Positions 1 to 64,000 of a DNA stretch of 64,000 nt are shown here, in pieces. Positions within the stretch are counted from its first letter, which is position 1, and each line of letters opens with the position of its first letter. The stretch is from NCBI GenBank assembly GCA_029742005.1, contig GCA_029742005.1_4113.1; one strand, 5' to 3'. This stretch comes from a phage. The translations under genes and the position numbers were made by a program. The notes under the pieces were generated by a model. The model did no database searches. It was not told the DNA's origin and worked only from the letters and a program-made list of their open reading frames with translations.

Positions 1-1
1 T

Positions 2-364
2 CATTCAGACGAAGAAATTGATGACATGGAAGCTGAACTGTCACAAGACCGCCAAATGACTGAAAAATCCCATAACGAACTACAGAAATTAATGCAATGG
101 GTTGCAGATGTTGGTGAAAAAGCTGGTGCTGATAAGAAGAGTATAAACCGAAATCTTAGTTGGATTAAAGATAAAGTTGGTAACAACGCTCGTAAACTAC
201 AAAAAGCGTGGACTGATGTAGTGAATGGTGCTGTTGACATTGATGTTGAATCCGGTGAGGCATATGATTATGCATTGACTACACTTGATGACTCTTTCCG
301 TGATTACGAAAATGGAAATGTAACTCCTTGGGAAAAGGATATCATGAGCAAATACGGTAAATGA
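2..364 (+). CDS. hypothetical protein (5' partial, continues upstream of window)
   Basis: Frame open to window start; stop at 362-364; hairpin + T-run terminator follows. Confidence 0.55.
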   Translation, partial: HSDEEIDDMEAELSQDRQMTEKSHNELQKLMQWVADVGEKAGADKKSINRNLSWIKDKVGNNARKLQKAWTDVVNGAVDIDVESGEAYDYALTTLDDSFRDYENGNVTPWEKDIMSKYGK

Positions 365-373
365 TAAAACAAA

Positions 374-400
374 AGGTTGACTTCGGTCAGCCTTTTTTTT
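374..400 (+). terminator. rho-independent terminator (GGTTGAC-TTCG-GTCAGCC + T8)
   Basis: Stem-loop followed by TTTTTTTT directly after stop. Confidence 0.7.
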
Positions 401-436
401 GTAAATACAAAAGAGGAATTAAGAAGAGGGATTACA

Positions 437-688
437 ATGAAAAAATATATTATATTTGGAATTGTATTATTTTCCAGTACTACTTATGGTGCAGATTATC
501 ATTGCTCCGTAGCAAGGCAGGATTTCAGAAATGGGGAGTTCTATACTACCTCATACACAAAAGGAATAATACACGACACCGACAGAACTATTGGATTTAA
601 TGCGTTTGACAACAAAGATTCATATACTTCAGGTATACTATCTGAGCGTAAGACGGATGTACTCGGAATAGAAAAAGAGTTTCGGTGA
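437..688 (+). CDS. small secreted/membrane-anchored protein (N-terminal signal-like segment)
   Basis: ATG preceded by AAGAGGG; hydrophobic N-terminus MKKYIIFGIVLFSSTTYGA. Confidence 0.55.
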   Translation: MKKYIIFGIVLFSSTTYGADYHCSVARQDFRNGEFYTTSYTKGIIHDTDRTIGFNAFDNKDSYTSGILSERKTDVLGIEKEFR

Positions 689-692
689 TTCC

Positions 693-1022
693 GTGGCAAT
701 GTGTAATGACATTGAAAGTACTAAAAAAATTTATTATAATAATGAAATAAATTATCGTTTTCATAATTTAACCACAAATAAAAGTTTACTATTTTACAAT
801 TGTAAAGAAGTAAAATTCCCACCAGACAATAGCTGTACTCCAACTAATCAACCCCCAGCACAATGTAATACTCCCTCTGAACCTGATAAAAATAAAAAAG
901 ACAAAGATAAAGATAAAAAAGAAGACAAAAAACCTTTAAAAGATAAAAAGAAAGATAAAAAACCTAATCCGTTTAAAAATAATAAACCAGCACAACCCGA
1001 TATGACGTGTAAAATAAAATAA
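693..1022 (+). CDS. hypothetical Lys/Asp-rich low-complexity protein
   Basis: 109-aa ORF with KDKDKDKK repeats and several Cys; no RBS checked. Confidence 0.4.
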   Translation: MAMCNDIESTKKIYYNNEINYRFHNLTTNKSLLFYNCKEVKFPPDNSCTPTNQPPAQCNTPSEPDKNKKDKDKDKKEDKKPLKDKKKDKKPNPFKNNKPAQPDMTCKIK

Positions 1023-1031
1023 GGATATAAA

Positions 1032-1451
1032 ATGAAAAAGATTTTTTTAAGTATTATTTTAGTACTTTTTAGTTTTAATGTATATGCAGCAGATGCTAAA
1101 CAGGTTGCTAATACAGTAAAAGATGTTATAGTAGACAATGCTCCTACCTTAGAGGAAATTGGGGTAAAAACTTGTGATATTGTAATATATAATTTAGTTA
1201 ATGATGAACGAGTTATGTTGAATACGTATGAACAAGTAGTCCCATTGGTTGAATCTGGTGCTGCTTTTAGCTTTACATATAAAGTTAAATTAACAGGAGG
1301 GGTTGAAGTTAATCTTGACATTGATACCGCTTCAGTACTAAAAGATAAACTAGGATATGTGTTCAATCGTATTCGTGAAGAAGGTCATCTTAAGTATGTT
1401 TATGAAAGTAAAATACTAAAACGTGCAATAGTTATAGAAAACTGTAAATGA
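1032..1451 (+). CDS. secreted protein with signal peptide
   Basis: RBS AAGGAT; N-terminus MKKIFLSIILVLFSFNVYAADA; terminator downstream. Confidence 0.65.
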   Translation: MKKIFLSIILVLFSFNVYAADAKQVANTVKDVIVDNAPTLEEIGVKTCDIVIYNLVNDERVMLNTYEQVVPLVESGAAFSFTYKVKLTGGVEVNLDIDTASVLKDKLGYVFNRIREEGHLKYVYESKILKRAIVIENCK

Positions 1452-1458
1452 TAATAAA

Positions 1459-1485
1459 AGGGTTGACTTCGGTCAGCCTTTTTTG
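1459..1485 (+). terminator. rho-independent terminator; stem carries TTGACT
   Basis: GGTTGACTTCGGTCAGCC hairpin + TTTTTTG. Confidence 0.65.
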
Positions 1486-1520
1486 TTATGATGTTGATAT
1501 TAACTACAGAGGATAAAGTA

Positions 1521-2162
1521 ATGACTAAGCAAGAAATATTCAAAACTTTAATTGACATTTTGCGTCCATCAAAAACTCGTTGTGCGATGGAGTTTGATAT
1601 TCCTTATGCTGAACGCGTAATCTTTCCACAAGTTAAAGCTGCTGGACTTACTTTGCTTGGAATGGGGATGTACTCTGTAGTAGTTGAACATAAAAACTAT
1701 CCTGGGCGTGCATTTAAAGTAACCACTTCACGCTGGGATGGTTTTCGTGCTTATGCAATGTACTGCATTGAAAACGCAGGAACCAAGTTTCTTCCAGTGA
1801 TCTACAGTGCAAACGAACAAGGAAACTTTGGATGGTATGAGATGGACAAGTACTATCCTATAATTAAACAAAAAAATAATTATGATGACTTTGTTAGTAC
1901 TAAAATTGGAGATTTATATTCTTATGCACATGCTGGTCAGTATGCTACTTCAGTGAATGATATGCGTGGAAATTCTGAAGAGATTGCTATTGCGACGGTC
2001 GCTGCTAACATCATGAAAGAGTTTCACGGGCGTTTTGTACCAGACATTCATTCCAGTAATGTCATGATGGATAAAGATGGCAATGTATTCATTACTGATC
2101 CTCTTTCGTGTGATGTACGTAGAGAAATACCAGTTACTGAAGAAGATCCAGTTTTTTATTGA
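1521..2162 (+). CDS. hypothetical protein, possible kinase/phosphotransferase-like fold
   Basis: RBS GAGGA before ATG; C-terminal DIHSSNVMMDKDGNVFITDP resembles a catalytic loop plus DFG-like motif. Confidence 0.45.
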   Translation: MTKQEIFKTLIDILRPSKTRCAMEFDIPYAERVIFPQVKAAGLTLLGMGMYSVVVEHKNYPGRAFKVTTSRWDGFRAYAMYCIENAGTKFLPVIYSANEQGNFGWYEMDKYYPIIKQKNNYDDFVSTKIGDLYSYAHAGQYATSVNDMRGNSEEIAIATVAANIMKEFHGRFVPDIHSSNVMMDKDGNVFITDPLSCDVRREIPVTEEDPVFY

Positions 2163-2224
2163 CAGAACTGATGTAATGAGGTATTCTTAATAAACCATTA
2201 AAAAGTGCGGTAAAGGATAAAATC

Positions 2225-2506
2225 ATGCGTTCATTTGAAAACTTAATAGGTAAGAATCTTTTATCTGAAATTGATGCAGACGTTAAAGAATTATCCAAAT
2301 CAAAAAGTTACATTCATTTGGATGAACTATTTGTTAAGTACGGTGAGATTGGTTTTAAGTCATTATTTGTTTTTACTATGAAAGTACATAGTTTAAAGTA
2401 CTTCGATTTGAGTGCTAAAGATGGTGAACCGAATCTATATTACATGTATTACCTTAAGAACAAAGATGAAGCTAATACATTACTCTCTGAATATATATTG
2501 GGGTAA
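2225..2506 (+). CDS. hypothetical protein
   Basis: RBS AAAGGATAAAATC-ATG; 93-aa ORF. Confidence 0.55.
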   Translation: MRSFENLIGKNLLSEIDADVKELSKSKSYIHLDELFVKYGEIGFKSLFVFTMKVHSLKYFDLSAKDGEPNLYYMYYLKNKDEANTLLSEYILG

Positions 2507-2508
2507 AA

Positions 2509-2847
2509 ATGGAACAATATTTTGAATTAATAAACAAAGTATCATTTTATGTAGTATCTTTGGTTTGGGTGTATTATATGTTTTGCTACATTATTGCATT
2601 CTTCCGATACACTACTTTATATGAACGTATCTACTATGATGCCCCAATTTCATTCTTGATGTTTTGTGCATGTACGTGGGGAATATTAGAAGTACTGATA
2701 TGTGGGTATAGTACTGATGAATTAAATCTGGTATCGGTGTTGACTGGGTTTTCATTTGTTGTTATGATAGCTGCCGTTCCAGTATGGTTGTTCTTTGGAC
2801 TAGTTCATCGCATTGATATATGGCGTTCTAATATCCCTGAAAAGTAA
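2509..2847 (+). CDS. small multi-pass membrane protein, family A
   Basis: Hydrophobic segments; basic C-terminus ..RSNIPEK; paralog of the 7584-10023 array. Confidence 0.55.
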   Translation: MEQYFELINKVSFYVVSLVWVYYMFCYIIAFFRYTTLYERIYYDAPISFLMFCACTWGILEVLICGYSTDELNLVSVLTGFSFVVMIAAVPVWLFFGLVHRIDIWRSNIPEK

Positions 2848-2856
2848 GGATTGGTA

Positions 2857-3198
2857 ATGATTTATTACACTAACATGTTTGCCTATGCTGTTGCTTGCAT
2901 TTACATTGTTTACTTCTTATTCGGTGGAGTACTGTGCTTCTTTAAGTACAAAACGTTGTTCAACCGAATGTACCCAAATCATCCAATTGTAGTTGTACTT
3001 TTGATTCTTTCAGTTTCTCAAATAATCGTTGAAACTACAATGGGTATCAGTAGTGTACATTATAGTTTTGGTACTATAGTAATTATTACTATGCTTATTG
3101 CATACATTTTAGTACTTGGATATGGTATCTTTGGTAATATTGGTATGAAAATGTATCATCGAATTAAAACATTACGTGATAATCTACCGGAGCGTTGA
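2857..3198 (+). CDS. small multi-pass membrane protein, family A
   Basis: RBS AAGGA; C-terminus ..LRDNLPER; table start at 2851 is TTG, ATG at 2857 used. Confidence 0.55.
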   Translation: MIYYTNMFAYAVACIYIVYFLFGGVLCFFKYKTLFNRMYPNHPIVVVLLILSVSQIIVETTMGISSVHYSFGTIVIITMLIAYILVLGYGIFGNIGMKMYHRIKTLRDNLPER

Positions 3199-3199
3199 T

Positions 3200-3544
3200 A
3201 TGTATAATTTGAACCTAATCTCATATATTATAACAACACTGTTTACATTCTATGCCTTTGTTGGTATAATCCTACTGTACTTTAAATTTTATAAAGTGTT
3301 TAACCGTTTCTATCCTTCAATGGAGAATGAGTTTTTCTTTGTGTTGTACGTATGTTACACATTCATGGCTACATGTTTCACTGTAGTCGATGGTGTCATC
3401 GGCATTAAAACTGCTGCACCAAATGGTAGTACGCTGGTTGCATTTATTCTTACCGGATTCCTTGCAACTTATATTGCCTTCATTGCAACATGGTCAGTGG
3501 TTGAATTTCTCTTGCGACTACGAAAGAATATGCCGAATCGATAG
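3200..3544 (+). CDS. small multi-pass membrane protein, family A
   Basis: RBS GGAG; C-terminus ..RKNMPNR; ATG at 3200 used instead of upstream GTG. Confidence 0.55.
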   Translation: MYNLNLISYIITTLFTFYAFVGIILLYFKFYKVFNRFYPSMENEFFFVLYVCYTFMATCFTVVDGVIGIKTAAPNGSTLVAFILTGFLATYIAFIATWSVVEFLLRLRKNMPNR

Positions 3545-3553
3545 GAGACATAT

Positions 3554-3808
3554 ATGTTTGCATTGCGTAACAAAAACACTAAAGAAATATTATGTTTAGA
3601 TACCGTATGGGATTGTGCGGGATCAACTACAGTTCTTGAAGAAGGAACTGGATATTGCGTGTTTGTTGTACATGATAGGAATGAACTCGAATTATTACTT
3701 GCTGAGTTCAATGCTGGTGGTAATCCTAACAGTACTGAATACCCTGAGATTATCAATCCAGCACCACCAGGCTCTTATGAAATTCTACAACTGTGGGAGT
3801 TGAAGTAA
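3554..3808 (+). CDS. hypothetical protein
   Basis: RBS TAGGAGA; 84 aa. Confidence 0.55.
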   Translation: MFALRNKNTKEILCLDTVWDCAGSTTVLEEGTGYCVFVVHDRNELELLLAEFNAGGNPNSTEYPEIINPAPPGSYEILQLWELK

Positions 3809-4188
3809 TGCGTCAAATGCACAAAGTAACCGAGCTAAACAAGCGTCTGGTTAAACAATCAATGTTCGAGGATAAAGAGTCTTATTATAACTTTAAACGT
3901 GCAGTAGAGGCTGCTATCCACATTCAGAAGCTTAAAGAACGTGGTTGTATTATTCTGGAAAATGGTTCGGAAGTTGTAACGGATGACTTTAGTGTAGCGT
4001 TTGATGTTTCACCTGACGGGACGCTATCAATGCCCCGCTTAGGAACTGGAAACATGACTGTTTGGGTTGGCTTCACTATGGGGAATGTACCTGGTACTGT
4101 GTACGTAGATGATGCGGAATTGAAAGACAGTTTCAAAAACTTATCTTATCTTGAACCACAATACGCACATGAAATGAATTTATTTTGA
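3808..4188 (+). CDS. hypothetical protein
   Basis: ATG overlaps preceding stop (TAATG); RBS GGGAG. Confidence 0.55.
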   Translation: MRQMHKVTELNKRLVKQSMFEDKESYYNFKRAVEAAIHIQKLKERGCIILENGSEVVTDDFSVAFDVSPDGTLSMPRLGTGNMTVWVGFTMGNVPGTVYVDDAELKDSFKNLSYLEPQYAHEMNLF

Positions 4189-4189
4189 G

Positions 4190-4218
4190 TTGACAAACAC
4201 ATTCAGTACTGTATAATG
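4190..4218 (+). promoter_or_regulatory. sigma70-like promoter (TTGACA-17-TATAAT) followed by 5' stem-loop at 4227-4246
   Basis: Exact consensus hexamers with 17-nt spacer; GGGATGA/TCATCCC hairpin downstream. Confidence 0.65.
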
Positions 4219-4264
4219 CTTATCAAGGGGATGAATTTCTCATCCCTACAATCGAGGAACTACC

Positions 4265-4819
4265 ATGATTACTTTTAAGAAAACTGCTAACCACATCCAT
4301 GAAATCTACATTAACGGTCACAAAGCTGGCCTTCTTCGTTTACTCGCCCATCATCCTGATGTTACCGTATCTGATAATGAACCTAAAGATTGGCGTGTAT
4401 TTTTCTTTGGAAAGTACAGTGATTTTCAAGTATCAAACCTGAAGAACATTCGTTCAGTATGCACGTTAACTGAAATTAAAGAAAAGTTAGAAAAAGCATT
4501 GAAAACTAATCCAGATGGTGTTCTTCCACCTGATAACTTTGTAGAGAAAGGTTATGCATTAGCTCATTTCAAAGATGGTACTATTCAATCTATCAGTACT
4601 GAATATGAATATCAATGGACTGAGTACTTCACTTATGGATCGCGTAATACATTGATGGCTTCACGTAGTAAATTGGAAGAAGTACTGACTCGTATGAATG
4701 AACGCGAACGTCAATTTTATGACAAACCAGAAATGTGGAGTTCAACTTACATTGACCGTATTGACTATGTTATTATGACTCCAATCTTTGACACTGCTTA
4801 CTATGATTCTTTGAAATAA
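4265..4819 (+). CDS. hypothetical protein
   Basis: RBS GAGGAA; 184 aa; downstream of promoter + hairpin. Confidence 0.6.
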   Translation: MITFKKTANHIHEIYINGHKAGLLRLLAHHPDVTVSDNEPKDWRVFFFGKYSDFQVSNLKNIRSVCTLTEIKEKLEKALKTNPDGVLPPDNFVEKGYALAHFKDGTIQSISTEYEYQWTEYFTYGSRNTLMASRSKLEEVLTRMNERERQFYDKPEMWSSTYIDRIDYVIMTPIFDTAYYDSLK

Positions 4820-4830
4820 GGATAACTTAT

Positions 4831-5007
4831 ATGAAACTACGTACTCGTAATCGACTGATGGATGCACTGTACCATGAACAGCTTTCACTGAATGAAGTGA
4901 AGCGACAGTTAATGTACACATATCTGTTACCCGCTCGCATTGCAAAACAACGTGCTAAAGAATTGCTGAAAGAAGCAATCGAGTACTGGGAATCTGATTC
5001 GTACTAA
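4831..5007 (+). CDS. small hypothetical protein (58 aa)
   Basis: RBS TAAGGA before ATG; absent from ORF track because under 60 aa. Confidence 0.45.
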   Translation: MKLRTRNRLMDALYHEQLSLNEVKRQLMYTYLLPARIAKQRAKELLKEAIEYWESDSY

Positions 5008-5035
5008 TTGTCACGTTAATTAAGTGAGGCGATAA

Positions 5036-5287
5036 ATGAAAATTTTATTAGTTCTAATACTACTAATTGTTTTACCATTTACGTTAGTATCCCCTGGACT
5101 TGCATGGAATGTGTTTGTGTACTTAGTATGTACTATTGTAGTAAATGGTATCTTGTTCTTAGTTCTATTCATAAATGGAATAGGACACGGTGGAGGATGG
5201 ACCAGTACTGCTGATATTGTACATAAAACCACTATGTCTTTATTTGTAGTGTGGAATTTATTCTGGACTTGGTTTGTGTTCTTCTAA
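5036..5287 (+). CDS. small membrane protein
   Basis: RBS GTGAGG; strongly hydrophobic 83 aa. Confidence 0.55.
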   Translation: MKILLVLILLIVLPFTLVSPGLAWNVFVYLVCTIVVNGILFLVLFINGIGHGGGWTSTADIVHKTTMSLFVVWNLFWTWFVFF

Positions 5288-5299
5288 TTAAAAAAAAAT

Positions 5300-5671
5300 A
5301 TGAATATAGATTTGAAAGGTGCAACCCGAACTGTCATACTCATTGGGGAATATGCTATCAAGATTCCAACCTTTAAAAGTTGGAAGCTATTCTTAACAGG
5401 GATGATAGCTAACCTCAATGAACGTTCTTGGATGCAGTACTCCAAGCGTAGTGATAGTGGTATCTGCCCTACGTTGTGGTCATCATGTACTGGACTAGTA
5501 ACTGTACAGAAACGTTGTAAGCCAGTACAACATAGGGGTTTATTTTGGGTGGAGTTGTGTGCTTTAGCATTGAATTCAGAGTTAAGTACTGACTTCTTCT
5601 ATTCAGATGCGAAGCCAGAAAACTTTGGGTATCTGGGTGGTAAGTTAGTTAAACTTGATTATGGAGATTAA
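5300..5671 (+). CDS. small protein with kinase-like motifs
   Basis: GATRTV..YAIKIP then DAKPENFG and KLDYGD, resembling Gly-loop/Lys/catalytic loop/DFG; only 123 aa. Confidence 0.4.
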   Translation: MNIDLKGATRTVILIGEYAIKIPTFKSWKLFLTGMIANLNERSWMQYSKRSDSGICPTLWSSCTGLVTVQKRCKPVQHRGLFWVELCALALNSELSTDFFYSDAKPENFGYLGGKLVKLDYGD

Positions 5672-5672
5672 T

Positions 5673-6095
5673 ATGTACGCACTGTATAATAAAGAAAAGA
5701 AACAATTTGCTAAGGTTGAAAAATCGATTGATACATTTGGCATGTTTAAGTACTGTATTGTGACGGACCCATATGCTAACTTGTATTACGTTCTTGATGA
5801 CGTATCAGTACTGCAACGATTGCTTGAACGTTCCAAAAGCCAATGCCAAGGTATCCATGATGGTTCAACTTATGAAACACCTGAGTGTTCCTATGGCTAT
5901 CTGGATGGGTATGAGATTGTGAAGTTGGGTGCATTGTTGATTAATGAGGAATTTATGAAACTATGTACATGTGATGATTGTGGTAAACAAATACCAGAAA
6001 GTGAAGTATATCGTAATGAAACTGCATTCGGTGATGATGGTGACTACTGCCAGGATTGTTTTTACGAGAACCATTATGATTTTGGCGATGATTAA
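5673..6095 (+). CDS. hypothetical protein with C-terminal Cys-rich (zinc-ribbon-like) region
   Basis: RBS GGAG; C-terminal CTCDDCGK..(21)..CQDC. Confidence 0.5.
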   Translation: MYALYNKEKKQFAKVEKSIDTFGMFKYCIVTDPYANLYYVLDDVSVLQRLLERSKSQCQGIHDGSTYETPECSYGYLDGYEIVKLGALLINEEFMKLCTCDDCGKQIPESEVYRNETAFGDDGDYCQDCFYENHYDFGDD

Positions 6096-6099
6096 AACA

Positions 6100-6127
6100 A
6101 AGGGTTGACTTCGGTCAGCCCTTTTTG
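6100..6127 (+). terminator. rho-independent terminator overlapping a promoter -35
   Basis: AGGGTTGACTTCGGTCAGCCCT hairpin + TTTTTG. Confidence 0.65.
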
Positions 6128-6134
6128 TTATAAT
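6105..6134 (+). promoter_or_regulatory. promoter TTGACT-18-TATAAT embedded in terminator
   Basis: -35 lies in hairpin stem; -10 TATAAT at 6129-6134. Confidence 0.5.
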
Positions 6135-6162
6135 CATTTCATCGAAACGAGAGGATGAATAC

Positions 6163-6678
6163 ATGACACGCATTAACTTAGTACACGTTAAAGAACTTGC
6201 TGACCAACATCTGATGGCTGAATATCGTGAACTCCCACGTGTATTTGGTGCTGTACAAAAACACGTTCAAGCACGTAAGCGTGTACGTGATTTCAAAATT
6301 AACAGTACTTACCTGTTAGGTTCAGGTCATGTAACATTCTTCTACAACAAGTTATTGTACTTACAGAAGCGTCATATTGATATTGTTAACGAATGTTTGC
6401 GTCGTGGTATGAAGATTCAAAACACTGAAGTAAACGACATTAGCGGATTCCCTGCTGAGTTTTGTAATGACTACGTACCATCGGAGTCAGAGATTAAAAT
6501 GTCTCGTGAGCGTTTGATTGAGAAGCTACAGATGAAGCCTACGTGGTATAAATTTACTGACGTTGAACGCCCACAGTATGTTAAAGATATGCAGGACGTA
6601 AGTAGTAATATAGAATCTAGTACTGATTTGTTCGACGAAATTGAAGAACAAATCAAAGATGAAATGAATAATTATTAA
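6163..6678 (+). CDS. denV: pyrimidine-dimer DNA glycosylase / endonuclease V
   Basis: N-terminal 130 aa closely match the T4 DenV sequence as recalled ([46 protein letters not shown]); acidic C-terminal extension. Confidence 0.88.
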
Positions 6679-6683
6679 AGAAA

Positions 6684-6710
6684 AGGGTTGACTTCGGTCA
6701 GCCCTTTTTG
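6684..6710 (+). terminator. rho-independent terminator overlapping a promoter -35
   Basis: GGGTTGACTTCGGTCAGCCC + TTTTTG. Confidence 0.65.
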
Positions 6711-6718
6711 CTATAATT
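6688..6718 (+). promoter_or_regulatory. promoter TTGACT-19-TATAAT embedded in terminator
   Basis: Same composite as at 6100; spacer is long (19). Confidence 0.4.
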
Positions 6719-6745
6719 ATTTCATCAACTGATGAGGATAACGAA

Positions 6746-7516
6746 ATGACCAGAGAAGCACGTAGCATTCAAATCCAGAAAAACTTCAACTCCATGATGG
6801 TTGCTCTTGAGTGTTTGCTCGATGATAGCAGTACTGTAAAAAGTATGGTTGTCAGCGGTGCACCTGGTGTTGGTAAGACTTACACCCTGTCACAACGCCT
6901 CCAGAAAGCTCATGACGCAGCAGAATGGAACGTAGCTACTATCAGTGGTAAGATGACTACTCTTGCTCTGTATGAAGTTCTGTACAAGAATCGTCACAGC
7001 ACTAACGTATTAGTACTGGATGATATGGACAGCATCTTTGATTCAGAAGACGGTATGAACCTGCTCAAAGCAGTACTGGACAGCGGTAAACGTACTGTGT
7101 CTTACATGACTAGCTCTAAGTACTTAACTACCAACGGTATCCCTAACAGCTTTGATTTTAACGGTCGTATCGTATTCATTACTAACAAAGATTTAGCACT
7201 GAATGCTAAAGCTAAAACCAAAATGTCTGCTCACTATGCTGCTCTTATGTCTCGCTCTGTGTATGTTGACTTACAGATCCAGACTAAAAGCGATATCATG
7301 ATTCACATTGAAAACGTAATGAACAAGACCAACATCCTGTCAACTAAAGGTGTTAATAGTAATGGTAGTAAAGCAATCCTGAATTGGATGCTGAAACATG
7401 AAGATGCACTTCGTGCCCCTTCACTGCGTATGCCTCTGTTGATTTCAGCAGTATACAACAACAACCCGTATGATTGGGAAGAGCAGTGCGAAAACTTGTT
7501 CCTTGAGAAAATTTAA
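6746..7516 (+). CDS. P-loop NTPase (AAA-like ATPase)
   Basis: Walker A GAPGVGKT and Walker B-like VLVLDDMD; RBS GAGGA. Confidence 0.6.
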   Translation: MTREARSIQIQKNFNSMMVALECLLDDSSTVKSMVVSGAPGVGKTYTLSQRLQKAHDAAEWNVATISGKMTTLALYEVLYKNRHSTNVLVLDDMDSIFDSEDGMNLLKAVLDSGKRTVSYMTSSKYLTTNGIPNSFDFNGRIVFITNKDLALNAKAKTKMSAHYAALMSRSVYVDLQIQTKSDIMIHIENVMNKTNILSTKGVNSNGSKAILNWMLKHEDALRAPSLRMPLLISAVYNNNPYDWEEQCENLFLEKI

Positions 7517-7525
7517 TTACATGTA

Positions 7526-7554
7526 TTGACAGTACTACACTATGGTAGTACTAT
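7526..7554 (+). promoter_or_regulatory. promoter TTGACA-17-TACTAT with inverted repeat AGTACTAC/GTAGTACT
   Basis: Consensus -35; weaker -10; palindrome spans the spacer. Confidence 0.45.
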
Positions 7555-7583
7555 AACTTAATATTCACCACCGGAGATACGAT

Positions 7584-7922
7584 ATGCTTGAGTTTTTTAA
7601 TTCAGATACAATGCTTAGTATTACTTTGATTTATCTGTTTGGTTTTTTCTTTTATCATGCACTAGTTGTAGTACTATGGTATTTTAAAAAGAAAATCGTT
7701 TTCAAACTGTATCCTGATGGAAACATTTCACTACTTCTTTTCACTATTATCCAAGGTATGTTTGCAATTGTTGGTCTTATCGCACACTTAATTTATTGTG
7801 CTAATCCACAGTTGAACTCAATATCACAATATATTGTATTCCTTGGATTACTAATTTGGGTGCTGATATACTTGTTTAATCTCATCATTAATGGTAGAGC
7901 AAAAATTCGTGGGGACTTCTAA
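7584..7922 (+). CDS. small multi-pass membrane protein, family A
   Basis: RBS GGAGA; hydrophobic; first of seven tandem paralogs. Confidence 0.55.
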   Translation: MLEFFNSDTMLSITLIYLFGFFFYHALVVVLWYFKKKIVFKLYPDGNISLLLFTIIQGMFAIVGLIAHLIYCANPQLNSISQYIVFLGLLIWVLIYLFNLIINGRAKIRGDF

Positions 7923-8269
7923 TGTTTGAATCTTATCTTGAGTTTTTAAAGAGTAGTTCTGTTGCACATTCAATTGCAGGGATTATTCTAACAGGTTATG
8001 TAACATTTTGGGTAGTTATGTTTCTAGGATGGTATTTTAAACGACAATTCTATAAGCGTAATGGTGAAGATTTTATGAATTCTTTCATTAATCAATCGTT
8101 GTTTGCATCAACATTGATAGCATGTATTGTAGCAACACTCACAGGAAAGGTACTGCCAGCATTCTCCGCAGTTTACGGTACATTGGGTATGATATGTGTA
8201 GTTTTTTACTTGACCATTAAACTTTGTTGTGTTATGATTGAACTTCGAAACAAGATACCGGAGGAATGA
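7922..8269 (+). CDS. small multi-pass membrane protein, family A
   Basis: Start overlaps previous stop; C-terminus ELRNKIPEE. Confidence 0.55.
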   Translation: MFESYLEFLKSSSVAHSIAGIILTGYVTFWVVMFLGWYFKRQFYKRNGEDFMNSFINQSLFASTLIACIVATLTGKVLPAFSAVYGTLGMICVVFYLTIKLCCVMIELRNKIPEE

Positions 8270-8604
8270 TGGAATATTTTTTACACTTACTGCCGTGGTA
8301 TATGAAAGTTAGTACTATGTACTATATTCTTAGTGCTGGATTCTACTTTCTGATGTGGTTCTTCAAACGACCAATTTCAGTATTCATCTCTGATAACATG
8401 CTGCAATTAAAATTACACGCATGGTTTTTTATGGCGATGTTTATGCCTATTATTCACTACTCAATGATTAGTAGAGGTTTACGTTCTAATGGTGAACCAA
8501 TTATATTAGTATTCTATTGGGGTTCAACTATTGCATATGTAAGTTTGTTGTTGATCCCAGCCGTTCATAAATTACGTGCTAAAGTTCCTGATGTGAGGTA
8601 CTAA
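8266..8604 (+). CDS. small multi-pass membrane protein, family A
   Basis: ATGA stop/start overlap; C-terminus KLRAKVPDVRY. Confidence 0.55.
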   Translation: MMEYFLHLLPWYMKVSTMYYILSAGFYFLMWFFKRPISVFISDNMLQLKLHAWFFMAMFMPIIHYSMISRGLRSNGEPIILVFYWGSTIAYVSLLLIPAVHKLRAKVPDVRY

Positions 8605-8918
8605 TGGATATCTTAACATTGATTTACACGTTGTATTCATTCTATTTTATTATGTGTTGGGTTGGATTTTTATTTGTACTGAAGATGTTTGATTATGTTG
8701 AAAAACAGATAAAAGAATTTTGTATTCCTTTTATTGGGTCAACCATTATTAGTATTACTTGTTTGTATTATTTGGTATGTGATCCACCTGATGATACAGC
8801 TATGATTGATTTCATGTTATTGCCAACAACTGTTATTTTTTTATGTAGTCTGATGCCACCGATTAGCCGTGGACTAACTGAATTTAGACGCAATCAAAAG
8901 CGTAAACGAGGGATGTGA
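8604..8918 (+). CDS. small multi-pass membrane protein, family A
   Basis: RBS GAGG; C-terminus EFRRNQKRKRGM. Confidence 0.55.
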   Translation: MDILTLIYTLYSFYFIMCWVGFLFVLKMFDYVEKQIKEFCIPFIGSTIISITCLYYLVCDPPDDTAMIDFMLLPTTVIFLCSLMPPISRGLTEFRRNQKRKRGM

Positions 8919-9286
8919 TGGAAATTGCACTTATTATATTAACTGCTATGTTGTTTATTAGTACAATTGTTATTATTGGCAAGTTCTTCTGTGTATCCTT
9001 CTTGGAAACCGTATACGATGAAATTGCTGATGATTATGAATTACATGCGGGATTTTTTACTACGTATTGGATTAGTTTATTACTACTTATCACTGTATGG
9101 ATTTTACATATATTCAAATGGGGTATGGTAGATGGTGATCCAGTACTGGCAATTATCTGTGTAGTGTTTGGTCTACTCGGTGGTGCTGTCCATAATCTGA
9201 TGGTAATTTGGCAAACCGTACAATATGTATTAGTTCCACATTTTCAGAGAATGCACCAAAGCATCAAATACCGCAAACGAGGATAA
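8918..9286 (+). CDS. small multi-pass membrane protein, family A
   Basis: ATG at 8918 after RBS GAGGG (ORF track starts at GTG 8915). Confidence 0.55.
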   Translation: MEIALIILTAMLFISTIVIIGKFFCVSFLETVYDEIADDYELHAGFFTTYWISLLLLITVWILHIFKWGMVDGDPVLAIICVVFGLLGGAVHNLMVIWQTVQYVLVPHFQRMHQSIKYRKRG

Positions 9287-9287
9287 C

Positions 9288-9650
9288 ATGAATAATATTG
9301 AATTATCTTTTATTGGTCAATTAATGGTAATGGCGTATACATTTATCTTCTCACTGAATGCATTCGTGTGCATTGGGAAGTACTTCCATAAGCGACCATT
9401 ATCAAATATATATGATGTAATCCAAAAGAGATATAGTCCAGCATATACTGTGTTGGGTACAGTATTCAATTTTGGTTTTATTGTATTAATAATTGGACTG
9501 TTCACATCCTCTTTGAATACAATAACCTTCGGTCTTATGATATGTTCATTGGTATTAGCCGTAATTATATGTTGTTTAGTACTACACCTTGTGATACTAT
9601 TATATATAAAGATCTCTGAAATCCACCAACGTTTGGGTATGAGGAAATAA
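9288..9650 (+). CDS. small multi-pass membrane protein, family A
   Basis: RBS GAGGA; hydrophobic. Confidence 0.55.
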   Translation: MNNIELSFIGQLMVMAYTFIFSLNAFVCIGKYFHKRPLSNIYDVIQKRYSPAYTVLGTVFNFGFIVLIIGLFTSSLNTITFGLMICSLVLAVIICCLVLHLVILLYIKISEIHQRLGMRK

Positions 9651-9651
9651 T

Positions 9652-10023
9652 ATGAGTTACCGTGAGATATTTTCCATTATTTCAATTATTATGTTCAGTA
9701 CTGGAACACTGGTATGGTTATTATATTTCTTCTGTATTAATCCAGTGTATAATATGTTATGTAATATTAAATCAAGTGCCGGATATATCACTTTTATGGT
9801 CTTTATGGGATATTATTGTCTAAGCATTTTAGGTGTTGTTTTGGTTGTTATATTTGATGTGGGGCCAAATAGTGATGGTATGGAAATACATGAATTAATA
9901 ACCATGTTTGGATGTATGATACCAACAGCACTACTGTTTGTAGCTACTGGTAGTGGATTGATAAAATTATATAATTATTTAAAATCCATTCATAATTCCA
10001 TTCATAATAAGCGTATGTCATAA
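9652..10023 (+). CDS. small multi-pass membrane protein, family A
   Basis: RBS GAGGAA; hydrophobic. Confidence 0.55.
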   Translation: MSYREIFSIISIIMFSTGTLVWLLYFFCINPVYNMLCNIKSSAGYITFMVFMGYYCLSILGVVLVVIFDVGPNSDGMEIHELITMFGCMIPTALLFVATGSGLIKLYNYLKSIHNSIHNKRMS

Positions 10024-10065
10024 TAAAAAATCCAGTACTATTAAGTACTGGATGTATAAGGAGTT

Positions 10066-10728
10066 ATGATGAAATCAAAATTAGGTTTGTTTTATAAAAA
10101 CTATTTTGTTAAACAACGTAAATTTATAAAAAAATATTTCTCTGGTGAGAAGTCTAGTCCTATAATTTTTAAAAGACCAAGTTATAATACTTACTTAGCT
10201 GGTGCTAAACAGTCTAAGAAATTTATTACTCTTTTAAATAAAAACAAAATTAAAGCTTCTTATGTTGAAACGAGAAGAAACTCATCAATAACTCCTGGTG
10301 ATTTTATTGAGTACGGATGTTTCAATATTAAGTATAATGATAATACATACTTTATGGATATTGATTGTAATACATCCAATCTTTTTAACATTGTAGTAAA
10401 TCCATTAAAACAATATAATGTTTATGGTGATTCTATTATCAAATTAATAAAAAACAAAGATGGCTTTGATTTTGAAATAAATGTTTTAGATGATAATTTT
10501 GACGAAGTACCCGTAAACCCTGAAATCTGTGATATTTTAAACAGTTTAAAAGGTAGTACCTACAATATATCATCTGATTTAATGTTTCAGTACTCATTAA
10601 TCCATAAAGATATTGAAAAGTATATTGAATGCTCCAGAATTTTGAATTTTCTCTATGATGAATTTAAAAAGAGTTCTAAAATAACTGCATACACTTTGTA
10701 CAATATTCCTAAAATGGTGAATCTTTAA
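10066..10728 (+). CDS. hypothetical protein
   Basis: RBS AAGGAG; 220 aa; converges on the minus-strand block. Confidence 0.55.
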   Translation: MMKSKLGLFYKNYFVKQRKFIKKYFSGEKSSPIIFKRPSYNTYLAGAKQSKKFITLLNKNKIKASYVETRRNSSITPGDFIEYGCFNIKYNDNTYFMDIDCNTSNLFNIVVNPLKQYNVYGDSIIKLIKNKDGFDFEINVLDDNFDEVPVNPEICDILNSLKGSTYNISSDLMFQYSLIHKDIEKYIECSRILNFLYDEFKKSSKITAYTLYNIPKMVNL

Positions 10729-11132
10729 CAAATACAGTACTGGCAACTCCACCGTCTGTAATATATTGTCCAGTACTGTAAATTTGTATACCATCGGTTA
10801 AGTAAGTTCTGTATAAAGTTGCTGTAACATATACGTTATTCATATTCATCTCTATTGGTAGTACACATTTGGTATAGGCCGACACATCTGTTTGTGTACC
10901 TATACCCAATTGACCTGCGTTATCGCCTGTGTTATTACCAGTTGCGTAAACACCCAATGAAGTTATAATATGATTAGAAAAATATGAATAACCCAAACTC
11001 TTGAGATTCTCTACTGTACAACGTACCATCTGACATAAGGGCAAAAACTGTTGTATCAGATGAAGCTATTTTTGTTACAGAAGGTTGTATGTTCTGTTTT
11101 GATGATGTGATAATTCTTCGAAAGGGTAGCAT
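10709..11132 (-). pseudogene. truncated/frameshifted RCC1-like paralog
   Basis: MLPFRR start after GGAGGA at 11132; frame breaks in 10974-11044; downstream frame has GNNTGDNAGQLGIG; total about 170 aa versus 370-395 aa for paralogs. Confidence 0.4.
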
Positions 11133-11203
11133 TGTATCCTCCAAATGTAAATCGTTATTATATTTAGGACAAAAAATGCCAGTACAAGGCACTGGCATAA
11201 AAT

Positions 11204-12373
11204 CTAAGCAGAAGGCATATCCTTCATCTTAATAAATGAAAATTGTGTACCAGTATTTGTGGTTTGATCAGTAAAATATGAATTACTACCAGCCCAGTAC
11301 AATTCATTATTAACTATACAATATATAACAGAACTCGAACTCTGTGAATACACACGACTTATATTTGATGGTTCTACTCCAGTACTGAACTGAACCGAAC
11401 CCAACTGTGAACTTGGTATCACATCAGTTGGTCTACCTAAACCATTAACACCAGCCCCACCACCACATGTATATACCCCAGTACTATCAGTTGATATATT
11501 AACATAACCATTCCCGGCATTTTCAAATAGTATTTCACTGGGAGCAACACCAAATCCTGTAAGATCTATTTTCCTGAATGTAGTGTAAACAGTAGAACCA
11601 CCAACACCTCTTCCACCATAATCATTAGAACCAGCCATATAGATACTATATCCAGAACTTCCTAAACATAATAACTGTACGTTGTCATATAATATTTGCA
11701 TAGATATAACGTTATCAGGAATACTCAATACCGTAAAAGTAGTTAAAGAAGAACTTCCAATATTACTACCAACCGATGTTCCACATCTGTAGTACTTACC
11801 GCCTTTTATATAATGGAACGATGAACCCCCTAACTTATGTGCTCCTATTGCACTTACCTCAGTATCTATGAGAATGGGAGATACAACTTTGTTATTAACA
11901 CCTAACTCAGATCTACTGTTCATACCGAACCCATATAAACGACCATCTAACATCAATATTAGTGTACTACCGGAAGTACCCGCTGACGTAAATTCTATAT
12001 TCTTTATTTGCGACACGTCAATACCTACAAATAATGAAGTTACTTCAGTCCAGTTAACATATGAACCACTAGCCCCAAAATATCCACCCATGTATAGACC
12101 TGCACAATATAATTTATTATCAACAGTCTTTATTAATGTACCGGATACACACGCCCAAAAATCATCAACTTCATAGGGTACATGTACCCAACCACCTAAT
12201 ACATCACTAGCATCCCCTGTACCTAATTTATAGTTCGAACCAGAACCACGCATGTACATATTCCCTGTACTATAAAGTAATCCGACATGTAATTGACTAC
12301 CATCCAATTTCTTTATTTCGGGAAGAGTTGGTTTAATATTTCCGTACTTTAACATTCTTCCAAAAGGTAACAT
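11204..12373 (-). CDS. RCC1-like repeat (beta-propeller) protein, MLPF family
   Basis: Start MLPFGRMLKYGN after AAAGGAGGAA; G-x-N-x-x-G-x-LG-like repeats. Confidence 0.6.
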   Translation of the reverse strand: MLPFGRMLKYGNIKPTLPEIKKLDGSQLHVGLLYSTGNMYMRGSGSNYKLGTGDASDVLGGWVHVPYEVDDFWACVSGTLIKTVDNKLYCAGLYMGGYFGASGSYVNWTEVTSLFVGIDVSQIKNIEFTSAGTSGSTLILMLDGRLYGFGMNSRSELGVNNKVVSPILIDTEVSAIGAHKLGGSSFHYIKGGKYYRCGTSVGSNIGSSSLTTFTVLSIPDNVISMQILYDNVQLLCLGSSGYSIYMAGSNDYGGRGVGGSTVYTTFRKIDLTGFGVAPSEILFENAGNGYVNISTDSTGVYTCGGGAGVNGLGRPTDVIPSSQLGSVQFSTGVEPSNISRVYSQSSSSVIYCIVNNELYWAGSNSYFTDQTTNTGTQFSFIKMKDMPSA

Positions 12374-12399
12374 AATTCCTCCTTTATTCATTATACTAT

Positions 12400-12437
12400 A
12401 TTTAATACAAAAAGAAAAGCCAGTACAGAGTACTGGC
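12400..12437 (-). terminator. terminator hairpin GCCAGTAC-N3-GTACTGGC with T-run on minus strand
   Basis: Perfect 8-bp stem; minus-strand transcript reads hairpin then TTTTCTTTTT. Confidence 0.55.
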
Positions 12438-12444
12438 CTATATT

Positions 12445-13164
12445 TTAGACTGAATTGTTAGGATAATATCTCCCACGTCCCCATATTATTCGCACAGCAC
12501 CACCACCAGCAGCCGTATAAGAAAAATTATCCCATATACTACCACCACCACCATACATCTTACCAGCACCACCACTACCAGCACCACCATTATATGAACC
12601 ATCGTATCTACCGCCAATACCATTAGCACCTTGAACAATGATACCAGTACCACCACCCGTACCAATGAACGAGGTATTATAGAATGCACCACCACCGCCG
12701 CCGCCGCCAGCACCATTTTCACCAGTGATTGCATCTCCGTTACCACCTTTACCAGTGTAGCCACCAGCACCACCACCAATGACTGCACCACCACTTACAC
12801 CAGCGTTGCCCCCATTACCACCACCATCATTAATAGCGTTAGCAGCTTTCCCACCTAGTCCACCAACCCTATATTCACCAGTGAAGCTAACACATAGTTT
12901 TTCAGTTCCACGATATAAACCGTTTTCAACTGGTGTAGTAGTGTTGGGATGTGTAAGAGAAACACTTAAGTACTCACCACTAGTAACCGGAATATTATTA
13001 CGCCACGATAAGCCGCCACCAGCACCACGTTGACCACCCGGCGAAATAACACATACTGATATTTCGGTAACGCCAGCAGGAACTGTAAATTGTGTTGTTC
13101 CTATTGTCGTGATTAATTGTTCACCATGTGGCTTATATTCAATTTTATTCCCTCCTTTATTCAT
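12445..13164 (-). CDS. glycine-rich repeat protein (possible fibre-like structural protein)
   Basis: 239 aa, long GGxGG runs in C-terminal two thirds; same upstream module as RCC1 genes. Confidence 0.55.
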   Translation of the reverse strand: MNKGGNKIEYKPHGEQLITTIGTTQFTVPAGVTEISVCVISPGGQRGAGGGLSWRNNIPVTSGEYLSVSLTHPNTTTPVENGLYRGTEKLCVSFTGEYRVGGLGGKAANAINDGGGNGGNAGVSGGAVIGGGAGGYTGKGGNGDAITGENGAGGGGGGGAFYNTSFIGTGGGTGIIVQGANGIGGRYDGSYNGGAGSGGAGKMYGGGGSIWDNFSYTAAGGGAVRIIWGRGRYYPNNSV

Positions 13165-13180
13165 TATAATATATTTAATA

Positions 13181-13211
13181 CAAAAAAGAAAAGCCAGTAC
13201 TCTGTACTGGC
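13181..13211 (-). terminator. terminator hairpin GCCAGTAC-N3-GTACTGGC with T-run
   Basis: Same hairpin as 12419-12437. Confidence 0.55.
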
Positions 13212-13218
13212 TTTTACA

Positions 13219-14409
13219 TTACAATTGTCTAGGTGTATCCAGTACATATCTATTTGTACGAGGACCACCATCATCATGCGTTCCGGTTGAATATATATTT
13301 TTCATATCAGCAGTTAGGAAAGTACGATACGAACCGCGATATATTTTAATTTTATCATACATAGAATATGTTATTCCTGACGGCAATGGACATGCAGTAA
13401 ATTTACCAATGGTAACATTAGAACCAACACCTAATGTACCAGCATAACCACTCGCATTTAAACCAGTTGCATATACACCTGTACTCGTAACTAGTATACT
13501 AGATTGTGATGCATATCCAGTATGGATTGAATAATAAGTTCCTGATGGTAATGTAGTACTATTATTCCCTAATACTGCTAGTGCTGTACTATTCGTAGTG
13601 TTATTACCCCATGCCCCATTATTAGCTAATCCACCAACTAGAAACTGACGTGCTCCTGTATTTGGATTCTCCACTAAAGCACTGACAGCACCAAATGAAC
13701 AAACAGTATATTGTAATGTTTTTGTATATGTGGTACTTGGCTTATACAAAGTATATTCATTAAATGGTGTCCATGTGGTACTAGTACTTATGCCAGATGT
13801 ACTACCACCAATATATAAATTATTTTGTGTATCAAAAAACATTGCACAGTAATTTGTTGACTGTATTTGTGCAATATCTACATCTGGTGTTACCGCTTTA
13901 ACAAATGAACCATCTGATATTTGATAAGTAGTTCCTGTACCATCTGCGAATTGTCTAGCACTATTCCACCCTGTACTCCATATTGTATTATTATCCATTA
14001 AGAAAGTAAACCATGTAGTACCTGCATACATCTGTTTAATTGAAGTACTTGAACTTTGTTTGTACAATTTTTCAATATATTGGTTATAACTTAAAAATGA
14101 TGTAGTACTAGTTTCTAAACCAATATGACTACCATATCCACAATAAAAATAATTTAAGTCCTTATCTTGAACTAACAAAGTTCCTTGTGTCATCCAGCAA
14201 TCTTTGACATTTTCTCTAATTAATGTCCACGACCTTACTGCATTATTATTTCCTCTACCAAACTTCCCAAAACTATTACTGCCTCGTGCGTATAGTTGAC
14301 CGTCGGTATAAAGTACAACAACCTCAGTATCAGTTGGTATTATTTTCTTAATTTGAAGAGGTTCAGGTGTGATATTCCCATAATCAAACATTCTAACAAA
14401 AGGTAACAT
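13219..14409 (-). CDS. RCC1-like repeat protein, MLPF family
   Basis: MLPFVRMFDYGN; RBS AAGGAGGAAAT; repeats such as YARGSNSFGKFGRGNN. Confidence 0.6.
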   Translation of the reverse strand: MLPFVRMFDYGNITPEPLQIKKIIPTDTEVVVLYTDGQLYARGSNSFGKFGRGNNNAVRSWTLIRENVKDCWMTQGTLLVQDKDLNYFYCGYGSHIGLETSTTSFLSYNQYIEKLYKQSSSTSIKQMYAGTTWFTFLMDNNTIWSTGWNSARQFADGTGTTYQISDGSFVKAVTPDVDIAQIQSTNYCAMFFDTQNNLYIGGSTSGISTSTTWTPFNEYTLYKPSTTYTKTLQYTVCSFGAVSALVENPNTGARQFLVGGLANNGAWGNNTTNSTALAVLGNNSTTLPSGTYYSIHTGYASQSSILVTSTGVYATGLNASGYAGTLGVGSNVTIGKFTACPLPSGITYSMYDKIKIYRGSYRTFLTADMKNIYSTGTHDDGGPRTNRYVLDTPRQL

Positions 14410-14478
14410 ATTTCCTCCTTATTCATTATACTATATTTAATACAAATAAGAATGCCAGTATCAAGTACTGGCATTATG

Positions 14479-15588
14479 TTATTTTGGTAAATCAATTTTA
14501 GTAAAGACTGCAACATCCTCGATTGCACCTGGAATGGCGTAATACGATCCAGTACTATACACATCTCCATTTTTGGTTAATATCGATGTCAAACCATCAC
14601 TAAAAAGAACATCCCTAATCTCACTAACTTCAACGGGTAATTGTAAATTGGTAGCACTATATATAGCACCAGTTTGAGAATTGTTTAATCCCAAACCACG
14701 GTTCGCCCCAACACCCTTCTGATATGTACTAGTAATTACCATTTGTGTAGCAGTATTTAAGGCAGGTGAATTCGTCATAAACAACGGAGAACTATTAGGC
14801 AAAGTACTTACAGGAACGGCACGGAATGTAGTCGTGCCTGAACTAAGAAAGTTTGGAGTTTGACCACATACGAAATATGATGTACCATTATAGTAATTGA
14901 ATGCATTACCACCAATGGCTGCATCGATTACACCAGAACTACGCAATCCCCAAGTGTTAATTTGTGTTTGGTTCCCCGTACCATGCTGTCCACTACTATT
15001 CCATCCAGAACTATATAGCTTATTATCTAATGTAAGATACATACTATCATTCGCATTGGTCATTACTTTACGAACGTTCGTAGCACATTGAGTTAATGTG
15101 TAAATTGATGAGGAACCAATACCCAAAGAACCACGATATCCATTATCTCCTGCACCATAGAGTACTGAATTAGTGCTAAGTACAAATATTAAACCATTTG
15201 TACATACAATATTAGCAATTTCACTTACTGGTATAGCATTGGTAAACCAATTAGTCCTTTCAACTAATACAGTACTGTAAGAAGTAGTTGTAGAAGATGA
15301 GAACCAGTACGTTTGACCTGATGTCCATATCGTATTATCATTTTTAATAATAACAAGTGTACGATCACCCACGAAAAAATTAGAAACATCTGCACTTACT
15401 AATATCCATGAAGATACCGTGTTGGTATTACCATTTCCAGATTCACCACCTTGATTTCTACCTATGTAATATAAATCATGTGAATCAGTCAATAAGAATT
15501 GACCTTGTGTAGAAGCACCAACTTTAATTATATTTTTAGGACCAGGTACAATATTTCCGTACTTAACCATTCTTGCAAAAGGTAACAT
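14479..15588 (-). CDS. RCC1-like repeat protein, MLPF family
   Basis: MLPFARMVKYGN start; 369 aa. Confidence 0.6.
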   Translation of the reverse strand: MLPFARMVKYGNIVPGPKNIIKVGASTQGQFLLTDSHDLYYIGRNQGGESGNGNTNTVSSWILVSADVSNFFVGDRTLVIIKNDNTIWTSGQTYWFSSSTTTSYSTVLVERTNWFTNAIPVSEIANIVCTNGLIFVLSTNSVLYGAGDNGYRGSLGIGSSSIYTLTQCATNVRKVMTNANDSMYLTLDNKLYSSGWNSSGQHGTGNQTQINTWGLRSSGVIDAAIGGNAFNYYNGTSYFVCGQTPNFLSSGTTTFRAVPVSTLPNSSPLFMTNSPALNTATQMVITSTYQKGVGANRGLGLNNSQTGAIYSATNLQLPVEVSEIRDVLFSDGLTSILTKNGDVYSTGSYYAIPGAIEDVAVFTKIDLPK

Positions 15589-15598
15589 AATTCTCTCC

Positions 15599-16729
15599 TT
15601 AATTTAATAATGCCCCTGGCAAATCCACTTTGACGAATTGTGCATATGCTGAGGAATTTTGATCAAAGTTTGGTCCCAATCCATAAAATGAGCTAATGCC
15701 GTCTTCATTTGTGTATATGATATAAACGTTCTTTACATCATTTCCGCATATAAATCGAATGTCTTTCGTTTGTGTTCCCGCTGGAACATTACGAAGGTTC
15801 ACAACGCCATTACTTGCATTGTTATCAGCCGACGCAATTGGTAATTGATTTTGACCATATTGACCACGCATATTTTTTGCATCTAAACCAAACACAGTAT
15901 TTGATACCGCACCAACTTTCAAAAATGAACCAAAACTATTATTGAATGACTTTGGAAATGTACCACTATAAACACTTCTCCCATCTGATAATACCGCTGA
16001 ACTGAATTTCCCGTTATTCGATATGGCAAATTCATTGTAAGGAAGTGTACCCATTTTGGTATATACAGAATATGAATTAGTGGAAGTATTATCAATAATC
16101 TTATTACCATTATATCCAATACCATACTGGTATCCGTCTGCATCTTGAACTATACACAAAGGACCACTTGGGGTTTGTGTCAACGAAACAACACGTTCAA
16201 CTTGTATATCACCAAATGTATTTCTTCGCCATGTTCTATCTATTATAGTACTAGTATTACCCAAAGATAATTCCACACTATATAATAGATTGTTTTCAGT
16301 AAAAATGGCAACATAATATGCGTGGTTAATAACTTGCTTCATCCCAGCATCAATAACTTCCTGTGGAATATGATCAGTAACATCCAACCAATCAAGGTTA
16401 GATGATGCAATATCTGGAGTACTGAATTTGTCAAATCTAGTTGAGCCACAAACTAGCACTCTATCATCATTTGTCAAAGCCACTGTGCTAGTCTGCATAT
16501 TAGAACTGAATGATTTAACATTACTAATGTTAGACTTGTACCAACCCTTATCAGCAGCACCCACCGTGAATCCGGTTCCCATTGATCCACTTGTACTTGT
16601 ACCATAAGCCCACATCTCACCACTATATGTTAGTGCCATACAGTGGCTTCCATTTGCTTGGAAATCCTTTATACCAGTGGGAGCAACCACTGTATTCCCA
16701 TAATCAAACATTCTAACAAAAGGTAACAT
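15599..16729 (-). CDS. RCC1-like repeat protein, MLPF family
   Basis: MLPFVRMFDYGN after GGAGAT; track start MEILV is the SD region. Confidence 0.6.
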   Translation of the reverse strand: MLPFVRMFDYGNTVVAPTGIKDFQANGSHCMALTYSGEMWAYGTSTSGSMGTGFTVGAADKGWYKSNISNVKSFSSNMQTSTVALTNDDRVLVCGSTRFDKFSTPDIASSNLDWLDVTDHIPQEVIDAGMKQVINHAYYVAIFTENNLLYSVELSLGNTSTIIDRTWRRNTFGDIQVERVVSLTQTPSGPLCIVQDADGYQYGIGYNGNKIIDNTSTNSYSVYTKMGTLPYNEFAISNNGKFSSAVLSDGRSVYSGTFPKSFNNSFGSFLKVGAVSNTVFGLDAKNMRGQYGQNQLPIASADNNASNGVVNLRNVPAGTQTKDIRFICGNDVKNVYIIYTNEDGISSFYGLGPNFDQNSSAYAQFVKVDLPGALLN

Positions 16730-16804
16730 AACTAAAATCTCCATATAATAATTATAATGTATTTACAAAAAAATACCAGTACATATTTCAGTACTGGCAT
16801 TTTG

Positions 16805-17932
16805 TTAAAATGGTAAATCTATTTGTTTAGTAAATGTCATACTTAGTGGTATTGAACACATTGACGCATTTCTCCCATTTAAATTGGACGGAGGCTGTCC
16901 GTTCATCCATATATTGGTATCGTCGTAAAAAGTACTCCACCACGTAGAACCTTCCGTATGAAGATTAATATTAAAATCAGGGAATTGACATTCTTGAAAA
17001 ACATCAAAAAACGGGATAGATGATACACTACTACCAGTAAATGGAGTGTAGCCTGTTGACATTAATTTATTAGTATCCGAATTTACCAAAAAGATAACAG
17101 AACCAGTATTGAATGGTGAATATTTTGGATACAAATTACTCATATCACCGATAGTGAAGTTGATATCAAATATTTTACTATGCTTACCAGTTCCTGAAAG
17201 TGTAGTACCAGTTACATATATTTTATTATCAGTTGTTCCCATGACAAACCCAATTCCAAATCCCACACAAAATGTTATGTCATATGGTATATTATCAAAG
17301 AGTGGGACAAACGTTGTGGCATCACCAGTAGTAGCTTTTATTTGATAGCTATTATTTGCCCCAGCACCCCAAACAGTACCATTTGATTTCACTTTGAATA
17401 TACTATCTCCTATGTAGTGACCGTATATACTATCAACTTCAGTATCAAGTTTTGTCCATTGTGATACAAAGTTTTTATGCCCTAAACCTAAACAACCATT
17501 GCGGTTTAGTCCCCTGCCGTATAGTGTACCATCATTCATCAGTACAAATGTTGTGTATCCACAAAGCATTTTTTTGATTTGTGTAACATCAATACCAGCA
17601 AAAAAACCACTCCAATCAGTATATCCTTGTTGGATTGCGTTTGATTTGGTGAATGACATAGTTGGTCCTGAACCATATATTTTACCATCTTTTATAATCA
17701 CTGAATAAGAACCTAACCATACATCTTGAACATTCTCACTAATTGTTTTCAATTCACCATATGCAGAGAATGGAGTACTTTGCCCTGCACTATATGATGA
17801 ATCTTCACCGTGTGCATATAATGTTCCATTTTCTGTTAGAATCATTTCCAAATATACACAATTGACAATTTTCTTTATTTTATTAACTTCTATTTTATTT
17901 CCGTACGCTAACATCCTTGCAAAAGGTAACAT
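16805..17932 (-). CDS. RCC1-like repeat protein, MLPF family
   Basis: MLPFARMLAYGN; YGRGLNRNGCLGLGH repeat. Confidence 0.6.
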   Translation of the reverse strand: MLPFARMLAYGNKIEVNKIKKIVNCVYLEMILTENGTLYAHGEDSSYSAGQSTPFSAYGELKTISENVQDVWLGSYSVIIKDGKIYGSGPTMSFTKSNAIQQGYTDWSGFFAGIDVTQIKKMLCGYTTFVLMNDGTLYGRGLNRNGCLGLGHKNFVSQWTKLDTEVDSIYGHYIGDSIFKVKSNGTVWGAGANNSYQIKATTGDATTFVPLFDNIPYDITFCVGFGIGFVMGTTDNKIYVTGTTLSGTGKHSKIFDINFTIGDMSNLYPKYSPFNTGSVIFLVNSDTNKLMSTGYTPFTGSSVSSIPFFDVFQECQFPDFNINLHTEGSTWWSTFYDDTNIWMNGQPPSNLNGRNASMCSIPLSMTFTKQIDLPF

Positions 17933-18007
17933 AACTAAAATCTCCATATAATAATTATAATGTATTTACAAAAAAATACCAGCACATATTTCAGTACTGG
18001 TATAATG

Positions 18008-19180
18008 TTATGGTAAAATAATAGCTTGTAACGAACTCATACCCAATGTTGGAACACTCGCCTGTGGTGCTGGTGCATTCACTTTTGGTGATGAAACCGC
18101 ATAAGTCATTCCTGTACCCAAATCTGGATCAAAAACTACAGAACAATAATCCCCATTGTATATAAGTCCATTAGTATATCCTTGTACACTTTGAATGCAT
18201 TTCGTGAACGTACCAATGTCAGTAGTGGCATTTATTAAGTTCCTCCCACGGTAGCCACATGTGTATATGAAATTATCATCACCTATGTACATACTCGCAT
18301 TCCCAGAAGAACTACATAGATAAGACATATAAGCACGCATGTTTTTAGGAGCAACTGACAATGTACCAGCATAGAATTTATTATTCATACCCGAAATATC
18401 ACCATCACCCAAAGCACCAAAACTCCCCCAACCAGTACCATAATATCTCTTATCACTCAAGAATATAATACAGTTGTTATTACACATCTTGACTTGATAT
18501 ATCAATGAAGGATCAACCCCAGGGAATGATTCAGTGTATGTTAGAACAGCCAGATCAGTACTGGCATTACATTGATGATATGTATTAGTACCAGCGGACA
18601 ATATTGTACCATCAACTAATAGAATCCTCGAAGTGCCAGTACCAGCAATACAAGCAACAGCATTACCTGTATATATTTTTCTGAAAGTAAAGAAACCAAC
18701 AGTCTTACTCCCCTGTCCACTCCAACCAGTATTATCAACACCACATGCCCATACTGAACCATCTTGCATGATCATCATTACACCATAGCGTTCTATCGAA
18801 ATATAGACAATCTTCGTAGTATCAACTGCACTAAATCTAGAAGTTATATCAGTCCAAACCTTTACACTCACCGCCGTCGCACCGAAAGTAGGATCTTCCC
18901 CTGCTATCATTATCCTACCATTGTTAGTCAGATACATTGTCTGACTATAACCAGTACTACAAAACTTAACACTATCAGTCTCTGGAACTTTTAACCACTC
19001 GTTGTAACGTGTTACGTTAGTGTTATTATCTAACTGATAATAGTTATTCATCCCAGATACATATAACACACCATCCTTTATTAAACTATAAGTCGCACTA
19101 TAGTCACTACAGGTATAACGTGTACCCACAGGTCGCTCAACGACGTTCCCATATTCTAACATCCTTACAAAAGGCAACAT
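18008..19180 (-). CDS. RCC1-like repeat protein, MLPF family
   Basis: MLPFVRMLEYGN; no clear SD; start uncertain. Confidence 0.5.
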   Translation of the reverse strand: MLPFVRMLEYGNVVERPVGTRYTCSDYSATYSLIKDGVLYVSGMNNYYQLDNNTNVTRYNEWLKVPETDSVKFCSTGYSQTMYLTNNGRIMIAGEDPTFGATAVSVKVWTDITSRFSAVDTTKIVYISIERYGVMMIMQDGSVWACGVDNTGWSGQGSKTVGFFTFRKIYTGNAVACIAGTGTSRILLVDGTILSAGTNTYHQCNASTDLAVLTYTESFPGVDPSLIYQVKMCNNNCIIFLSDKRYYGTGWGSFGALGDGDISGMNNKFYAGTLSVAPKNMRAYMSYLCSSSGNASMYIGDDNFIYTCGYRGRNLINATTDIGTFTKCIQSVQGYTNGLIYNGDYCSVVFDPDLGTGMTYAVSSPKVNAPAPQASVPTLGMSSLQAIILP

Positions 19181-19221
19181 AACTAAATACCAGAACATAT
19201 TTCAGTACTGGTATCGTAGCG

Positions 19222-20364
19222 TTAAAATGGCATCTTAACCTCTTTATATACTAATATATCACCGGATAAACCAGGAAACGCAGAACCATTACCACATGCA
19301 TATATAGTACTGTCATTCCACGCCGCTTGATGGTAATTACCTATAGTACATTTATAATTCGATAAATCAGTCACACCAGGTGTTAGTACATAATATACTG
19401 GTCCACTAGGTAAATTAAAATCAAATCTACCAAAGTAGTTCAAACCAGATGAATAGGACTTGTCATTAGCAAATATTACAGTACCATCTTCTGTAAAAGA
19501 ACTGTGAGAAATGTCTTTGAGATTGTTCACAACACCAGACGGTATTGATGTATTCAACGTAAAGGACGTCAATGGTGCTGCACTCGGTGTGTTGTTCGCC
19601 GTGTAACCATAATATGCATAACCAGCTACATATACACTCGAATCTGAACAAAATAAAAATGCACTCCTATAACCCAACCTAATACTCTCTATAGTCTTAC
19701 TAAAAGTAACTTTAGTAAAGGTAGGAACTAAACCACTATATCCTACCCCACATGTACCAAAATCATTCTTCCCAGTACTGTACAATTCGTTATTATTTGT
19801 AAGGTAAAATGACGCAGCAGCACCGCTATCTAAAGTACTGTAAACGTCTTTTACATTACTCGCAATCAATTTAAATGCACTCAATACGGTAGCCGAACCA
19901 TTGTTAGACAGCGTTGTTGAATCCGTGCCTTGTCCTATTGTATATAAATCTCCAGTACTAGTCAAAACAAATATACCATTAGTCGCCATAACAATTCTGT
20001 CATTCTTTAAATTAAATGAACTAAAAAGTGTACTTATATCAGTAAAGGTAGTATAACGCCCACTCTGCCCTATACTCGATAAATTCCCACTCAAATAAAC
20101 CTTATTATCATTACCAACAGCTACATAACAACCCCACCCAGCATATATCTGATCAATGCCTTGTATCGGTATTTGTAACCATTCACTACCAGTTACCGAA
20201 GCAGTACTTCCAGTTCCAAGTTCACCAGAGTTATTAGCTCCGAATACATATAAATTCCCACTATCCGATAAAACAACTGTATTACCAACTCCAGTTTTTA
20301 TATCCTTGATACCATTCTTAGGAGCAACATTCCCATAATCAAACATTCTAACAAAAGGTAACAT
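19222..20364 (-). CDS. RCC1-like repeat protein, MLPF family
   Basis: MLPFVRMFDYGN; RBS GGAGGGAAAT. Confidence 0.6.
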   Translation of the reverse strand: MLPFVRMFDYGNVAPKNGIKDIKTGVGNTVVLSDSGNLYVFGANNSGELGTGSTASVTGSEWLQIPIQGIDQIYAGWGCYVAVGNDNKVYLSGNLSSIGQSGRYTTFTDISTLFSSFNLKNDRIVMATNGIFVLTSTGDLYTIGQGTDSTTLSNNGSATVLSAFKLIASNVKDVYSTLDSGAAASFYLTNNNELYSTGKNDFGTCGVGYSGLVPTFTKVTFSKTIESIRLGYRSAFLFCSDSSVYVAGYAYYGYTANNTPSAAPLTSFTLNTSIPSGVVNNLKDISHSSFTEDGTVIFANDKSYSSGLNYFGRFDFNLPSGPVYYVLTPGVTDLSNYKCTIGNYHQAAWNDSTIYACGNGSAFPGLSGDILVYKEVKMPF

Positions 20365-20436
20365 ATTTCCCTCCTTTATTCATTATACTATATTTAATCA
20401 AAAATAAAAGCCAGTACTTGAGTACTGGCATAGTAT

Positions 20437-21564
20437 TCAAAAAGGTAAATCAATTTGCTTAGTAATAATAGTATCTAACGGTATTGAACACAATGAGAAA
20501 TTCTTTCCACCCGTATTTTCAGGATTATATCCATTCATCCATACATTATTACCTTCGTAAAATGTATTCCAGTATAAAGCCCCACTATATCGTGTATTCG
20601 AATTGAACGATGGAAAGTTGAATTCTTGGAATGATGTAAAATATGGAATGGAACTTGAACTACTTCCCGTAAATGGGGTATACCCAGTTGCTATTAGTTT
20701 GTTTGTATCTGCATTAATTAAAAATACAACACTAGTCGAATAGTCCAACGAATCAGGATGATATATATTACTCATATCACCTATAGTAAAACCAACATCA
20801 AAAACTTTACTATGTGCACCACTACCAGCAAAAGTAGTTCCAGTTGCATATATTTTATTATCAGATGTTATCATTACAAAACCAACACCAGAAACAAAAC
20901 TGCATTTTATATCATAAGATATATCATCAAACAACGGAACAAATGTGGTTGCATCACCCGATGTTGCTTTAACTTGAAAGCTGTTATTTGAACCTGAACC
21001 ATATACAGTTCCATCGTTTTTAATCTTAAACAATGTATCGCCAAGGTAACCGCCAAATATATTATCCACATTAGTGTCAAGTACAGTCCACGCTGAAACA
21101 TAATTTTTATGTCCTAAACCTAATGCACCACTTCGATTCCATCCTCTTCCATAAAGTGTTCCGTCTTTCATTAATATAAATGCTGTATAACCACATAACA
21201 TTTTTTTAATTTGGGTAACATCTATACCAGTGAAATACACAGCCCAGTCAGTATATCCTTGTTGGAAAGTATCAGAATTCGTGAATGCATATGTTGGACC
21301 TGAACCATATATTTTATCACCTTTAATAACAACGGAAAACAATCCTAACCATAAGTCATCAACTTCAGTTGTGATTTGTTGAACTGCTCCTAACGATACA
21401 AACTTTGTACTTAAACCCGCATTATAGTTTGAATCTTCACCGTGTGCATATACAGTGCCATCTTGCATTAGAAACATTTCAAGAGTGCCACTAACAACAC
21501 TTTTCTTTATATTATTAACTTCGATTATATTCCCATAATCAAACATTCTAACAAAAGGTAACAT
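20437..21564 (-). CDS. RCC1-like repeat protein, MLPF family
   Basis: MLPFVRMFDYGN; YGRGWNRSGALGLGH repeat; closest paralog of 16805-17932. Confidence 0.6.
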   Translation of the reverse strand: MLPFVRMFDYGNIIEVNNIKKSVVSGTLEMFLMQDGTVYAHGEDSNYNAGLSTKFVSLGAVQQITTEVDDLWLGLFSVVIKGDKIYGSGPTYAFTNSDTFQQGYTDWAVYFTGIDVTQIKKMLCGYTAFILMKDGTLYGRGWNRSGALGLGHKNYVSAWTVLDTNVDNIFGGYLGDTLFKIKNDGTVYGSGSNNSFQVKATSGDATTFVPLFDDISYDIKCSFVSGVGFVMITSDNKIYATGTTFAGSGAHSKVFDVGFTIGDMSNIYHPDSLDYSTSVVFLINADTNKLIATGYTPFTGSSSSSIPYFTSFQEFNFPSFNSNTRYSGALYWNTFYEGNNVWMNGYNPENTGGKNFSLCSIPLDTIITKQIDLPF

Positions 21565-21636
21565 AATTCCCTCCTTTATTCATTATACTTTATTTAATAC
21601 AAATAAGAATTCCTGTATCGAGTACTGGCATTCAAT

Positions 21637-22785
21637 TTATTGTAAAAAGGACATATCTACTTCTGTATAACTAAGAATGTTTTGACCAGCAATTCCACCC
21701 ATTACTACTATTGCATACCCACAATAATATAATTTCCCAGTGTCCGTAAGTATAAGTGAACCAGAAGGTGTTCTTACCAAATTACACGAACTATTAAAAG
21801 AAGTATACGAAGGAGTATAGGAGTACTGATTAATATTATTACCAACACCTAATTGACCACCCCTATTCGAACCAGATGCATAAAGTACTTCATCTGCTTT
21901 GACAATATGTGATGCCATGTTAGCAACACATGCATATACACCATATACCCCTGTACTCAATAATGTAGGAGTCTTGTATTGAATATCAGTACTAGTAGAT
22001 GTTCCACCTGTGCCAAATTCATTACCATATTGTGCTCCGTACTGCTTCCCACATGCGTACAAATTATTATCCGATTTGATAAAAAATGTACTCTGATAAC
22101 TTACATCAAAATCTATAACATCCGAAGAAATCATCGTTACCCCAGTAATCGAAGTTTGATTACCAGTACCCAACTGGTAGTAATAGTTAAAACCACAACC
22201 CCATAAAGTATTATCTTCTTTTAGGTATATGTTACCAACTGCCTTTTTAACCGAAGTTATAGTATCTACCCTTTTGAATGTGTTAAAAGAATTAATGTTT
22301 GTACCATCACCAAATGATGATAGGTTCGAGTTATTGTTAACTCCACAACAATACAACGTACCATCGTTTGTTATCAAATTCACCTTCATATCATTAAAAC
22401 TACTCATGTATTTTATATCAGAAACATTAATACCACCTGATGTTATCCATGTAGTACAGTCCGTCCATAACGTCTTCCTATCAGTTACCCCAGTAAATGC
22501 CTTCGTGTTACCAGTGATAAACACTTTACCAGTACCCTTTTCTTCATACAATTGACAATCACTACTGTTATCTTCCAATAAAACCCTCTGTACATTCTCT
22601 GCACAAAGAATAAATTTACTCGATGCTACACCTGTTCCAGTACCCCAATTCGTCGCAGAAGATGCATACAACTTATGTGTTAGTGTATCATGCAAATACA
22701 TAGAACCACTAGAATATATTTTAAAACGCCCAGAGTTGGTAGGTGCTTCATTCCCATAATCAAACATTCTAACAAAAGGTAACAT
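21637..22785 (-). CDS. RCC1-like repeat protein, MLPF family
   Basis: MLPFVRMFDYGN after AAAGGAGGAAAT; track start MNKGGN covers the SD. Confidence 0.6.
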   Translation of the reverse strand: MLPFVRMFDYGNEAPTNSGRFKIYSSGSMYLHDTLTHKLYASSATNWGTGTGVASSKFILCAENVQRVLLEDNSSDCQLYEEKGTGKVFITGNTKAFTGVTDRKTLWTDCTTWITSGGINVSDIKYMSSFNDMKVNLITNDGTLYCCGVNNNSNLSSFGDGTNINSFNTFKRVDTITSVKKAVGNIYLKEDNTLWGCGFNYYYQLGTGNQTSITGVTMISSDVIDFDVSYQSTFFIKSDNNLYACGKQYGAQYGNEFGTGGTSTSTDIQYKTPTLLSTGVYGVYACVANMASHIVKADEVLYASGSNRGGQLGVGNNINQYSYTPSYTSFNSSCNLVRTPSGSLILTDTGKLYYCGYAIVVMGGIAGQNILSYTEVDMSFLQ

Positions 22786-22827
22786 ATTTCCTCCTTTATT
22801 CATTATATCATATTTACCCCATAACCC

Positions 22828-22856
22828 TTGACATCCTTTCAGTACTGGTGTACTAT
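22828..22856 (+). promoter_or_regulatory. promoter TTGACA-17-TACTAT heading the 22.9-26.9 kb array
   Basis: Consensus -35, 17-nt spacer containing CAGTACTG. Confidence 0.5.
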
Positions 22857-22881
22857 AGAAGGAATATAAGGAGAACTACAC

Positions 22882-23109
22882 ATGACAGCTACACTTAAGT
22901 ACTACATTAATACTCTAAATGAACTAGAGTACGGTAAGTTTCTCGCGGATTGTTCGTGGCTAATAGAGCTAAAAACACATAACAGTACTGGATGTAACCT
23001 TATGCTGAACAATGCACTTGATACCCTTGTAGTGAGTATTTTACACAGCAACATCTGCGGGAATAGCAATAAACAATTATCAAAAATCTTAGTACTGGTA
23101 GCTATATGA
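22882..23109 (+). CDS. small hypothetical protein (family B-like)
   Basis: RBS TAAGGAG; 75 aa. Confidence 0.5.
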   Translation: MTATLKYYINTLNELEYGKFLADCSWLIELKTHNSTGCNLMLNNALDTLVVSILHSNICGNSNKQLSKILVLVAI

Positions 23110-23318
23110 ACACTATGAACATTAAACAGTACTACATCGATGCACTACCAACAAAAGGTCTACGAGAAAGCCTACTGTATACACAAAATAATTTTATACA
23201 CTACAAACGTTATCCTAAACTCCTGAACTCGTACAGGAATAATAACATAAGAAATGCTTTACAAGGGGTAGAAAGTATGCAATACTATTACATCCTTACC
23301 CTTTTAATCGAGTACTAA
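23106..23318 (+). CDS. small protein, family B
   Basis: ATGA overlap; MNTMNIKQYY.., C-terminus LTLLIEY. Confidence 0.5.
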   Translation: MNTMNIKQYYIDALPTKGLRESLLYTQNNFIHYKRYPKLLNSYRNNNIRNALQGVESMQYYYILTLLIEY

Positions 23319-23319
23319 T

Positions 23320-23505
23320 ATGTATAAAGAATTCTACTGTAGTAAGCTGCACAAGCAATACCGAGATTCATTCCCCAATGAACCTATGGACATGAATAGT
23401 CCATTTTATAAATTTGACTTCAGACTGGAGACACGTTATGCAATAGAACATCAATTTCCTGAAACTAAGTACTTATCTATCATGAACCTCATCTTTAAGT
23501 TCTAA
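23320..23505 (+). CDS. small protein, family B
   Basis: 61 aa, tightly packed. Confidence 0.45.
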   Translation: MYKEFYCSKLHKQYRDSFPNEPMDMNSPFYKFDFRLETRYAIEHQFPETKYLSIMNLIFKF

Positions 23506-23516
23506 AAGAGTACTAT

Positions 23517-23729
23517 ATGAAAACTATGAACATTCATCAGTACTACTTAGATATTCTCCCTAAAGATGTGCAGAACATCCTTAAACAAGAATTCAGTACT
23601 TTAAAAAACCTTAAAAGATCCGCACCGAATGTACTCATCCTGCACCAAATAAATGTAGTTGATAATATTCTACAAGGTGTACCAGGAACCGAGTACTTTA
23701 ATATAGTAAGGCTAATTACATTACAATGA
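23517..23729 (+). CDS. small protein, family B
   Basis: MKTMNIHQYY.., paralog of 23106. Confidence 0.5.
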   Translation: MKTMNIHQYYLDILPKDVQNILKQEFSTLKNLKRSAPNVLILHQINVVDNILQGVPGTEYFNIVRLITLQ

Positions 23730-23911
23730 ATCATATAAGCTACTATTACCAAAAACTATCCGACCGAGACAAGTACAGCCACAACTCCCATGTATGGTAC
23801 TACAAACGCGGTAGTATAAGGGACAAACAACATTACTTCTGTACTGCTATAAAAGAAAAACTAACAACTAAGTACACGTACAGAGCAGTACTGAAACTTA
23901 TTGATATGTAA
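23726..23911 (+). CDS. small protein, family B
   Basis: ATGA overlap; C-terminus KYTYRAVLKLIDM. Confidence 0.5.
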   Translation: MNHISYYYQKLSDRDKYSHNSHVWYYKRGSIRDKQHYFCTAIKEKLTTKYTYRAVLKLIDM

Positions 23912-23921
23912 AGAGAATACT

Positions 23922-24107
23922 ATGAATACATTTGAGTACTATACAAATAAACTATCTATGCCAGAAAGATCTCATCTCTATGTGTGGAGAAATGCGTATA
24001 AAAGCGGCAATAAACTTATACAAAGAAATTCCCTTACAGTGTGTACAAATTTAATTAAAGCAGAGTACCGCACATATATTGAAGTACTGAAACTAATCTC
24101 TATCTAA
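23922..24107 (+). CDS. small protein, family B
   Basis: RBS AAGAGA; C-terminus EYRTYIEVLKLISI. Confidence 0.5.
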   Translation: MNTFEYYTNKLSMPERSHLYVWRNAYKSGNKLIQRNSLTVCTNLIKAEYRTYIEVLKLISI

Positions 24108-24115
24108 GGTACTCT

Positions 24116-24295
24116 ATGCAAGAATTCTATATCTATAAACTTCAGCACAAAGATAGATACAACTATAATAAATTCCAAAGGTACTACACAGTCGGGAACA
24201 AAAGAGATAAAAAACGATACTTTCTATCATGTACAGTAGAAGCACAAAACGAAAAGTACACGTACAGAGAAGTACTGAAACTCATCTCAATCTAA
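24116..24295 (+). CDS. small protein, family B (59 aa)
   Basis: RBS TAAGG; C-terminus KYTYREVLKLISI; missing from ORF track. Confidence 0.5.
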   Translation: MQEFYIYKLQHKDRYNYNKFQRYYTVGNKRDKKRYFLSCTVEAQNEKYTYREVLKLISI

Positions 24296-24303
24296 GGAAT
24301 AAT

Positions 24304-24483
24304 ATGCAAGAATACTATATAGAACACATAAGCATTAAAGACCGTTTCATGTACGACACCTTCGTGAAGTACTACAACCTGGCAACTAACAGTACTAAAA
24401 ATATTAATCTCAATAGCTGCATTCATCAGGCACTAACAAAAGATAATCCCTTCAGGGAAATCCTCGCTCTCGCATCTGTATAA
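24304..24483 (+). CDS. small protein, family B
   Basis: RBS TAAGGAA; MQEYYIEH.. Confidence 0.5.
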   Translation: MQEYYIEHISIKDRFMYDTFVKYYNLATNSTKNINLNSCIHQALTKDNPFREILALASV

Positions 24484-24494
24484 AGGAATCTAAT

Positions 24495-25154
24495 ATGAAA
24501 CTTAATGCACACAGTAAACAATACCTTAAGCACTTTAAGTACCTCAACAGTATTCAAGCAGAATCTTTTACACCAACATATACTTACGACCCGTGTGTAC
24601 TAAAGAAACGAAATAAAAAGAAAAAATCCAGAAATGTTCTCGTATCTAAGAACCTCAAATCGTACTTGAAGAAAAATAATATAGCTCTTGCTTTTATTAA
24701 TATCTATAATACTGATTTAAAAGTATTGAGTACTAATACCAGCACAAAAGCACTAAAGAATGCATCTATCTATATACACATGGATAATATCCCGTGTACT
24801 ATAATTCTATCTTTCGGGAATGTATACTTCTTCGGGAATTGTAATAGCACCCATGATATCAGTACTGCACAATTCCAAATCGGCGATATGTACTGCATGG
24901 GTTCAGAAAAAATACACGATAACATGCACTTCTTCCAAAAGCAACGTACTAACGAAACTGATACAGTACTGCAATTCCTCAAAGAATTACAAGGCAAAGA
25001 ATTATCAGAAGAAGATCTATTCATGTACAGTACTGTAATCGATAATCCAGAACTCTATAAAAACGCGTACAATCTAACAAAACATGTACAGGAACTTATC
25101 AGTACTGATAAGAAATTTCATCACCTCATTACGTATATTTCAAACTATGTATAA
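24495..25154 (+). CDS. hypothetical protein (219 aa) inside small-gene array
   Basis: RBS AAAGGAA; Lys-rich N-terminal region. Confidence 0.55.
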   Translation: MKLNAHSKQYLKHFKYLNSIQAESFTPTYTYDPCVLKKRNKKKKSRNVLVSKNLKSYLKKNNIALAFINIYNTDLKVLSTNTSTKALKNASIYIHMDNIPCTIILSFGNVYFFGNCNSTHDISTAQFQIGDMYCMGSEKIHDNMHFFQKQRTNETDTVLQFLKELQGKELSEEDLFMYSTVIDNPELYKNAYNLTKHVQELISTDKKFHHLITYISNYV

Positions 25155-25329
25155 AGAATACTACAAAGATAAAATCCCAATGCATCTACAACACCATATA
25201 CCAAACGTTGCATTGGGTATCAAAGATCACGCAAAGATAATGTTCCAACAATGTACTAAGTACACGCTCATATACGATGATAATCCATATATGCTGTACT
25301 ACGTAGTAATGCTAACATTCAGGTACTAA
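25147..25329 (+). CDS. small protein, family B
   Basis: MYKEYYKD.., C-terminus VVMLTFRY. Confidence 0.5.
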   Translation: MYKEYYKDKIPMHLQHHIPNVALGIKDHAKIMFQQCTKYTLIYDDNPYMLYYVVMLTFRY

Positions 25330-25330
25330 T

Positions 25331-25510
25331 ATGAATACTTATAAAGAATTCTACCTCTCGTACCTTAATTCCGATATAGTAACATCCAATACATTCAGTA
25401 CTAAAATTATCTATAATGAATTAATGAAAGAATGTATTAACGGTGCTATTAACCCTAAAGATACGTATGACTTGTACTATGCAGTACTAACCCTTGTTTT
25501 CACGAAATAA
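25331..25510 (+). CDS. small protein, family B (59 aa)
   Basis: MNTYKEFY.., C-terminus LTLVFTK; missing from ORF track. Confidence 0.5.
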   Translation: MNTYKEFYLSYLNSDIVTSNTFSTKIIYNELMKECINGAINPKDTYDLYYAVLTLVFTK

Positions 25511-25518
25511 CACATAAT

Positions 25519-25710
25519 ATGAATAACCACAAAGAATACTACATAGAGAAACTCCCAATGTATCTCCAACACCTTGTACCAACAGAACCATTGGGTATAG
25601 AAAAAAACTACGAAAAAGACTACTTCATTCAGTGCACTAAATCCTCGATATATATTGAAGACTATAATCGAGTACTGTATCACATCCTTTTACTAATATA
25701 TAGGTACTAA
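25519..25710 (+). CDS. small protein, family B
   Basis: MNNHKEYYIEKLPMYLQH.., C-terminus LLLIYRY. Confidence 0.5.
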   Translation: MNNHKEYYIEKLPMYLQHLVPTEPLGIEKNYEKDYFIQCTKSSIYIEDYNRVLYHILLLIYRY

Positions 25711-25711
25711 T

Positions 25712-25894
25712 ATGCACAAAGAATACTACACACAATTTCTCCCCAGCATTTTTGAACACTACGCCAGATACAAAGTCCCTATGGATAACGATTTGGCAGT
25801 ACTGGGATTCAATAACTGCATAGAACGAAGTATAGAAAATAGTAGTAGTTATGACCAGCTATATAACACTATCCTACTTATATTCAGGTACTAA
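25712..25894 (+). CDS. small protein, family B
   Basis: MHKEYYTQF.., C-terminus ILLIFRY. Confidence 0.5.
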   Translation: MHKEYYTQFLPSIFEHYARYKVPMDNDLAVLGFNNCIERSIENSSSYDQLYNTILLIFRY

Positions 25895-25895
25895 T

Positions 25896-26081
25896 ATGCA
25901 TAAAGAATACTACACACAATTTGTTAAAGGGAACTACAAACATGCCGTACCCAGAACCCCTTTAAATTCTCATGACCCAAGTACTATATTCTTGTTTAAT
26001 GACGCAATACGTACAGTACTCAATACTAAAGATGAAGATGTGCAGTACGTATTCTTACTATTACTTATATACAGACACTAA
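25896..26081 (+). CDS. small protein, family B
   Basis: MHKEYYTQF.., C-terminus LLLLIYRH. Confidence 0.5.
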   Translation: MHKEYYTQFVKGNYKHAVPRTPLNSHDPSTIFLFNDAIRTVLNTKDEDVQYVFLLLLIYRH

Positions 26082-26086
26082 CTAAT

Positions 26087-26296
26087 ATGAATAAAGAACA
26101 TAAAGAATTCTACTCCAAATACATAAGCCCCTCAGAACAAATGTTTCTAAGGACTACTCCACCTTTAAGTACTAATACATTTTTCGGCAGAGTATGCTAC
26201 AATAATTGTATTCAAATGACTTTAAACGCAAACGAAGATGGTAACAGTACTAACCTGTACTCAGGTATCATAGGTATACTATTCCTGTATGAATAA
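26087..26296 (+). CDS. small protein, family B
   Basis: MNKEHKEFY.. Confidence 0.5.
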   Translation: MNKEHKEFYSKYISPSEQMFLRTTPPLSTNTFFGRVCYNNCIQMTLNANEDGNSTNLYSGIIGILFLYE

Positions 26297-26477
26297 TTAC
26301 AAAGACTTCTATTTGAATACACTACCTACTGTACTTTCTCTAAGTGCTCAATGTAAAATCCCGCTGGATAATGCTTACGCCAGATATAGCTATTCCATAA
26401 CTGTTAATCGATGTATAGAGAATCATTGCAGTACTAACCAGTACTATAACATAATCCTACTTATATTCAGGTACTAA
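26289..26477 (+). CDS. small protein, family B
   Basis: MNNYKDFY.., C-terminus ILLIFRY. Confidence 0.5.
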   Translation: MNNYKDFYLNTLPTVLSLSAQCKIPLDNAYARYSYSITVNRCIENHCSTNQYYNIILLIFRY

Positions 26478-26478
26478 T

Positions 26479-26625
26479 ATGAATAAAGAACATAAAGAAT
26501 TCTATATACGAAAACTAACATTCGTCCCCGTAAGAATATATAAAGAATGCGACCCAAGATTATACCTATGGCACTTCAATGAGTGCATAAAAGATTCTAT
26601 ATACCATAAGAACTATAAAGAATAA
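26479..26625 (+). CDS. small protein, family B (48 aa, possibly truncated)
   Basis: MNKEHKEFY.. N-terminus; short; missing from ORF track. Confidence 0.35.
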   Translation: MNKEHKEFYIRKLTFVPVRIYKECDPRLYLWHFNECIKDSIYHKNYKE

Positions 26626-26676
26626 TTGTGCTCAGTACTAACACTAGTACTATCATATTAATTAATAGAGAATACT

Positions 26677-26868
26677 ATGTATAAAAACTTCTATATAAGT
26701 AAACTAAAAGAAAATGAACAAGTATGGATTAGATCTATAATTCCACTGGCATTTAATAGATATGCATTTAACAGATGTACCGAGATTGCTATAGACCCTT
26801 ATAATATTAAAGAGAATGTACAGTATAATCAGTACTACTATATCTTAATGCTTATATATAGAAAGTAA
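26677..26868 (+). CDS. small protein, family B
   Basis: MYKNFYISKL.., C-terminus LMLIYRK. Confidence 0.5.
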   Translation: MYKNFYISKLKENEQVWIRSIIPLAFNRYAFNRCTEIAIDPYNIKENVQYNQYYYILMLIYRK

Positions 26869-27506
26869 TTAAACACAAGTAGACAGGGGAAGCTCCTAGT
26901 GAACAACCTTTATGTACAGGCGAATTGTTAAAATTCAGCCTGGACAAATGCGATCACTAGGATTCTCCCCAGGCTAAACCCCGTAATCATAGGTAGTCAT
27001 AAGTAATCATATATAAACATTTATATGAGCACCGTAGAATCACAGAATGATTATATATGATTCAGTACTGATTAGTATAGACAAGATTGCTCAAGAATGC
27101 ACGGAAATGTGTGTGAATGATTCAGTACTGATATCCCACTAAGTAGGCAGAGGAAGTCTGCCGTACTTTTTAGTTTCCAAGCTCCTTTTCCATTTTTCAA
27201 ATTACATCAAATGTAATCAAAAGTAATCACGCAATGATTAGTACTGAATTATTACTTTCACCTTAATTTCAATGACCCCTTTACCCTTCGGGGTAAAATT
27301 CCATTACCCCTTGAGGCTCCAGCAAAAAGTTGGTTAGTACTCCATCCTAAATCTCGATCCTAAAAATTTTGGAGTACCTATGAAATAAAAGTTGGATCTT
27401 CGAAAGTTGAAATTTACGTTGGGACGTTTATGATTTGTGGGATATAATGATGTTTGTAGTCGGGTAGTTCTCAAGAATATCAGTACTGAATAATGAAAGA
27501 AAGCTA

Positions 27507-27534
27507 TTGACATTATGATTCAGTACTGTATAAT
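27507..27534 (+). promoter_or_regulatory. promoter TTGACA-16-TATAAT in non-coding region
   Basis: Consensus hexamers; no protein ORF downstream. Confidence 0.5.
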
Positions 27535-27540
27535 GTTCTA

Positions 27541-27655
27541 CATAGCTTCAAGGGGTGATGAGTTGCTGCGAACAATTCATTTACTCTACCTCCTGTCGTG
27601 AGACAGTACAGAAAAGATAGTTCCTCCTGTGGTGGTACATCTTTTTGAACCTCAT
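27541..27655 (+). ncRNA. candidate small non-coding transcript
   Basis: Promoter upstream, no credible ORF, T-run near 27650. Confidence 0.25.
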
Positions 27656-27726
27656 ATGAAAATCGTAATAACAGTACTGATATTAACAGAATGGTGTCAG
27701 TACTGATTTTAATCTAAAGCATTATG

Positions 27727-27746
27727 CCACCAGCACAAGCTGGTGG
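27727..27746 (+). repeat. inverted Chi octamers forming hairpin CCACCAGC-ACAA-GCTGGTGG
   Basis: Perfect 8-bp inverted repeat whose arms are the E. coli Chi octamer and its complement. Confidence 0.6.
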
Positions 27747-27889
27747 ATTCCCTCTAACAGTATTCAGTACTACATGATAGTCTTCATCCTCCTAGGGTAA
27801 CATAGTGAGGGCTATGATGGCAGTACTGAATACTCCCTTTCAAAAGATAGATCTATGGTATAGTACTGACGGATTTTGGGCGTAGTTAC

Positions 27890-28060
27890 CCTGGATGGAT
27901 TTTGGACGTAGATATGTCTAGCCCTCCAGAAGTCTGGAAGTAAAGATGGCTATCCATCTAGACGGCTAAACGGCTAGATTTCTGGATGGCTGGATGGCTA
28001 GACGTTTGGACGGCTAAACGGCTAGATGGTTACACGTCTGGAAGTATAGACGGCTAAATC
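27890..28060. repeat. iteron-like direct repeat cluster
   Basis: GACGGCTAAACGGCTAGAT at 27961 and 28009, partial at 28049; TCTGGAAGTA twice; palindrome AGATGGCTATCCATCT. Confidence 0.6.
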
Positions 28061-28816
28061 AAAATTTTATTTTGTTTTTTCCAATAGTTCCCCTACCGCG
28101 TGGGGATAGTTTCCCCGCAGTATCTGGAGTTAGATTTTTCTGAATCTGGAATCATTATCTTATAAACTGGGGGCAATGTCAACCGCCTGGACGGATATTT
28201 TTAAAAATTTTTTCAGTACTGAATTTTGGGCGTAACTATGCACCCGGTGGGCTATAGTCTTTCTCGACTTGATGGAACTATTATACAGTACTGAAAAAAT
28301 AAAGCAATACCCTGGAAGCAAAAAAGTTTTAATTAATTTGCTTGCCATCCTGGGCCGTACTATGGTACTATATTTCAGTACTGAGAAAGTGCGTTTACCT
28401 GCTAGGGTGCGGGAGTGTATCCTTTTTTTATATCTTGAATTTTGGGCGTAATTCCGCACCCTCTGGGGTTTCCGCTTTCTCGCGTCTATGTAGTAATTAT
28501 ACGCTTTTTCAGGATCAAGTCAATACCTAAAAACAAAATAATTGAAAATAATTTAACGCGTTTAAACGGCCCGTAACGCCCTGGAATGATTGGAATGGTG
28601 CAAATGTATAGCTTAGGTGTATTAATGCGTTAGAATGCGTCTGAGGCCGTTTTACGGGGTATGGGGATGATTTAGTGGATTGATTCAGTACTGAATGATA
28701 GTACTACTATATAGAAAGATAGTTCCCCTGGATGGTTGCAGTACTGAATGATAGTACTGAATAATAGTTCCCCTATATAGAAAGAAAACTATTTTAAAAG
28801 TATTTGTAGAAAGTAC

Positions 28817-28844
28817 TTGCAAACTATGTTTAACGGCGTATAAT
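28817..28844 (+). promoter_or_regulatory. promoter TTGCAA-16-TATAAT followed by 5' stem-loop at 28856-28877
   Basis: First PeSL-like unit of the 28.8-45.3 kb region. Confidence 0.6.
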
Positions 28845-28899
28845 GTTTTACATCGAGAGCGGGAACACTTCCCGCTACACTTTAAGAGAGATTAATACG

Positions 28900-29262
28900 A
28901 TGGCGACTCAAATCACTAAAATCATGCTTAACCTGGTAAACTTCCGCGATGAGATGAAAGGTCTTCCGGCTGAAACTGTAAAAATTCACATTGCAGCTTA
29001 TCGGGAACTTATTGCAATGTTGCCGCTTAAGCGTGAACAATACGCCGCTACTTTGATGCTTGATTCAATGATCCATATAATGATCTCAAATGATTTAACG
29101 ATGGTTTATCAGTATATGGGTGAATTGTTCGCGGTGTATAGTAAACCAGTACCAGGAATGGAAAGTACAGAAGTATTACACGGTTTAAATTTAAAACAAG
29201 ATGCATGGGATAATATGCCTCGTTTCCTGGTATGGGCTGACAGTGGCAAGATTTACGAATAA
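28900..29262 (+). CDS. hypothetical protein
   Basis: ATG after RBS and hairpin; track start 28843 lies in the promoter. Confidence 0.55.
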   Translation: MATQITKIMLNLVNFRDEMKGLPAETVKIHIAAYRELIAMLPLKREQYAATLMLDSMIHIMISNDLTMVYQYMGELFAVYSKPVPGMESTEVLHGLNLKQDAWDNMPRFLVWADSGKIYE

Positions 29263-29276
29263 GTTTTAGAAAGTAC

Positions 29277-29304
29277 TTGCAAACTAAGTTTAAAAGCGTA
29301 TAAT
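29277..29304 (+). promoter_or_regulatory. promoter TTGCAA-16-TATAAT followed by stem-loop GTGGGGAATAGTTCCCCAC
   Basis: Same architecture as 28817. Confidence 0.6.
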
Positions 29305-29355
29305 GTTTTACATCAGGTGGGGAATAGTTCCCCACTATATAAGAGGATTAAAAAA

Positions 29356-29595
29356 ATGGCTAAATCAAAAATGTTCTTGGGTCACAAAAACAAAACTCAT
29401 TGGAATGTAAGCCTTTGGATTAATAACGATGAGTCATTGTACCGGTTGGCCCAGGACTTTATTGCCGCCAATACTAATCGCAATGATGCGGCCCGTCATA
29501 TGATGTTATTTTTAGAACAGACTGGACAATATAAAACACCGGACGGATTCAAATATAGCACTACTGCGATCCGTGCGGCGATGGTTGGAATGTAA
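29356..29595 (+). CDS. hypothetical protein
   Basis: RBS AAGAGGA; MAKSKMF.. Confidence 0.55.
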   Translation: MAKSKMFLGHKNKTHWNVSLWINNDESLYRLAQDFIAANTNRNDAARHMMLFLEQTGQYKTPDGFKYSTTAIRAAMVGM

Positions 29596-29609
29596 TAGAA
29601 TTTATTTAA

Positions 29610-29643
29610 AGTACTATCGCAAAAAATGATAGTACTTTATAAT
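29610..29643 (+). promoter_or_regulatory. promoter with operator-like inverted repeat AGTACTATC-N9-GATAGTACT before TATAAT
   Basis: Perfect 9-bp arms; -10 at 29638-29643; weak -35. Confidence 0.45.
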
Positions 29644-29680
29644 AGTGTTTTATTCATACACCAACGATAAGGGCAACAGC

Positions 29681-29947
29681 ATGAATATTAAGTATTTTGC
29701 GACGCGTGAACAAGCTCGGATCGCCGCACGCCAGGACGGGGCAACGTTTAAAGATATGGGCGTACAATCGGAACGTGGTAAACGTTGGGCCATTATAAAG
29801 CGTAGTACCGCCAGATCATTACAGTACTGGCTATCTGCTTTAAAGCGTCCTGATAGTGTATCGCGTCGCGTGGTAGAAATAAAGCACGACCGCAAGGGCA
29901 ACCGCGTTACTGTGTACAGTACTAAAAAGATAGCAGTACTTGAATAA
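29681..29947 (+). CDS. hypothetical protein, KYFATREQAR family
   Basis: Paralog of 40678-41073 (shared ..FATREQARI.AR..G.TFKDMG.. and ..HDRKGNRVTVYS..). Confidence 0.55.
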   Translation: MNIKYFATREQARIAARQDGATFKDMGVQSERGKRWAIIKRSTARSLQYWLSALKRPDSVSRRVVEIKHDRKGNRVTVYSTKKIAVLE

Positions 29948-30131
29948 AAGTACTTGCATACTATGTTTAAAGGCGTATAATGTTTTACATCAGGACGGGG
30001 AACGAAATAAGTAACTTCCCGTTAAGTAGCCCAGGAGTAAGGCACACGAAAAACTCCCCTGATAAAATAGTTTGACAAATGTTTTTAAAAGCGTATAATA
30101 CTTACATCAACTACTGAATGAGGGTTACAAA
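29946..30131 (+). repeat. dual-promoter repeat unit, copy 1
   Basis: Near-identical to 39417-39601; promoters at 29954-29981 and 30072-30099. Confidence 0.6.
29988..30070 (+). ncRNA. candidate small RNA between tandem promoters
   Basis: Hairpin ACGGGGAA..CTTCCCCGT; no ATG-initiated ORF; conserved in second copy. Confidence 0.3.
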
Positions 30132-30743
30132 ATGAAAACTATCACTACTACTACTTTCGTTATGGCTTTTTCTGAATTGAACGCAGAACAACAAACGTCA
30201 GCTATCGAACTGGTTCGGGATCGGGAACGTTCAAGCGGTGATGATTTCTTTTCTGAGTCAGTGATCGAGTACTATAAAGAAACAGTACTACCAGAATATG
30301 GAATTGATGACGCTGATTTGCAATTCAGTGGTTTTTGGTCGCAGGGTGACGGTGCATCAATCAGTACTGACCACGTTGACGCAGTGAAGTTTTTACGCAA
30401 GATTAAAGCATTAACTAAGTATCGTTCTATCCGTCACCTGCTGAATGAAGATGATTTGGCGATGAGTGTAAAGCGTTCTCACTCCCACTACTCGCATGAA
30501 AACACTGTAAGCGGGTACATTGAATCGGGGTACACTGATTTAACCGCAAAACAAGAAACGTTAGTTAATGAGCTTGAGGAACTACTCACTGAAACTATTC
30601 GTGAATTATCCCGCAAGTTGTACCGTGATTTAGAGAATGCATATGAGGATCAATTCACTACTGAAAACATTACGGCACTGATTGAGGGTAACGAATATCA
30701 ATTCAATGTTATTGATGGCGTAGTAGAATCTATCGAATATTAA
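30132..30743 (+). CDS. hypothetical protein
   Basis: 203 aa after promoter 30072-30099. Confidence 0.6.
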   Translation: MKTITTTTFVMAFSELNAEQQTSAIELVRDRERSSGDDFFSESVIEYYKETVLPEYGIDDADLQFSGFWSQGDGASISTDHVDAVKFLRKIKALTKYRSIRHLLNEDDLAMSVKRSHSHYSHENTVSGYIESGYTDLTAKQETLVNELEELLTETIRELSRKLYRDLENAYEDQFTTENITALIEGNEYQFNVIDGVVESIEY

Positions 30744-30799
30744 TTCAGTACTGAATCAATGGCGGGAGTGGTTCCCGCCTATAACCAGGAGTAAGCATC

Positions 30800-31033
30800 A
30801 TGTTCGAACAAATTCAAACGACCACAAGCCGGAGCGGAACGAAAGTACATTACATCGCTGATACTGATAAAGGTGTACCCTATTGTGCTGTACACGTAAA
30901 TACTGACGGTGACTATTGGTTAACTGTATACGGGCGTTACTCGTTTGCTTTTAGTGCACATTGTAAGATCCTGGAAGTAGTGAAGCCTACCGGTAAGAAT
31001 ATCACGCCGGGAAAATGTTTTACTAAGCACTAA
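30800..31033 (+). CDS. hypothetical protein, family with 31955-32191
   Basis: RBS AGGAG; shares GVPYCAVHVNT..YW.TVYG.YSF and ..PTGKNIT. Confidence 0.55.
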   Translation: MFEQIQTTTSRSGTKVHYIADTDKGVPYCAVHVNTDGDYWLTVYGRYSFAFSAHCKILEVVKPTGKNITPGKCFTKH

Positions 31034-31119
31034 AAAGTACTTGCATACTAAGTTTAAAAGCGTATAATACTTTATATCGAGGCGGGGGAATGGTTCCCGC
31101 CTTTACTGAGGATTATCTA

Positions 31120-31407
31120 ATGAGCAAAGTAATTAACTATACAGTACTAAGCAAGTCATTATCTATTAGCCAGTGCACCGATGGTTTTTGGCTGTACGAT
31201 GAAACGCGTGGCATGAATTTAGCTATGCGGGAGAAAACTGCTGAGGCGGCGTATTTACAAGCCCTGGAATACTACCAGGAACGTTTAAAGGAAGTAGAAA
31301 ACAATTATCAAAATTTAAAAGAGAAAGTAGATAATTTCGTTGGTCAATTCGTTGACGATGACGAGGAAGACGGGCACTACTGCAACCGTTGCGGATCTTA
31401 CAATTAA
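31120..31407 (+). CDS. hypothetical protein with C-terminal CxxC
   Basis: Promoter + hairpin GGCGGGGGAATGGTTCCCGCC upstream; RBS GAGGA. Confidence 0.55.
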   Translation: MSKVINYTVLSKSLSISQCTDGFWLYDETRGMNLAMREKTAEAAYLQALEYYQERLKEVENNYQNLKEKVDNFVGQFVDDDEEDGHYCNRCGSYN

Positions 31408-31489
31408 GTACTTGCAATTAGTTTTCAGTACTGTATAATGGTTTACATCAAAGGGAGAAATGGTTCTCCCTGGTAATGAGGAAAATAAA

Positions 31490-31711
31490 ATGGCTAATAT
31501 CACTACTCTTTCCCAACTGGAAGCACTGGTTAAATCTATGCGGGAACATGCCGACAAAATCGGCGTACAAGATCCAGCCGTTTGCTTTTGCGACGAATTG
31601 AATGATGATACCCTGGTAATAGCAGAAGTCCAGGACGTTTCTAACTATTCCTCGCGTTACACTGGCGGCGTAGCAAATAAAGGTGACTTCTGTTTATACC
31701 TTACAAAATAA
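31490..31711 (+). CDS. hypothetical protein
   Basis: Promoter + hairpin GGGAGAAATGGTTCTCCC upstream; RBS GAGGAA. Confidence 0.55.
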   Translation: MANITTLSQLEALVKSMREHADKIGVQDPAVCFCDELNDDTLVIAEVQDVSNYSSRYTGGVANKGDFCLYLTK

Positions 31712-31714
31712 CAA

Positions 31715-31747
31715 CGCGGGGAGATAATAACTCCCCGTTACTTTTTC
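31715..31747 (+). terminator. rho-independent terminator
   Basis: CGCGGGGAG..CTCCCCGT hairpin + TTACTTTTTC. Confidence 0.6.
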
Positions 31748-31954
31748 AGTACTGAATCATTTAATAGACGGATCTATGCACCCGGTGGGTTAGTGACTGT
31801 TTCGTCTTGATGTAGTAATTATGCCAGTACTGGATGCACTTGTCAACAATTATTTTTCAAATACTTTTTATTAAAATACTTGCAATTAGTTTTTAAACGC
31901 GTATAATGTTTTGCATAGGGGGAGCGGTTCCCCTGGTAACTAAGGAATAATAAA

Positions 31955-32191
31955 ATGCTTGAACAAATCAAATCAACGTCTTCGAATGTAACGGGAACGG
32001 TAGCACACTTTACTAGTGATGAATCGCGGGGCGTTCCCTATTGTGCTGTACATGTAAACACTGAGGGTAACTACTGGTTTACGGTTTACGGTTCATATTC
32101 ATTTGGACGGCCAGGGCATCAAAAAATTCTGGATAAAGTACAGCCAACGGGTAAAAATATCACTGCTGAAATGTTTTATAAAAAATCATAA
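31955..32191 (+). CDS. hypothetical protein, paralog of 30800-31033
   Basis: Promoter + hairpin upstream; RBS TAAGGAA. Confidence 0.55.
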   Translation: MLEQIKSTSSNVTGTVAHFTSDESRGVPYCAVHVNTEGNYWFTVYGSYSFGRPGHQKILDKVQPTGKNITAEMFYKKS

Positions 32192-32275
32192 AGTACTTGC
32201 AATTAGTTTTTAGTACTGTATAATATTTTACATCGCAAGGGGGAGCGGTTCCCCCTGGTAACTAAGGATAATCAA

Positions 32276-32575
32276 ATGAAAATTGCAATCATCGCCCTGG
32301 CTTTATCTGTTTCCTCTTTCGCTGTTAATGCGTCATTAGATGTAAGTAGTGAAAAATTCATTCAGTGCACTGTTGCAATGACCGATGAAAGTACTGGCGA
32401 GATTGTTTTAAAGGATTTAGAGATCCAGCCGGAAGCATTTAAAAACGGGCCGTTCCATGAAGAAGACGAAAAAGGTAGCACGACAATTTATTACGATGCA
32501 AGTACTAAACGCGGTTCGGTCACTGTTATGGATACTGAGAAAGTAACTCATACTGGCGTTATTAATTGCCGTTGA
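32276..32575 (+). CDS. secreted protein with signal peptide
   Basis: MKIAIIALALSVSSFAVNA; promoter + hairpin upstream. Confidence 0.6.
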   Translation: MKIAIIALALSVSSFAVNASLDVSSEKFIQCTVAMTDESTGEIVLKDLEIQPEAFKNGPFHEEDEKGSTTIYYDASTKRGSVTVMDTEKVTHTGVINCR

Positions 32576-32596
32576 TAGATACTACGGGGTAACATC

Positions 32597-32827
32597 ATGA
32601 CTAAGCGAATTGTTTTACTTAACGAAAGCAGTACTACACAACTACTTAACGCCGTGCATTATGATATTGAAACGAGCGTTAATCTTATCAGTACTGTCGT
32701 ACTGTTGGACACTGGAAAGGTCGCCAATGATAAAGCGATTGCAGGTATACTAACGGATCTTGAGCCTGGTAGCAGTGCACCAATAACGTTAAATGGTAAA
32801 GTGTTTAACATTTTACTTACTGATTAA
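32597..32827 (+). CDS. hypothetical protein
   Basis: 76-aa ORF, terminator immediately downstream. Confidence 0.5.
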   Translation: MTKRIVLLNESSTTQLLNAVHYDIETSVNLISTVVLLDTGKVANDKAIAGILTDLEPGSSAPITLNGKVFNILLTD

Positions 32828-32833
32828 GTACAT

Positions 32834-32856
32834 AGCCCACCCGGTGGGCTTTTTTG
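32834..32856 (+). terminator. rho-independent terminator AGCCCACC-CGGTGGGCT + T-run
   Basis: Perfect stem + TTTTTTG. Confidence 0.7.
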
Positions 32857-33059
32857 TTTTTGTAGTATCGTAGTACTGAGATACTTTGAAAATAGTTTTA
32901 AAAAATAGTTGACATTACCGCAGAAAAGCGTAGAATGTATTACATCAAGACGGGGAGCACTAAGTAGACCGCCAGTAAGTCGAACGAAAAACTGGACACG
33001 TCGAGAAAACTTTGATACACTAATAAACGTAAACTAAACTTTAATTGAGGATTTATAAA

Positions 33060-33542
33060 ATGGCTAATGTAAAATCATTCATCAAAGCACTGGTAGCAAA
33101 TGAAACTAACGTCGCGGCAGAGATCCTGGCTGATCTGGATAACGATACCATGAAAGCGGTACGCAATAATTTTAACATCGCTTATAGTACTGCGAAAGAA
33201 CTACAAGCAAATAAAGCGGCAGAAATTGAAGCGGCAAAGGCGGCCCGTGAAGCAGAACTACAAGCAACAATTGAAAGTATCCAGGCGGCAGTAGTTGGAT
33301 TGGATCTGGAAGTAGTTACAGAGATGGCACAAAAAGCCCTGGCGGTTAAGTATGGGGAAGATAAGCCGGAATCTAAGCCTAAAAAATGGATTCAAAAACG
33401 TGTAGCGGTAGTACTGGACAACGGGGAAGAATATCTGATTCCGGTGCGTGGTAACTGCATTGCGGTAGTACTGGATGCGATTAACTCCAGTGGTATGACT
33501 CGCGAGGAATGGATCGAAGCTCATCGCAAAGTGGAAGCATAA
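33060..33542 (+). CDS. hypothetical Ala-rich protein
   Basis: RBS GAGGA; long 5' UTR after promoter TTGACA..TAGAAT near 32909. Confidence 0.55.
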   Translation: MANVKSFIKALVANETNVAAEILADLDNDTMKAVRNNFNIAYSTAKELQANKAAEIEAAKAAREAELQATIESIQAAVVGLDLEVVTEMAQKALAVKYGEDKPESKPKKWIQKRVAVVLDNGEEYLIPVRGNCIAVVLDAINSSGMTREEWIEAHRKVEA

Positions 33543-33563
33543 CAATTAAAGTACTGAATCACT

Positions 33564-33590
33564 AGCCCACCTTAAACGGTGGGCTTTTTT
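33564..33590 (+). terminator. rho-independent terminator AGCCCACC-TTAAAC-GGTGGGCT + T-run
   Basis: Stem + TTTTTTG. Confidence 0.7.
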
Positions 33591-33609
33591 GTGTTTATCG
33601 TTTACCAGG

Positions 33610-33679
33610 CCACCAGCACCGCCTAGAAACGATTCTAACGCATTAAACTGATTATCTGATGCATTGCCCTAGCTGGTGG
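33610..33679 (+). repeat. inverted Chi octamers separated by about 55 nt
   Basis: CCACCAGC at 33610-33617 and GCTGGTGG at 33672-33679. Confidence 0.5.
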
Positions 33680-33827
33680 CGTTAAGGCTGTAAGAACGCG
33701 ATTGAGAGCGTTTAAAGTATTTTGCAAAAAGTAATAAAAAGTACTTGCACGATTAAGAGATTAGCGTATAATGTTTTACATCGAGAGGGGGAAACGGTTC
33801 TCCTTCCAAATCAAAGGAATTAAAACA

Positions 33828-34055
33828 ATGGCTATCGTAATCACTCGCGTAACTGGTACTACTGGCAATTCTTCTACTGTTGCTGTAATTACTAATAAGA
33901 AAGGTGCGGAATTGCATTTTGCAATGGATAAATGGGCCGTTAATGAGTTCGGTCAGTGGGCAAGTGTAGCATACATTGAAACCTATCAAGTGCCGTCAAT
34001 TAGTTTAACTGATTTGGGCGTTGAGCGTATCCTTTGCCTGGATGAATTAAATTAA
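33828..34055 (+). CDS. hypothetical protein
   Basis: Promoter + hairpin upstream; RBS AAAGGAA. Confidence 0.55.
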   Translation: MAIVITRVTGTTGNSSTVAVITNKKGAELHFAMDKWAVNEFGQWASVAYIETYQVPSISLTDLGVERILCLDELN

Positions 34056-34141
34056 AAAAGTACTTGCAAAGTAAATCAGATAAAGTATAATACATTACAT
34101 CAAGGGGAGAAATGGTTCTCCCTGATAATGAGGAAACTAAT

Positions 34142-34285
34142 ATGAAAACTTGTCAATGTGGTAAAAAATCTATTACTGGTTTAAAGCGGGGCGTTGCACT
34201 TTGCCAGTACCATTATAATTTACAAGTATGGGGTAAAGAATGGGCCGACCAGGTGGAAGCAGCAAAGAAAGCAAAAAGTAAGTAA
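34142..34285 (+). CDS. small Cys-containing protein (47 aa)
   Basis: Promoter + hairpin upstream; RBS GAGGAA; CQCG..CQYH. Confidence 0.45.
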   Translation: MKTCQCGKKSITGLKRGVALCQYHYNLQVWGKEWADQVEAAKKAKSK

Positions 34286-34297
34286 AAATATTATCAC

Positions 34298-34333
34298 AGT
34301 ACTATTGACATAGTTTGATAGTACTGGCATAAT
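34298..34333 (+). promoter_or_regulatory. promoter TTGACA-17-CATAAT bracketed by inverted repeat CAGTACTAT/ATAGTACTG
   Basis: IR arms flank -35 and fill the spacer; same unit at 37151, 40593, 43371. Confidence 0.55.
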
Positions 34334-34366
34334 AGATTTTATCAAGACAACTAAGAGGAAATTAAA

Positions 34367-34711
34367 ATGGCTAATATCAACACTATCGCAAAACAAAATA
34401 TCAACCTGTCTTCTGTTGAAGTTGTACATATTGCCGCTCGGCGTTGGTTCCAGGCTTCATATGGTAACACTTATTTCTCTTTAAGTGTAGACGTAGAAAT
34501 TGATGGTAATTTTATTGAAGTAGTAAACGTGCCGTTCCAATATGGATACGGGGATCACTTTGACACTGTAGCAATGGAAGAATTTAGCAAGGTTATTAAT
34601 ATGGAAGATAAGGAGTTTACACGCGGAACGTACCTTTCACGTTTTTGCCGTGATAATAATATCACTGTTTATAGTTCTGTTAGTGATGTTAAACGCAAAA
34701 AAGATCTTTAA
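34367..34711 (+). CDS. hypothetical protein, paralog of 40255-40578
   Basis: Shared ..GNTY.S..V..YGYG.. and C-terminal VKRKKD. Confidence 0.55.
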   Translation: MANINTIAKQNINLSSVEVVHIAARRWFQASYGNTYFSLSVDVEIDGNFIEVVNVPFQYGYGDHFDTVAMEEFSKVINMEDKEFTRGTYLSRFCRDNNITVYSSVSDVKRKKDL

Positions 34712-34791
34712 TTAGCTTTACTTTATGCAGATACTTTGATATAGTGTCTGCATAGGGGAAAGAAATTAAATTAACTTAAGAGGATAGTATA

Positions 34792-35061
34792 ATGAAAAAT
34801 ATCAGTACTTTAATCGATGCAGGTACACATGTTCGGCGGTCAATGGTTGCAACCAGTACTACAAAACAAGTAGCGAGCGGTTATCTTGTATTTGTGCACG
34901 ATGGTAAACTCCTGGAACGTTCAATCAATTTTGATGTTAAAAACAATTGCCGTTTTATTATCTTTCGCCGTGAACAATATAAGATCGACATTCCAGCGAA
35001 GCCCATTAGCGGGGCGTATAACGTCTATTCATTGTTTGAGCGTCAACCATACACCTATTAA
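34792..35061 (+). CDS. hypothetical protein
   Basis: RBS AAGAGGA. Confidence 0.5.
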   Translation: MKNISTLIDAGTHVRRSMVATSTTKQVASGYLVFVHDGKLLERSINFDVKNNCRFIIFRREQYKIDIPAKPISGAYNVYSLFERQPYTY

Positions 35062-35112
35062 TCAAAACATCGTTAGCGGTTGATTTAGGCCGCTTATATT
35101 GAGGATTATACC

Positions 35113-35385
35113 ATGAACGTTAATCAAGTACTGAATGAGATCGAAAGCATCATTAAACCGATGAAGCGTACTGATGCTATGTTAACACCGGAAGAATGCC
35201 GCCTATATGAGCGTTATAGCGTCGAACAAGTCCAGGCAATGGCTATGGCTACCCCAGCCGTTAAACCGCCTGAGAATGCGTTACAGGACGTTACAGGGGA
35301 TTATATCATCAATCCAGTACTAGGGAAGATGGCTGCAATCACCGAAGATCAACAAGACTACTTAAGCCAGTACTTAAAAGGTTAA
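35113..35385 (+). CDS. hypothetical protein
   Basis: RBS GAGGA. Confidence 0.5.
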   Translation: MNVNQVLNEIESIIKPMKRTDAMLTPEECRLYERYSVEQVQAMAMATPAVKPPENALQDVTGDYIINPVLGKMAAITEDQQDYLSQYLKG

Positions 35386-35390
35386 TTAAT

Positions 35391-35600
35391 ATGCTTACTG
35401 TACAGGATAAGATCGACATCTTAAAGGTTAATATGTATGTGATTGATGCCGTACCTGGTAAAGTATTTGCATACGATGATAGTACTGTAAGCGATTTCTA
35501 CTATAGCCAGGACGTGGGGGATCTTTCTGTACAGTCGGTTATTGAAAACGTAGTTAATGCAGCGTATGAGCATTTACTTTCAAATAGTACTTGCAATTAG
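35391..35600 (+). CDS. hypothetical protein
   Basis: 69-aa ORF; weak RBS. Confidence 0.4.
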   Translation: MLTVQDKIDILKVNMYVIDAVPGKVFAYDDSTVSDFYYSQDVGDLSVQSVIENVVNAAYEHLLSNSTCN

Positions 35601-35669
35601 TTTTTAAACGCGTATAATGTTTTACATGAAGGGGAGAAATGATTCTCCCCACTAATTAAGGAATATGAA

Positions 35670-35816
35670 ATGAAAGCATCAAAAAAGAGTAATACCAAGA
35701 AAGCATGTTCACCTTTCGCTGGGGTATTCCCTTTACGTTTCGTTGATGAAGTAGTTTCCTACCCGCCGGGCCTTACTCCTGAGATGGTAGAAAGTTTGCG
35801 TAAATCTAAAAAATAG
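35670..35816 (+). CDS. small hypothetical protein (48 aa)
   Basis: Promoter + hairpin GGGGAGAAATGATTCTCCCC upstream; RBS TAAGGAA. Confidence 0.45.
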   Translation: MKASKKSNTKKACSPFAGVFPLRFVDEVVSYPPGLTPEMVESLRKSKK

Positions 35817-35897
35817 TACTTGCAATTAGTTTTTAGTACTGTATAATAGTTTACATGAAGGGGAGAAATGGTTCTCCCCAATAACAGGAGAATCAAA

Positions 35898-36050
35898 ATG
35901 AAACAATACAACGCTCGGTTTGATGTTACTATCGGTAACGGCAAAGGTCAATTCTCTTTCAGTACTCGCAAAAGTTATACAGAAAACTTCCTGCGTAATT
36001 GTGCACTGACCGCCGCACAAATTAAACATTATTTTCAGGCTAAAAAATGA
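35898..36050 (+). CDS. small hypothetical protein (50 aa)
   Basis: Promoter + hairpin upstream; RBS AGGAGAA. Confidence 0.5.
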   Translation: MKQYNARFDVTIGNGKGQFSFSTRKSYTENFLRNCALTAAQIKHYFQAKK

Positions 36051-36136
36051 AAACATTAGCTTACTATAGTTCGGCCCTGGTCGGTGCATTGATCGCGGCG
36101 TTGTTAGTAACCTATCTATTCTTTATGGTGATTTAA
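36047..36136 (+). CDS. tiny hydrophobic peptide (29 aa)
   Basis: ATGA overlap with upstream gene; one predicted TM helix. Confidence 0.3.
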   Translation: MKTLAYYSSALVGALIAALLVTYLFFMVI

Positions 36137-36280
36137 ATGAATCCAACAGGTTTAAACTATAAAAGTTGTTCGGCGTTTACGAAAGCAAATAAAGCGAATG
36201 CACGTAAAGCGAAAGTACAGGAATACATCAAGCAAGGCATGACGCGAAAGGCGGCGATTCTAAAAGCTAAAAATAAATGA
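36137..36280 (+). CDS. small basic protein (47 aa)
   Basis: Starts right after previous stop; Lys/Ala-rich; terminator follows. Confidence 0.35.
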   Translation: MNPTGLNYKSCSAFTKANKANARKAKVQEYIKQGMTRKAAILKAKNK

Positions 36281-36285
36281 AAAAA

Positions 36286-36319
36286 GTGGTTGACTCCGGT
36301 CAGCCATTTTGCTATTATA
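36286..36319 (+). terminator. terminator-promoter composite (hairpin with TTGACT, then TATTAT)
   Basis: TGGTTGACTCCGGTCAGCCA hairpin; -35 36290-36295; -10 36314-36319. Confidence 0.55.
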
Positions 36320-36490
36320 TATTCATTGAGAGATAGCTCACTAGCCCACAGGGTGCATAAGTGTATCTATTATATAAGTATTGAGTACTGAAAACTATTT
36401 TTAAAAAGTACTTGCAAACTATCTCAATTGGCGTATAATGTTTTACATCGCAAGGGGAAACGGTTTCCCCTGGTAATAAGGAAACGAATC

Positions 36491-36832
36491 ATGACTATCT
36501 CAATTGCTCAATCTAACTTTGAAAACGAAATCATCGCCCAGGCACTGCGTTTAAATGATGGTCGGGCCGAAATTAATTACGGTTTCAATTCAGGCGGTTG
36601 CGAAAAATATCAGTACTTTGTAACGGCTGATGGCGGTGTCCTGGGGATCAATACAGTTATTGTAAACATTCAGAAAATTAATTTCAATGATCCAGAAGAT
36701 AGCCAGTTTTACATCACGGGTGTGAACGTGAACTATGAGGATGATTATCTAACTGATGATCACACTGGCGAGAAGTTAGAAAGTGCATACGGTGAAGATG
36801 ATTATCAGTCCGGTCCAGAAGATTTTGAATAA
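36491..36832 (+). CDS. hypothetical acidic protein
   Basis: Promoter + hairpin upstream; RBS AAGGAAA. Confidence 0.55.
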   Translation: MTISIAQSNFENEIIAQALRLNDGRAEINYGFNSGGCEKYQYFVTADGGVLGINTVIVNIQKINFNDPEDSQFYITGVNVNYEDDYLTDDHTGEKLESAYGEDDYQSGPEDFE

Positions 36833-36927
36833 TATTAAAAAATAGTTTGACAATAGATTATAGTACTGTATAATAAGTTACATCAAGGGGAGAAATGATT
36901 CTCCCCCACTAACAAAGAGAAAACAAA

Positions 36928-37140
36928 ATGGCTAATATCTGCACTGTACTGAAAAATGCAAAACAAGTTTTATTTTCTGATCATGAAAATTTCAACAAGG
37001 ATATTACGGGCGTTCGGAATATCAAAGATGTAAAAAGTGTTATGGGTATCTATTGCAATATGAAACGTGTTGGTACGTTCGGCGACAAAGTACTATACCA
37101 GGCAGGGGATTATAACTTTACATTAACCATTATCAATTAA
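36928..37140 (+). CDS. hypothetical protein
   Basis: Promoter + hairpin upstream. Confidence 0.5.
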   Translation: MANICTVLKNAKQVLFSDHENFNKDITGVRNIKDVKSVMGIYCNMKRVGTFGDKVLYQAGDYNFTLTIIN

Positions 37141-37150
37141 AATATATTAC

Positions 37151-37187
37151 CAGTACTATTGACAATGATTGATAGTACTGGCATAAT
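37151..37187 (+). promoter_or_regulatory. promoter TTGACA-17-CATAAT bracketed by IR CAGTACTAT/ATAGTACTG
   Basis: -35 37159-37164; -10 37182-37187. Confidence 0.55.
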
Positions 37188-37231
37188 AACTTTTATCAAC
37201 AGTAGTTAACTTAACAAAAGAGAGAAACAAA

Positions 37232-37375
37232 ATGATCGCACTAGATTCATTCATCGACGCAGTACTGGCAAAAACTGGCGAGGATCTGACCGCAGAACAA
37301 TACGCGATGATCGAACAATGTCAGCAAAACGGTAAATCGGTGAAAGATACTGTTAAGATTATCCGCAAGATGTAA
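37232..37375 (+). CDS. small hypothetical protein (47 aa)
   Basis: RBS AGAGAGAAA; hairpin with Chi octamer downstream. Confidence 0.45.
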   Translation: MIALDSFIDAVLAKTGEDLTAEQYAMIEQCQQNGKSVKDTVKIIRKM

Positions 37376-37474
37376 GATTATAGCCCACTGGTTAACGCTG
37401 GTGGGCTATAATTCATTACCCTATACAATGCCAGTACTAAACCGTTTATCTCGTTAGAATGCGTTACAGGACGT

Positions 37475-37678
37475 TTGACAATGATTAGCATGAAATCAGT
37501 ACAAAAACAAATAGAAACATTATCAAAAATTAAACGTAAACAATACTCCTTAGAATATAATATCAATGGTAACTATCATCTAATGAAAGAAAATAATTTT
37601 ATAGTCATTGATGAATCATTGCAAATTATTAGTATAGTACTGAAAGCATTAATCAATGACAGAAAAAAGTTAAAATAA
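37475..37678 (+). CDS. hypothetical protein
   Basis: ORF only; start uncertain (alternative ATG at 37490). Confidence 0.4.
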   Translation: MTMISMKSVQKQIETLSKIKRKQYSLEYNINGNYHLMKENNFIVIDESLQIISIVLKALINDRKKLK

Positions 37679-37935
37679 TGGCTGTAGGATTCGCGAAAGA
37701 CGGGGCCGAGCAAGACGAGATTAACGCAGTGATTCAGGCCGCCGTAAACCACGCTAGAAAGCAAATTAACGCACAAATAGAATCACTGATACATTGCCGC
37801 GACTGCGGCGATATAATCCCTGAGAAACGACGCCAGGCCGTTAAGGGATGTAAGTACTGCATAACTTGCCAGGAGGATCATGATAGTACTTTTAAACGTC
37901 CCCCGCGTAATTGTTGGCATAGATCTATGAGATAA
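37678..37935 (+). CDS. TraR/DksA-type C4 zinc-finger protein
   Basis: CRDCGDIIPEKRRQAVKGCKYCITCQ = CxxC-N17-CxxC typical of the family. Confidence 0.55.
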   Translation: MAVGFAKDGAEQDEINAVIQAAVNHARKQINAQIESLIHCRDCGDIIPEKRRQAVKGCKYCITCQEDHDSTFKRPPRNCWHRSMR

Positions 37936-38016
37936 AAAGTATTGACAGTACTATCCAGTAGTGTTATAGTACTTACATCAAGGGGAAACATCTTCCCCTA
38001 CTAAGAGGAAATGAAA

Positions 38017-38205
38017 ATGGAAAACTTATCAAGTATTTTAGTACAAGATGATTTCGGTAATCCTGGAAGTGCTATCATTGTTCGGGGTAATAAAGCAACA
38101 TTTGTTATTGCTGGTGGACCTGTACAGCGTAGCATTAAAAACAATGCCGTTACTATTAATAATGTACGCTATCGCTTAGATAAAGAATTGATTCATAAAC
38201 TGTAA
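38017..38205 (+). CDS. hypothetical protein
   Basis: Promoter + hairpin upstream; RBS AAGAGGAAA. Confidence 0.5.
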   Translation: MENLSSILVQDDFGNPGSAIIVRGNKATFVIAGGPVQRSIKNNAVTINNVRYRLDKELIHKL

Positions 38206-38232
38206 TATTAATTTAATAGAGGATAACAATAA

Positions 38233-38556
38233 ATGTACATTCATACTACTATCACAAAGGAAGTCCGTTGCCAGTTCGAAAGTATTCCGGGCGTATGTTT
38301 CATCACTGGTACGTTTTCCCCTGGTGATCGTGATAATCCAGTACTGTTACAATTACGCCATCCATCATGGGATAAAGCATTTGATCTACCGTTGAATGAA
38401 TTCGCAACTACTGCTGAAAAGTACATTAAAAATATTCGCGAGAATGATCGACTATTCATTAATGCTTTTAGTGATTCCGCGTTAAGCGAGATCCACGGCG
38501 TATTGGTTGCAATCATGGAATCAATGGAGAAAACTAAATTCAAACAAGGTGAATAA
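38233..38556 (+). CDS. hypothetical protein
   Basis: RBS TAGAGGA. Confidence 0.55.
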   Translation: MYIHTTITKEVRCQFESIPGVCFITGTFSPGDRDNPVLLQLRHPSWDKAFDLPLNEFATTAEKYIKNIRENDRLFINAFSDSALSEIHGVLVAIMESMEKTKFKQGE

Positions 38557-38639
38557 AAACTATTGACAATGTAATCTAGTACTGTATAATAAGTTACATG
38601 AAGGGGAGAAATGATTCTCCCCACTGAGAGGAAAGAAAA

Positions 38640-38852
38640 ATGCAAGGTCAACTAATCGTTCGTAAATGGTCTGATACTAACGAAAAACCGTGGGATGTAC
38701 AATACATCGGACCGGACGGTGTTTCACGTTATCAACCTGGCGTAACGCATAGTACTGAGCAATATGCCGCCGCTCACCGCGAACGCCTGTTAGAATCCAT
38801 GAAACAGGGATTCTGTGAAAAATTCATTCAAGATCATTGGCTGAAAGATTAA
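38640..38852 (+). CDS. hypothetical protein
   Basis: Promoter TTGACA-16-TATAAT + hairpin upstream; RBS GAGAGGAAA. Confidence 0.55.
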   Translation: MQGQLIVRKWSDTNEKPWDVQYIGPDGVSRYQPGVTHSTEQYAAAHRERLLESMKQGFCEKFIQDHWLKD

Positions 38853-38869
38853 TATAAGGAGTACAGCTT

Positions 38870-38962
38870 ATGCAAATGAATCCGATGATTATTGTTTTAG
38901 CTGTACTTATGATCATTCATGCAATTGTAGAAGTATTAACGCAATCAGGAGTAATAAAATGA
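38870..38962 (+). CDS. tiny hydrophobic peptide (30 aa)
   Basis: RBS TAAGGAG; one TM-like segment. Confidence 0.35.
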   Translation: MQMNPMIIVLAVLMIIHAIVEVLTQSGVIK

Positions 38963-39132
38963 TTCAAGTAGAATTATCAGTACTGAAAGATCTGTTTTAT
39001 CGGATTGGTACTACTGGCGAATATCCGAAGGGTGATAATGCAAAACTTTACGTATCACTCGACTTATGGCAACGCGAACAATTAGCAACAGCGTGGCGTA
39101 AAGGTAAAGCAGATCGCGAGGTGAAAGCATGA
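38959..39132 (+). CDS. small hypothetical protein (57 aa)
   Basis: ATGA overlap with upstream ORF. Confidence 0.4.
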   Translation: MIQVELSVLKDLFYRIGTTGEYPKGDNAKLYVSLDLWQREQLATAWRKGKADREVKA

Positions 39133-39278
39133 AAGAATTCTTATTCGAAGTAGTGTTCCAGGGCGTAGGAAGTAACCAACTGATTCGATCAAGTGGTTAC
39201 AATGTTAACCAGGCATGGAATAACATTAAACAAATGTACCCGAACGCTATCACCTATCGCAACCCAAAACAAGTTTAA
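39129..39278 (+). CDS. small hypothetical protein (49 aa)
   Basis: ATGA overlap; terminator-promoter follows. Confidence 0.4.
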   Translation: MKEFLFEVVFQGVGSNQLIRSSGYNVNQAWNNIKQMYPNAITYRNPKQV

Positions 39279-39292
39279 AAAGAATTGAAAAA

Positions 39293-39325
39293 GGGATTGA
39301 CTCCGGTCAGTCCCTTTGCTATTAT
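39293..39325 (+). terminator. terminator-promoter composite
   Basis: GGGATTGACTCCGGTCAGTCCC hairpin; TTGACT-17-TATTAT. Confidence 0.6.
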
Positions 39326-39416
39326 ATATTCATTGAAACAATCTAGCCCACAGGGTGCATAAATGTATCTATTGTTTGCTGGTGGCTAGTACTATCAAGT
39401 ACTGAAAACTATTTTT

Positions 39417-39601
39417 AAAAAGTACTTGCAAAGTATCACGATAAGCGTATAATGTTTTACATCAGGACGGGGAACGAAACAAGTAACTCCCCGTTAAGTA
39501 GTCCAGGAGTAAGACATACGAAAACCTCCCCTGATAAAATAGTTTGACAATAGAAATTAAACGAGTATAATACTTACATCAACCACAAAGAGGAATACAA
39601 A
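39417..39601 (+). repeat. dual-promoter repeat unit, copy 2
   Basis: Near-identical to 29946-30131. Confidence 0.6.
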
Positions 39602-39802
39602 ATGAAACATTTTACTTTCGGTGTAGTAGGCTTTACAGTATCCAGCGGCGTTTATAAATCAGAACGCGGTGCTAAAAATGCAGCAAGTCGGGCGTATGGT
39701 TCACAGCGTGACTTACAGGTCGGTTATATTAGTAACATTAATAACATGTTTATTCCTGTTTCACAGCGTAAAGCGGGTAACATGAAATGGGAAACAATTT
39801 GA
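39602..39802 (+). CDS. hypothetical protein
   Basis: RBS AAGAGGAA. Confidence 0.5.
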   Translation: MKHFTFGVVGFTVSSGVYKSERGAKNAASRAYGSQRDLQVGYISNINNMFIPVSQRKAGNMKWETI

Positions 39803-39891
39803 TAAAATAGTTTGACAATAGTTTTTAGTACTGTATAATAGTTTACATCAAGTGGGGAATAGTTCCCCACCTAACAAAGAGAGAAATTAAA

Positions 39892-40167
39892 ATGCGGATT
39901 CTACTGACAGCTAACGAAATCGAGCAAGTACTGACTACTAACCTGGAAGACTGGAAACGTGATGCAGATATCCAGGCGGTTCAATGCCTTAACGATAAGT
40001 TAACGCCAGATGACTTAAGCACGATTGTTGATCCACAATTTTATGAAGATATTCACGACATGGATTTAAGCGTAGAGGATGTACTTGATAAGCACTACAT
40101 TGATACTGATTTACAGGTTTACGGTCGTAAAAACTTTATCACTATTCACGACATTTACAATACTTAA
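39892..40167 (+). CDS. hypothetical acidic protein
   Basis: Promoter + hairpin GTGGGGAATAGTTCCCCAC upstream. Confidence 0.55.
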   Translation: MRILLTANEIEQVLTTNLEDWKRDADIQAVQCLNDKLTPDDLSTIVDPQFYEDIHDMDLSVEDVLDKHYIDTDLQVYGRKNFITIHDIYNT

Positions 40168-40254
40168 GTATTGACAAAGTATCTTAGTACTGTATAATAG
40201 TTTACATCAAGTGAGGGGAATGGTTCCCCTCCTAACAAAAAGAGAGAAATTAAA

Positions 40255-40578
40255 ATGGCTATGATCCTTACCCAGAAAGTAGAAATGAAAATTGTAACTT
40301 CCTTTGACATTAAAGTTAATCGGTGGACTGATAGCCACGGCAATACTTACCACTCATGCTACGTGTCTGCATTGATTGGTGACCGCTGGGAAGACCTGGG
40401 ACATGAAACCTTTACTTACGGTTACGGTACACAAGGCGAATACACGGGCTTGGAGATCATTAAAGAAACTGTAATAGGTTTCAACCCGAAAGAGAAAGTA
40501 CTACACAGAATTGAGGATGAGATCAACAAAGAAATTACAGTTCGTTACTACGATGTAAAACGTAAGAAAGACATGTAA
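40255..40578 (+). CDS. hypothetical protein, paralog of 34367-34711
   Basis: Promoter + hairpin upstream; C-terminus VKRKKDM. Confidence 0.55.
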   Translation: MAMILTQKVEMKIVTSFDIKVNRWTDSHGNTYHSCYVSALIGDRWEDLGHETFTYGYGTQGEYTGLEIIKETVIGFNPKEKVLHRIEDEINKEITVRYYDVKRKKDM

Positions 40579-40592
40579 TAGAATCCATTTAA

Positions 40593-40629
40593 AGTACTAT
40601 TTGACATTACCCAGATAGTACTTTATAAT
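40593..40629 (+). promoter_or_regulatory. promoter TTGACA-17-TATAAT bracketed by IR AGTACTAT/ATAGTACT
   Basis: -35 40601-40606; -10 40624-40629. Confidence 0.6.
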
Positions 40630-40677
40630 AGACTCTAACTTGTAGTACTAATTAACTTAACTAATAGGATGTACACC

Positions 40678-41073
40678 ATGATTACTAAATTCTTCGCTAC
40701 CCGTGAACAAGCTCGCATCGTTGCCCGTGAAGAAGGTGAAACATTTAAAGACATGGGCAAAGATGCACCGAAAGGACAACGCTGGGCGGTACAGTTCAAA
40801 GAGATCTCTGATATTGTGAATTCACCTGAACCAGTACTTACTGAAGCAGAACTAAAGCAAGCTCAAGAACTGGCTGAAGTACTGAACGCTCAAGATGACT
40901 TCTTGGAAGGTTCTGATATTCAAGTACAAGTGAATAGTAATGCATGGACTCACGCGGATCACCTGGCAAACCTTAAGCGTCCAAGTGAACTGATTCGTAA
41001 CCAGAAAGAGATCCGTCATGACCGTAAAGGAAACCGTGTAACAGTATACAGTAAACGCCGCCAGGTTATCTAA
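40678..41073 (+). CDS. hypothetical protein, KFFATREQAR family
   Basis: Paralog of 29681-29947. Confidence 0.55.
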   Translation: MITKFFATREQARIVAREEGETFKDMGKDAPKGQRWAVQFKEISDIVNSPEPVLTEAELKQAQELAEVLNAQDDFLEGSDIQVQVNSNAWTHADHLANLKRPSELIRNQKEIRHDRKGNRVTVYSKRRQVI

Positions 41074-41095
41074 TAACTTGCAGTACTAACAACAC

Positions 41096-41120
41096 GGCGG
41101 GTTCAGTTCCCGCCTTTTTT
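41096..41120 (+). terminator. rho-independent terminator
   Basis: GGCGGG-TTCAGTT-CCCGCC + TTTTTT. Confidence 0.7.
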
Positions 41121-41135
41121 ATAGGATAAACTAAA

Positions 41136-41390
41136 ATGATGAAGGTACAACTATCTAAAGATAATATCTTGCGGGTACACTATAAAGCACCACAGAGAAT
41201 CATCACAAAGGCCGTACAGCTTGCTAATGAGTTTATTAATGGTAGTCTATTACCCAGGAAGTTAAGCAACGGAAAACTACGTGTTATCGATGTAGACACT
41301 AACAATAGAATAGTAATTGAGAGTACTGGAAAAATTAATCTATATGAACACCAACAATACAATAAAAAAATAAAACTAATATCACGTTGA
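41136..41390 (+). CDS. hypothetical protein
   Basis: RBS TAGGATAAA. Confidence 0.5.
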   Translation: MMKVQLSKDNILRVHYKAPQRIITKAVQLANEFINGSLLPRKLSNGKLRVIDVDTNNRIVIESTGKINLYEHQQYNKKIKLISR

Positions 41391-41446
41391 CAGTACTCAA
41401 TTGTTTTAGTATTATGTATCTATACCAACACAGAGAGAGAAACAAA

Positions 41447-41665
41447 ATGAAATTATCTAAAATCGAAAAGAAAACTATTGATGAAGCAGTGAAGCACGGT
41501 TATACCTTTCGTAATGATTCACATTTTACCAATTTTCAACAAGGGTATCGTACTATTAAAAAACTAATTGACAAAGGTTTATTAGTTGAAGTCAATAACG
41601 GCAATGGCATTGAGTATCAACCAACACAAGACGCATTATCACTAAAGAAATATTCTATTATCTAA
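41447..41665 (+). CDS. hypothetical protein
   Basis: Promoter TTGACAGTACTCAATTGTTTTAG-TATTAT upstream. Confidence 0.5.
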   Translation: MKLSKIEKKTIDEAVKHGYTFRNDSHFTNFQQGYRTIKKLIDKGLLVEVNNGNGIEYQPTQDALSLKKYSII

Positions 41666-41722
41666 TTGACAGTACTCAAATGTTTTAGTACTATGTACGC
41701 ATACCAACACGGGGAAAACAAA

Positions 41723-41950
41723 ATGATTACTTTAGAAAAACGTATCAAAGAGACTACAACGCTGGTGGAACTGTTAACCGTTCTTAAATGCCGGGTAACT
41801 CCATTCAGTACACCGGACTTTATCAACATGGTGGACGTTAACGGTCGATATCGTATTGCGGTCGAACAAGGTACGGCAAAAGTATTCAGTACTAAAAATA
41901 CGCGTGAAGTATTCCACGCAGTTCAAGTAAAAAAAAGTAGTTGCCATTGA
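41723..41950 (+). CDS. hypothetical protein
   Basis: Near-identical duplicated promoter upstream. Confidence 0.5.
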   Translation: MITLEKRIKETTTLVELLTVLKCRVTPFSTPDFINMVDVNGRYRIAVEQGTAKVFSTKNTREVFHAVQVKKSSCH

Positions 41951-41997
41951 TAGTAAAGTACTGTAATATAGTTTCATTAACTCAAGGAGTCAACACA

Positions 41998-42582
41998 ATG
42001 CGTAACTATACTAAATTCATCCGTTCACTTCATGCAATGGAAACCAACAAAGAGATCCTTTCAGCTTGTCGGTTAGCTGGACTGGAGATCGTCGGTGCGG
42101 GTTCTTCCCGTATTGTATTCGCTTTAAATGATCGGTTAGTGATTAAGGTCGCGAATTGTGATGCGGGTGTAGAACAAAATGAAACTGAATGTAAGGTATG
42201 GAATTTTTTAGATTATGACCGTCCGCACCTTAAACAGTTCTTTGCCAAGGTGCATATGCATTTATGCGATCCTGATAATCTGTTTATTGTTATGGATCGT
42301 TTGAGTACTGCAAGCAAAGGCAGTGTAAAGCATGTAAACGCGTGCAATGAGTTAAAGTACAATATTAAACGTAATACGGTAGAACGCCAACACCATTTCG
42401 CTGATGCTCTCAATCACGTTGATGATACATTATCCACACTAACGATAAGAGATATCAGAAAACAGAATATCGGCCAGGATCGCAACGGCTTGATTAAAGT
42501 ACTTGATTACGGTTTAACCCGCAATATCTGGAATCAGTACTATAAAAAACGTGATGTTAACGCGATAACTATAACACGATAA
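41998..42582 (+). CDS. protein kinase-like protein
   Basis: GAGSSRIVF (Gly loop), VIKVA (Lys), IRDIRKQN (catalytic loop), KVLDYG (DFG-like); RBS AAGGAG. Confidence 0.5.
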   Translation: MRNYTKFIRSLHAMETNKEILSACRLAGLEIVGAGSSRIVFALNDRLVIKVANCDAGVEQNETECKVWNFLDYDRPHLKQFFAKVHMHLCDPDNLFIVMDRLSTASKGSVKHVNACNELKYNIKRNTVERQHHFADALNHVDDTLSTLTIRDIRKQNIGQDRNGLIKVLDYGLTRNIWNQYYKKRDVNAITITR

Positions 42583-42596
42583 AAAAGATTAAAAAA

Positions 42597-42629
42597 GGGA
42601 TTGACTCCAGTCAGTCCCTTTGCTATTAT
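42597..42629 (+). terminator. terminator-promoter composite
   Basis: GGGATTGACTCCAGTCAGTCCC hairpin; TTGACT-17-TATTAT. Confidence 0.6.
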
Positions 42630-42803
42630 ATATTCATTGAGAGATAACTCACTGACCCATAGGGTGCGGAAGTGTATCTATTATATAAGTATTCAGTACT
42701 GAAAACTATTTGATAAAAAGTACTTGCAAACTATCTCAAAGAGCGTATAATGTTTTATATCGAGAGGGGGAAATGGTTTCCCCTCAAGTCCAGGAGATAC
42801 ACC

Positions 42804-43067
42804 ATGAACACTATCGAAATCACTATCAATGCACACGTATACGACAACGTAGTACTGCAAACTACTATGACCGCTAACGATACCAGTACTTTGCGGAATA
42901 CTGTTATTAGTGCTGTATGTGCCGCTATCGGTGATGTCGCCCTGGAAAATGCAAAACACGTAAACGATGGTTTCACTATGTGCAAACGTGATAACGCAAA
43001 ACATATCATCGTAGAAGGTTACGGCGGTGTAGAATATAATGTTTATATGAAAAAAGTACTTGCATAG
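42804..43067 (+). CDS. hypothetical protein
   Basis: Promoter + hairpin GAGAGGGGGAAATGGTTTCCCCTC upstream. Confidence 0.55.
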   Translation: MNTIEITINAHVYDNVVLQTTMTANDTSTLRNTVISAVCAAIGDVALENAKHVNDGFTMCKRDNAKHIIVEGYGGVEYNVYMKKVLA

Positions 43068-43134
43068 TACTGAATAAAGCGTATAATGTTTTGCATAGGG
43101 GGAGATATCCTCCCCCACTAAAAGGAGTATTAAA

Positions 43135-43359
43135 ATGGCTAACTTTGATGAACTGATGCGGGAAGTAGCTAACCTGGCAGAAGAGAAGAAATCATTCGAT
43201 TCTATCTATAACACCGCTCACCGTGATTCAGTACTGGCATGTAACCAGGATCAAAAAGATGAACTAATCGCCACATATCATGAAGCATGGAAGTACTACC
43301 GACAATGGGAGAAAGAAGAAAGCGAGTCTACCATCGAAGGTATCAATAATCTAATCTAA
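43135..43359 (+). CDS. hypothetical protein
   Basis: Promoter + hairpin upstream; RBS AAGGAG. Confidence 0.55.
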   Translation: MANFDELMREVANLAEEKKSFDSIYNTAHRDSVLACNQDQKDELIATYHEAWKYYRQWEKEESESTIEGINNLI

Positions 43360-43370
43360 AAGTTTTATTT

Positions 43371-43407
43371 CAGTACTATTGACATAGCTTGATAGTACTG
43401 ATATGAT
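43371..43407 (+). promoter_or_regulatory. promoter TTGACA-17-TATGAT bracketed by IR CAGTACTAT/ATAGTACTG
   Basis: -35 43379-43384; -10 43402-43407. Confidence 0.55.
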
Positions 43408-43434
43408 AACTTTACTAACTAAAGGGGAAACATA

Positions 43435-43692
43435 ATGGAACAGTTCACACAATATCGGGTAAATCCTCAAGCGATGGCCTACGTAGAAGACCATAAAACG
43501 TTACCAGTACTGCAACCAGTTAAAGGCCATATCTATCGTGCAATGTCGTGGAGTGCGGCCCAGGATGGATATAAAACCGTCGCCGTGGGGATGTATTGCG
43601 GGAATGGTGAATGGTTTGATCCTAACAATCCGATTGCACTTGACAGTACTGAAAAAATGAAATGGGCCGACTACATCGAAGATATTTCATAA
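43435..43692 (+). CDS. hypothetical protein
   Basis: RBS AAAGGGGAAA. Confidence 0.55.
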   Translation: MEQFTQYRVNPQAMAYVEDHKTLPVLQPVKGHIYRAMSWSAAQDGYKTVAVGMYCGNGEWFDPNNPIALDSTEKMKWADYIEDIS

Positions 43693-43782
43693 AAACTATT
43701 TGACAGTACTAACCAGTAATGTATAATGTTTTACATAGAGCGGGGGAATAGTTCTCCCGCCAATAGTTTGGAGTAAAACATT

Positions 43783-43983
43783 ATGTCTATCGCTATCGCC
43801 CTGGTTGAAGTACTGAAAGAAGCTAAAGCCAACCTTATCGATGTACAGATTAAGGAATTGCAAAACGGCTTAATCGGCTGTACTTGTACCGCTGGTGGAG
43901 CGGCAGACTATCGAGAACACGAATCACTCGAATCACTGGTTCGGTATCTTACCATGATCGTTGATGATTGGAGAATCATCTAA
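43783..43983 (+). CDS. hypothetical protein
   Basis: Promoter + hairpin GCGGGGGAATAGTTCTCCCGC upstream. Confidence 0.55.
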   Translation: MSIAIALVEVLKEAKANLIDVQIKELQNGLIGCTCTAGGAADYREHESLESLVRYLTMIVDDWRII

Positions 43984-44000
43984 CAAAAAAGAATAAAAAA

Positions 44001-44033
44001 GGGATTGACTCCGGTCAGTCCCTTTGCTATTAT
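44001..44033 (+). terminator. terminator-promoter composite
   Basis: GGGATTGACTCCGGTCAGTCCC hairpin; TTGACT-17-TATTAT. Confidence 0.6.
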
Positions 44034-44228
44034 ATACGCATAGACAAAAACTAGCCCACTGGGTGCATAAGTGTATCCAAAATATATAGTTAATAACGGT
44101 GAGTAACTATCTGCTGGTGGAGTGAAAACTATTAATAAAAAAAGTATTGACAAAGTATATCAGTACTGCGATAATGTATCTCGTAGGGCGGCAATGGTGC
44201 GACGGCCCACAAAGTTAGGAGATTCAAA

Positions 44229-44561
44229 ATGACTACTTCAATCGCTATCGTTAAAGCTTTCATCCGTACTAATGTTTCCTCTGTATTCATCGACGGCCTC
44301 GACCGTAACGTAGAATACTCAATCATTATCGCACAAACGGCAAACGGTTCTCGGTACATCCTGAATGATAGTGAAGCAAATCACTACTACTTCACTAAAG
44401 CCACTGGCTTTAAACGCATCGATGCTGATGTAGTATACGCTAAGATGAATAAGCTGGTAGATAAGATTAACGCTAAAGGTACTATAGATTTACAGTACTG
44501 GACCGAAACCGATCCAGAATATGGATCTCACCGCTACCTGAATCCAGGTATTAAAATGTAA
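44229..44561 (+). CDS. hypothetical protein
   Basis: RBS TAGGAGA. Confidence 0.55.
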   Translation: MTTSIAIVKAFIRTNVSSVFIDGLDRNVEYSIIIAQTANGSRYILNDSEANHYYFTKATGFKRIDADVVYAKMNKLVDKINAKGTIDLQYWTETDPEYGSHRYLNPGIKM

Positions 44562-44650
44562 AAAGTACTTGCATAGTACTTAGATTCATGTATAATGTTT
44601 TACATAGAGAGGGGGAAATGGTTCTCCCTCCTAAATTAAGGAGTTTTATC

Positions 44651-45052
44651 ATGACCTTCTCAATCACTTCCTTCGCTGACGTTTTAGTACTGGCTCGGAC
44701 TTTTGGTAAAGATGCACTGGAGTACGCTGTAAGTAATGGCACTATCCAACCGGAACAGTGCCGCATCATTGGAAACTGCAAACGTTGGGCGGTATCCAAT
44801 ACTATTGCACTGGAAAACTTCAACGATGGCAACAATGAATATTCTGTTGATGCAGTATTCGAAGCCGTAGACCTGGGCGGTATCTATAACACTAACCTGA
44901 ATGATGTGCGTATCGTTCGCACTGGCTTCGGTGCTTATGATGTATCTATCCGTGAAGCTATGGACAAGGGATACATTAGCAAGGACCAGTTAGCTTACAT
45001 CATGCAGCAAACTAAGGAGCGTAACGAAGCCCGTACTATCTTAGGGTTGTAA
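44651..45052 (+). CDS. hypothetical protein
   Basis: Promoter + hairpin GAGAGGGGGAAATGGTTCTCCCTC upstream; RBS AAGGAG. Confidence 0.55.
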   Translation: MTFSITSFADVLVLARTFGKDALEYAVSNGTIQPEQCRIIGNCKRWAVSNTIALENFNDGNNEYSVDAVFEAVDLGGIYNTNLNDVRIVRTGFGAYDVSIREAMDKGYISKDQLAYIMQQTKERNEARTILGL

Positions 45053-45120
45053 GCGTTACACATCACCAAACATCATAGGCCGCCTTGTAGCGGCCTTAAC
45101 TATATCAGGAGTACATACAC

Positions 45121-45330
45121 ATGATCTATACAGTATATAGCGTTCTAGGTACTATTGCAGGCGTACACGATAACGTCGATAGTGCTATGCGTACAGTACT
45201 GCAACAGGTTCCACTAAAGCCTAAGACCATTAAGCAGATGACAGCACGATTAACCAGGGCGACGGCTGGCGTGGAAGTATGGCAGGACTATGGGGATACA
45301 CAGATAATCGTAAGCGTAACGAAGGATTAA
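45121..45330 (+). CDS. hypothetical protein
   Basis: RBS TCAGGAG. Confidence 0.5.
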   Translation: MIYTVYSVLGTIAGVHDNVDSAMRTVLQQVPLKPKTIKQMTARLTRATAGVEVWQDYGDTQIIVSVTKD

Positions 45331-45561
45331 TGCGTAAAAGGATTTAGTACTGAATCAAAAAAAAGTCAAGGCATTTTTTTCATGCGTCGAAAAAAAACTT
45401 AACCAGTACACTATCACGCATGAAATAATTTTGACCAGTGATTATATCTCTTGCCCTAAAGGGCGGGTAATGTCTTAGCGAGCATATTGGAGTTCTTGGG
45501 TAGGACAAAATTATTTCTTGTGCTATAATTATATCGAATGTAATCATAGAAAGGAGTCCCT

Positions 45562-45759
45562 ATGCGTATTTTAACTGAAGAAGAGCACAACCACACACTC
45601 ATATCCAACATGGCATATATCCTACATATGTCACATATCCGTGGTATTGCATATAAGCGTGAATTGGTTATGAAACTTTTCATAGGAACTAACTATCAAG
45701 AAAAGTATATCGAACTATACTTACAAGAATTACGAAGGGACATAAAAGGAAGACGATGA
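45562..45759 (+). CDS. small protein, LGTNYQ-motif family C
   Basis: RBS AAAGGAG; ..FIGTNYQEKY.. Confidence 0.55.
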   Translation: MRILTEEEHNHTLISNMAYILHMSHIRGIAYKRELVMKLFIGTNYQEKYIELYLQELRRDIKGRR

Positions 45760-45956
45760 AAATGCGTATTTTAAATAAAGAAGATTATCAAGAACTGTTA
45801 TGTAAAAACATGGTAAAGATTTATAACACAGACACAAACTTAGAACGAATTGAGTTATACCTTTTGATTACATTGGGAACAAGCTATCAGAGAAGATGGG
45901 TGATTCAATATATGGATGCATTGAAAAATGAAATATTGTCCACGAGGAAACAATGA
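45756..45956 (+). CDS. small protein, family C
   Basis: ATGA overlap; ..LGTSYQRR.. Confidence 0.5.
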   Translation: MKMRILNKEDYQELLCKNMVKIYNTDTNLERIELYLLITLGTSYQRRWVIQYMDALKNEILSTRKQ

Positions 45957-46162
45957 AAACTATAACACGAACCCAATCATACGGTCTTATCTTGAGATAC
46001 ATGGACTTAATGTTGGATATCAGCAAAGACCTTCCTAAAACTGCAATTGAAGTTACAAGAGCAGAGATCCGCATGTTGGCTGTACTGAACACAAACCATC
46101 AGGAAGAGTATGTTGATGATTGGATTAATTTTTTAATTCAAGATATAAAGAGTAAACTATGA
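45953..46162 (+). CDS. small protein, family C
   Basis: ATGA overlap; ..LNTNHQEEY.. Confidence 0.5.
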   Translation: MKTITRTQSYGLILRYMDLMLDISKDLPKTAIEVTRAEIRMLAVLNTNHQEEYVDDWINFLIQDIKSKL

Positions 46163-46371
46163 TTTTTTTAACACCAGAAGAATATAAGATACGTTTTGTT
46201 TCTGTCCAGAATAAAATCTTAATTATATACAATTCAAATGCAGACCTTAACTTATCAAGGGTATTAGAAAAAGATTTACTTATGGGTGCATTTTTGGATA
46301 CAGACTTTCAGGAGTATTATGTAGGGGAATACTTAATTGCACTCAAGAATTATATTAAGAGTAAACTATGA
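46159..46371 (+). CDS. small protein, family C
   Basis: ATGA overlap; ..LDTDFQEYY.. Confidence 0.5.
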   Translation: MIFLTPEEYKIRFVSVQNKILIIYNSNADLNLSRVLEKDLLMGAFLDTDFQEYYVGEYLIALKNYIKSKL

Positions 46372-46583
46372 ATATCATTGCAAACTCAAATCAATATACC
46401 GAACGCGTCGCTGCAAGACAACTTGAAATTCTCATAGTATACGAAGAGACTTCTGATTTAAACTTAGCCGAGGTATTGGAAAATGATATACTATTGGGTG
46501 CATTCCTCGGCACAGACTATCAGGAGCACTTCTTGAATGAGTATATAATTGCACTCCAGAAATACATTAAGAGCAAACTATGA
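46368..46583 (+). CDS. small protein, family C
   Basis: ATGA overlap; ..LGTDYQEHF.. Confidence 0.5.
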   Translation: MNIIANSNQYTERVAARQLEILIVYEETSDLNLAEVLENDILLGAFLGTDYQEHFLNEYIIALQKYIKSKL

Positions 46584-46816
46584 AACATTTAAGTAACTCC
46601 GAGAAGAATAAAATTATCGTTGCTGCAATAAACAAATATTTTACACTTCCTCACACAGAAGGTTTATGTGTAAGAGAACACAGGATAAACACCACCGATA
46701 TACGCATGATGGCTGTACTGGGGACTAACTTTCAGAAGGAGTATGTTGATGCACACATTACCGCACTGATGAACTTTATAATGGGAAAGGTAAATGAAAC
46801 ACTTAACACTAGATGA
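46580..46816 (+). CDS. small protein, family C
   Basis: ATGA overlap; ..LGTNFQKEY.. Confidence 0.5.
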   Translation: MKHLSNSEKNKIIVAAINKYFTLPHTEGLCVREHRINTTDIRMMAVLGTNFQKEYVDAHITALMNFIMGKVNETLNTR

Positions 46817-47051
46817 ATATGAAACTATAGTCCGTAAACTAACCCCTATAGCAAGGATAGTCTACGATGACCCCAGCCTTACATGGAACCAAATGCGAGC
46901 TAAAGTTAATGAGCTATGGTTGCTGTACTTTATGGGAACGCAATATCAAGATAAGTTTTGCACAGAATATGTCGAACAATTAATGAATGTTATACAGGAT
47001 AAACTAGATGATTATTGGCTCGCAAAACATGAAGACTTTATCAGGAGTTGA
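46794..47051 (+). CDS. small protein, family C
   Basis: ..MGTQYQDKF.. Confidence 0.5.
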   Translation: MKHLTLDEYETIVRKLTPIARIVYDDPSLTWNQMRAKVNELWLLYFMGTQYQDKFCTEYVEQLMNVIQDKLDDYWLAKHEDFIRS

Positions 47052-47280
47052 GTATCAAACTGCCCTATTCTCTTTAATCCATACCCTTAGAAAAAACAAT
47101 GCCTTACATGGTGCACCTGAAGTGGATGTTATCAACGGTGAACTTTATCTGATGAAATTCATTGGAACAAACTATCAAGATCTGTTCATTCAACGATACC
47201 TATCAGCATTAAGAAACCAAATCCAATATAAAACCATCAAGGCCAAAAAAGAATGGAATAAACAATGCGACACAGACTAA
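47029..47280 (+). CDS. small protein, family C
   Basis: ..IGTNYQDLF..; start uncertain. Confidence 0.45.
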   Translation: MKTLSGVEYQTALFSLIHTLRKNNALHGAPEVDVINGELYLMKFIGTNYQDLFIQRYLSALRNQIQYKTIKAKKEWNKQCDTD

Positions 47281-47516
47281 ATCACAAAATGTATTGTAAA
47301 CTATTGCAGACACTGGCACAGAAACACTATGACACGGTATCTGAAATATTACCCTATGATATCATGCGTTTACTTCACTGTGAGGCCGAGATGCTTGTAC
47401 TGATGACAGGCACAGATAAAAAAGCAATTGCCAAATCAATAGATATGTTCATCGAAGCACAATGTCAACACATTAGAACCGAGATATGGAGGCGAGAGAA
47501 TGATAACCCTAAATGA
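47265..47516 (+). CDS. small protein, family C (divergent)
   Basis: ..MTGTDKKAI.. Confidence 0.45.
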   Translation: MRHRLNHKMYCKLLQTLAQKHYDTVSEILPYDIMRLLHCEAEMLVLMTGTDKKAIAKSIDMFIEAQCQHIRTEIWRRENDNPK

Positions 47517-47715
47517 GTATCAGTATCATTGGAGGTTACAAGCTATAAGAAGGAAAGTTGTTAGTATTTCTTTAGACAAGTCTATTGCACAAGAGGACAA
47601 ATGTGTTATAATAGCTGAAATGAAGTTGGGTGTTTTCGTAGGGACAAACTATCAAAACATCTACACTGACGTATTGTTAAGTGTCTTACGTAACAAGGTG
47701 ATATCAAAAGAATGA
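47500..47715 (+). CDS. small protein, family C
   Basis: ..VGTNYQNIY.. Confidence 0.5.
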   Translation: MITLNEYQYHWRLQAIRRKVVSISLDKSIAQEDKCVIIAEMKLGVFVGTNYQNIYTDVLLSVLRNKVISKE

Positions 47716-47930
47716 GAAAATTACAAGGCTTTGAATACATCAGGCTCCTGAAAACATGTGGCAGCAGAAGGAGAATGATATCAAGCGATAAGAGCATCTC
47801 TATTGACCTGAAGCACGCAATGAAAGCTGAACTCTATGTATGAGCACTATTGGGGACAAACTATCAACAAATGTATGTAGACCTATGGATTGATGCATTA
47901 GTCAAGGAGGTCCAAAGTAAATGCAAATGA
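47712..47930 (+). pseudogene. family C member interrupted by in-frame TGA at 47841-47843
   Basis: ATGA overlap start; 43 codons, TGA, then ALLGTNYQQMYVDLWIDALVKEVQSKCK in the same frame. Confidence 0.5.
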
Positions 47931-48139
47931 TTAATTTAAGTAAAGATGAATTTTATGTTCTACTGGCGAAAACTTATTCATTACGCAAGGCCGTTTATGA
48001 TAGTCACATTATTGAACCAACAAAGAAGTTGATTTTAGTATCTGAGATAAAGATGCTTTCAGTCTTAGGAACAAACTACCAAGAGAATGCTGTACTGTTG
48101 TTAATTGATGCCCTCAAGAGAGAGATACAAAGTAAATGA
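47927..48139 (+). CDS. small protein, family C
   Basis: ATGA overlap; ..LGTNYQENA.. Confidence 0.5.
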   Translation: MINLSKDEFYVLLAKTYSLRKAVYDSHIIEPTKKLILVSEIKMLSVLGTNYQENAVLLLIDALKREIQSK

Positions 48140-48375
48140 TTCATTTATCTTACCATGATTATCAAAAACGTTTAAATGCATCAAGGGATATAAGAATTCA
48201 AATCTTCAATAACAAAAAATTGAAACCTGACACCAGAAGAATCAAAATAATCGAAGCAGAGTTATGCAACTTCCTGGGGACGAACTATCAGGCAGGTAAG
48301 GTAAAAAACTATCTTAGAGAACTCATGAATTGTATCGAAAATAAATGCGATGCTTTGGAGGATAAAAATGATTAA
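48136..48375 (+). CDS. small protein, family C
   Basis: ATGA overlap; ..LGTNYQAGK.. Confidence 0.5.
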   Translation: MIHLSYHDYQKRLNASRDIRIQIFNNKKLKPDTRRIKIIEAELCNFLGTNYQAGKVKNYLRELMNCIENKCDALEDKND

Positions 48376-48625
48376 TTTAAATTCTGATGAATATCATGAA
48401 CGCATGGCTAAAATCTCAACTAAACGAAATGAAATCTATCACAACCCAGAAATTCAACACAGTAAGAAAATGATTATGATGCGTGAGTTAAAGTTGGGTG
48501 TATTCTTAGGAACAAACTATCAAGAACCAGAGGTCCAACGCGTATTAAATGAATTACTAATGGAAATCAGAGGTAAGCTTTACTTTCATCAAATGACCCA
48601 ACCACTGAGGTGTACTGTGAAATGA
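48368..48625 (+). CDS. small protein, family C
   Basis: RBS GGAGGA; ..LGTNYQEPE.. Confidence 0.5.
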   Translation: MINLNSDEYHERMAKISTKRNEIYHNPEIQHSKKMIMMRELKLGVFLGTNYQEPEVQRVLNELLMEIRGKLYFHQMTQPLRCTVK

Positions 48626-48837
48626 TCAACATCACATTACAAGAAAGATTCATCCGAATCAACTATGCAATTTCCAAATTAGATGCTACAATAGGATTTC
48701 AAAGTCTACCGTTCAAAACCAGAATGATATTAGAGTGCGAAGCCAGGTTAGGTGTACTGTTAGGGACGCAACACCAACAACGATATGTGGAAATCTGGAT
48801 TGATCTTTTAACCCAAAATGCACATGAGAGAATGTAA
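48622..48837 (+). CDS. small protein, family C
   Basis: ..LGTQHQQRY.. Confidence 0.5.
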   Translation: MINITLQERFIRINYAISKLDATIGFQSLPFKTRMILECEARLGVLLGTQHQQRYVEIWIDLLTQNAHERM

Positions 48838-49068
48838 ATGCAAAATGAAATGATATACTTAACACATGATGAATTTCAAGAGAAGATGTTAAAAGCCAAT
48901 AACATTACTCTTAAGTTCGTTCCAAATCAATCAATATATGAAATGTCTGCGAATGTATTGTTTGAGAAGCTACCATACGTTCTTGGAACTGATAAACAAG
49001 AATTTATGGTTCAAAATATGATTGAGCATCTTGCAATGAGTATTATGGAAAAAGTAAATGCAAAATGA
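48838..49068 (+). CDS. small protein, family C (divergent)
   Basis: ..LGTDKQEFM..; start may be 48850. Confidence 0.45.
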   Translation: MQNEMIYLTHDEFQEKMLKANNITLKFVPNQSIYEMSANVLFEKLPYVLGTDKQEFMVQNMIEHLAMSIMEKVNAK

Positions 49069-49318
49069 AATGAAATACTTAACATATAATGAATACGTCG
49101 AGAGATTAGTTAGTGCCAAGAGATATGCCAATCAACTTCCTAATGATCCAAACCAAACCCCAGAGGAAAAGAATGCGGAAGCTCTATTCCAAGCACTACC
49201 ATACCTTCTTGGAACTGATAGGCAGGAGTATCACGTTGAACGTATAATTAAATCTCTTAAAATCACTATTAAGGAAAAAGTAAATGCAAAAGGAAATGAT
49301 ATACTTAACAGACGATGA
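49058..49318 (+). CDS. small protein, family C (divergent)
   Basis: ..LGTDRQEYH..; start may be 49070. Confidence 0.45.
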   Translation: MQNEMKYLTYNEYVERLVSAKRYANQLPNDPNQTPEEKNAEALFQALPYLLGTDRQEYHVERIIKSLKITIKEKVNAKGNDILNRR

Positions 49319-49541
49319 GTTAAAAGAACGATTAATTAAATCCAGAAAACTTACAAATCAACTTCCAAACGACACAAACAAGTCACCTGCCGAAAGGAGT
49401 GCAGAAGTTTTATACATTCAACTCATGTACTTTCTTGGAACTGACAGACAAGAGTATTACATTGAAAGTATGCTTCGATATCTTAAATTCTCTATAAAGG
49501 AAAAGATACATGCTCAAGAATTTAAAAATCCTAACAGCTAA
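49284..49541 (+). CDS. small protein, family C (divergent)
   Basis: ..LGTDRQEYY..; start may be 49296. Confidence 0.45.
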   Translation: MQKEMIYLTDDELKERLIKSRKLTNQLPNDTNKSPAERSAEVLYIQLMYFLGTDRQEYYIESMLRYLKFSIKEKIHAQEFKNPNS

Positions 49542-49767
49542 TGAATATCATAAGATTGTAATGGAAACTAATAGTGCTTACGCTAAAAAATCAAACCCAA
49601 AGTATATACTGGAACACACATTTGAAGAACGTCAATTAGCTCTAGTTGAAGCAAAACTTCTTGCACTATTAGGAACAAACTATCAGGAAGAATACAATAG
49701 AAAACTAATATACCTTTTAACTAAACACATCAGGAAAAGAAAAAAGCATGAAACACTTGACAGATGA
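49510..49767 (+). CDS. small protein, family C
   Basis: ..LGTNYQEEY.. Confidence 0.5.
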   Translation: MLKNLKILTANEYHKIVMETNSAYAKKSNPKYILEHTFEERQLALVEAKLLALLGTNYQEEYNRKLIYLLTKHIRKRKKHETLDR

Positions 49768-49978
49768 TGAACATGGGCTTATAGTAATGGATGTAATCAA
49801 CATCGAATTCAAAAAGTTGATACGCTACCGTTGTTATGAAGATAAGCAACTCGTTCTAGCAGAACAGAAGTTGTTTCGACTCTTAAACACAAACTACCAA
49901 GCACAATACGAAGAATCGTATATGTACCTTTTGGCGAGGAAAGCAAAAAGAGATTATGAAAATTTTAAGCCACGATAA
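49748..49978 (+). CDS. small protein, family C
   Basis: ..LNTNYQAQY.. Confidence 0.5.
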   Translation: MKHLTDDEHGLIVMDVINIEFKKLIRYRCYEDKQLVLAEQKLFRLLNTNYQAQYEESYMYLLARKAKRDYENFKPR

Positions 49979-50171
49979 ACAAACAGAATTGTTAATCTTT
50001 AATACAAGTAAATTCTTAAACATAACATTGTCTGATATAGATGAGGATGAAAAAGAGTTACTTAGAGCAGATTTAAGAGTTCTTTTATATATTGGAACTA
50101 ACTTCCAAGAGCAATTCGTTGAGGACTACATCGATGAACTTAAAGAATCTGTACTGAGAACATGCAAATGA
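49956..50171 (+). CDS. small protein, family C
   Basis: ..IGTNFQEQF.. Confidence 0.5.
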   Translation: MKILSHDKQTELLIFNTSKFLNITLSDIDEDEKELLRADLRVLLYIGTNFQEQFVEDYIDELKESVLRTCK

Positions 50172-50413
50172 AAATCCTTTCACCAAGTGAATACCACGAA
50201 CTATTAAGTAGTTTAATTCTAAAATTGTATATAGCAAAGACCACAGATTTACCAGATGAAGAAAAAAATATTCTAATGAGTGAAATCTATGTTAATTCTA
50301 CCCTAGGGACTAACTATCAAGAATGTAATATTAATGATTACATCAAAGAACTAAAAAGGTTTATCCAATGCAAATGCGAATCATTACCGGAGAAGAATAC
50401 CGAACAATCATAA
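50168..50413 (+). CDS. small protein, family C
   Basis: ATGA overlap; ..LGTNYQECN..; 3' end runs into next gene. Confidence 0.5.
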   Translation: MKILSPSEYHELLSSLILKLYIAKTTDLPDEEKNILMSEIYVNSTLGTNYQECNINDYIKELKRFIQCKCESLPEKNTEQS

Positions 50414-50610
50414 ATGGACTGTTTTTGAAGTTATTTGCCATTAACACATCAAAACTACCAGATACGGATAAAATTATTAAGTTAAATGAAATCTACGTTC
50501 AAGCTACTCTAGGAACTAACTATCAAGAAGCCAATGTGTATAATTACATTAATACACTTAAAAGGGTAATACAATTAAAATGCACAGACAGCACATACAC
50601 AAACCCCTAG
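50374..50610 (+). CDS. small protein, family C
   Basis: ..LGTNYQEAN..; near-duplicate of 50168. Confidence 0.5.
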   Translation: MRIITGEEYRTIINGLFLKLFAINTSKLPDTDKIIKLNEIYVQATLGTNYQEANVYNYINTLKRVIQLKCTDSTYTNP

Positions 50611-50810
50611 GAACAGCAGAATACATTGAACTAATGGCAGCAAACTTCTCATCCTTTCAGAAACTGATGCAAGAATCAAATAATGATTTAGAATATCATA
50701 TCAAAAGTTCAGATTTAAGATTGTTACTCACTCTAGGAACAGACAGTCAGTACAAATTCGTACAGGAGCATATTAGAGCACTTTTAAATGGCATCAGGAA
50801 TAAACTATGA
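50580..50810 (+). CDS. small protein, family C (divergent)
   Basis: ..LGTDSQYKF.. Confidence 0.45.
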   Translation: MHRQHIHKPLGTAEYIELMAANFSSFQKLMQESNNDLEYHIKSSDLRLLLTLGTDSQYKFVQEHIRALLNGIRNKL

Positions 50811-51022
50811 AGGTAATATCAAACCAAGAGTACTTGGCACTATTCAGAAAAAATAGTCAAGAATTTCTGAATCTTGATACAAGAACTGATATAAGTGAAC
50901 TTGAAAAAAATCTTTTGCGTTCAGAGATGATAGTACTGACACTCTTAGGAACACAGCACCAAGAGAGAACTGTTAATTCACACATAGGGATTCTTATACA
51001 GATAGTACAGGAAAAGATATGA
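50807..51022 (+). CDS. small protein, family C (divergent)
   Basis: ATGA overlap; ..LGTQHQERT.. Confidence 0.5.
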   Translation: MKVISNQEYLALFRKNSQEFLNLDTRTDISELEKNLLRSEMIVLTLLGTQHQERTVNSHIGILIQIVQEKI

Positions 51023-51240
51023 GAATCATAACACAACAAGATATTCTTAAGTTCACAAGGGTTCATGCATCTGAATTTGATGCTATATTATCAAAAAGTT
51101 ACAACAACCCTTATACAGAAGATGTACACTACAGTGAATTATGGGTGTATATACTTTTAGGTACAGATCATCAAGAGCAAGCAGTACAGAAGTATTTGTT
51201 AGCGTTAAGTACTGCTACTGCTAATGGAGTATGTGTTTAA
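51019..51240 (+). CDS. small protein, family C (divergent)
   Basis: ATGA overlap; ..LGTDHQEQA.. Confidence 0.5.
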   Translation: MRIITQQDILKFTRVHASEFDAILSKSYNNPYTEDVHYSELWVYILLGTDHQEQAVQKYLLALSTATANGVCV

Positions 51241-51241
51241 T

Positions 51242-51484
51242 ATGAAAGTACTGACAGAATTAGAAATGTATCATAGATTTAATAAGTACTATCATTTACT
51301 TAAACCTATACAGAGGATTAAGTGTCCCTTTGTAGTGAAACAGGTATTAATTTATGAGCATAAGTTATTTGTATCATTAGGTACGAATGAACAAGAGTAT
51401 TATTTGAAGTTGTACTTAATTACTTTAATTGAATTGATTAATTACAAAACTCAGAAAGCGAAGAAATCTAAAAATGAAAACTAA
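51242..51484 (+). CDS. small protein, family C (divergent)
   Basis: RBS GGAG; ..LGTNEQEYY.. Confidence 0.5.
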   Translation: MKVLTELEMYHRFNKYYHLLKPIQRIKCPFVVKQVLIYEHKLFVSLGTNEQEYYLKLYLITLIELINYKTQKAKKSKNEN

Positions 51485-51815
51485 AATTCAACTCAGGGTA
51501 TACATATCGTATGAAAATATATACGTTAAAAGTAGTCTATGTAAAGATGTAATGGACTACAAAGGTAAACCATTCACAGTTACTTACAGTTTAACAGGAG
51601 GTTTATATATCTCTTTTGCTAATTACGAAAATAATATGTACGAACACATTGACATTGAAGATTTAAGTACTTTATCACCAGAGGAATACTTCCAGGAATC
51701 ATTAGTATGGGATTTAGAGTTCCCTATGCCATTAGTACATAAGATGATAGTACTAATGAAAGAATCTAAACAGGAGCCTAATAGTGCTTATGAAGAACAC
51801 ATTATTGAGTATTAA
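51474..51815 (+). CDS. FQ-motif family D protein inside family C array
   Basis: ..SPEEYFQESLVWDLEF.. Confidence 0.5.
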   Translation: MKTKIQLRVYISYENIYVKSSLCKDVMDYKGKPFTVTYSLTGGLYISFANYENNMYEHIDIEDLSTLSPEEYFQESLVWDLEFPMPLVHKMIVLMKESKQEPNSAYEEHIIEY

Positions 51816-51827
51816 GAGTACTGATAT

Positions 51828-52043
51828 ATGAAAAGATTATCATACAAAGATTACAGTAAACTTATCAGTACTTTACAACCAGAAATTAGAAGAATTAATT
51901 ATCTTCCTATATCTAACGAAGAACGTGTAGTACTGAAAAATGAGTTAATCTTAAAACGCACAGTAGGTACTAACTATCAAGATAATAGTGTTCGCGATTT
52001 AATTAGAGGGTTAATGATCACAATAAAGGCCAAGTGCTATTGA
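51828..52043 (+). CDS. small protein, family C
   Basis: ..VGTNYQDNS.. Confidence 0.5.
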   Translation: MKRLSYKDYSKLISTLQPEIRRINYLPISNEERVVLKNELILKRTVGTNYQDNSVRDLIRGLMITIKAKCY

Positions 52044-52107
52044 CAGTACTTGACGGAGCTTTTCATTACTGATATAGTGCATCAACGTTAATCATAGGGT
52101 ACAGATT

Positions 52108-52353
52108 ATGTTAAAATTTTTAAATTTCCTTATCGTCTTGTGTATTGTTCTTGGAATTGCACCGTTTGTATTAGCGTATCTGGATTCAGATGAAATGCAG
52201 AAGATGAATTGCACAAAGACAGGACAGAGTAGAGAAGAGACGGTTATGATGCCTGTAACGGTTATTGTGAATAACATACCAATTACGAACATGATTCCTA
52301 CCCTAACGACAACGTACCAGTACTCTTGTGCTGACGGAGAGAGGTGGAGATGA
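52108..52353 (+). CDS. small membrane protein
   Basis: Hydrophobic N-terminus; RBS ATAGGG weak. Confidence 0.45.
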   Translation: MLKFLNFLIVLCIVLGIAPFVLAYLDSDEMQKMNCTKTGQSREETVMMPVTVIVNNIPITNMIPTLTTTYQYSCADGERWR

Positions 52354-52661
52354 AATTTAATATAGCAAAAACATCGAGTATATGTATTTTTGGTTATTCC
52401 TATGAATTGGGTGATATTGACATTCTATTGTACAAAACGAATGGTGTTATGCATTTCAAGTACCAGGATGAAGAGGCAGACAATTATCTTTTACCTAATT
52501 TAGTACAAATGCAGGAAGAGGAATTATTCCAGTACAGCTTAATATACGACATTGATATTTGCACGATGCCAGTATTAATTAGTATTCAAAAAGTGATGCT
52601 CGATATGTATGATAAGCTAATACAAGGTATGTCAGGGAGGATCATTGAAATCGATATATAA
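52344..52661 (+). CDS. FQ-motif family D protein
   Basis: ..QEEELFQYSLIYDIDI.. Confidence 0.5.
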   Translation: MEMKFNIAKTSSICIFGYSYELGDIDILLYKTNGVMHFKYQDEEADNYLLPNLVQMQEEELFQYSLIYDIDICTMPVLISIQKVMLDMYDKLIQGMSGRIIEIDI

Positions 52662-52857
52662 GAATTTACCTAATGAATATTTGTTGAAGTACAAAGAGTT
52701 TATTAAAGATGTATATGTAGATCCTTTTAATATCAAATTTGCAGAGTTCGAAGTATCATTTTATCTAGGGACAATAGTACAGGACCAATACGTTGATAAT
52801 CTAATAAGGTGTTTGAAAAAGGAGATACAATGCAGACCCAAATGTACAAAAAAATAA
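52645..52857 (+). CDS. small protein, family C (divergent)
   Basis: ..LGTIVQDQY.. Confidence 0.45.
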   Translation: MKSIYKNLPNEYLLKYKEFIKDVYVDPFNIKFAEFEVSFYLGTIVQDQYVDNLIRCLKKEIQCRPKCTKK

Positions 52858-53093
52858 ACTGTTATTTGTATGCATCAAAGTACAGGGATTTTTGTTTACG
52901 AGGGGGAGAGGAAGATTTTGCTCTGAGATTATCGGAATTTAATATGTTATTTTATCTTGGTACATCAGTACAAGAAGAAATGGTACAGAAATTTATCAAT
53001 CACCTTGTACAAAAAATTAATATGCAAATTTTGATGCTTGAGTTACAGAATGAGATAAACAAATATGAACCCAACAATAGTACAGGATCTTAA
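52830..53093 (+). CDS. small protein, family C (divergent)
   Basis: RBS AGGAGA; ..LGTSVQEEM.. Confidence 0.45.
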   Translation: MQTQMYKKINCYLYASKYRDFCLRGGEEDFALRLSEFNMLFYLGTSVQEEMVQKFINHLVQKINMQILMLELQNEINKYEPNNSTGS

Positions 53094-53454
53094 ACAAGTA
53101 ATATTCCTTTTGAATACAAGAAGTGAAATGTATACAGAGTTTAAAGAGATTAATGCATTTTATCAGAATTTTGTAATTCAAGAGTTCAGTGATTTAATTA
53201 CAGATGCATTATTTGAATTATCGGAAAAATACAAAGGAACAGAGTTCAGTGTTAAAAATGTATTACGTTCTTTATCAACGCGTATAATAAAATTAGATCA
53301 TTTCAAATTTGAAAATAAAGATTTATTCAGTCACAATCCAAGTACAGCTTTATATTTTATTCCTGATTCAGACAAAAATCATCCTATTCATTACGGATGG
53401 ATTTTGTCGTACATAGTACAAGGAAAGGAGTATCCTATTAAATGGAACGATTAG
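53065..53454 (+). CDS. hypothetical protein
   Basis: 129-aa ORF. Confidence 0.45.
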   Translation: MNPTIVQDLKQVIFLLNTRSEMYTEFKEINAFYQNFVIQEFSDLITDALFELSEKYKGTEFSVKNVLRSLSTRIIKLDHFKFENKDLFSHNPSTALYFIPDSDKNHPIHYGWILSYIVQGKEYPIKWND

Positions 53455-53602
53455 GGCGATTAGATTATTACACAATTAATACAAATTATTTGTTGCGTAA
53501 TATAAAATCCGATTACAAAATATGGATAAAGAACAGAGATAGTATGTGTTATGAATTTTATTTAGATTATGCCATCAAACGCTTTTTAAGAGAAGAACAT
53601 TA

Positions 53603-53794
53603 ATGCACACACCGCACAAAGAGCACAAAAATACAAAAACGATAAATGTTTTAAATGATTCTTTATTGGTGAGTATAAATTTATATTATAAAATTCATTT
53701 AAATGGTGGTATTGAAAATTTTAGTTATTATTTGAGTGCAATATCGCAAGAGCATTTAATATACCAAGATCATTTATTGCACCCGAATCCATAA
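53603..53794 (+). CDS. hypothetical small protein (doubtful)
   Basis: ORF only; no RBS; AT-rich. Confidence 0.25.
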   Translation: MHTPHKEHKNTKTINVLNDSLLVSINLYYKIHLNGGIENFSYYLSAISQEHLIYQDHLLHPNP

Positions 53795-53802
53795 GGCGAA
53801 TT

Positions 53803-54348
53803 ATGAATGAGATAGAATTATTAGCACACAAGATTAGTACAATAATGCTTATCCTAAATAACAACCATCCTATATCGCAGATAGATGGAATCCTGAGTCA
53901 GAGGACAGGTGGTAGTTTATATTTGACATTAACAGAGGTTATCGCAAGGAATTACATTGATATTGAAATCGAGAACAGTGATGCATCAGGAAAGGTTGAT
54001 GTAGGTGCATTAATCAGTTCAAATCCAGTATCAGCATCCCCATTGACCAAAGGTGTTAGTACAGGATTCGAAGGGTATTTGTGGTACAATACCAATGATG
54101 ATTATTTTATATATCAGCATTCCAATACAAATTATGATGAAGACAAATTTCAGTTCATAGACCCTTATGATGAAGCTGAAGTATTTCAAAAATCATTAAT
54201 CACAAAACCGCATGAGATGATGTATCTAATGTTATTCAGTACAATGCATTTGAATCCATTAATTAAAGGTTTAAAATTTTATATTCAATTGAAATTAGTC
54301 CATGTAGTTTATGATTTATTAATGCAAGGATATAGTTATGAAGTATAA
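53803..54348 (+). CDS. FQ-motif family D protein
   Basis: ..YDEAEVFQKSLITKP.. Confidence 0.5.
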   Translation: MNEIELLAHKISTIMLILNNNHPISQIDGILSQRTGGSLYLTLTEVIARNYIDIEIENSDASGKVDVGALISSNPVSASPLTKGVSTGFEGYLWYNTNDDYFIYQHSNTNYDEDKFQFIDPYDEAEVFQKSLITKPHEMMYLMLFSTMHLNPLIKGLKFYIQLKLVHVVYDLLMQGYSYEV

Positions 54349-54655
54349 AATGCTTAATACAGTATCAGGGATATATGTAGAATTAGAATCCGATTATTCA
54401 GATGGATGGAATTTTATTAAACGACACGATAGAAATACATGGTACATGGCACATTTGGATAATGACGTAATAATAGATAATTTTGTCGATTTTAATACAT
54501 TATCAGAAGAAGAATTTTTCCAAATGCAATTTGTGCTTGATACAAATGGATTTGATTTGCTATTATTAAGGAATATTCAGAAAGCGGTTAATGAATTCAT
54601 AATCCAAAATAATTCAGGTAAAATGGGGATGTTCCATGATCTGGAAGTACAATGA
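54338..54655 (+). CDS. FQ-motif family D protein
   Basis: ..LSEEEFFQMQFVLDT.. Confidence 0.5.
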   Translation: MKYKMLNTVSGIYVELESDYSDGWNFIKRHDRNTWYMAHLDNDVIIDNFVDFNTLSEEEFFQMQFVLDTNGFDLLLLRNIQKAVNEFIIQNNSGKMGMFHDLEVQ

Positions 54656-55193
54656 AATTCAGTACACCTACGCTAATGCAATCCTTATGGGACAAAAGTT
54701 AGCTTGTATTGTTGCAGCCTTATATAATGCACAGAAAGATTACAAGCGTCATATCCACAAATGTATTGGTATTATTCCATCGAAGTACAATACATATATT
54801 GCGTGCACGAGTCATTTTGATAAACGATTCAATACACCTGATACCCCAAATGCCAGTAGTGTTATTGGTCTTTTGGATTTCGCACCTGGTGCTGTTATTG
54901 GAAAGAATGATTTAGAGTACACATGGTATAATAAAAATGCCCCGTTAGTAATGGGAAAATATGATACAGAAACGAACAAAACAATAGAGTACAATACATA
55001 TAAATCAGAGGAAGAATTTTTCCAAGGTTCATTGCTTGTACCAGTGCGTTTGTTGTTTTATAATGTCCTTATTAGTACAGTACACAATAGTCCATTACAC
55101 AAGAATCACAAAATTAATTTCAATTTTTGTGCTTATGCGATTGATGGTGTGTATGAGTGTTTAATGGAGGTATTGAGTTATGAAGCTGAATAA
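54636..55193 (+). CDS. FQ-motif family D protein
   Basis: ..KSEEEFFQGSLLVP.. Confidence 0.5.
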   Translation: MIWKYNEIQYTYANAILMGQKLACIVAALYNAQKDYKRHIHKCIGIIPSKYNTYIACTSHFDKRFNTPDTPNASSVIGLLDFAPGAVIGKNDLEYTWYNKNAPLVMGKYDTETNKTIEYNTYKSEEEFFQGSLLVPVRLLFYNVLISTVHNSPLHKNHKINFNFCAYAIDGVYECLMEVLSYEAE

Positions 55194-55521
55194 TACATTT
55201 GATATTAATAAGTTAAGAGAATGGTTTTATAGTATTGAAATTGAAGCCATCCCGTATCATAGATATGAACAATATAATTTAACCAGTATTGATATCCGTG
55301 AGTTGTACGCGTATTATCAAAGTGCATTAGAGATGCATAAGTTATTTTTGAGTACAGATTTTGTTATAAATTACAATTTTGAGGAATTTAATAATTATAA
55401 TTTAGTACAGAAATATGTAGTAGCAAAGTACATGTACCTTCAAGGAATTACAAGTAATTTGGAATTCAATACAGTCCTGGCTTTAGTTGAGGTAATTTTA
55501 TGCAGTACATGTATGATTTAG
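55180..55521 (+). CDS. hypothetical protein (array member, motif not evident)
   Basis: RBS GGAGG. Confidence 0.45.
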   Translation: MKLNNTFDINKLREWFYSIEIEAIPYHRYEQYNLTSIDIRELYAYYQSALEMHKLFLSTDFVINYNFEEFNNYNLVQKYVVAKYMYLQGITSNLEFNTVLALVEVILCSTCMI

Positions 55522-55895
55522 AGTTTAGTTTAGATGCTGCCTTTAAATTTGTTCACAAGATAGAAACAATATACAGTACATTATGTGCAATACAATCAGT
55601 ATCATCTGAGTTTGATGTTGGTGAAAAATATCAGGTATGGAATAATACATTTCTAAACAAAGAACGTTGCTCTACGGGGTTTAATATTTTAACATTTAAT
55701 CCCAGCAATTGTTACCCAGAGAAGCATGAACGTTATCCGAATGACGACATGTGGTTTGATTACACAAAAGATGGTGATATGTCATCCCTTGTAGTTCCTG
55801 ATGATTTTAATGCCGAAGATTTAACGGAAGAGTGGTGGTTTCAACAGAATTTAGTTCACGATGATATTGATTTATTTTTTTTATGTAGTATTTAA
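55500..55895 (+). CDS. FQ-motif family D protein
   Basis: ..LTEEWWFQQNLVHDDIDL.. Confidence 0.5.
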   Translation: MQYMYDLEFSLDAAFKFVHKIETIYSTLCAIQSVSSEFDVGEKYQVWNNTFLNKERCSTGFNILTFNPSNCYPEKHERYPNDDMWFDYTKDGDMSSLVVPDDFNAEDLTEEWWFQQNLVHDDIDLFFLCSI

Positions 55896-56022
55896 AATGC
55901 TTTATCACAACAATATATTAAAAGATAGTGTGTTTTTTTCATGTCTATATATTGATGATTTGTACAATGAAATCCAAATCAACATTCCCAGCACGCCTGT
56001 ATCGTAAGATATGGGCTTTTTT

Positions 56023-56050
56023 CGTTTTGGTATTGACAAAGAAGTGCAAA
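56023..56050 (+). promoter_or_regulatory. internal promoter TTGACA-16-TATCAT
   Basis: Consensus -35; precedes RBS AAAGGAGAA and GTG start. Confidence 0.45.
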
Positions 56051-56089
56051 GCTGTTATCATGTGTAATCATTTTAAAGGAGAACATATA

Positions 56090-56602
56090 GTGAGTTTCAT
56101 AATCCCAAGTACATACGAAGATGCATCAAGTGCAGTTCATAAGATTCATTATATTTTTAATTTAATTATTAGATCTGCAAAAATTAAAATGTATGCACCT
56201 CTTGTGGAATACGATAAAAATGAGGAAATTTTTGTTAGCACAGACCAAATTATTTTTCCATATTTCAATGAAGATAGATTGTGGTTCATGCATTTAGCTG
56301 CATTACAAAAATATAAAATGTCAATTCGTAATAATTTGGATATACCGTTATATCATCCTGATATTGGAGAGGATGAATATTTTCAGTACAGTACAGTACA
56401 CCGCCATGAAGATATCTTTGTTGCTATGCTTATTGCTAAATTGAATACCGTTGATTTGGAGCAGTACAAATACAATAATAAATCATGTAAGATCATAATC
56501 CCTGCATTCATAGCTCTTTATGATTATGTGGTGCATAACAAAAAAGATGATACATATGCTTTCAATGAAGAGTATTTGAATTTTTTTAAGGAGAACATAT
56601 GA
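56090..56602 (+). CDS. FQ-motif family D protein
   Basis: GTG start after AAAGGAGAA; ..IGEDEYFQYSTVHRHED.. Confidence 0.5.
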   Translation: MSFIIPSTYEDASSAVHKIHYIFNLIIRSAKIKMYAPLVEYDKNEEIFVSTDQIIFPYFNEDRLWFMHLAALQKYKMSIRNNLDIPLYHPDIGEDEYFQYSTVHRHEDIFVAMLIAKLNTVDLEQYKYNNKSCKIIIPAFIALYDYVVHNKKDDTYAFNEEYLNFFKENI

Positions 56603-57126
56603 GCAGTGAAGTGCTGAAATCAATGACATTCAATGAAATTGGTGCATTTAAAGATAAGATCATTGATTGCATTGAATACATGATTTGTAGTAATATCGAA
56701 AGTATTGAGATATTTAACAAGACAAATCGCTCTTACCATATGATGTACATTGCAAACAATAATGGTATCATTCCATTTATTTCGGATAGTACAATATGGT
56801 ACGCATGTGATACGAAAAAAACCACAATAGGTTTACATTCATTTGAGACACATTATGATCTAATTATTCCTGAACATTGTATGCAAGAAGAAGAATATTT
56901 TCAAATGCAATGTATACATTCACCATTAGTGTTGTTTAGTTTATATATTATACCTTATATCACCAAATGTGTTCATGAGAATAAAGCTCCGTGGAATCAT
57001 GAATTTGTATCGTTGAAGTTATTGTATAATGTATTAGTAGAATATTATGATTACAGGCACAATGGTACAATCAGTGATGTATGGGATTTTGAATCGCTAA
57101 GGGTGAAAACATACACAGGTGAATGA
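56599..57126 (+). CDS. FQ-motif family D protein
   Basis: ..MQEEEYFQMQCIHSP.. Confidence 0.5.
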   Translation: MSSEVLKSMTFNEIGAFKDKIIDCIEYMICSNIESIEIFNKTNRSYHMMYIANNNGIIPFISDSTIWYACDTKKTTIGLHSFETHYDLIIPEHCMQEEEYFQMQCIHSPLVLFSLYIIPYITKCVHENKAPWNHEFVSLKLLYNVLVEYYDYRHNGTISDVWDFESLRVKTYTGE

Positions 57127-57742
57127 TATGACCAGAATTAAAATGTATGATTTGATGCAGTACAGTAAAATTGCCATTCCAGTGCTTAATAAAGTGCTGG
57201 ATGCATTCATTGCCAAATACCCTGAGAATTCAGTGTTATGTATTCCATTTAGTGTTCCAGATAAAGATGATATATTCCAAGTGAATGTCAGTACACGTGG
57301 TATTACATTGCAGCAGAAATACATGGATACGGAATATTATGGAATAAAGTTGGATTCAGTACAGGGTTCAAAATCAGCCTATGATTTTTTTGTTCCTAAT
57401 AATATAGAGTCATGGGAAACAAACATTTCAAAGAAAGATGAAAATGATGTTCCTATTAGTGGTGTGTTCAACAATAAAGTTTTTTATTATTACGAAACCG
57501 ACAAATTCCCTGAAGAGTTATATTACAATTCAGAAATGATTGAAGATGTAGATGCATTCATGTTTCAATTATCGTTAGTACATGATATCATTGATGTTCA
57601 AGAGTTAAGAGCAGAAATCAATTTAGCTAAAGAGTTATCGGACATGCTGCCACCGTTTAGTATGCTTTTTTGTGAAGGAGGTTATTTTTCAAAAGAAGTG
57701 TTTGAACATTTCGTAGATGTTGTAAAAGGGTTGGATATATAG
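57119..57742 (+). CDS. FQ-motif family D protein (divergent)
   Basis: ..EDVDAFMFQLSLVHDIIDV.. Confidence 0.5.
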   Translation: MNDMTRIKMYDLMQYSKIAIPVLNKVLDAFIAKYPENSVLCIPFSVPDKDDIFQVNVSTRGITLQQKYMDTEYYGIKLDSVQGSKSAYDFFVPNNIESWETNISKKDENDVPISGVFNNKVFYYYETDKFPEELYYNSEMIEDVDAFMFQLSLVHDIIDVQELRAEINLAKELSDMLPPFSMLFCEGGYFSKEVFEHFVDVVKGLDI

Positions 57743-57743
57743 T

Positions 57744-57938
57744 ATGCTTACAGTTGATGTTAAACAAAAATACCGTAAGTTTGATTGGTTCACCGACAGT
57801 TTCCAGCTTGAATTATTACATTTGAATATCTGTGAAACATTATGTGCAGAAACACAAGATGAATTTGATGATAGAGTGCTTCACATCGTAGTTCTTTCTT
57901 GCTTTAAACATTTTGGTTATTTTTTCGGACAGAATTGA
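57744..57938 (+). CDS. small hypothetical protein
   Basis: 64-aa ORF. Confidence 0.4.
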   Translation: MLTVDVKQKYRKFDWFTDSFQLELLHLNICETLCAETQDEFDDRVLHIVVLSCFKHFGYFFGQN

Positions 57939-57946
57939 GGTAAAAA

Positions 57947-58465
57947 ATGCATCAACACAAGCATCATTCATATGATTTTGCAATTAACATTATGAAGTTC
58001 ATTCGAGCGTTGGAGGATGGGAAGCTTAGTCATAAGTACACCAAAGTGGGTGACAATTGGTTCAGAAATGATGATGATGAGTTCAGAAGTCATAAGATTG
58101 TTTACAGCAATAATTACAGTGCCAATTACCTACAAGATGTAGTGATGTGTTTTGAATACGTGTTACAGTTCAGGGGTTCCATCAGTCCTGAGCTAAGAGA
58201 ACACATGTACATTCGATACCTACCAATGCTTAAGGATGAGAAATCAATATTCAATTCAGTACACCACAGAGTACGAGAGAGAACATTCAGAGATATTTTG
58301 GAAGATGAAGCTGCCTATTTTCAGCAATCATTGATTGATGCTCCTGATGTGTTACAGATGCAGAATTTGTATAATGTATTAGATGCGAACATCGATACGG
58401 ATATCTTTTTTTCCTTAAGTGATTATGAAACATTTTTGGAAGATTTAAAGGAAATAGGATTATGA
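57947..58465 (+). CDS. FQ-motif family D protein
   Basis: RBS GAGGT; ..EDEAAYFQQSLIDAPD.. Confidence 0.5.
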   Translation: MHQHKHHSYDFAINIMKFIRALEDGKLSHKYTKVGDNWFRNDDDEFRSHKIVYSNNYSANYLQDVVMCFEYVLQFRGSISPELREHMYIRYLPMLKDEKSIFNSVHHRVRERTFRDILEDEAAYFQQSLIDAPDVLQMQNLYNVLDANIDTDIFFSLSDYETFLEDLKEIGL

Positions 58466-58806
58466 GTAGATTTTCAGTTTATATAGTAAACGTCAGTAAA
58501 GATGGTAGTTTAATTGAATTTGATGTAGTTGATAACAATGATAATTCATATGGTATTAAGGTACAGGACAATGATGTACAGTTCAGTACAAGGACAAATT
58601 TTGAGAATCCAGTCCAAGTTCCGAATTTCATAGAAGATGAAGCTGCACGATTCCAATACGAAACGGCCTTTGATAATTTAGCGATGCATATTATTATGCA
58701 AGAAAGTTTAGTTCAATTGCTTCAGGTATTCAGACAAAATATATATGTACATGAAGTGTCGATTAATGGCATTCAAAGTTCCGTTTTGTTCGGTACAAAT
58801 ATGTAA
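58462..58806 (+). CDS. FQ-motif family D protein
   Basis: ATGA overlap; ..EDEAARFQYETAFD.. Confidence 0.5.
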   Translation: MSRFSVYIVNVSKDGSLIEFDVVDNNDNSYGIKVQDNDVQFSTRTNFENPVQVPNFIEDEAARFQYETAFDNLAMHIIMQESLVQLLQVFRQNIYVHEVSINGIQSSVLFGTNM

Positions 58807-58816
58807 GGAAAGTACA

Positions 58817-59371
58817 ATGAGTTCAATGAGTTTATTAGATACATTAGAAAAAGACAGAAGTGCCATTAAGAGATTAAAAAATCTTGTCCAGAGCATTGCG
58901 AACAACGCTGAGAAGTTCAGTGACAATCTTAGTATAGGTGATATAACCAGTACAGGAATAAAATCCCTGAAGTCAGATTTATTAATTCATAAGGAAGATA
59001 AATTATTATTTGTATTGAGTTCAGATTTAATGGTTGCAAGTAATGGTTTCAATTCGATATCAACACAAGATGGTAGCACAGGATTATATCTATCACAGGG
59101 TGTCCAGACGAACGAACAGAAGTGTTTTAGTTCAGGAGTACAGAATCCCTTTAAGTTCAGTACAGAACAAGCTACAGAGCTTTTAGAGGCTTCAGAAGAG
59201 ATGTTATTTCAGTACAAAACGGTTCATACAGATTTTGAATTACGATGCATGTACGCTGTTAAGCATTATGTTCAGGAGTTCGAGGATTTAAGTTATCTTT
59301 TAGTTCGAACGAATACAAAGAACATTGGTGCATTAGAAGATTACATTTCAAAAGTTGTTAAAGGTTGTTAA
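58817..59371 (+). CDS. FQ-motif family D protein
   Basis: RBS AAGGAAAG; ..SEEMLFQYKTVHTDF.. Confidence 0.5.
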   Translation: MSSMSLLDTLEKDRSAIKRLKNLVQSIANNAEKFSDNLSIGDITSTGIKSLKSDLLIHKEDKLLFVLSSDLMVASNGFNSISTQDGSTGLYLSQGVQTNEQKCFSSGVQNPFKFSTEQATELLEASEEMLFQYKTVHTDFELRCMYAVKHYVQEFEDLSYLLVRTNTKNIGALEDYISKVVKGC

Positions 59372-59380
59372 AGGGTGCTG

Positions 59381-59542
59381 ATGAAAGAGTTATTTGAAGA
59401 ACAGTTCGATACATATGTGGATAATATTCTTTATTCTAGCCGTGCTAGTCAACGAGGAAATCGTGCTTACAACATAGATTACCTATTAACGGTGCTGAGT
59501 TCACAGTACACCTACGCTGTACAGAGGACATATTATGAATAA
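59381..59542 (+). CDS. small hypothetical protein (53 aa)
   Basis: ORF overlapping next start; weak RBS. Confidence 0.3.
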   Translation: MKELFEEQFDTYVDNILYSSRASQRGNRAYNIDYLLTVLSSQYTYAVQRTYYE

Positions 59543-59738
59543 TTTTAGAGATGTTGCAAAGGAGAAGTTCAAGTGCAGTTTAGATTACGGTTTAAATGAT
59601 TTTCTTACATGCACAATGTACAGGAATGATGATTATGAGCAATCCGTAATTTCGTTGCACAGATATTTCGAAATAATTTACGCAAGATATCTTAGAAGGT
59701 TAGAGGGAATAGGGGATTGGAATTATGATTACGTTTGA
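59535..59738 (+). CDS. small hypothetical protein
   Basis: 67-aa ORF. Confidence 0.4.
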   Translation: MNNFRDVAKEKFKCSLDYGLNDFLTCTMYRNDDYEQSVISLHRYFEIIYARYLRRLEGIGDWNYDYV

Positions 59739-59949
59739 AGAGCCGGAAGTGGTATATTGCTTTAGTGTGAAAGGTTTTGAATACATGATGGATTCGATTT
59801 TGAAGGATACATATTTGGTTCAGATTGCAGTTACAGATAATACAGATAATGCATTACAGCGTGTAATGAATATGTACGAGAAGACAAGTCGAAGGCTTTG
59901 TGCAATGAAAAGGATTGAAGAAATCAAGGTTTCTAGGCTGAATAAATAG
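59725..59949 (+). CDS. small hypothetical protein
   Basis: 74-aa ORF, RBS GGAATT weak. Confidence 0.4.
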   Translation: MITFEEPEVVYCFSVKGFEYMMDSILKDTYLVQIAVTDNTDNALQRVMNMYEKTSRRLCAMKRIEEIKVSRLNK

Positions 59950-60147
59950 AGACGTTTCATTTTGACAGGCCGCAGGGGGGTCAAAAAAATTTCCGCTGAA
60001 AAACATGCTAAGGTATATGTTTAATATAAAGTTTTATATTGTGTTTTTCAGAGTACAGTTCATGTTTCCTGAAACAAAAAAAATACCCCGCCACCGAACG
60101 TGCTCCTTATATTGGAGTTTACCTTATTAATTATAGTAGAGATTAAG

Positions 60148-60525
60148 ATGGAAATAAAATATAATGAATTTTGTGCAAGGACATGGATGTACACTGGTGA
60201 GTTAGTTACGCACTCTAACTTATACAAGGGTGATTTAAACTACGCTAGGGACAAGATTTTAAAGTACTGGAATGCTGACTTTTATTTGATGGATTTTAGT
60301 ACTGGGTTTAGGGGTAAAGCAACCGAGATGTTGGACTATACAGTACTTGATGATGCTGCACTGTTTCAGGAGGCATTAGTATTTGATAAGAAGTACATCT
60401 GTACATTAGAAGAGATGATTGAATTACAGCGTAGAATTAAATGTATTCACAGGGAATGTATAGATATCTGGTGCAGTACTGGTGAAGTTGATTTTTGTAA
60501 TCATTTCAATCTAGGGGAAGTGTGA
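60148..60525 (+). CDS. FQ-motif family D protein (LFQEALVFDKKYICT subgroup)
   Basis: ..DDAALFQEALVFDKKYICTLEEMIELQ.. Confidence 0.5.
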   Translation: MEIKYNEFCARTWMYTGELVTHSNLYKGDLNYARDKILKYWNADFYLMDFSTGFRGKATEMLDYTVLDDAALFQEALVFDKKYICTLEEMIELQRRIKCIHRECIDIWCSTGEVDFCNHFNLGEV

Positions 60526-60881
60526 TGGAATTTGATTTTTTAATATCAGTACATTCTTTTAAGCACAGTTTTCAGTACTTTTGTAATTTAAACAAAGGTG
60601 ATTTAATGCACAGTGCGAATGAGTATATTCATTTTACTGATGGTAAATTCTCATTTATTGATTACAGTTCATTAGATTTTCCATACACTGATATGCCGGA
60701 CTATACATTGATGGATGCTGGTGAACTATTTCAAGCTGCATTAGTATTTGACAAGAAGTACATCTGTACATTTGAAGAAGTAATTACTATACAAAATGAA
60801 ATGAAGGTGTATGCATCGTTGAATAAACCTAATGAATGTATTAATCAAGAATACAAATTCAATATAGGAATTCCAAAATGA
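60522..60881 (+). CDS. FQ-motif family D protein (same subgroup)
   Basis: ATGA overlap; ..DAGELFQAALVFDKKYICTFEEVITIQ.. Confidence 0.55.
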   Translation: MMEFDFLISVHSFKHSFQYFCNLNKGDLMHSANEYIHFTDGKFSFIDYSSLDFPYTDMPDYTLMDAGELFQAALVFDKKYICTFEEVITIQNEMKVYASLNKPNECINQEYKFNIGIPK

Positions 60882-61237
60882 CATATGATTATTCTATGTA
60901 CTATTATAAGTTACCTAAAGGATGGGACTTGTGCTGTAATCTTATTAAGGGAGACTCGGAACATGAGTTGAGTTTATATATGCACTACAAAGATTCTTGT
61001 TTTAAATTTATTCATGTATTACATGATGGCTATGACTATGAATCTGAGAGTCTTATAGATTATACAGTACTGGACGATGGTGAACTATTTCAGGAAGCAT
61101 TAGTGTTTGATAAGAATAAGTACTCCTGTACATTTGAAGAAATGGTTTCTTTGCAAAATGAAATGAAGAGATTTGAAAAAGAAAACGTATTTAATCCATC
61201 CCCATCAAGAACGAATAATTATTATTTCAATATATGA
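60878..61237 (+). CDS. FQ-motif family D protein (same subgroup)
   Basis: ATGA overlap; ..DDGELFQEALVFDKNKYSCTFEEMVSLQ.. Confidence 0.55.
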   Translation: MTYDYSMYYYKLPKGWDLCCNLIKGDSEHELSLYMHYKDSCFKFIHVLHDGYDYESESLIDYTVLDDGELFQEALVFDKNKYSCTFEEMVSLQNEMKRFEKENVFNPSPSRTNNYYFNI

Positions 61238-61246
61238 GATTATAAA

Positions 61247-61741
61247 ATGACATTACAGAGTTCATTGGAAAAAGCAAAGAAGATTCATGAGTACATGAAT
61301 ATGGCAAAAGAAGGTTCAGTTTACGGTGTTTTCAAAGACACAAGTACTCAATATTATGTGCCAGATAACCTCCTTTATAATGACTGCTCAGATACAGAAA
61401 CGTGCGTACTGGATACAGAAACGTGCATACTAGATACCGACCCTAATGATTATGAATGTTTCATTGATATGCATAATGAGTACATGGTCTATATTAATGA
61501 TGCAGATATTACCATATACAGTACTGACTGCGATTCCGATGACATTATAATTCCGAGTGAAGTACTAGAAGGTCAGTGGGATAGTGAAGAGTATTACTTC
61601 CAACAAAGTACTGTTTACGATGATGAAGTACTTGAAGTATTAGTTATTATGTGGTACTTTAAAAGTATTGGTTCTGGGAACTTCTATTTCGATTACAGAT
61701 ACGTAACGAAAACTGTAGATAACGGTATTAACAGGGGTTGA
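61247..61741 (+). CDS. FQ-motif family D protein (EEYYFQ/WYFK subgroup)
   Basis: RBS GAGATT; ..WDSEEYYFQQSTVYDDEVLEVLVIMWYFKSI.. Confidence 0.55.
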   Translation: MTLQSSLEKAKKIHEYMNMAKEGSVYGVFKDTSTQYYVPDNLLYNDCSDTETCVLDTETCILDTDPNDYECFIDMHNEYMVYINDADITIYSTDCDSDDIIIPSEVLEGQWDSEEYYFQQSTVYDDEVLEVLVIMWYFKSIGSGNFYFDYRYVTKTVDNGINRG

Positions 61742-61742
61742 A

Positions 61743-62213
61743 ATGAGTTTAGAAAGAGCATTAGAGATTGCGAAGTTAATTGATTTATGCAGCAAAGAAA
61801 TTGTATCAAATTGTCTCAATGGATATCTATTCAAGGAAGGTAAATCATATTGTCGAATGATATACGATGACAGTAGTGAATATATCCATATGTATGAAGA
61901 AAACTTAGATGATTCTGACATAGTACTCACAGGATGTGATGTTAATTTGGAAGATAATTACATGTACTTCTGCCGTGATGCTGATATTTTAATCCAAGAT
62001 TCATTAATTCAAACAGGTGCACCAGAGGTATATCTTCCGTATTCAGTACTGGATAATAACTGGGGTAGTGAAGATTACTATTTCCAGCAGAGTACTATAT
62101 ATAATGAAGATATACTTGACAAACTTGTTATTTCGTGGTACTTTCATAACACGGATTATAGTAGCTTCTACATAGACTTGGATCTACTAAGAGTACTTAA
62201 AGAGGATATATGA
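61743..62213 (+). CDS. FQ-motif family D protein (same subgroup)
   Basis: ..WGSEDYYFQQSTIYNEDILDKLVISWYFH.. Confidence 0.55.
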   Translation: MSLERALEIAKLIDLCSKEIVSNCLNGYLFKEGKSYCRMIYDDSSEYIHMYEENLDDSDIVLTGCDVNLEDNYMYFCRDADILIQDSLIQTGAPEVYLPYSVLDNNWGSEDYYFQQSTIYNEDILDKLVISWYFHNTDYSSFYIDLDLLRVLKEDI

Positions 62214-62650
62214 GTTTAGAAAGAGCACTAGAACTAGCCAACAAAATACATCAGTACTACGATAAAATAAAAAGTGGGTTCTATGGTGATAAAGTACATG
62301 CATATGGGAATGAATATTACCTCACAGGAGTAAAGAGATACTCTAATGATATTTTACTTATGGGTCATGATAAAGACTATACTATACAGTACTCTTCATG
62401 TAGTCAATATACTAGTTTTATGGTATATATTCCTGGTACTAAGATTACTTTTGACACATCAAATACACCTGTTGACTTTGAAGTGTTGGAAGGACCGTGG
62501 GGTACTGAAGAATATTACTTCCAACAGAGTCTCATTTTTAACCAAGAAATGCTTGATTCCTTGGTTGTGTTGTGGTACTTTAAGGAATTGAATTTTGAAC
62601 CATTCTTTCTTGACTGGGGATCATGTGAGTATTTAATTTCAGGGGAATAA
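62210..62650 (+). CDS. FQ-motif family D protein (same subgroup)
   Basis: ATGA overlap; ..WGTEEYYFQQSLIFNQEMLDSLVVLWYFK.. Confidence 0.55.
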   Translation: MSLERALELANKIHQYYDKIKSGFYGDKVHAYGNEYYLTGVKRYSNDILLMGHDKDYTIQYSSCSQYTSFMVYIPGTKITFDTSNTPVDFEVLEGPWGTEEYYFQQSLIFNQEMLDSLVVLWYFKELNFEPFFLDWGSCEYLISGE

Positions 62651-62652
62651 TA

Positions 62653-63141
62653 ATGTCATTACAAAGTGCATTGAAAGAAGCAAAGAAAATTCATGAGTTC
62701 ATGATTATGGTACAGGAAGGTTCAGTACCAGGTGTATACAAAACATCAGATACGGAATTCTTCGTTAAGGATAGAGATGATTATGACGATTCAGAGGTAT
62801 GTGCAGAAACATTAGTACTGCACACTGATACTGGTGACAGTGATAACTGTGAATATCATATGTACAATCAGTACATTAGTTATTGCCGTAATGAAGATAT
62901 TACCATCTACAACACAGATAGTGATGCTGATGACACTATCATTCCTTATTCAGTACTGGAAGGTCCGTGGGATAGTGAAGAATATTACTTCCAGAATAGT
63001 ACTATCTACAATGAAGAAGAACTGGATGTTATTGTGATTATGTGGTATTTCAAAAGTATTGACTCCAGTAGTTTCTATTTTGATTATGAATATGTAGAGA
63101 ATACAGTAGGAGAAGGTAATGTCATTACAAAGTGCTCTTGA
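62653..63141 (+). CDS. FQ-motif family D protein (same subgroup)
   Basis: ..WDSEEYYFQNSTIYNEEELDVIVIMWYFKSI.. Confidence 0.55.
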   Translation: MSLQSALKEAKKIHEFMIMVQEGSVPGVYKTSDTEFFVKDRDDYDDSEVCAETLVLHTDTGDSDNCEYHMYNQYISYCRNEDITIYNTDSDADDTIIPYSVLEGPWDSEEYYFQNSTIYNEEELDVIVIMWYFKSIDSSSFYFDYEYVENTVGEGNVITKCS

Positions 63142-63571
63142 AAAAGCAAAAGAACTACATGGATACTTTGAAGATATAAAGGCCGGAAAGTTCAAAGAAG
63201 TGTACAAAGCCGAGAACGGTAACTACTACAAAGATGAAATGTATAATAACTCCGTTGGTGTAAGGGTTATTCTTGGGTTGAATTCCAATAGTCCTATATC
63301 GTTTTCTGAATACAATAGAGATGCAGAATTTATTAGTTATGTTGAAAATGGTAGCATTCGTTTTATTAATAGACAAAAACCATTAATTTTGAATTATGAA
63401 GTACTGGATGGACAGTGGAATAGTGAAGAGTATTACTTCCAAAACAGTACTGTATATGATGATGAAGTACTTGAAGCATTAGTTATTATGTGGTACTTCA
63501 AGAGTGTTAGCTGTCCTCGATTTTATTTGGATTTCGAAGATCTTCGTAAAGATCCAGAAGGTATAGAATGA
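63119..63571 (+). CDS. FQ-motif family D protein (same subgroup)
   Basis: ..WNSEEYYFQNSTVYDDEVLEALVIMWYFKSV.. Confidence 0.55.
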   Translation: MSLQSALEKAKELHGYFEDIKAGKFKEVYKAENGNYYKDEMYNNSVGVRVILGLNSNSPISFSEYNRDAEFISYVENGSIRFINRQKPLILNYEVLDGQWNSEEYYFQNSTVYDDEVLEALVIMWYFKSVSCPRFYLDFEDLRKDPEGIE

Positions 63572-63882
63572 AAAACTTATTCAGTGTTCAGTACGTTCCT
63601 GGTGAAATTGGTTTATTGTATCTATTTGACCATGATAATTCATTATTACTAGTAGTGAAGAAATGCCAAGCTAGTTCGTTTGTTGAATACATTCACGATA
63701 GTGAATACATTCCTGATTTCCTAGAGTGTGATTATCACGATGAACATGAATCATTTATTTTTCAGGAATCACTCGTTTGGGATAAGTCTATTAACTTCTT
63801 TACGTTAATTGAATTACAAAAGCAGGTGAAGTATCATTGGGATTACTTAATTACACAGGATTACATTGAGATAGAAATATAA
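63568..63882 (+). CDS. FQ-motif family D protein
   Basis: ATGA overlap; ..HESFIFQESLVWDKSINFF.. Confidence 0.5.
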   Translation: MKNLFSVQYVPGEIGLLYLFDHDNSLLLVVKKCQASSFVEYIHDSEYIPDFLECDYHDEHESFIFQESLVWDKSINFFTLIELQKQVKYHWDYLITQDYIEIEI

Positions 63883-64000
63883 TGACTAAAAATGAATTTG
63901 ATTCACTTTGTACGGTTTATAATTCATTGACAGAAATACCTGACTTTATTAATTACATTTCAGCTTTAAATCAAATTATGCATAGTTTTGAACAATCGTT
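63882..64000 (+). CDS. hypothetical protein (3' partial, continues past window end)
   Basis: ATG overlapping previous stop (TAATG); open to window end. Confidence 0.4.
   Translation, partial: MTKNEFDSLCTVYNSLTEIPDFINYISALNQIMHSFEQS

What the first reader, a model, noticed from the sequence alone, without database searches (positions are those of the whole stretch)
51474..63882. Second large paralog family sharing an EE-[YFL]-[YF]-F-Q-x-S motif
About 25 proteins of 105-220 aa (two inside the family C array, the rest from 53.8 to 63.9 kb) differ widely in their N-terminal parts but share a C-terminal module centred on acidic-acidic-aromatic-aromatic-F-Q followed by [QNEYM]-S-[LT]-[VI]-x-D, for example EEYYFQQSTVYDD, EEFFQMQFVLD, EELFQYSLIYD and EAAYFQQSLID. 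The core resembles the substrate consensus of chymotrypsin-like viral cysteine proteases (TEV NIa ENLYFQ|S, 3C LFQ|G), which raises the speculative possibility that these are a family of protease substrates or decoys; it may equally be a structural helix-capping motif.
Basis: partly seen in the sequence, partly recalled or inferred. Interest (0 to 1): 0.72.

Follow-up and report, generated by a model that had tools for sequence, protein, structure and literature searches.

The report
Orphan FQ-motif gene family array
A giant E. coli phage (a 121Q relative) carries a long tandem run of small, fast-diverging genes of unknown function that share one protein fold held together by an almost invariant Phe-Gln helix; the likeness to a viral protease cleavage site is very probably coincidence.

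Summary
In 51474-63882 (+ strand), 21 ORFs, not about 25, form one divergent family with F-Q invariant in every alignment. Leave-one-out profiles recover each member.

The window is an Asteriusvirus, 94% identical to phage 121Q. There the array continues past the window end to about 41-43 copies over about 28 kb. Syntenic arrays occur in Klebsiella phage RaK2 (at least 30 copies) and a metagenomic contig (at least 25). The family has no Pfam, NCBIfam or PDB match and is not described in the papers searched.

AlphaFold2 models (pLDDT 85 and 92) give one compact domain: five strands, a short FQ helix, a long helix and a final strand. FQ sits in the most confident block (pLDDT 98). The flanking pattern [LMI]-[STD]-E-E-x-[YLF]-F-Q fits a helix N-cap with hydrophobic staple, and D at +7 caps the next helix.

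Only 4 of 93 members match ExxYxQ[GS]. The proteases found in this clade are a gp21-like prohead protease, ClpP, a ClpA-like protein and one putative peptidase, none known to be Gln-specific. No member appears in two virion proteomes. The protease-substrate idea is therefore not supported, and the helix-capping alternative is.

The likely role, a diversified set of non-virion binding proteins made from host-type promoters, is inferred and not shown.

The parts
51474..51815 (+). FQ-family member, 113 aa, short form; F73-Q74 (LSPEEYFQESLVWD); embedded in the family C array
   Evidence: (leave-one-out E 5e-6)
52344..52661 (+). FQ-family member, 105 aa, short form (likely start ATG 52350); F62-Q63 (MQEEELFQYSLIYD). 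This is the member modelled by AF2.
   Evidence: E 1e-8; pLDDT 84.8, pTM 0.77
53803..54348 (+). FQ-family member, 181 aa, long form; F128-Q129 (DEAEVFQKSLITK)
54338..54655 (+). FQ-family member, 105 aa, short form; F61-Q62 (LSEEEFFQMQFVLD)
54636..55193 (+). FQ-family member, 185 aa, long form; F129-Q130 (KSEEEFFQGSLLV)
55500..55895 (+). FQ-family member, 131 aa; F114-Q115 (LTEEWWFQQNLVHDD). It is truncated shortly after the motif compared with the 168-aa orthologue in 121Q.
   Evidence: (P0082)
56060..56602 (+). FQ-family member, about 180 aa from ATG 56060 (mechanical ORF 55928-56602, 224 aa); IGEDEYFQYSTVH
   Evidence: (P0048 starts MCNHFKGEH)
56599..57126 (+). FQ-family member, 175 aa; F101-Q102 (MQEEEYFQMQCIH)
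57119..57742 (+). FQ-family member, 207 aa; F149-Q150 (DVDAFMFQLSLVHD)
57947..58465 (+). FQ-family member, 172 aa; F125-Q126 (EDEAAYFQQSLID); only 81% nt identity to 121Q
58462..58806 (+). FQ-family member, 114 aa, short form; F64-Q65 (EDEAARFQYETAFD); no blastn match in the 121Q stretch held (L001)
58745..59371 (+). FQ-family member, 208 aa as a mechanical ORF (likely start about 58817-58826); ASEEMLFQYKTVH; 73% nt identity to 121Q
60100..60525 (+). FQ-family member (likely start ATG 60148, 125 aa); LDDAALFQEALVFDKKY; first of a three-gene tandem subfamily
   Evidence: (E 7e-10)
60522..60881 (+). FQ-family member, 119 aa; F70-Q71 (MDAGELFQAALVFDKKY)
   Evidence: E 2e-11
60878..61237 (+). FQ-family member, 119 aa; F71-Q72 (LDDGELFQEALVFDKNK)
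   Evidence: E 2e-10
61247..61741 (+). FQ-family member, 164 aa, long form; F118-Q119 (DSEEYYFQQSTVYDD); first of a five-gene tandem subfamily. This is the member modelled by AF2.
   Evidence: E 2e-26; pLDDT 91.9, pTM 0.86
61743..62213 (+). FQ-family member, 156 aa; GSEDYYFQQSTIYNED
62210..62650 (+). FQ-family member, 146 aa; GTEEYYFQQSLIFNQE
62653..63141 (+). FQ-family member, 162 aa; DSEEYYFQNSTIYNEE
63119..63571 (+). FQ-family member, 150 aa; NSEEYYFQNSTVYDDE
63568..63882 (+). FQ-family member, 104 aa, short form; EHESFIFQESLVWDK; last complete member before the window end
   Evidence: array continuation in 121Q:
10066..10728 (+). Possible distant member, 220 aa, basic (pI 9.2); SSDLMFQYSLIHKD. 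Motif-level match only; membership not established.
   Evidence: E 0.047; E 0.1-0.8
52050..52078 (+). sigma-70-like promoter (TTGACG-17-TATAGT with TG) in the intergenic gap upstream of 52108/52344
   Evidence: consensus match only
55995..56061 (+). Terminator-like hairpin (55995-56016) followed by a near-consensus sigma-70-like promoter (TTGACA-17-TATCAT, 56033-56061) in the gap between two members
   Evidence: the same promoter is conserved in 121Q (L001:7828)

Best explanation
This is part of a clade-specific multigene family of Rak2-like jumbo phages (Asteriusvirus, Alcyoneusvirus and metagenomic relatives). It consists of about 40 tandemly duplicated genes per genome for small (about 105-210 aa), mostly acidic, soluble proteins that are not found in virions. 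All copies share one compact alpha/beta domain: a five-stranded antiparallel sheet, a short helix carrying FQ, a long amphipathic helix and a final strand that returns to the sheet. Long forms add an N-terminal and a C-terminal helix. The motif [LMI]-[STD]-E-E-x-[YLF]-F-Q-x-S-[LT]-[VI]-[YHFW]-[DN] is the structural keystone of that scaffold. Its first half is the N-cap with hydrophobic staple of the short helix. The Phe packs into the core. The Gln and Ser close the helix and fix the turn into the next helix, which the Asp/Asn caps. The rest of the protein (sheet, loops and N-terminal extension) is free to diverge. Each paralogue is therefore most likely a differently specific binding protein, with a host-takeover or anti-defence role. 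The genes appear to be transcribed by host RNA polymerase from sigma-70-type promoters in the few intergenic gaps. Shown here: the family, the arrays, the synteny, the fold prediction, the helical context of FQ, purifying selection, and absence from virion proteomes. Inferred: burial of F and Q, expression timing, and the binding or anti-host role.
Confidence: 0.5

Rival explanations
1. Shared-partner docking: the invariant FQ helix is an exposed, conserved interface through which every paralogue binds the same partner, while the variable part picks different targets. This would be an adaptor repertoire, like F-box or PRANC proteins. The partner could be the phage's own ClpA-like/ClpP protease or a host hub.
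For: F, Q and Ser(+3) are conserved far more strongly than the rest of the protein. Both genera that carry the arrays also encode ClpP, and RaK2 encodes a ClpA-like protein. About 40 paralogues with a variable remainder suit an adaptor design.
Confidence: 0.13
2. Protease substrates or decoys: EExYFQ is a cleavage site for a Gln-specific chymotrypsin-like protease of the phage or host.
For: E at P6 in 71 of 91 members, Y at P3 in 30 of 91 and Q at P1 in all resemble the TEV determinants ExxYxQ.
Against: The site is helical and inside a well-packed domain. P1' is variable and the conserved Ser is at P2'. Only 4 of 93 members match ExxYxQ[GS]. No 3C- or NIa-like protease is annotated in the relatives consulted; those named are gp21-like, ClpP, ClpA-like and one peptidase. 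The acidic and aromatic positions are accounted for by helix-start rules.
Confidence: 0.03
3. Small enzyme or ligand-binding family: E, E, Q, S and D around the FQ helix form an active or metal/ligand-binding site common to all copies.
For: The conserved polar residues cluster within 12 residues, and Q is almost invariant.
Against: No match to any Pfam, NCBIfam or PDB family. The fold analogues are interaction modules, not enzymes. About 40 copies of one enzyme per genome would be hard to explain. E(-3) and D(+7) are only about 50-65% conserved.
Confidence: 0.07
4. Largely functionless expansion: selfish or neutral tandem duplication that fills a large capsid, with FQ retained only because it is needed for folding and to avoid toxic misfolded products.
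For: Copy number varies between relatives, and truncated and fused copies exist. Jumbo-phage genome growth by duplication has been proposed (PMC13282480).
Against: dN/dS is well below 1 for nearly all members. Arrays of 25-43 copies are kept in syntenic positions in two genera and in metagenomic relatives despite deep sequence divergence. About 8% of the genome would be a heavy neutral load for a lytic phage.
Confidence: 0.1

Closest known systems
Multigene families of large DNA viruses (ASFV MGF110/360/505; poxvirus ankyrin/PRANC, Bcl-2-like and kelch families). Comparison from general knowledge.
   Same: Dozens of tandem, rapidly diverging paralogues of small non-structural proteins on a shared scaffold. 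Copy number varies between isolates. All are kept under purifying selection.
   Different: There is no sequence or fold relationship. The host is a bacterium. No host-range or immune-evasion phenotype has been shown here. The scaffold is an orphan alpha/beta domain.
Polo-box domain (beta6-alpha), e.g. PLK2 4rs6, PLK1 9fjg, PLK4 PB3 5lhx
TEV NIa (ENLYFQ|S/G) and picornavirus 3C (LFQ|G) cleavage sites
   Same: E at P6, an aromatic residue at P3, F at P2 and Q at P1 in many members.
   Different: The context is helical and structured. P1' is variable and Ser is at P2'. Only 4 of 93 members match ExxYxQ[GS]. No cognate protease is annotated in the relatives consulted.
Helix N-terminal capping box with hydrophobic staple (general protein-structure motif; from established knowledge)
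   Same: Hydrophobic N', S/T/D at N-cap, acidic N1-N3 and hydrophobic N4 match positions -6 to -1 of the motif. The predicted helices start exactly at the first Glu.
   Different: The capping rules do not explain the invariance of F, Q and Ser(+3). Those residues are specific to this family.
PHROG families 9317, 13866, 12674, 15629, 34017 and about 18 others (all 'unknown function')
   Same: The window proteins hit these families, some at E = 1e-60 to 1e-150.
   Different: PHROGs splits the family into more than 20 unconnected groups. The unifying FQ domain, its fold and the roughly 40-copy arrays are not described there or in the papers read.

Membership tests
TEV/3C-type protease substrate site | Core consensus ExxYxQ followed by G/S at P1' (TEV), or LFQ followed by G-P (3C) | tested here: not met
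   Only 4 of 93 members contain ExxYxQ[GS]. P1' is Y/L/E/Q/N/G/M and others, and P2' is Ser in 72 of 91.
TEV/3C-type protease substrate site | The site lies in an accessible, extended or disordered segment | tested here: not met
   FQ is in helix H58-67 (short model) and H114-120 (long model), where the block has pLDDT 98. Solvent accessibility itself could not be computed.
TEV/3C-type protease substrate site | A cognate Gln-specific chymotrypsin-like protease is encoded by the phage or host | tested here: inconclusive
   Annotation and papers for relatives list only a gp21-like prohead protease, ClpP, a ClpA-like protein and one putative peptidase. No complete genome was scanned with profile models here.
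Polo-box domain | Significant structural superposition on the beta6-alpha polo-box fold | tested here: inconclusive
Polo-box domain | Sequence-profile match to Pfam POLO_box, or the phosphopeptide-binding His-Lys pincer | tested here: not met
   No Pfam hit for any of 22 members at E up to 1. The only invariant residues are F and Q.
Helix capping box with hydrophobic staple (structural motif) | Hydrophobic N', S/T/D at N-cap, E at N3, hydrophobic N4, at the start of a helix | tested here: met
   Position frequencies in 130 unique motif windows: -6 L/M/I (with D common), -5 S/T/D in 102, -4 E in 102, -3 E in 85, -2 E in 43, -1 Y/L/F/M/W. DSSP helices begin at the first Glu in both models.
Beta-clamp-binding motif (QL[SD]LF / QLxLxL; considered from memory) | Q-L-x-L-(x)-F/L in a flexible terminal or linker peptide | tested here: not met
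   Position 2 after Q is variable, position 4 is Thr as often as Leu (61 against 63), and the segment is inside a folded domain. Binding itself is not testable with these tools.
Virion (structural or internal) proteins | Detected in purified particles | tested here: not met
   No gene product from the array regions appears in the phAPEC6 list of 62 virion proteins or the RaK2 list of 54.
Viral multigene family (tandem paralogue array) | Many homologous genes in tandem, conserved as an array in related viruses, with copy-number variation | tested here: met
   21 in the window, 41-43 in 121Q, at least 30 in RaK2 and at least 25 in L008. Synteny upstream of dam. Gain, loss, fusion and truncation between relatives.

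The most novel reading that the evidence does not exclude
The FQ domain is a phage-invented binder scaffold, and its roughly 40 paralogues per genome form a diversified repertoire. The invariant FQ helix would be a common docking element, for example for the phage-encoded ClpA-like/ClpP protease, so that each paralogue delivers or neutralises a different host protein. That would be a bacterial-virus counterpart of F-box/PRANC adaptor families or of the ASFV multigene families.
Probability: 0.1. Interest if true: 0.8.

Novelty: new variant of a known kind. Interest (0 to 1): 0.5.

Why it matters
About 8% of a 350-kb phage genome is spent on one uncharacterised protein family that has no relatives outside the Rak2-like jumbo phages and no confident structural match. 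The family has been kept as a syntenic array in at least two genera that infect different hosts. Large tandem multigene families are a hallmark of host manipulation in eukaryotic giant viruses, but few are characterised in phages. This family gives a defined, testable set (one scaffold, two invariant residues, about 40 natural variants) for asking what jumbo phages do with their extra coding capacity. Unifying more than 20 separate PHROGs under one domain also helps annotate every Asteriusvirus and Alcyoneusvirus genome. Separately, it is a warning that a near-perfect TEV-like string can arise from ordinary helix-start rules.

Tried and rejected
- **Domain libraries.** Pfam, NCBIfam and PDB-sequence profile searches found nothing. 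PHROGs gave only 'unknown function' groups.
- **Related loci.** The search for related loci with the family alignment failed because no stretch was conserved enough.
- **Cross-genus tblastn.** Single members do not cross genera, so presence in GAP32, CBB or PA5oct was not settled. BFVD shows only a non-significant GAP32 hit.
- **Family C relationship.** Profile-profile comparison with the neighbouring 70-aa 'family C' gave 0.2% probability, despite a superficially similar Q-x-x-V...L stretch.
- **ORF 10066-10728.** The motif matches but profile support is lacking.
- **Literature.** Papers on 121Q, PBECO4, RaK2, phAPEC6, CBB, Sharanji, UE-S1 and fEgEco12, and a 2026 jumbo-phage review, do not describe this family.


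Full report
**Source and context.** The window is an Asteriusvirus, a jumbo myovirus of E. coli. The stretch 51000-64000 matches phage 121Q at 94% identity over 98% of its length and matches 35 further records of this group. All genes under the match are annotated 'hypothetical protein'.

**Observation.** A six-frame scan for FQ and the ORF list show 21 + strand ORFs between 51474 and 63882 with the string acidic-acidic-x-aromatic-F-Q-x-S-[LT]-[VI]-aromatic-D at a comparable position.
- Two lie inside the 70-aa 'family C' array (51474, 52344). The other 19 lie from 53803 to 63882.
- Four independent MAFFT alignments give F and Q as the only invariant internal columns, at a mean column identity of 10-17%.
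- Leave-one-out profiles recover every one of the 21 at E = 5e-3 to 2e-26, while the best unrelated ORF typically scores 0.01-0.7, with one outlier at 0.0016.
- A profile dominated by sequences from other phages recovers all 21 at E = 3e-5 to 9e-40.
- The count is therefore 21, not about 25.
- The ORF at 10066-10728 carries a good motif string but has no profile support (E = 0.05-0.8).
- Some mechanical ORFs start too early. Likely starts are 56060, 60148, about 58820 and 52350.

**Genes are real.** Against 121Q, dN/dS is 0.08-0.73 and at most 0.5 where dS is at least 0.015. Most starts are preceded by SD-like motifs or overlap the previous stop codon.

**Extent of the family.** The array is cut by the window end.
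- In 121Q the profile finds 25 members in 160.7-176.7 kb and 17-19 more up to 189.2 kb. That is 41-43 genes over about 28 kb, ending a few genes upstream of a DNA methyltransferase.
- Klebsiella phage RaK2, a different genus (Alcyoneusvirus), has at least 30 members at 245-276 kb, also upstream of dam.
- A 109-kb metagenomic contig (L008) has at least 25 members in 15 kb. Two short contigs consist only of members.
- An exhaustive profile search of 1.84 billion representative proteins finds only 51 representatives. The word-indexed search finds 38 clusters, and the named ones and those on long (roughly 350-kb) contigs come from E. coli jumbo-phage genomes.
- Among 93 profile hits in the window, 121Q and RaK2, all 78 that score at least 25 bits have FQ at the aligned columns.
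- Exceptions occur only in low-scoring (under 25 bits) copies: FN, FS, FT and two adjacent EQ copies.

**Known families.** There is no match in Pfam, NCBIfam or PDB sequences. PHROGs splits the members over more than 20 groups of unknown function. None of the papers read on 121Q, PBECO4, RaK2, phAPEC6, CBB, Sharanji, UE-S1 or fEgEco12 describes the family. The RaK2 paper says only that about 10% of its proteins are paralogues.

**Structure.** AlphaFold2 on the 105-aa member (52344; 65-sequence alignment) gives pLDDT 84.8 and pTM 0.77, with E4-11, E14-19, E25-32, E35-41, E47-50, H58-67, H75-93 and E100-104. F62-Q63 lie in the short helix.
- The 164-aa member (61247; 53 sequences) gives pLDDT 91.9 and pTM 0.86. 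It has the same core order plus an N-terminal helix (H3-22) and a C-terminal helix.
- In that model F118-Q119 end helix H114-120, and the block 111-120 has pLDDT 98, equal highest with two other blocks.
- The 'variable N-terminal part' and the 'conserved C-terminal module' are therefore predicted to be two halves of one compact domain.
- Foldseek against viral models returns only family members from RaK2, PBECO4 and slurp01.

**What the motif is.** Position frequencies in 130 unique motif windows are:
- -6: L/M/I (with D common)
- -5: S/T/D
- -4: E (102)
- -3: E (85)
- -2: E or variable
- -1: Y/L/F/M
- 0: F
- +1: Q
- +2: variable
- +3: S (104)
- +4: L or T
- +5: V/I/L
- +6: Y/H/F/W
- +7: D/N
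- then acidic residues, with hydrophobic positions at +11, +14 and +15

The predicted helix starts at the first Glu. Positions -6 to -1 therefore reproduce the textbook hydrophobic-staple and capping-box pattern (N' hydrophobic, N-cap S/T/D, acidic first turn, N4 hydrophobic). This rests on established knowledge. D/N at +7 sits at the start of the next helix. Only F, Q and S(+3) remain family-specific.

On a helical wheel, F groups with the conserved hydrophobic positions -1 and +4. Q lies between +4 and +5, which are both conserved hydrophobic. This suggests that the helix is sandwiched and that Q is at least partly buried.

**The protease idea.**
- The P6 E, P3 Y and P1 Q resemblance to TEV is real at string level: 71, 30 and 91 of 91 members.
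- P1' is variable and the conserved Ser is at P2'. Only 4 of 93 members match ExxYxQ[GS].
- The site is helical and well packed.
- The proteases named in relatives are a gp21-like prohead protease, ClpP (121Q 214364-215056; 70% identical to the RaK2 protein), a ClpA-like protein and one putative peptidase. None belongs to a family known to be Gln-specific.

**Biology that can be inferred.**
- No member is in the virion proteomes of phAPEC6 (62 proteins) or RaK2 (54 proteins).
- Members are mostly acidic, with median pI 4.65 against 6.6 for other ORFs, and no hydrophobic segments were evident from the sequences or mean hydropathy.
- Near-consensus sigma-70 promoters are strongly enriched in the window (25 against 0.9 in shuffles). 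They fall in the rare intergenic gaps inside the arrays of the window (52050, 56033), 121Q and RaK2. This suggests transcription by host polymerase.
- Gene content turns over between relatives: an extra member in 121Q, a fused pair in UE-S1, and a truncated copy at 55500. Three adjacent genes at 57.9-59.4 kb are only 73-81% identical, or unalignable, to 121Q among neighbours at 97-100%.

**Conclusion.** The finding is a real, large, clade-restricted multigene family on an orphan fold. The FQ motif is best read as its structural keystone, not as a cleavage site. The most likely role is a diversified set of intracellular binding proteins used against the host. That role is inferred by analogy with multigene families of large eukaryotic viruses and remains untested. 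A shared-partner (adaptor) function for the FQ helix is not excluded, and it is the most interesting open alternative.

Noticed in passing
window 1463, 6105, 6688, 36290, 39297, 42601, 44005 (+); also L008:1513 and L008:3692: A repeated near-consensus promoter, TTGACTYCGGTCAGYCCYTTTGCTATTAT, whose spacer begins with the palindrome TGACyyCGGTCA. It is conserved almost base for base in a distant metagenomic relative, which suggests a regulated (operator-bearing) promoter class.
   Followed up: partly
window 27507, 36847, 38563, 39812, 40171 and others in 27-44 kb (+): A second promoter class, TTGACA-N-AGTACTGTATAAT, with a conserved extended -10 region. Together the two classes give 25 strong sigma-70-like sites in the window against 0.9 expected from shuffles.
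   Followed up: partly
window 11204-22803 (- strand): A tandem array of nine paralogues of about 370-396 aa with RCC1-like repeats (two of them tested; PF25390, PF13540, PF00415). By size and annotation they resemble the 'DNA condensation proteins' detected in phAPEC6 virions.
   Followed up: partly
window 55500-56007 (+): The FQ member at 55500 stops 14 residues after the motif (…DLFFLCSI*), whereas the 121Q orthologue is 168 aa. The missing C-terminus may lie in another frame (ORF 55861-56007, not checked), so this is a frameshift, a pseudogene or a sequencing error.
   Followed up: partly
window 45.5-53.1 kb (+), e.g. 49956-51484, 51828-52043, 52645-53093: 'Family C': about 70-aa paralogues with an invariant T and Q in the conserved LGT-x-x-Q stretch and an invariant L downstream. 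It is not related to the FQ family by profile-profile comparison (0.2%), although both have an invariant Gln followed by V...L.
   Followed up: partly
window 57947-59371 (+): Three adjacent FQ genes are far more diverged from 121Q (81%, no blastn hit, 73%) than their neighbours (97-100%). This points to a recombinational replacement hotspot inside the array.
   Followed up: no
window 6746-7516 (+): A 256-aa protein with weak AAA/STAND-type P-loop NTPase matches; only PF00004 reaches its Pfam cutoff, and the best E-value is 4e-6.
   Followed up: no
121Q 214364-215056; RaK2 ORF069 and ORF489: Rak2-like phages encode their own ClpP. RaK2 also encodes a 769-aa ClpA-like protein, so it may have a complete phage-borne ATP-dependent protease whose substrates are unknown.
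   Followed up: partly

What the first reader, a model, noticed from the sequence alone, without database searches (positions are those of the whole stretch)
60148..63571. Recent local amplifications within family D
Three consecutive genes (60148-61237) share ..[DA]G[EA]LFQ[EA]ALVFDK(N)KY[IS]CT[LF]EE[MV]..Q. Five consecutive genes (61247-63571) share MSL[QE][SR]AL..AK.. at the N-terminus and W[DGN][ST]E[ED]YYFQ[QN]S..WYF[KH] at the C-terminus. These sub-blocks are far more similar internally than to other members, indicating ongoing tandem duplication and divergence.
Basis: seen in the sequence. Interest (0 to 1): 0.4.

Follow-up and report, generated by a model that had tools for sequence, protein, structure and literature searches.

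The report
Old tandem gene duplicates in jumbo phage
Eight neighbouring small genes of a 121Q-like giant E. coli phage form two real sub-groups of a roughly 40-member gene family of unknown function, but the duplications are ancient; only gene loss and swapping between isolates is recent.

Summary
Three genes (60148-61237, "A") and five genes (61247-63571, "B") are clearly more alike within each block (BLASTP 63-169 bits) than to any other family member in the window (35 bits or less).

The window comes from an Asteriusvirus, a 121Q/PBECO4-like E. coli jumbo phage. "Recent" is not supported:
- Paralogues share 31-56% of residues and 49-69% of bases.
- Synonymous sites are saturated (dS 0.9-2.7).
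- Every copy has a one-to-one orthologue in the closer related isolates.
- Trees group genes by orthologue, not by genome.
- dN/dS between orthologues is 0.07-0.39, so no gene-wide positive selection.

"Ongoing" is partly supported. Copy number differs between isolates through recombination between paralogues:
- a 589-bp indel flanked by an 85-bp repeat;
- an A3/A4' chimeric gene in phage vB_Ec-M-J;
- a B1 cassette replacement;
- 1 to 4 A-type and 0 to 5 B-type genes in divergent relatives;
- a polymorphic 21-nt duplication inside B1.

The family has about 37-40 genes per genome. Its proteins are acidic and are absent from the published phAPEC6 virion proteome. There is no Pfam or PDB match and function is unknown. 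Tandem arrays in 121Q are already published, so this is a modest addition.

The parts
60148..60525 (+). A1, sub-block A gene (125 aa, pI 4.9)
   Evidence: ORF. phrog_15629 E 2e-58. 63-69 bits to A2 and A3. Orthologues at 65-98% aa in the intact relatives examined. Orthologue dN/dS 0.39.
60525..60881 (+). A2, sub-block A gene (118 aa). Its first ~85 nt (60523-60607) is the single copy of a repeat that is duplicated 589 bp apart in 121Q
   Evidence: 100% aa identical to 121Q_368 and about 81% to all other isolates. AF2 model pLDDT 82.
60878..61237 (+). A3, sub-block A gene (119 aa)
   Evidence: Deleted in phage vB_Ec-M-J by a crossover with a fourth A-type gene.
61247..61741 (+). B1, sub-block B gene (164 aa, net charge -24)
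   Evidence: phrog_9317 E 4e-66. Closest paralogue is B4 (56% aa, 69% nt, dS 1.2). Replaced by an A-type gene plus a 61-aa ORF in WPEC3, Turkey3, ph0011 and vB_Ec-M-J.
61391..61432 (+). 21-nt tandem duplication inside B1 (DTETCVL/DTETCIL), polymorphic between isolates
   Evidence: the repeat finder family D6, 90% identity. Only one unit is present in phages UE-S1 and A4.
61743..62213 (+). B2, sub-block B gene (156 aa)
   Evidence: Orthologues in A4 and Turkey5.
62210..62650 (+). B3, sub-block B gene (146 aa)
62653..63141 (+). B4, sub-block B gene (162 aa, net charge -26), the most constrained copy
   Evidence: Orthologue dN/dS 0.07. AF2 model pLDDT 85.5, pTM 0.81.
63119..63571 (+). B5, sub-block B gene (150 aa), with two allele classes among isolates (95% and 69% aa)
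63568..63882 (+). Next family member (104 aa, FIFQESLVWD), in neither sub-block
   Evidence: phrog_32253. 26 bits or less to A genes and 20 or less to B genes. dN/dS 0.09.
51474..59371 (+). Twelve further, mutually distant members of the same family upstream (starts 51474, 52344, 53803, 54338, 54636, 55500, 56060, 56599, 57119, 57947, 58462, 58817)
   Evidence: Iterated HMM search. Alignment with invariant FQ. Pairwise scores 35 bits or less.
59950..60147 (+). About 200-nt non-coding gap before block A, with a promoter-like site at 59962-59990 (TTGACA-17-AAAAAT)
   Evidence: Consensus match only, not evidence of function.

Best explanation
The eight genes are two old sub-families (A and B) of a lineage-specific multigene family. 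The family is defined by a C-terminal core with the motif [DE][DE]x[aromatic/aliphatic]-F-Q-x-S-[LT]-[IV]. It occupies roughly a tenth of the genome of 121Q-like Asteriusvirus jumbo phages.

Shown:
- The sub-families arose by local tandem duplication well before the sequenced isolates diverged.
- Every copy has since been kept as a distinct gene under purifying selection.
- The array is still being remodelled, mainly by homologous recombination between short shared stretches of neighbouring paralogues. This deletes or swaps whole genes. Exchange of diverged alleles between co-circulating phages adds further change.
- This is birth-and-death evolution, not a recent amplification and not concerted evolution.

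Inferred:
- The products are small, acidic, soluble, non-virion proteins made inside the infected cell.
- A conserved C-terminal helical core carrying the FQ motif acts as a common scaffold, or possibly a common docking element.
- The variable N-terminal sheet and loops give each paralogue its own target, most plausibly host or competitor factors (take-over or counter-defence).

Confidence is about 0.85 for the evolutionary account and about 0.3 for the functional guess.
For: Origin and age:
- Within-block similarity far exceeds between-block similarity.
- dS is saturated at 0.9-2.7 and nucleotide identity is 49-69%.
- No long, highly similar DNA tracts exist between copies.
- Orthologues are one-to-one in 11 isolates.
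- Trees group by orthogroup, including phages A4 and Turkey5.
- In two uncultivated arrays the best paralogue lies within 2 positions for 11 of 15 and 5 of 8 members.

Selection: orthologue dN/dS is 0.07-0.39 per gene and 0.06-0.62 per region.

Remodelling:
- 121Q, slurp01, BF17, G17 and Turkey3 carry an extra 589 bp (an A2 5' fragment plus another family gene, 121Q_367) bounded by an 85-bp direct repeat. The window has a single copy of that repeat.
- vB_Ec-M-J carries an A3/A4' chimera whose switch point lies at the start codons.
- B1 is replaced by A4' plus a 61-aa ORF in the WPEC3 clade.
- Counts are A4 1A+4B, Turkey5 2A plus 3-4B interleaved, EJP2 4A+0B.
- Alleles are mosaic: A2 is 100% to 121Q but about 81% to the rest, and the gene at 58817 is 99% to WPEC3 but 58% to 121Q.

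Protein properties:
- pI is 4.05-5.7 for 20 of the 21 members (one is 6.6), and net charge reaches -26.
- AF2 models are confident and place the FQ motif in a helix, in 10-residue blocks averaging pLDDT 87-96.
- The phAPEC6 virion proteome lists nothing between gp347 and gp549, whereas the B1 orthologue is gp442c.
- Fold matches are only to uncharacterised proteins of RaK2-like jumbo phages.
Against: - No direct evidence of function, expression time or binding partner.
- No Pfam, PADLOC, PDB-sequence or PDB-fold match.
- Acidity and non-virion status are weak indicators.
- The polarity of the 589-bp indel (deletion in the window lineage versus insertion in 121Q) is inferred from parsimony only.
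- NJ trees on short proteins are rough.
- NG86 dS values above 1 are only lower bounds on age.
- Site-level positive selection was not tested.
- Three of the four A-type genes of EJP2 cluster together. That could be a younger lineage-specific duplication or gene conversion, so some recent gain elsewhere in the genus is not excluded.
Confidence: 0.8

Rival explanations
1. The two sub-blocks are recent local amplifications, and the array is currently growing by tandem duplication followed by fast, positively selected divergence.
For: Neighbours are each other's closest relatives. Copy number differs between isolates. One truly recent 21-nt duplication lies inside B1.
Against: Synonymous sites are saturated between all paralogue pairs, and the closest pair (B1/B4) has dS 1.2. 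Each copy has its own orthologue across the genus. dN/dS is well below 1. The events that can be reconstructed are a deletion and replacements.
Confidence: 0.05
2. Concerted evolution. The blocks are very old, and gene conversion between neighbours keeps them similar.
For: Short shared stretches exist at the 5' ends and around the FQ core. Recombination between paralogues does happen. Three EJP2 A-type copies cluster together.
Against: In the core group, paralogues cluster by orthologue rather than by genome. No tract exceeds 83% identity over 137 nt. The conserved tracts coincide with the protein's conserved core, as purifying selection would produce.
Confidence: 0.05
3. Cassette acquisition. 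The sub-blocks were not duplicated in place. They were assembled by horizontal import of related genes from other asteriusvirus-like phages through recombination at conserved flanks.
For: Strong allelic mosaicism is seen. There are alternative cassettes at one locus (B1 versus A4' plus a 61-aa ORF). Phage A4's B3 sits inside the PBECO4/SP27 allele group. The whole 64-kb window is mosaic between isolates.
Against: Import explains allele exchange but not why the most similar family members sit side by side in three independent arrays. The family is confined to this phage lineage and its uncultivated relatives, so any donor would itself have had to make the duplicates.
Confidence: 0.08
4. The family are packaged (internal head or ejected) proteins, and the conserved acidic-FQ motif is a maturation protease site or capsid-targeting signal.
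For: The motif is short, invariant and embedded in otherwise divergent proteins. From memory, it resembles 3C/TEV-type sites (ENLYFQ/S, LEVLFQ/GP) and the S-x-E sites of giant-phage prohead proteases.
Against: None of these genes is in the 62-protein phAPEC6 virion proteome. AF2 places the motif inside a confidently predicted helix rather than an exposed linker. No protease link was found.
Confidence: 0.03

Closest known systems
Tandem arrays of paralogous genes in jumbo phages 121Q and G (Hua et al. 2017, mBio, PMC5646251; repeated for phAPEC6 in PMC7247149)
   Same: Same phage group and same phenomenon. Long head-to-tail arrays of related small genes are read as tandem duplication that helped the genome to expand.
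   Different: [quoted passage not shown] It is probably the ~70-aa LGTNYQ family at window 45.5-53 kb. I found no description of the FQ-motif family, its A and B sub-blocks, their age or their copy-number variation.
PHROGs phrog_15629 and phrog_9317 (unknown function)
   Same: A1-A3 and B1-B5 match these families over their full length with E 1e-55 to 1e-67.
   Different: PHROGs treats them as separate, unannotated families. Their common origin (hhalign) and membership of a family of about 40 genes are not recorded there.
Multigene families of large eukaryotic DNA viruses (ASFV MGF360/505; poxvirus ankyrin and host-range families). From general knowledge, not tested here.
   Same: Diverged tandem paralogues lie in variable genome regions. 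Copy number differs between isolates through recombination between paralogues. Members are individually conserved. These are classic birth-and-death dynamics.
   Different: The sequences and hosts are unrelated. A role in host range or immune evasion is demonstrated there and only conjectured here.
Poxvirus 'genomic accordion' (K3L amplification; Elde et al. 2012). From general knowledge.
   Same: Tandem copy-number change by recombination serves as an adaptive route.
   Different: Accordions are recent, near-identical copies that expand and collapse within a few passages. The copies here are saturated at synonymous sites and are stable orthogroups.
Uncharacterised proteins of RaK2-like jumbo phages (Klebsiella RaK2 H6X4L9, H6X4M2, H6X4M3, H6X4N8; Cronobacter GAP32; Serratia BF; Yersinia fHe-Yen9)
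   Same: Foldseek matches to the B4 model: RaK2 H6X4L9 at E 6e-4, Serratia BF at 3.6e-3, and the remaining named hits at E 0.01-0.6. The consecutive RaK2 accessions suggest arrays there too.
   Different: Sequence identity is only 12-31%. Function is unknown there as well. Array structure in those phages was not examined.

Membership tests
   All 8 genes and 13 others in the window carry it. F and Q are the only invariant columns.
   Iterated hmmsearch E 1e-18 to 1e-41. hhalign of A versus B gives probability 96%, E 4e-9.
phrog_15629 (block A) and phrog_9317 (block B) | Full-length HMM match | tested here: met
   E 2e-58 to 2e-60 for A1-A3 and 1e-55 to 2e-66 for B1-B5, covering nearly the whole profile.
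Recent tandem amplification ('genomic accordion') | Head-to-tail copies on one strand | tested here: met
   Eight co-directional genes separated by overlaps of up to 23 nt or gaps of up to 9 nt.
Recent tandem amplification ('genomic accordion') | Copies nearly identical at synonymous sites (dS close to 0) | tested here: not met
   dS 0.9-2.7 and nucleotide identity 49-69%. The best DNA tract is 83% over 137 nt.
Recent tandem amplification ('genomic accordion') | Copy number differs between very close isolates by gain of units | tested here: inconclusive
   Differences exist, but the resolved events are a deletion, a repeat-flanked indel of uncertain polarity and a cassette swap. No gain of a near-identical unit was seen.
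Gene family under diversifying (positive) selection | dN/dS above 1 between orthologues or young paralogues | tested here: not met
   Per gene 0.07-0.39 and per region 0.06-0.62. Site models could not be run.
Any curated protein family (Pfam-A, PADLOC, PDB) | Match above the curated threshold or a significant fold match | tested here: not met
   No Pfam hit above cut-off. PADLOC best E 0.026. PDB sequence profile best E 0.32. Foldseek against PDB best E 0.18 and 4.2.
Virion or packaged proteins | Detected in purified particles | not testable with these tools
   Literature only. The phAPEC6 virion proteome (62 proteins) has no entry between gp347 and gp549, and the B1 orthologue is gp442c.

The most novel reading that the evidence does not exclude
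The FQ-motif family has about 37-40 genes per genome and no PDB fold match. It is confined to 121Q/RaK2-like jumbo phages and uncultivated relatives. It could be a large, unrecognised arsenal of host-directed (counter-defence or take-over) proteins. In that reading the invariant acidic-FQ helix is a shared functional element: a docking site for one common host or phage partner, or a recognition site for a 3C-like protease. The variable part of each paralogue would then select a different target. The A and B sub-blocks and their isolate-to-isolate turnover would be the visible trace of an arms race.
Probability: 0.12. Interest if true: 0.6.

Novelty: new member of a known kind. Interest (0 to 1): 0.3.

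Why it matters
Most jumbo-phage genes have no known function (83% in phAPEC6). Part of that "dark matter" consists of a few large, self-generated gene families. This work shows that one such family evolves by slow birth-and-death, with individually conserved members. That tells experimenters the copies are probably not redundant. It also shows that natural variants lacking single members already exist: the window phage lacks 121Q_367, vB_Ec-M-J lacks A3, and the WPEC3 clade lacks B1. These are ready-made material for host-range or defence-system screens. The finding does not change any concept, because tandem arrays in 121Q are already published.

Tried and rejected
- Pfam, PADLOC and PDB-sequence searches of the eight proteins or the family profile gave nothing significant.
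- Foldseek of both AF2 models against PDB gave no match with E below 0.1.
- A profile search of 1.84 billion representative proteins returned only 50 clusters. A word-indexed search of 5.8 billion returned 42. Those whose origin I checked are asteriusvirus or uncultivated-relative genes, so no annotated distant homologue was available to transfer a function.
- P0027 turned out to be just another asteriusvirus contig.
- Literature searches for paralogues in Asteriusvirus found only generic remarks.
- I wanted to show that the array is more divergent than its surroundings. Instead, the whole 64-kb window is mosaic between isolates, so no such contrast can be claimed within the window.
- Promoter and terminator scans were at or below shuffle expectation and say nothing reliable about transcription units.
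- No tRNA genes were found.
- CMSTMSU (UNVERIFIED record, many broken ORFs) was excluded from the selection analyses.
- The semi-global identity matrix is unreliable for distant pairs. It was replaced by BLASTP bit scores.
- The region split for A2 was mis-anchored on an earlier FQ dipeptide and should be ignored.
Full report
**What the window is.** The 4-kb stretch matches 36 phage records, all E. coli or Salmonella jumbo phages of the genus Asteriusvirus. The best match is 121Q at 97.7%, and most others are at 84-94%. All annotated genes under the match are "hypothetical protein".

**Checking the observation.**
- An iterated profile search starting from these genes recovers 19 + strand ORFs between 51474 and 63882. 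Two more carry the same motif.
- In an alignment of all 21, the only invariant columns are the F and Q of the motif [DE][DE]x[FYLW..]FQxS[LT][IV].
- BLASTP bit scores give a clean picture. Within A (60148-61237, three genes) they are 63-84. Within B (61247-63571, five genes) they are 63-169. All other pairs are 35 or less.
- PHROGs splits them the same way: phrog_15629 and phrog_9317, both of unknown function.
- A profile-profile comparison confirms that A and B are homologous over the C-terminal ~71 columns (probability 96%, E 4e-9).
- The A motif occurs exactly three times after two small corrections: A1 has DAALFQ, and the spacing before the final Q is three residues.
- The N-terminal B motif fits three genes literally and five when loosened.

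**Are the duplications recent? No.**
- Codon alignments of the paralogues give 49-69% nucleotide identity.
- The proportion of synonymous differences is 0.52-0.73, i.e. dS 0.9-2.7, which is saturation.
- Paralogue dN/dS is 0.21-0.73. The closest pair, B1/B4, has dS 1.2.
- The longest DNA repeat between copies is 137 nt at 66-83% identity and coincides with the conserved protein core.
- Each of the eight genes has its own orthologue, in the same order, in the closer isolates that carry the locus (65-100% aa).
- NJ trees group sequences by orthologue, not by genome. B1, B2 and B3 have orthologues even in the divergent phage A4, and B2 has one in Turkey5.
- The duplications therefore predate the radiation of the sequenced asteriusviruses.

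**Selection.**
- Between orthologues, median pairwise dN/dS is 0.07 (B4) to 0.39 (A1). This is similar to neighbouring genes (0.09-0.48).
- Splitting each gene into N-terminal, middle, core and tail regions gives 0.06-0.62. The variable middle is only slightly higher than the core.
- All eight are thus real, individually maintained genes.
- There is no gene-wide or region-wide positive selection. Site models could not be run.

**Is anything ongoing? Yes, but mainly loss and replacement.**
1. 121Q, slurp01, BF17, G17 and Turkey3 have about 589 bp more between A1 and A2.
   - The extra DNA holds a 5' fragment of A2 fused to unrelated sequence (121Q_366) and a further family member (121Q_367, LSEEEFFQESTVWN) that is absent from the window.
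   - In 121Q this insert is bounded by an ~85-bp direct repeat made from the start of A2. The window has one copy of the repeat.
   - That is the expected product of recombination between the repeats. The polarity is inferred, not shown.
2. In WPEC3, Turkey3, ph0011 and vB_Ec-M-J, B1 is replaced by a fourth A-type gene (A4', 45% identical to A2) plus a 61-aa ORF.
3. vB_Ec-M-J lacks A3.
   - Its gene at L012 3889-4233 follows the A3 upstream region and first codons, then switches to A4' at the shared ATG...TGATT stretch.
   - From there it is nearly identical to WPEC3 A4'.
   - This is a direct footprint of unequal crossover between tandem paralogues.
4. More distant asteriusviruses differ widely: A4 has 1 A and 4 B; Turkey5 has 2 A interleaved with 3-4 B-like genes; EJP2 has 4 A and no B.
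5. Inside B1, a 21-nt unit (DTETCVL) is duplicated in most isolates but single in UE-S1 and A4.
6. Alleles are shuffled.
   - The window's A2 and A3 are 100% identical to 121Q while A2 is about 81% to all others.
   - B5 and the next gene have 95-99% and 68-70% allele classes.
   - The gene at 58817 is 99% to WPEC3 but 58% to 121Q.

**Extent of the family.**
- In 121Q the array continues for about 14 kb past the window end, with at least 16 more members. That gives roughly 37-40 genes per genome.
- Exhaustive profile searches of 1.84 and 5.8 billion proteins find only 50 and 42 clusters.
- Those I traced are asteriusvirus genes or come from uncultivated relatives. Two contigs over 100 kb carry 27 and 17 members within 16 kb.
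- In those arrays the best paralogue of a gene is usually within two positions (5 of 8 and 11 of 15). This supports local duplication as the general growth mode.

**What the proteins might do.**
- There are no Pfam, PADLOC or PDB-sequence matches.
- AlphaFold2 models are confident: A2 pLDDT 82, B4 pLDDT 85.5.
  - Each shows a meander of short strands, then a short helix carrying the FQ motif, a long helix and a final strand.
  - B proteins add an N-terminal helix.
- Foldseek finds nothing in PDB. In BFVD it finds only uncharacterised proteins of 121Q, RaK2, GAP32, Serratia BF and Yersinia fHe-Yen9 phages.
- Twenty of the 21 members have pI 4.05-5.7 (one is 6.6). B1, B2 and B4 carry net charges of -21 to -26.
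- The published phAPEC6 virion proteome has no entry between gp347 and gp549, while the B1 orthologue is gp442c. The proteins are therefore probably non-structural.
- Genes overlap or abut, consistent with co-transcription and coupled translation. Promoter and terminator scans are uninformative.
- My best guess, marked as inference at about 0.3, is intracellular host-directed proteins that share a scaffold and differ in their variable surface.
- The resemblance of the motif to 3C/TEV protease sites is from memory and untested. Its predicted helical, high-confidence context argues against an exposed cleavage site.

**Comparison with what is known.**
- Hua et al. [quoted passage not shown] The phAPEC6 paper repeats this.
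- That array is probably the ~29-copy LGTNYQ family at 45.5-53 kb of this window.
- I found no description of the FQ family or its sub-blocks.
- The dynamics resemble the multigene families of ASFV and poxviruses rather than a poxvirus-type "accordion" (general knowledge).

**Verdict.**
- The case is a further, better-characterised example of a known kind of jumbo-phage gene family.
- Interest is modest at 0.3. It would rise only if the family proves to be a counter-defence arsenal.

Noticed in passing
window 45562-53093: About 29 tandem genes of 65-94 aa share an LGTNYQ-type motif (a different family). At the 3' end they are interleaved with the first FQ-family genes (51474, 52344). [quoted passage not shown] 2017.
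   Followed up: partly
L017 (121Q 173000-200000), about 173.9-187.9 kb of 121Q: The FQ-motif family continues beyond the window end, with at least 16 more members. That gives roughly 37-40 per genome, spanning about 36 kb with interruptions.
   Followed up: partly
L018 (ENA ERZ14189038, 101-kb contig) and L020 (JGI 3300007747, 109-kb contig): Uncultivated large phages carry 27 and 17 FQ-family genes within 16 kb. One member (P0056) has no tblastn match in any isolated phage. The identity of these phages was not determined.
   Followed up: partly
L012 (vB_Ec-M-J) 3849-4233: This is a chimeric gene. The upstream region and first codons come from A3, and the rest is nearly identical to the A4' gene of WPEC3. 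It is a clean footprint of unequal crossover that removed one tandem copy.
   Followed up: yes
window 58817-59371 versus 60525-61237: The window phage is itself a mosaic. The gene at 58817 is 99% identical to the WPEC3 clade and 58% to 121Q. A2 and A3, 1.2 kb downstream, are 100% identical to 121Q. A recombination breakpoint must therefore lie between them.
   Followed up: partly
L013 (phage A4) 2474-3010: Gene A4_348 is annotated 'DNA ligase' in the record, but it is a 178-aa FQ-family member (family HMM score 30). This is probably a misannotation.
   Followed up: no
L005 (UE-S1) 3003-3731: A1 and A2 are annotated as one 242-aa fusion ORF in UE-S1. This is either a real in-frame fusion or a sequencing frameshift.
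   Followed up: no
window 55995-56061: A terminator-like hairpin (55995-56016) is followed at once by the best promoter-like site in the region (TTGACA-17-TATCAT, 11 of 12 matches). It lies just upstream of the likely true start (56060) of the family gene listed as 55928-56602. It may be an internal transcription boundary of the array.
   Followed up: no
window 1-45000: No phage record covers 80% or more of 1-25000 or 25001-45000 in one place. The best coverages are 48% and 70%, in many pieces. The whole window therefore lies in a highly mosaic part of the genome, with RCC1-like 'DNA condensation' genes, HNH endonucleases and similar. GC skew reverses between about 10 and 27 kb, where the long ORFs presumably run on the minus strand.
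   Followed up: no
all 21 family members, e.g. window 62968-63000: The invariant motif (E-E-x-Y/L-F-Q then x-S) looks like the cleavage sites of 3C/TEV-type proteases (ENLYFQ/S, LEVLFQ/GP, recalled from memory). No protease link was tested, and the AF2 models put the motif in a confident helix.
   Followed up: no
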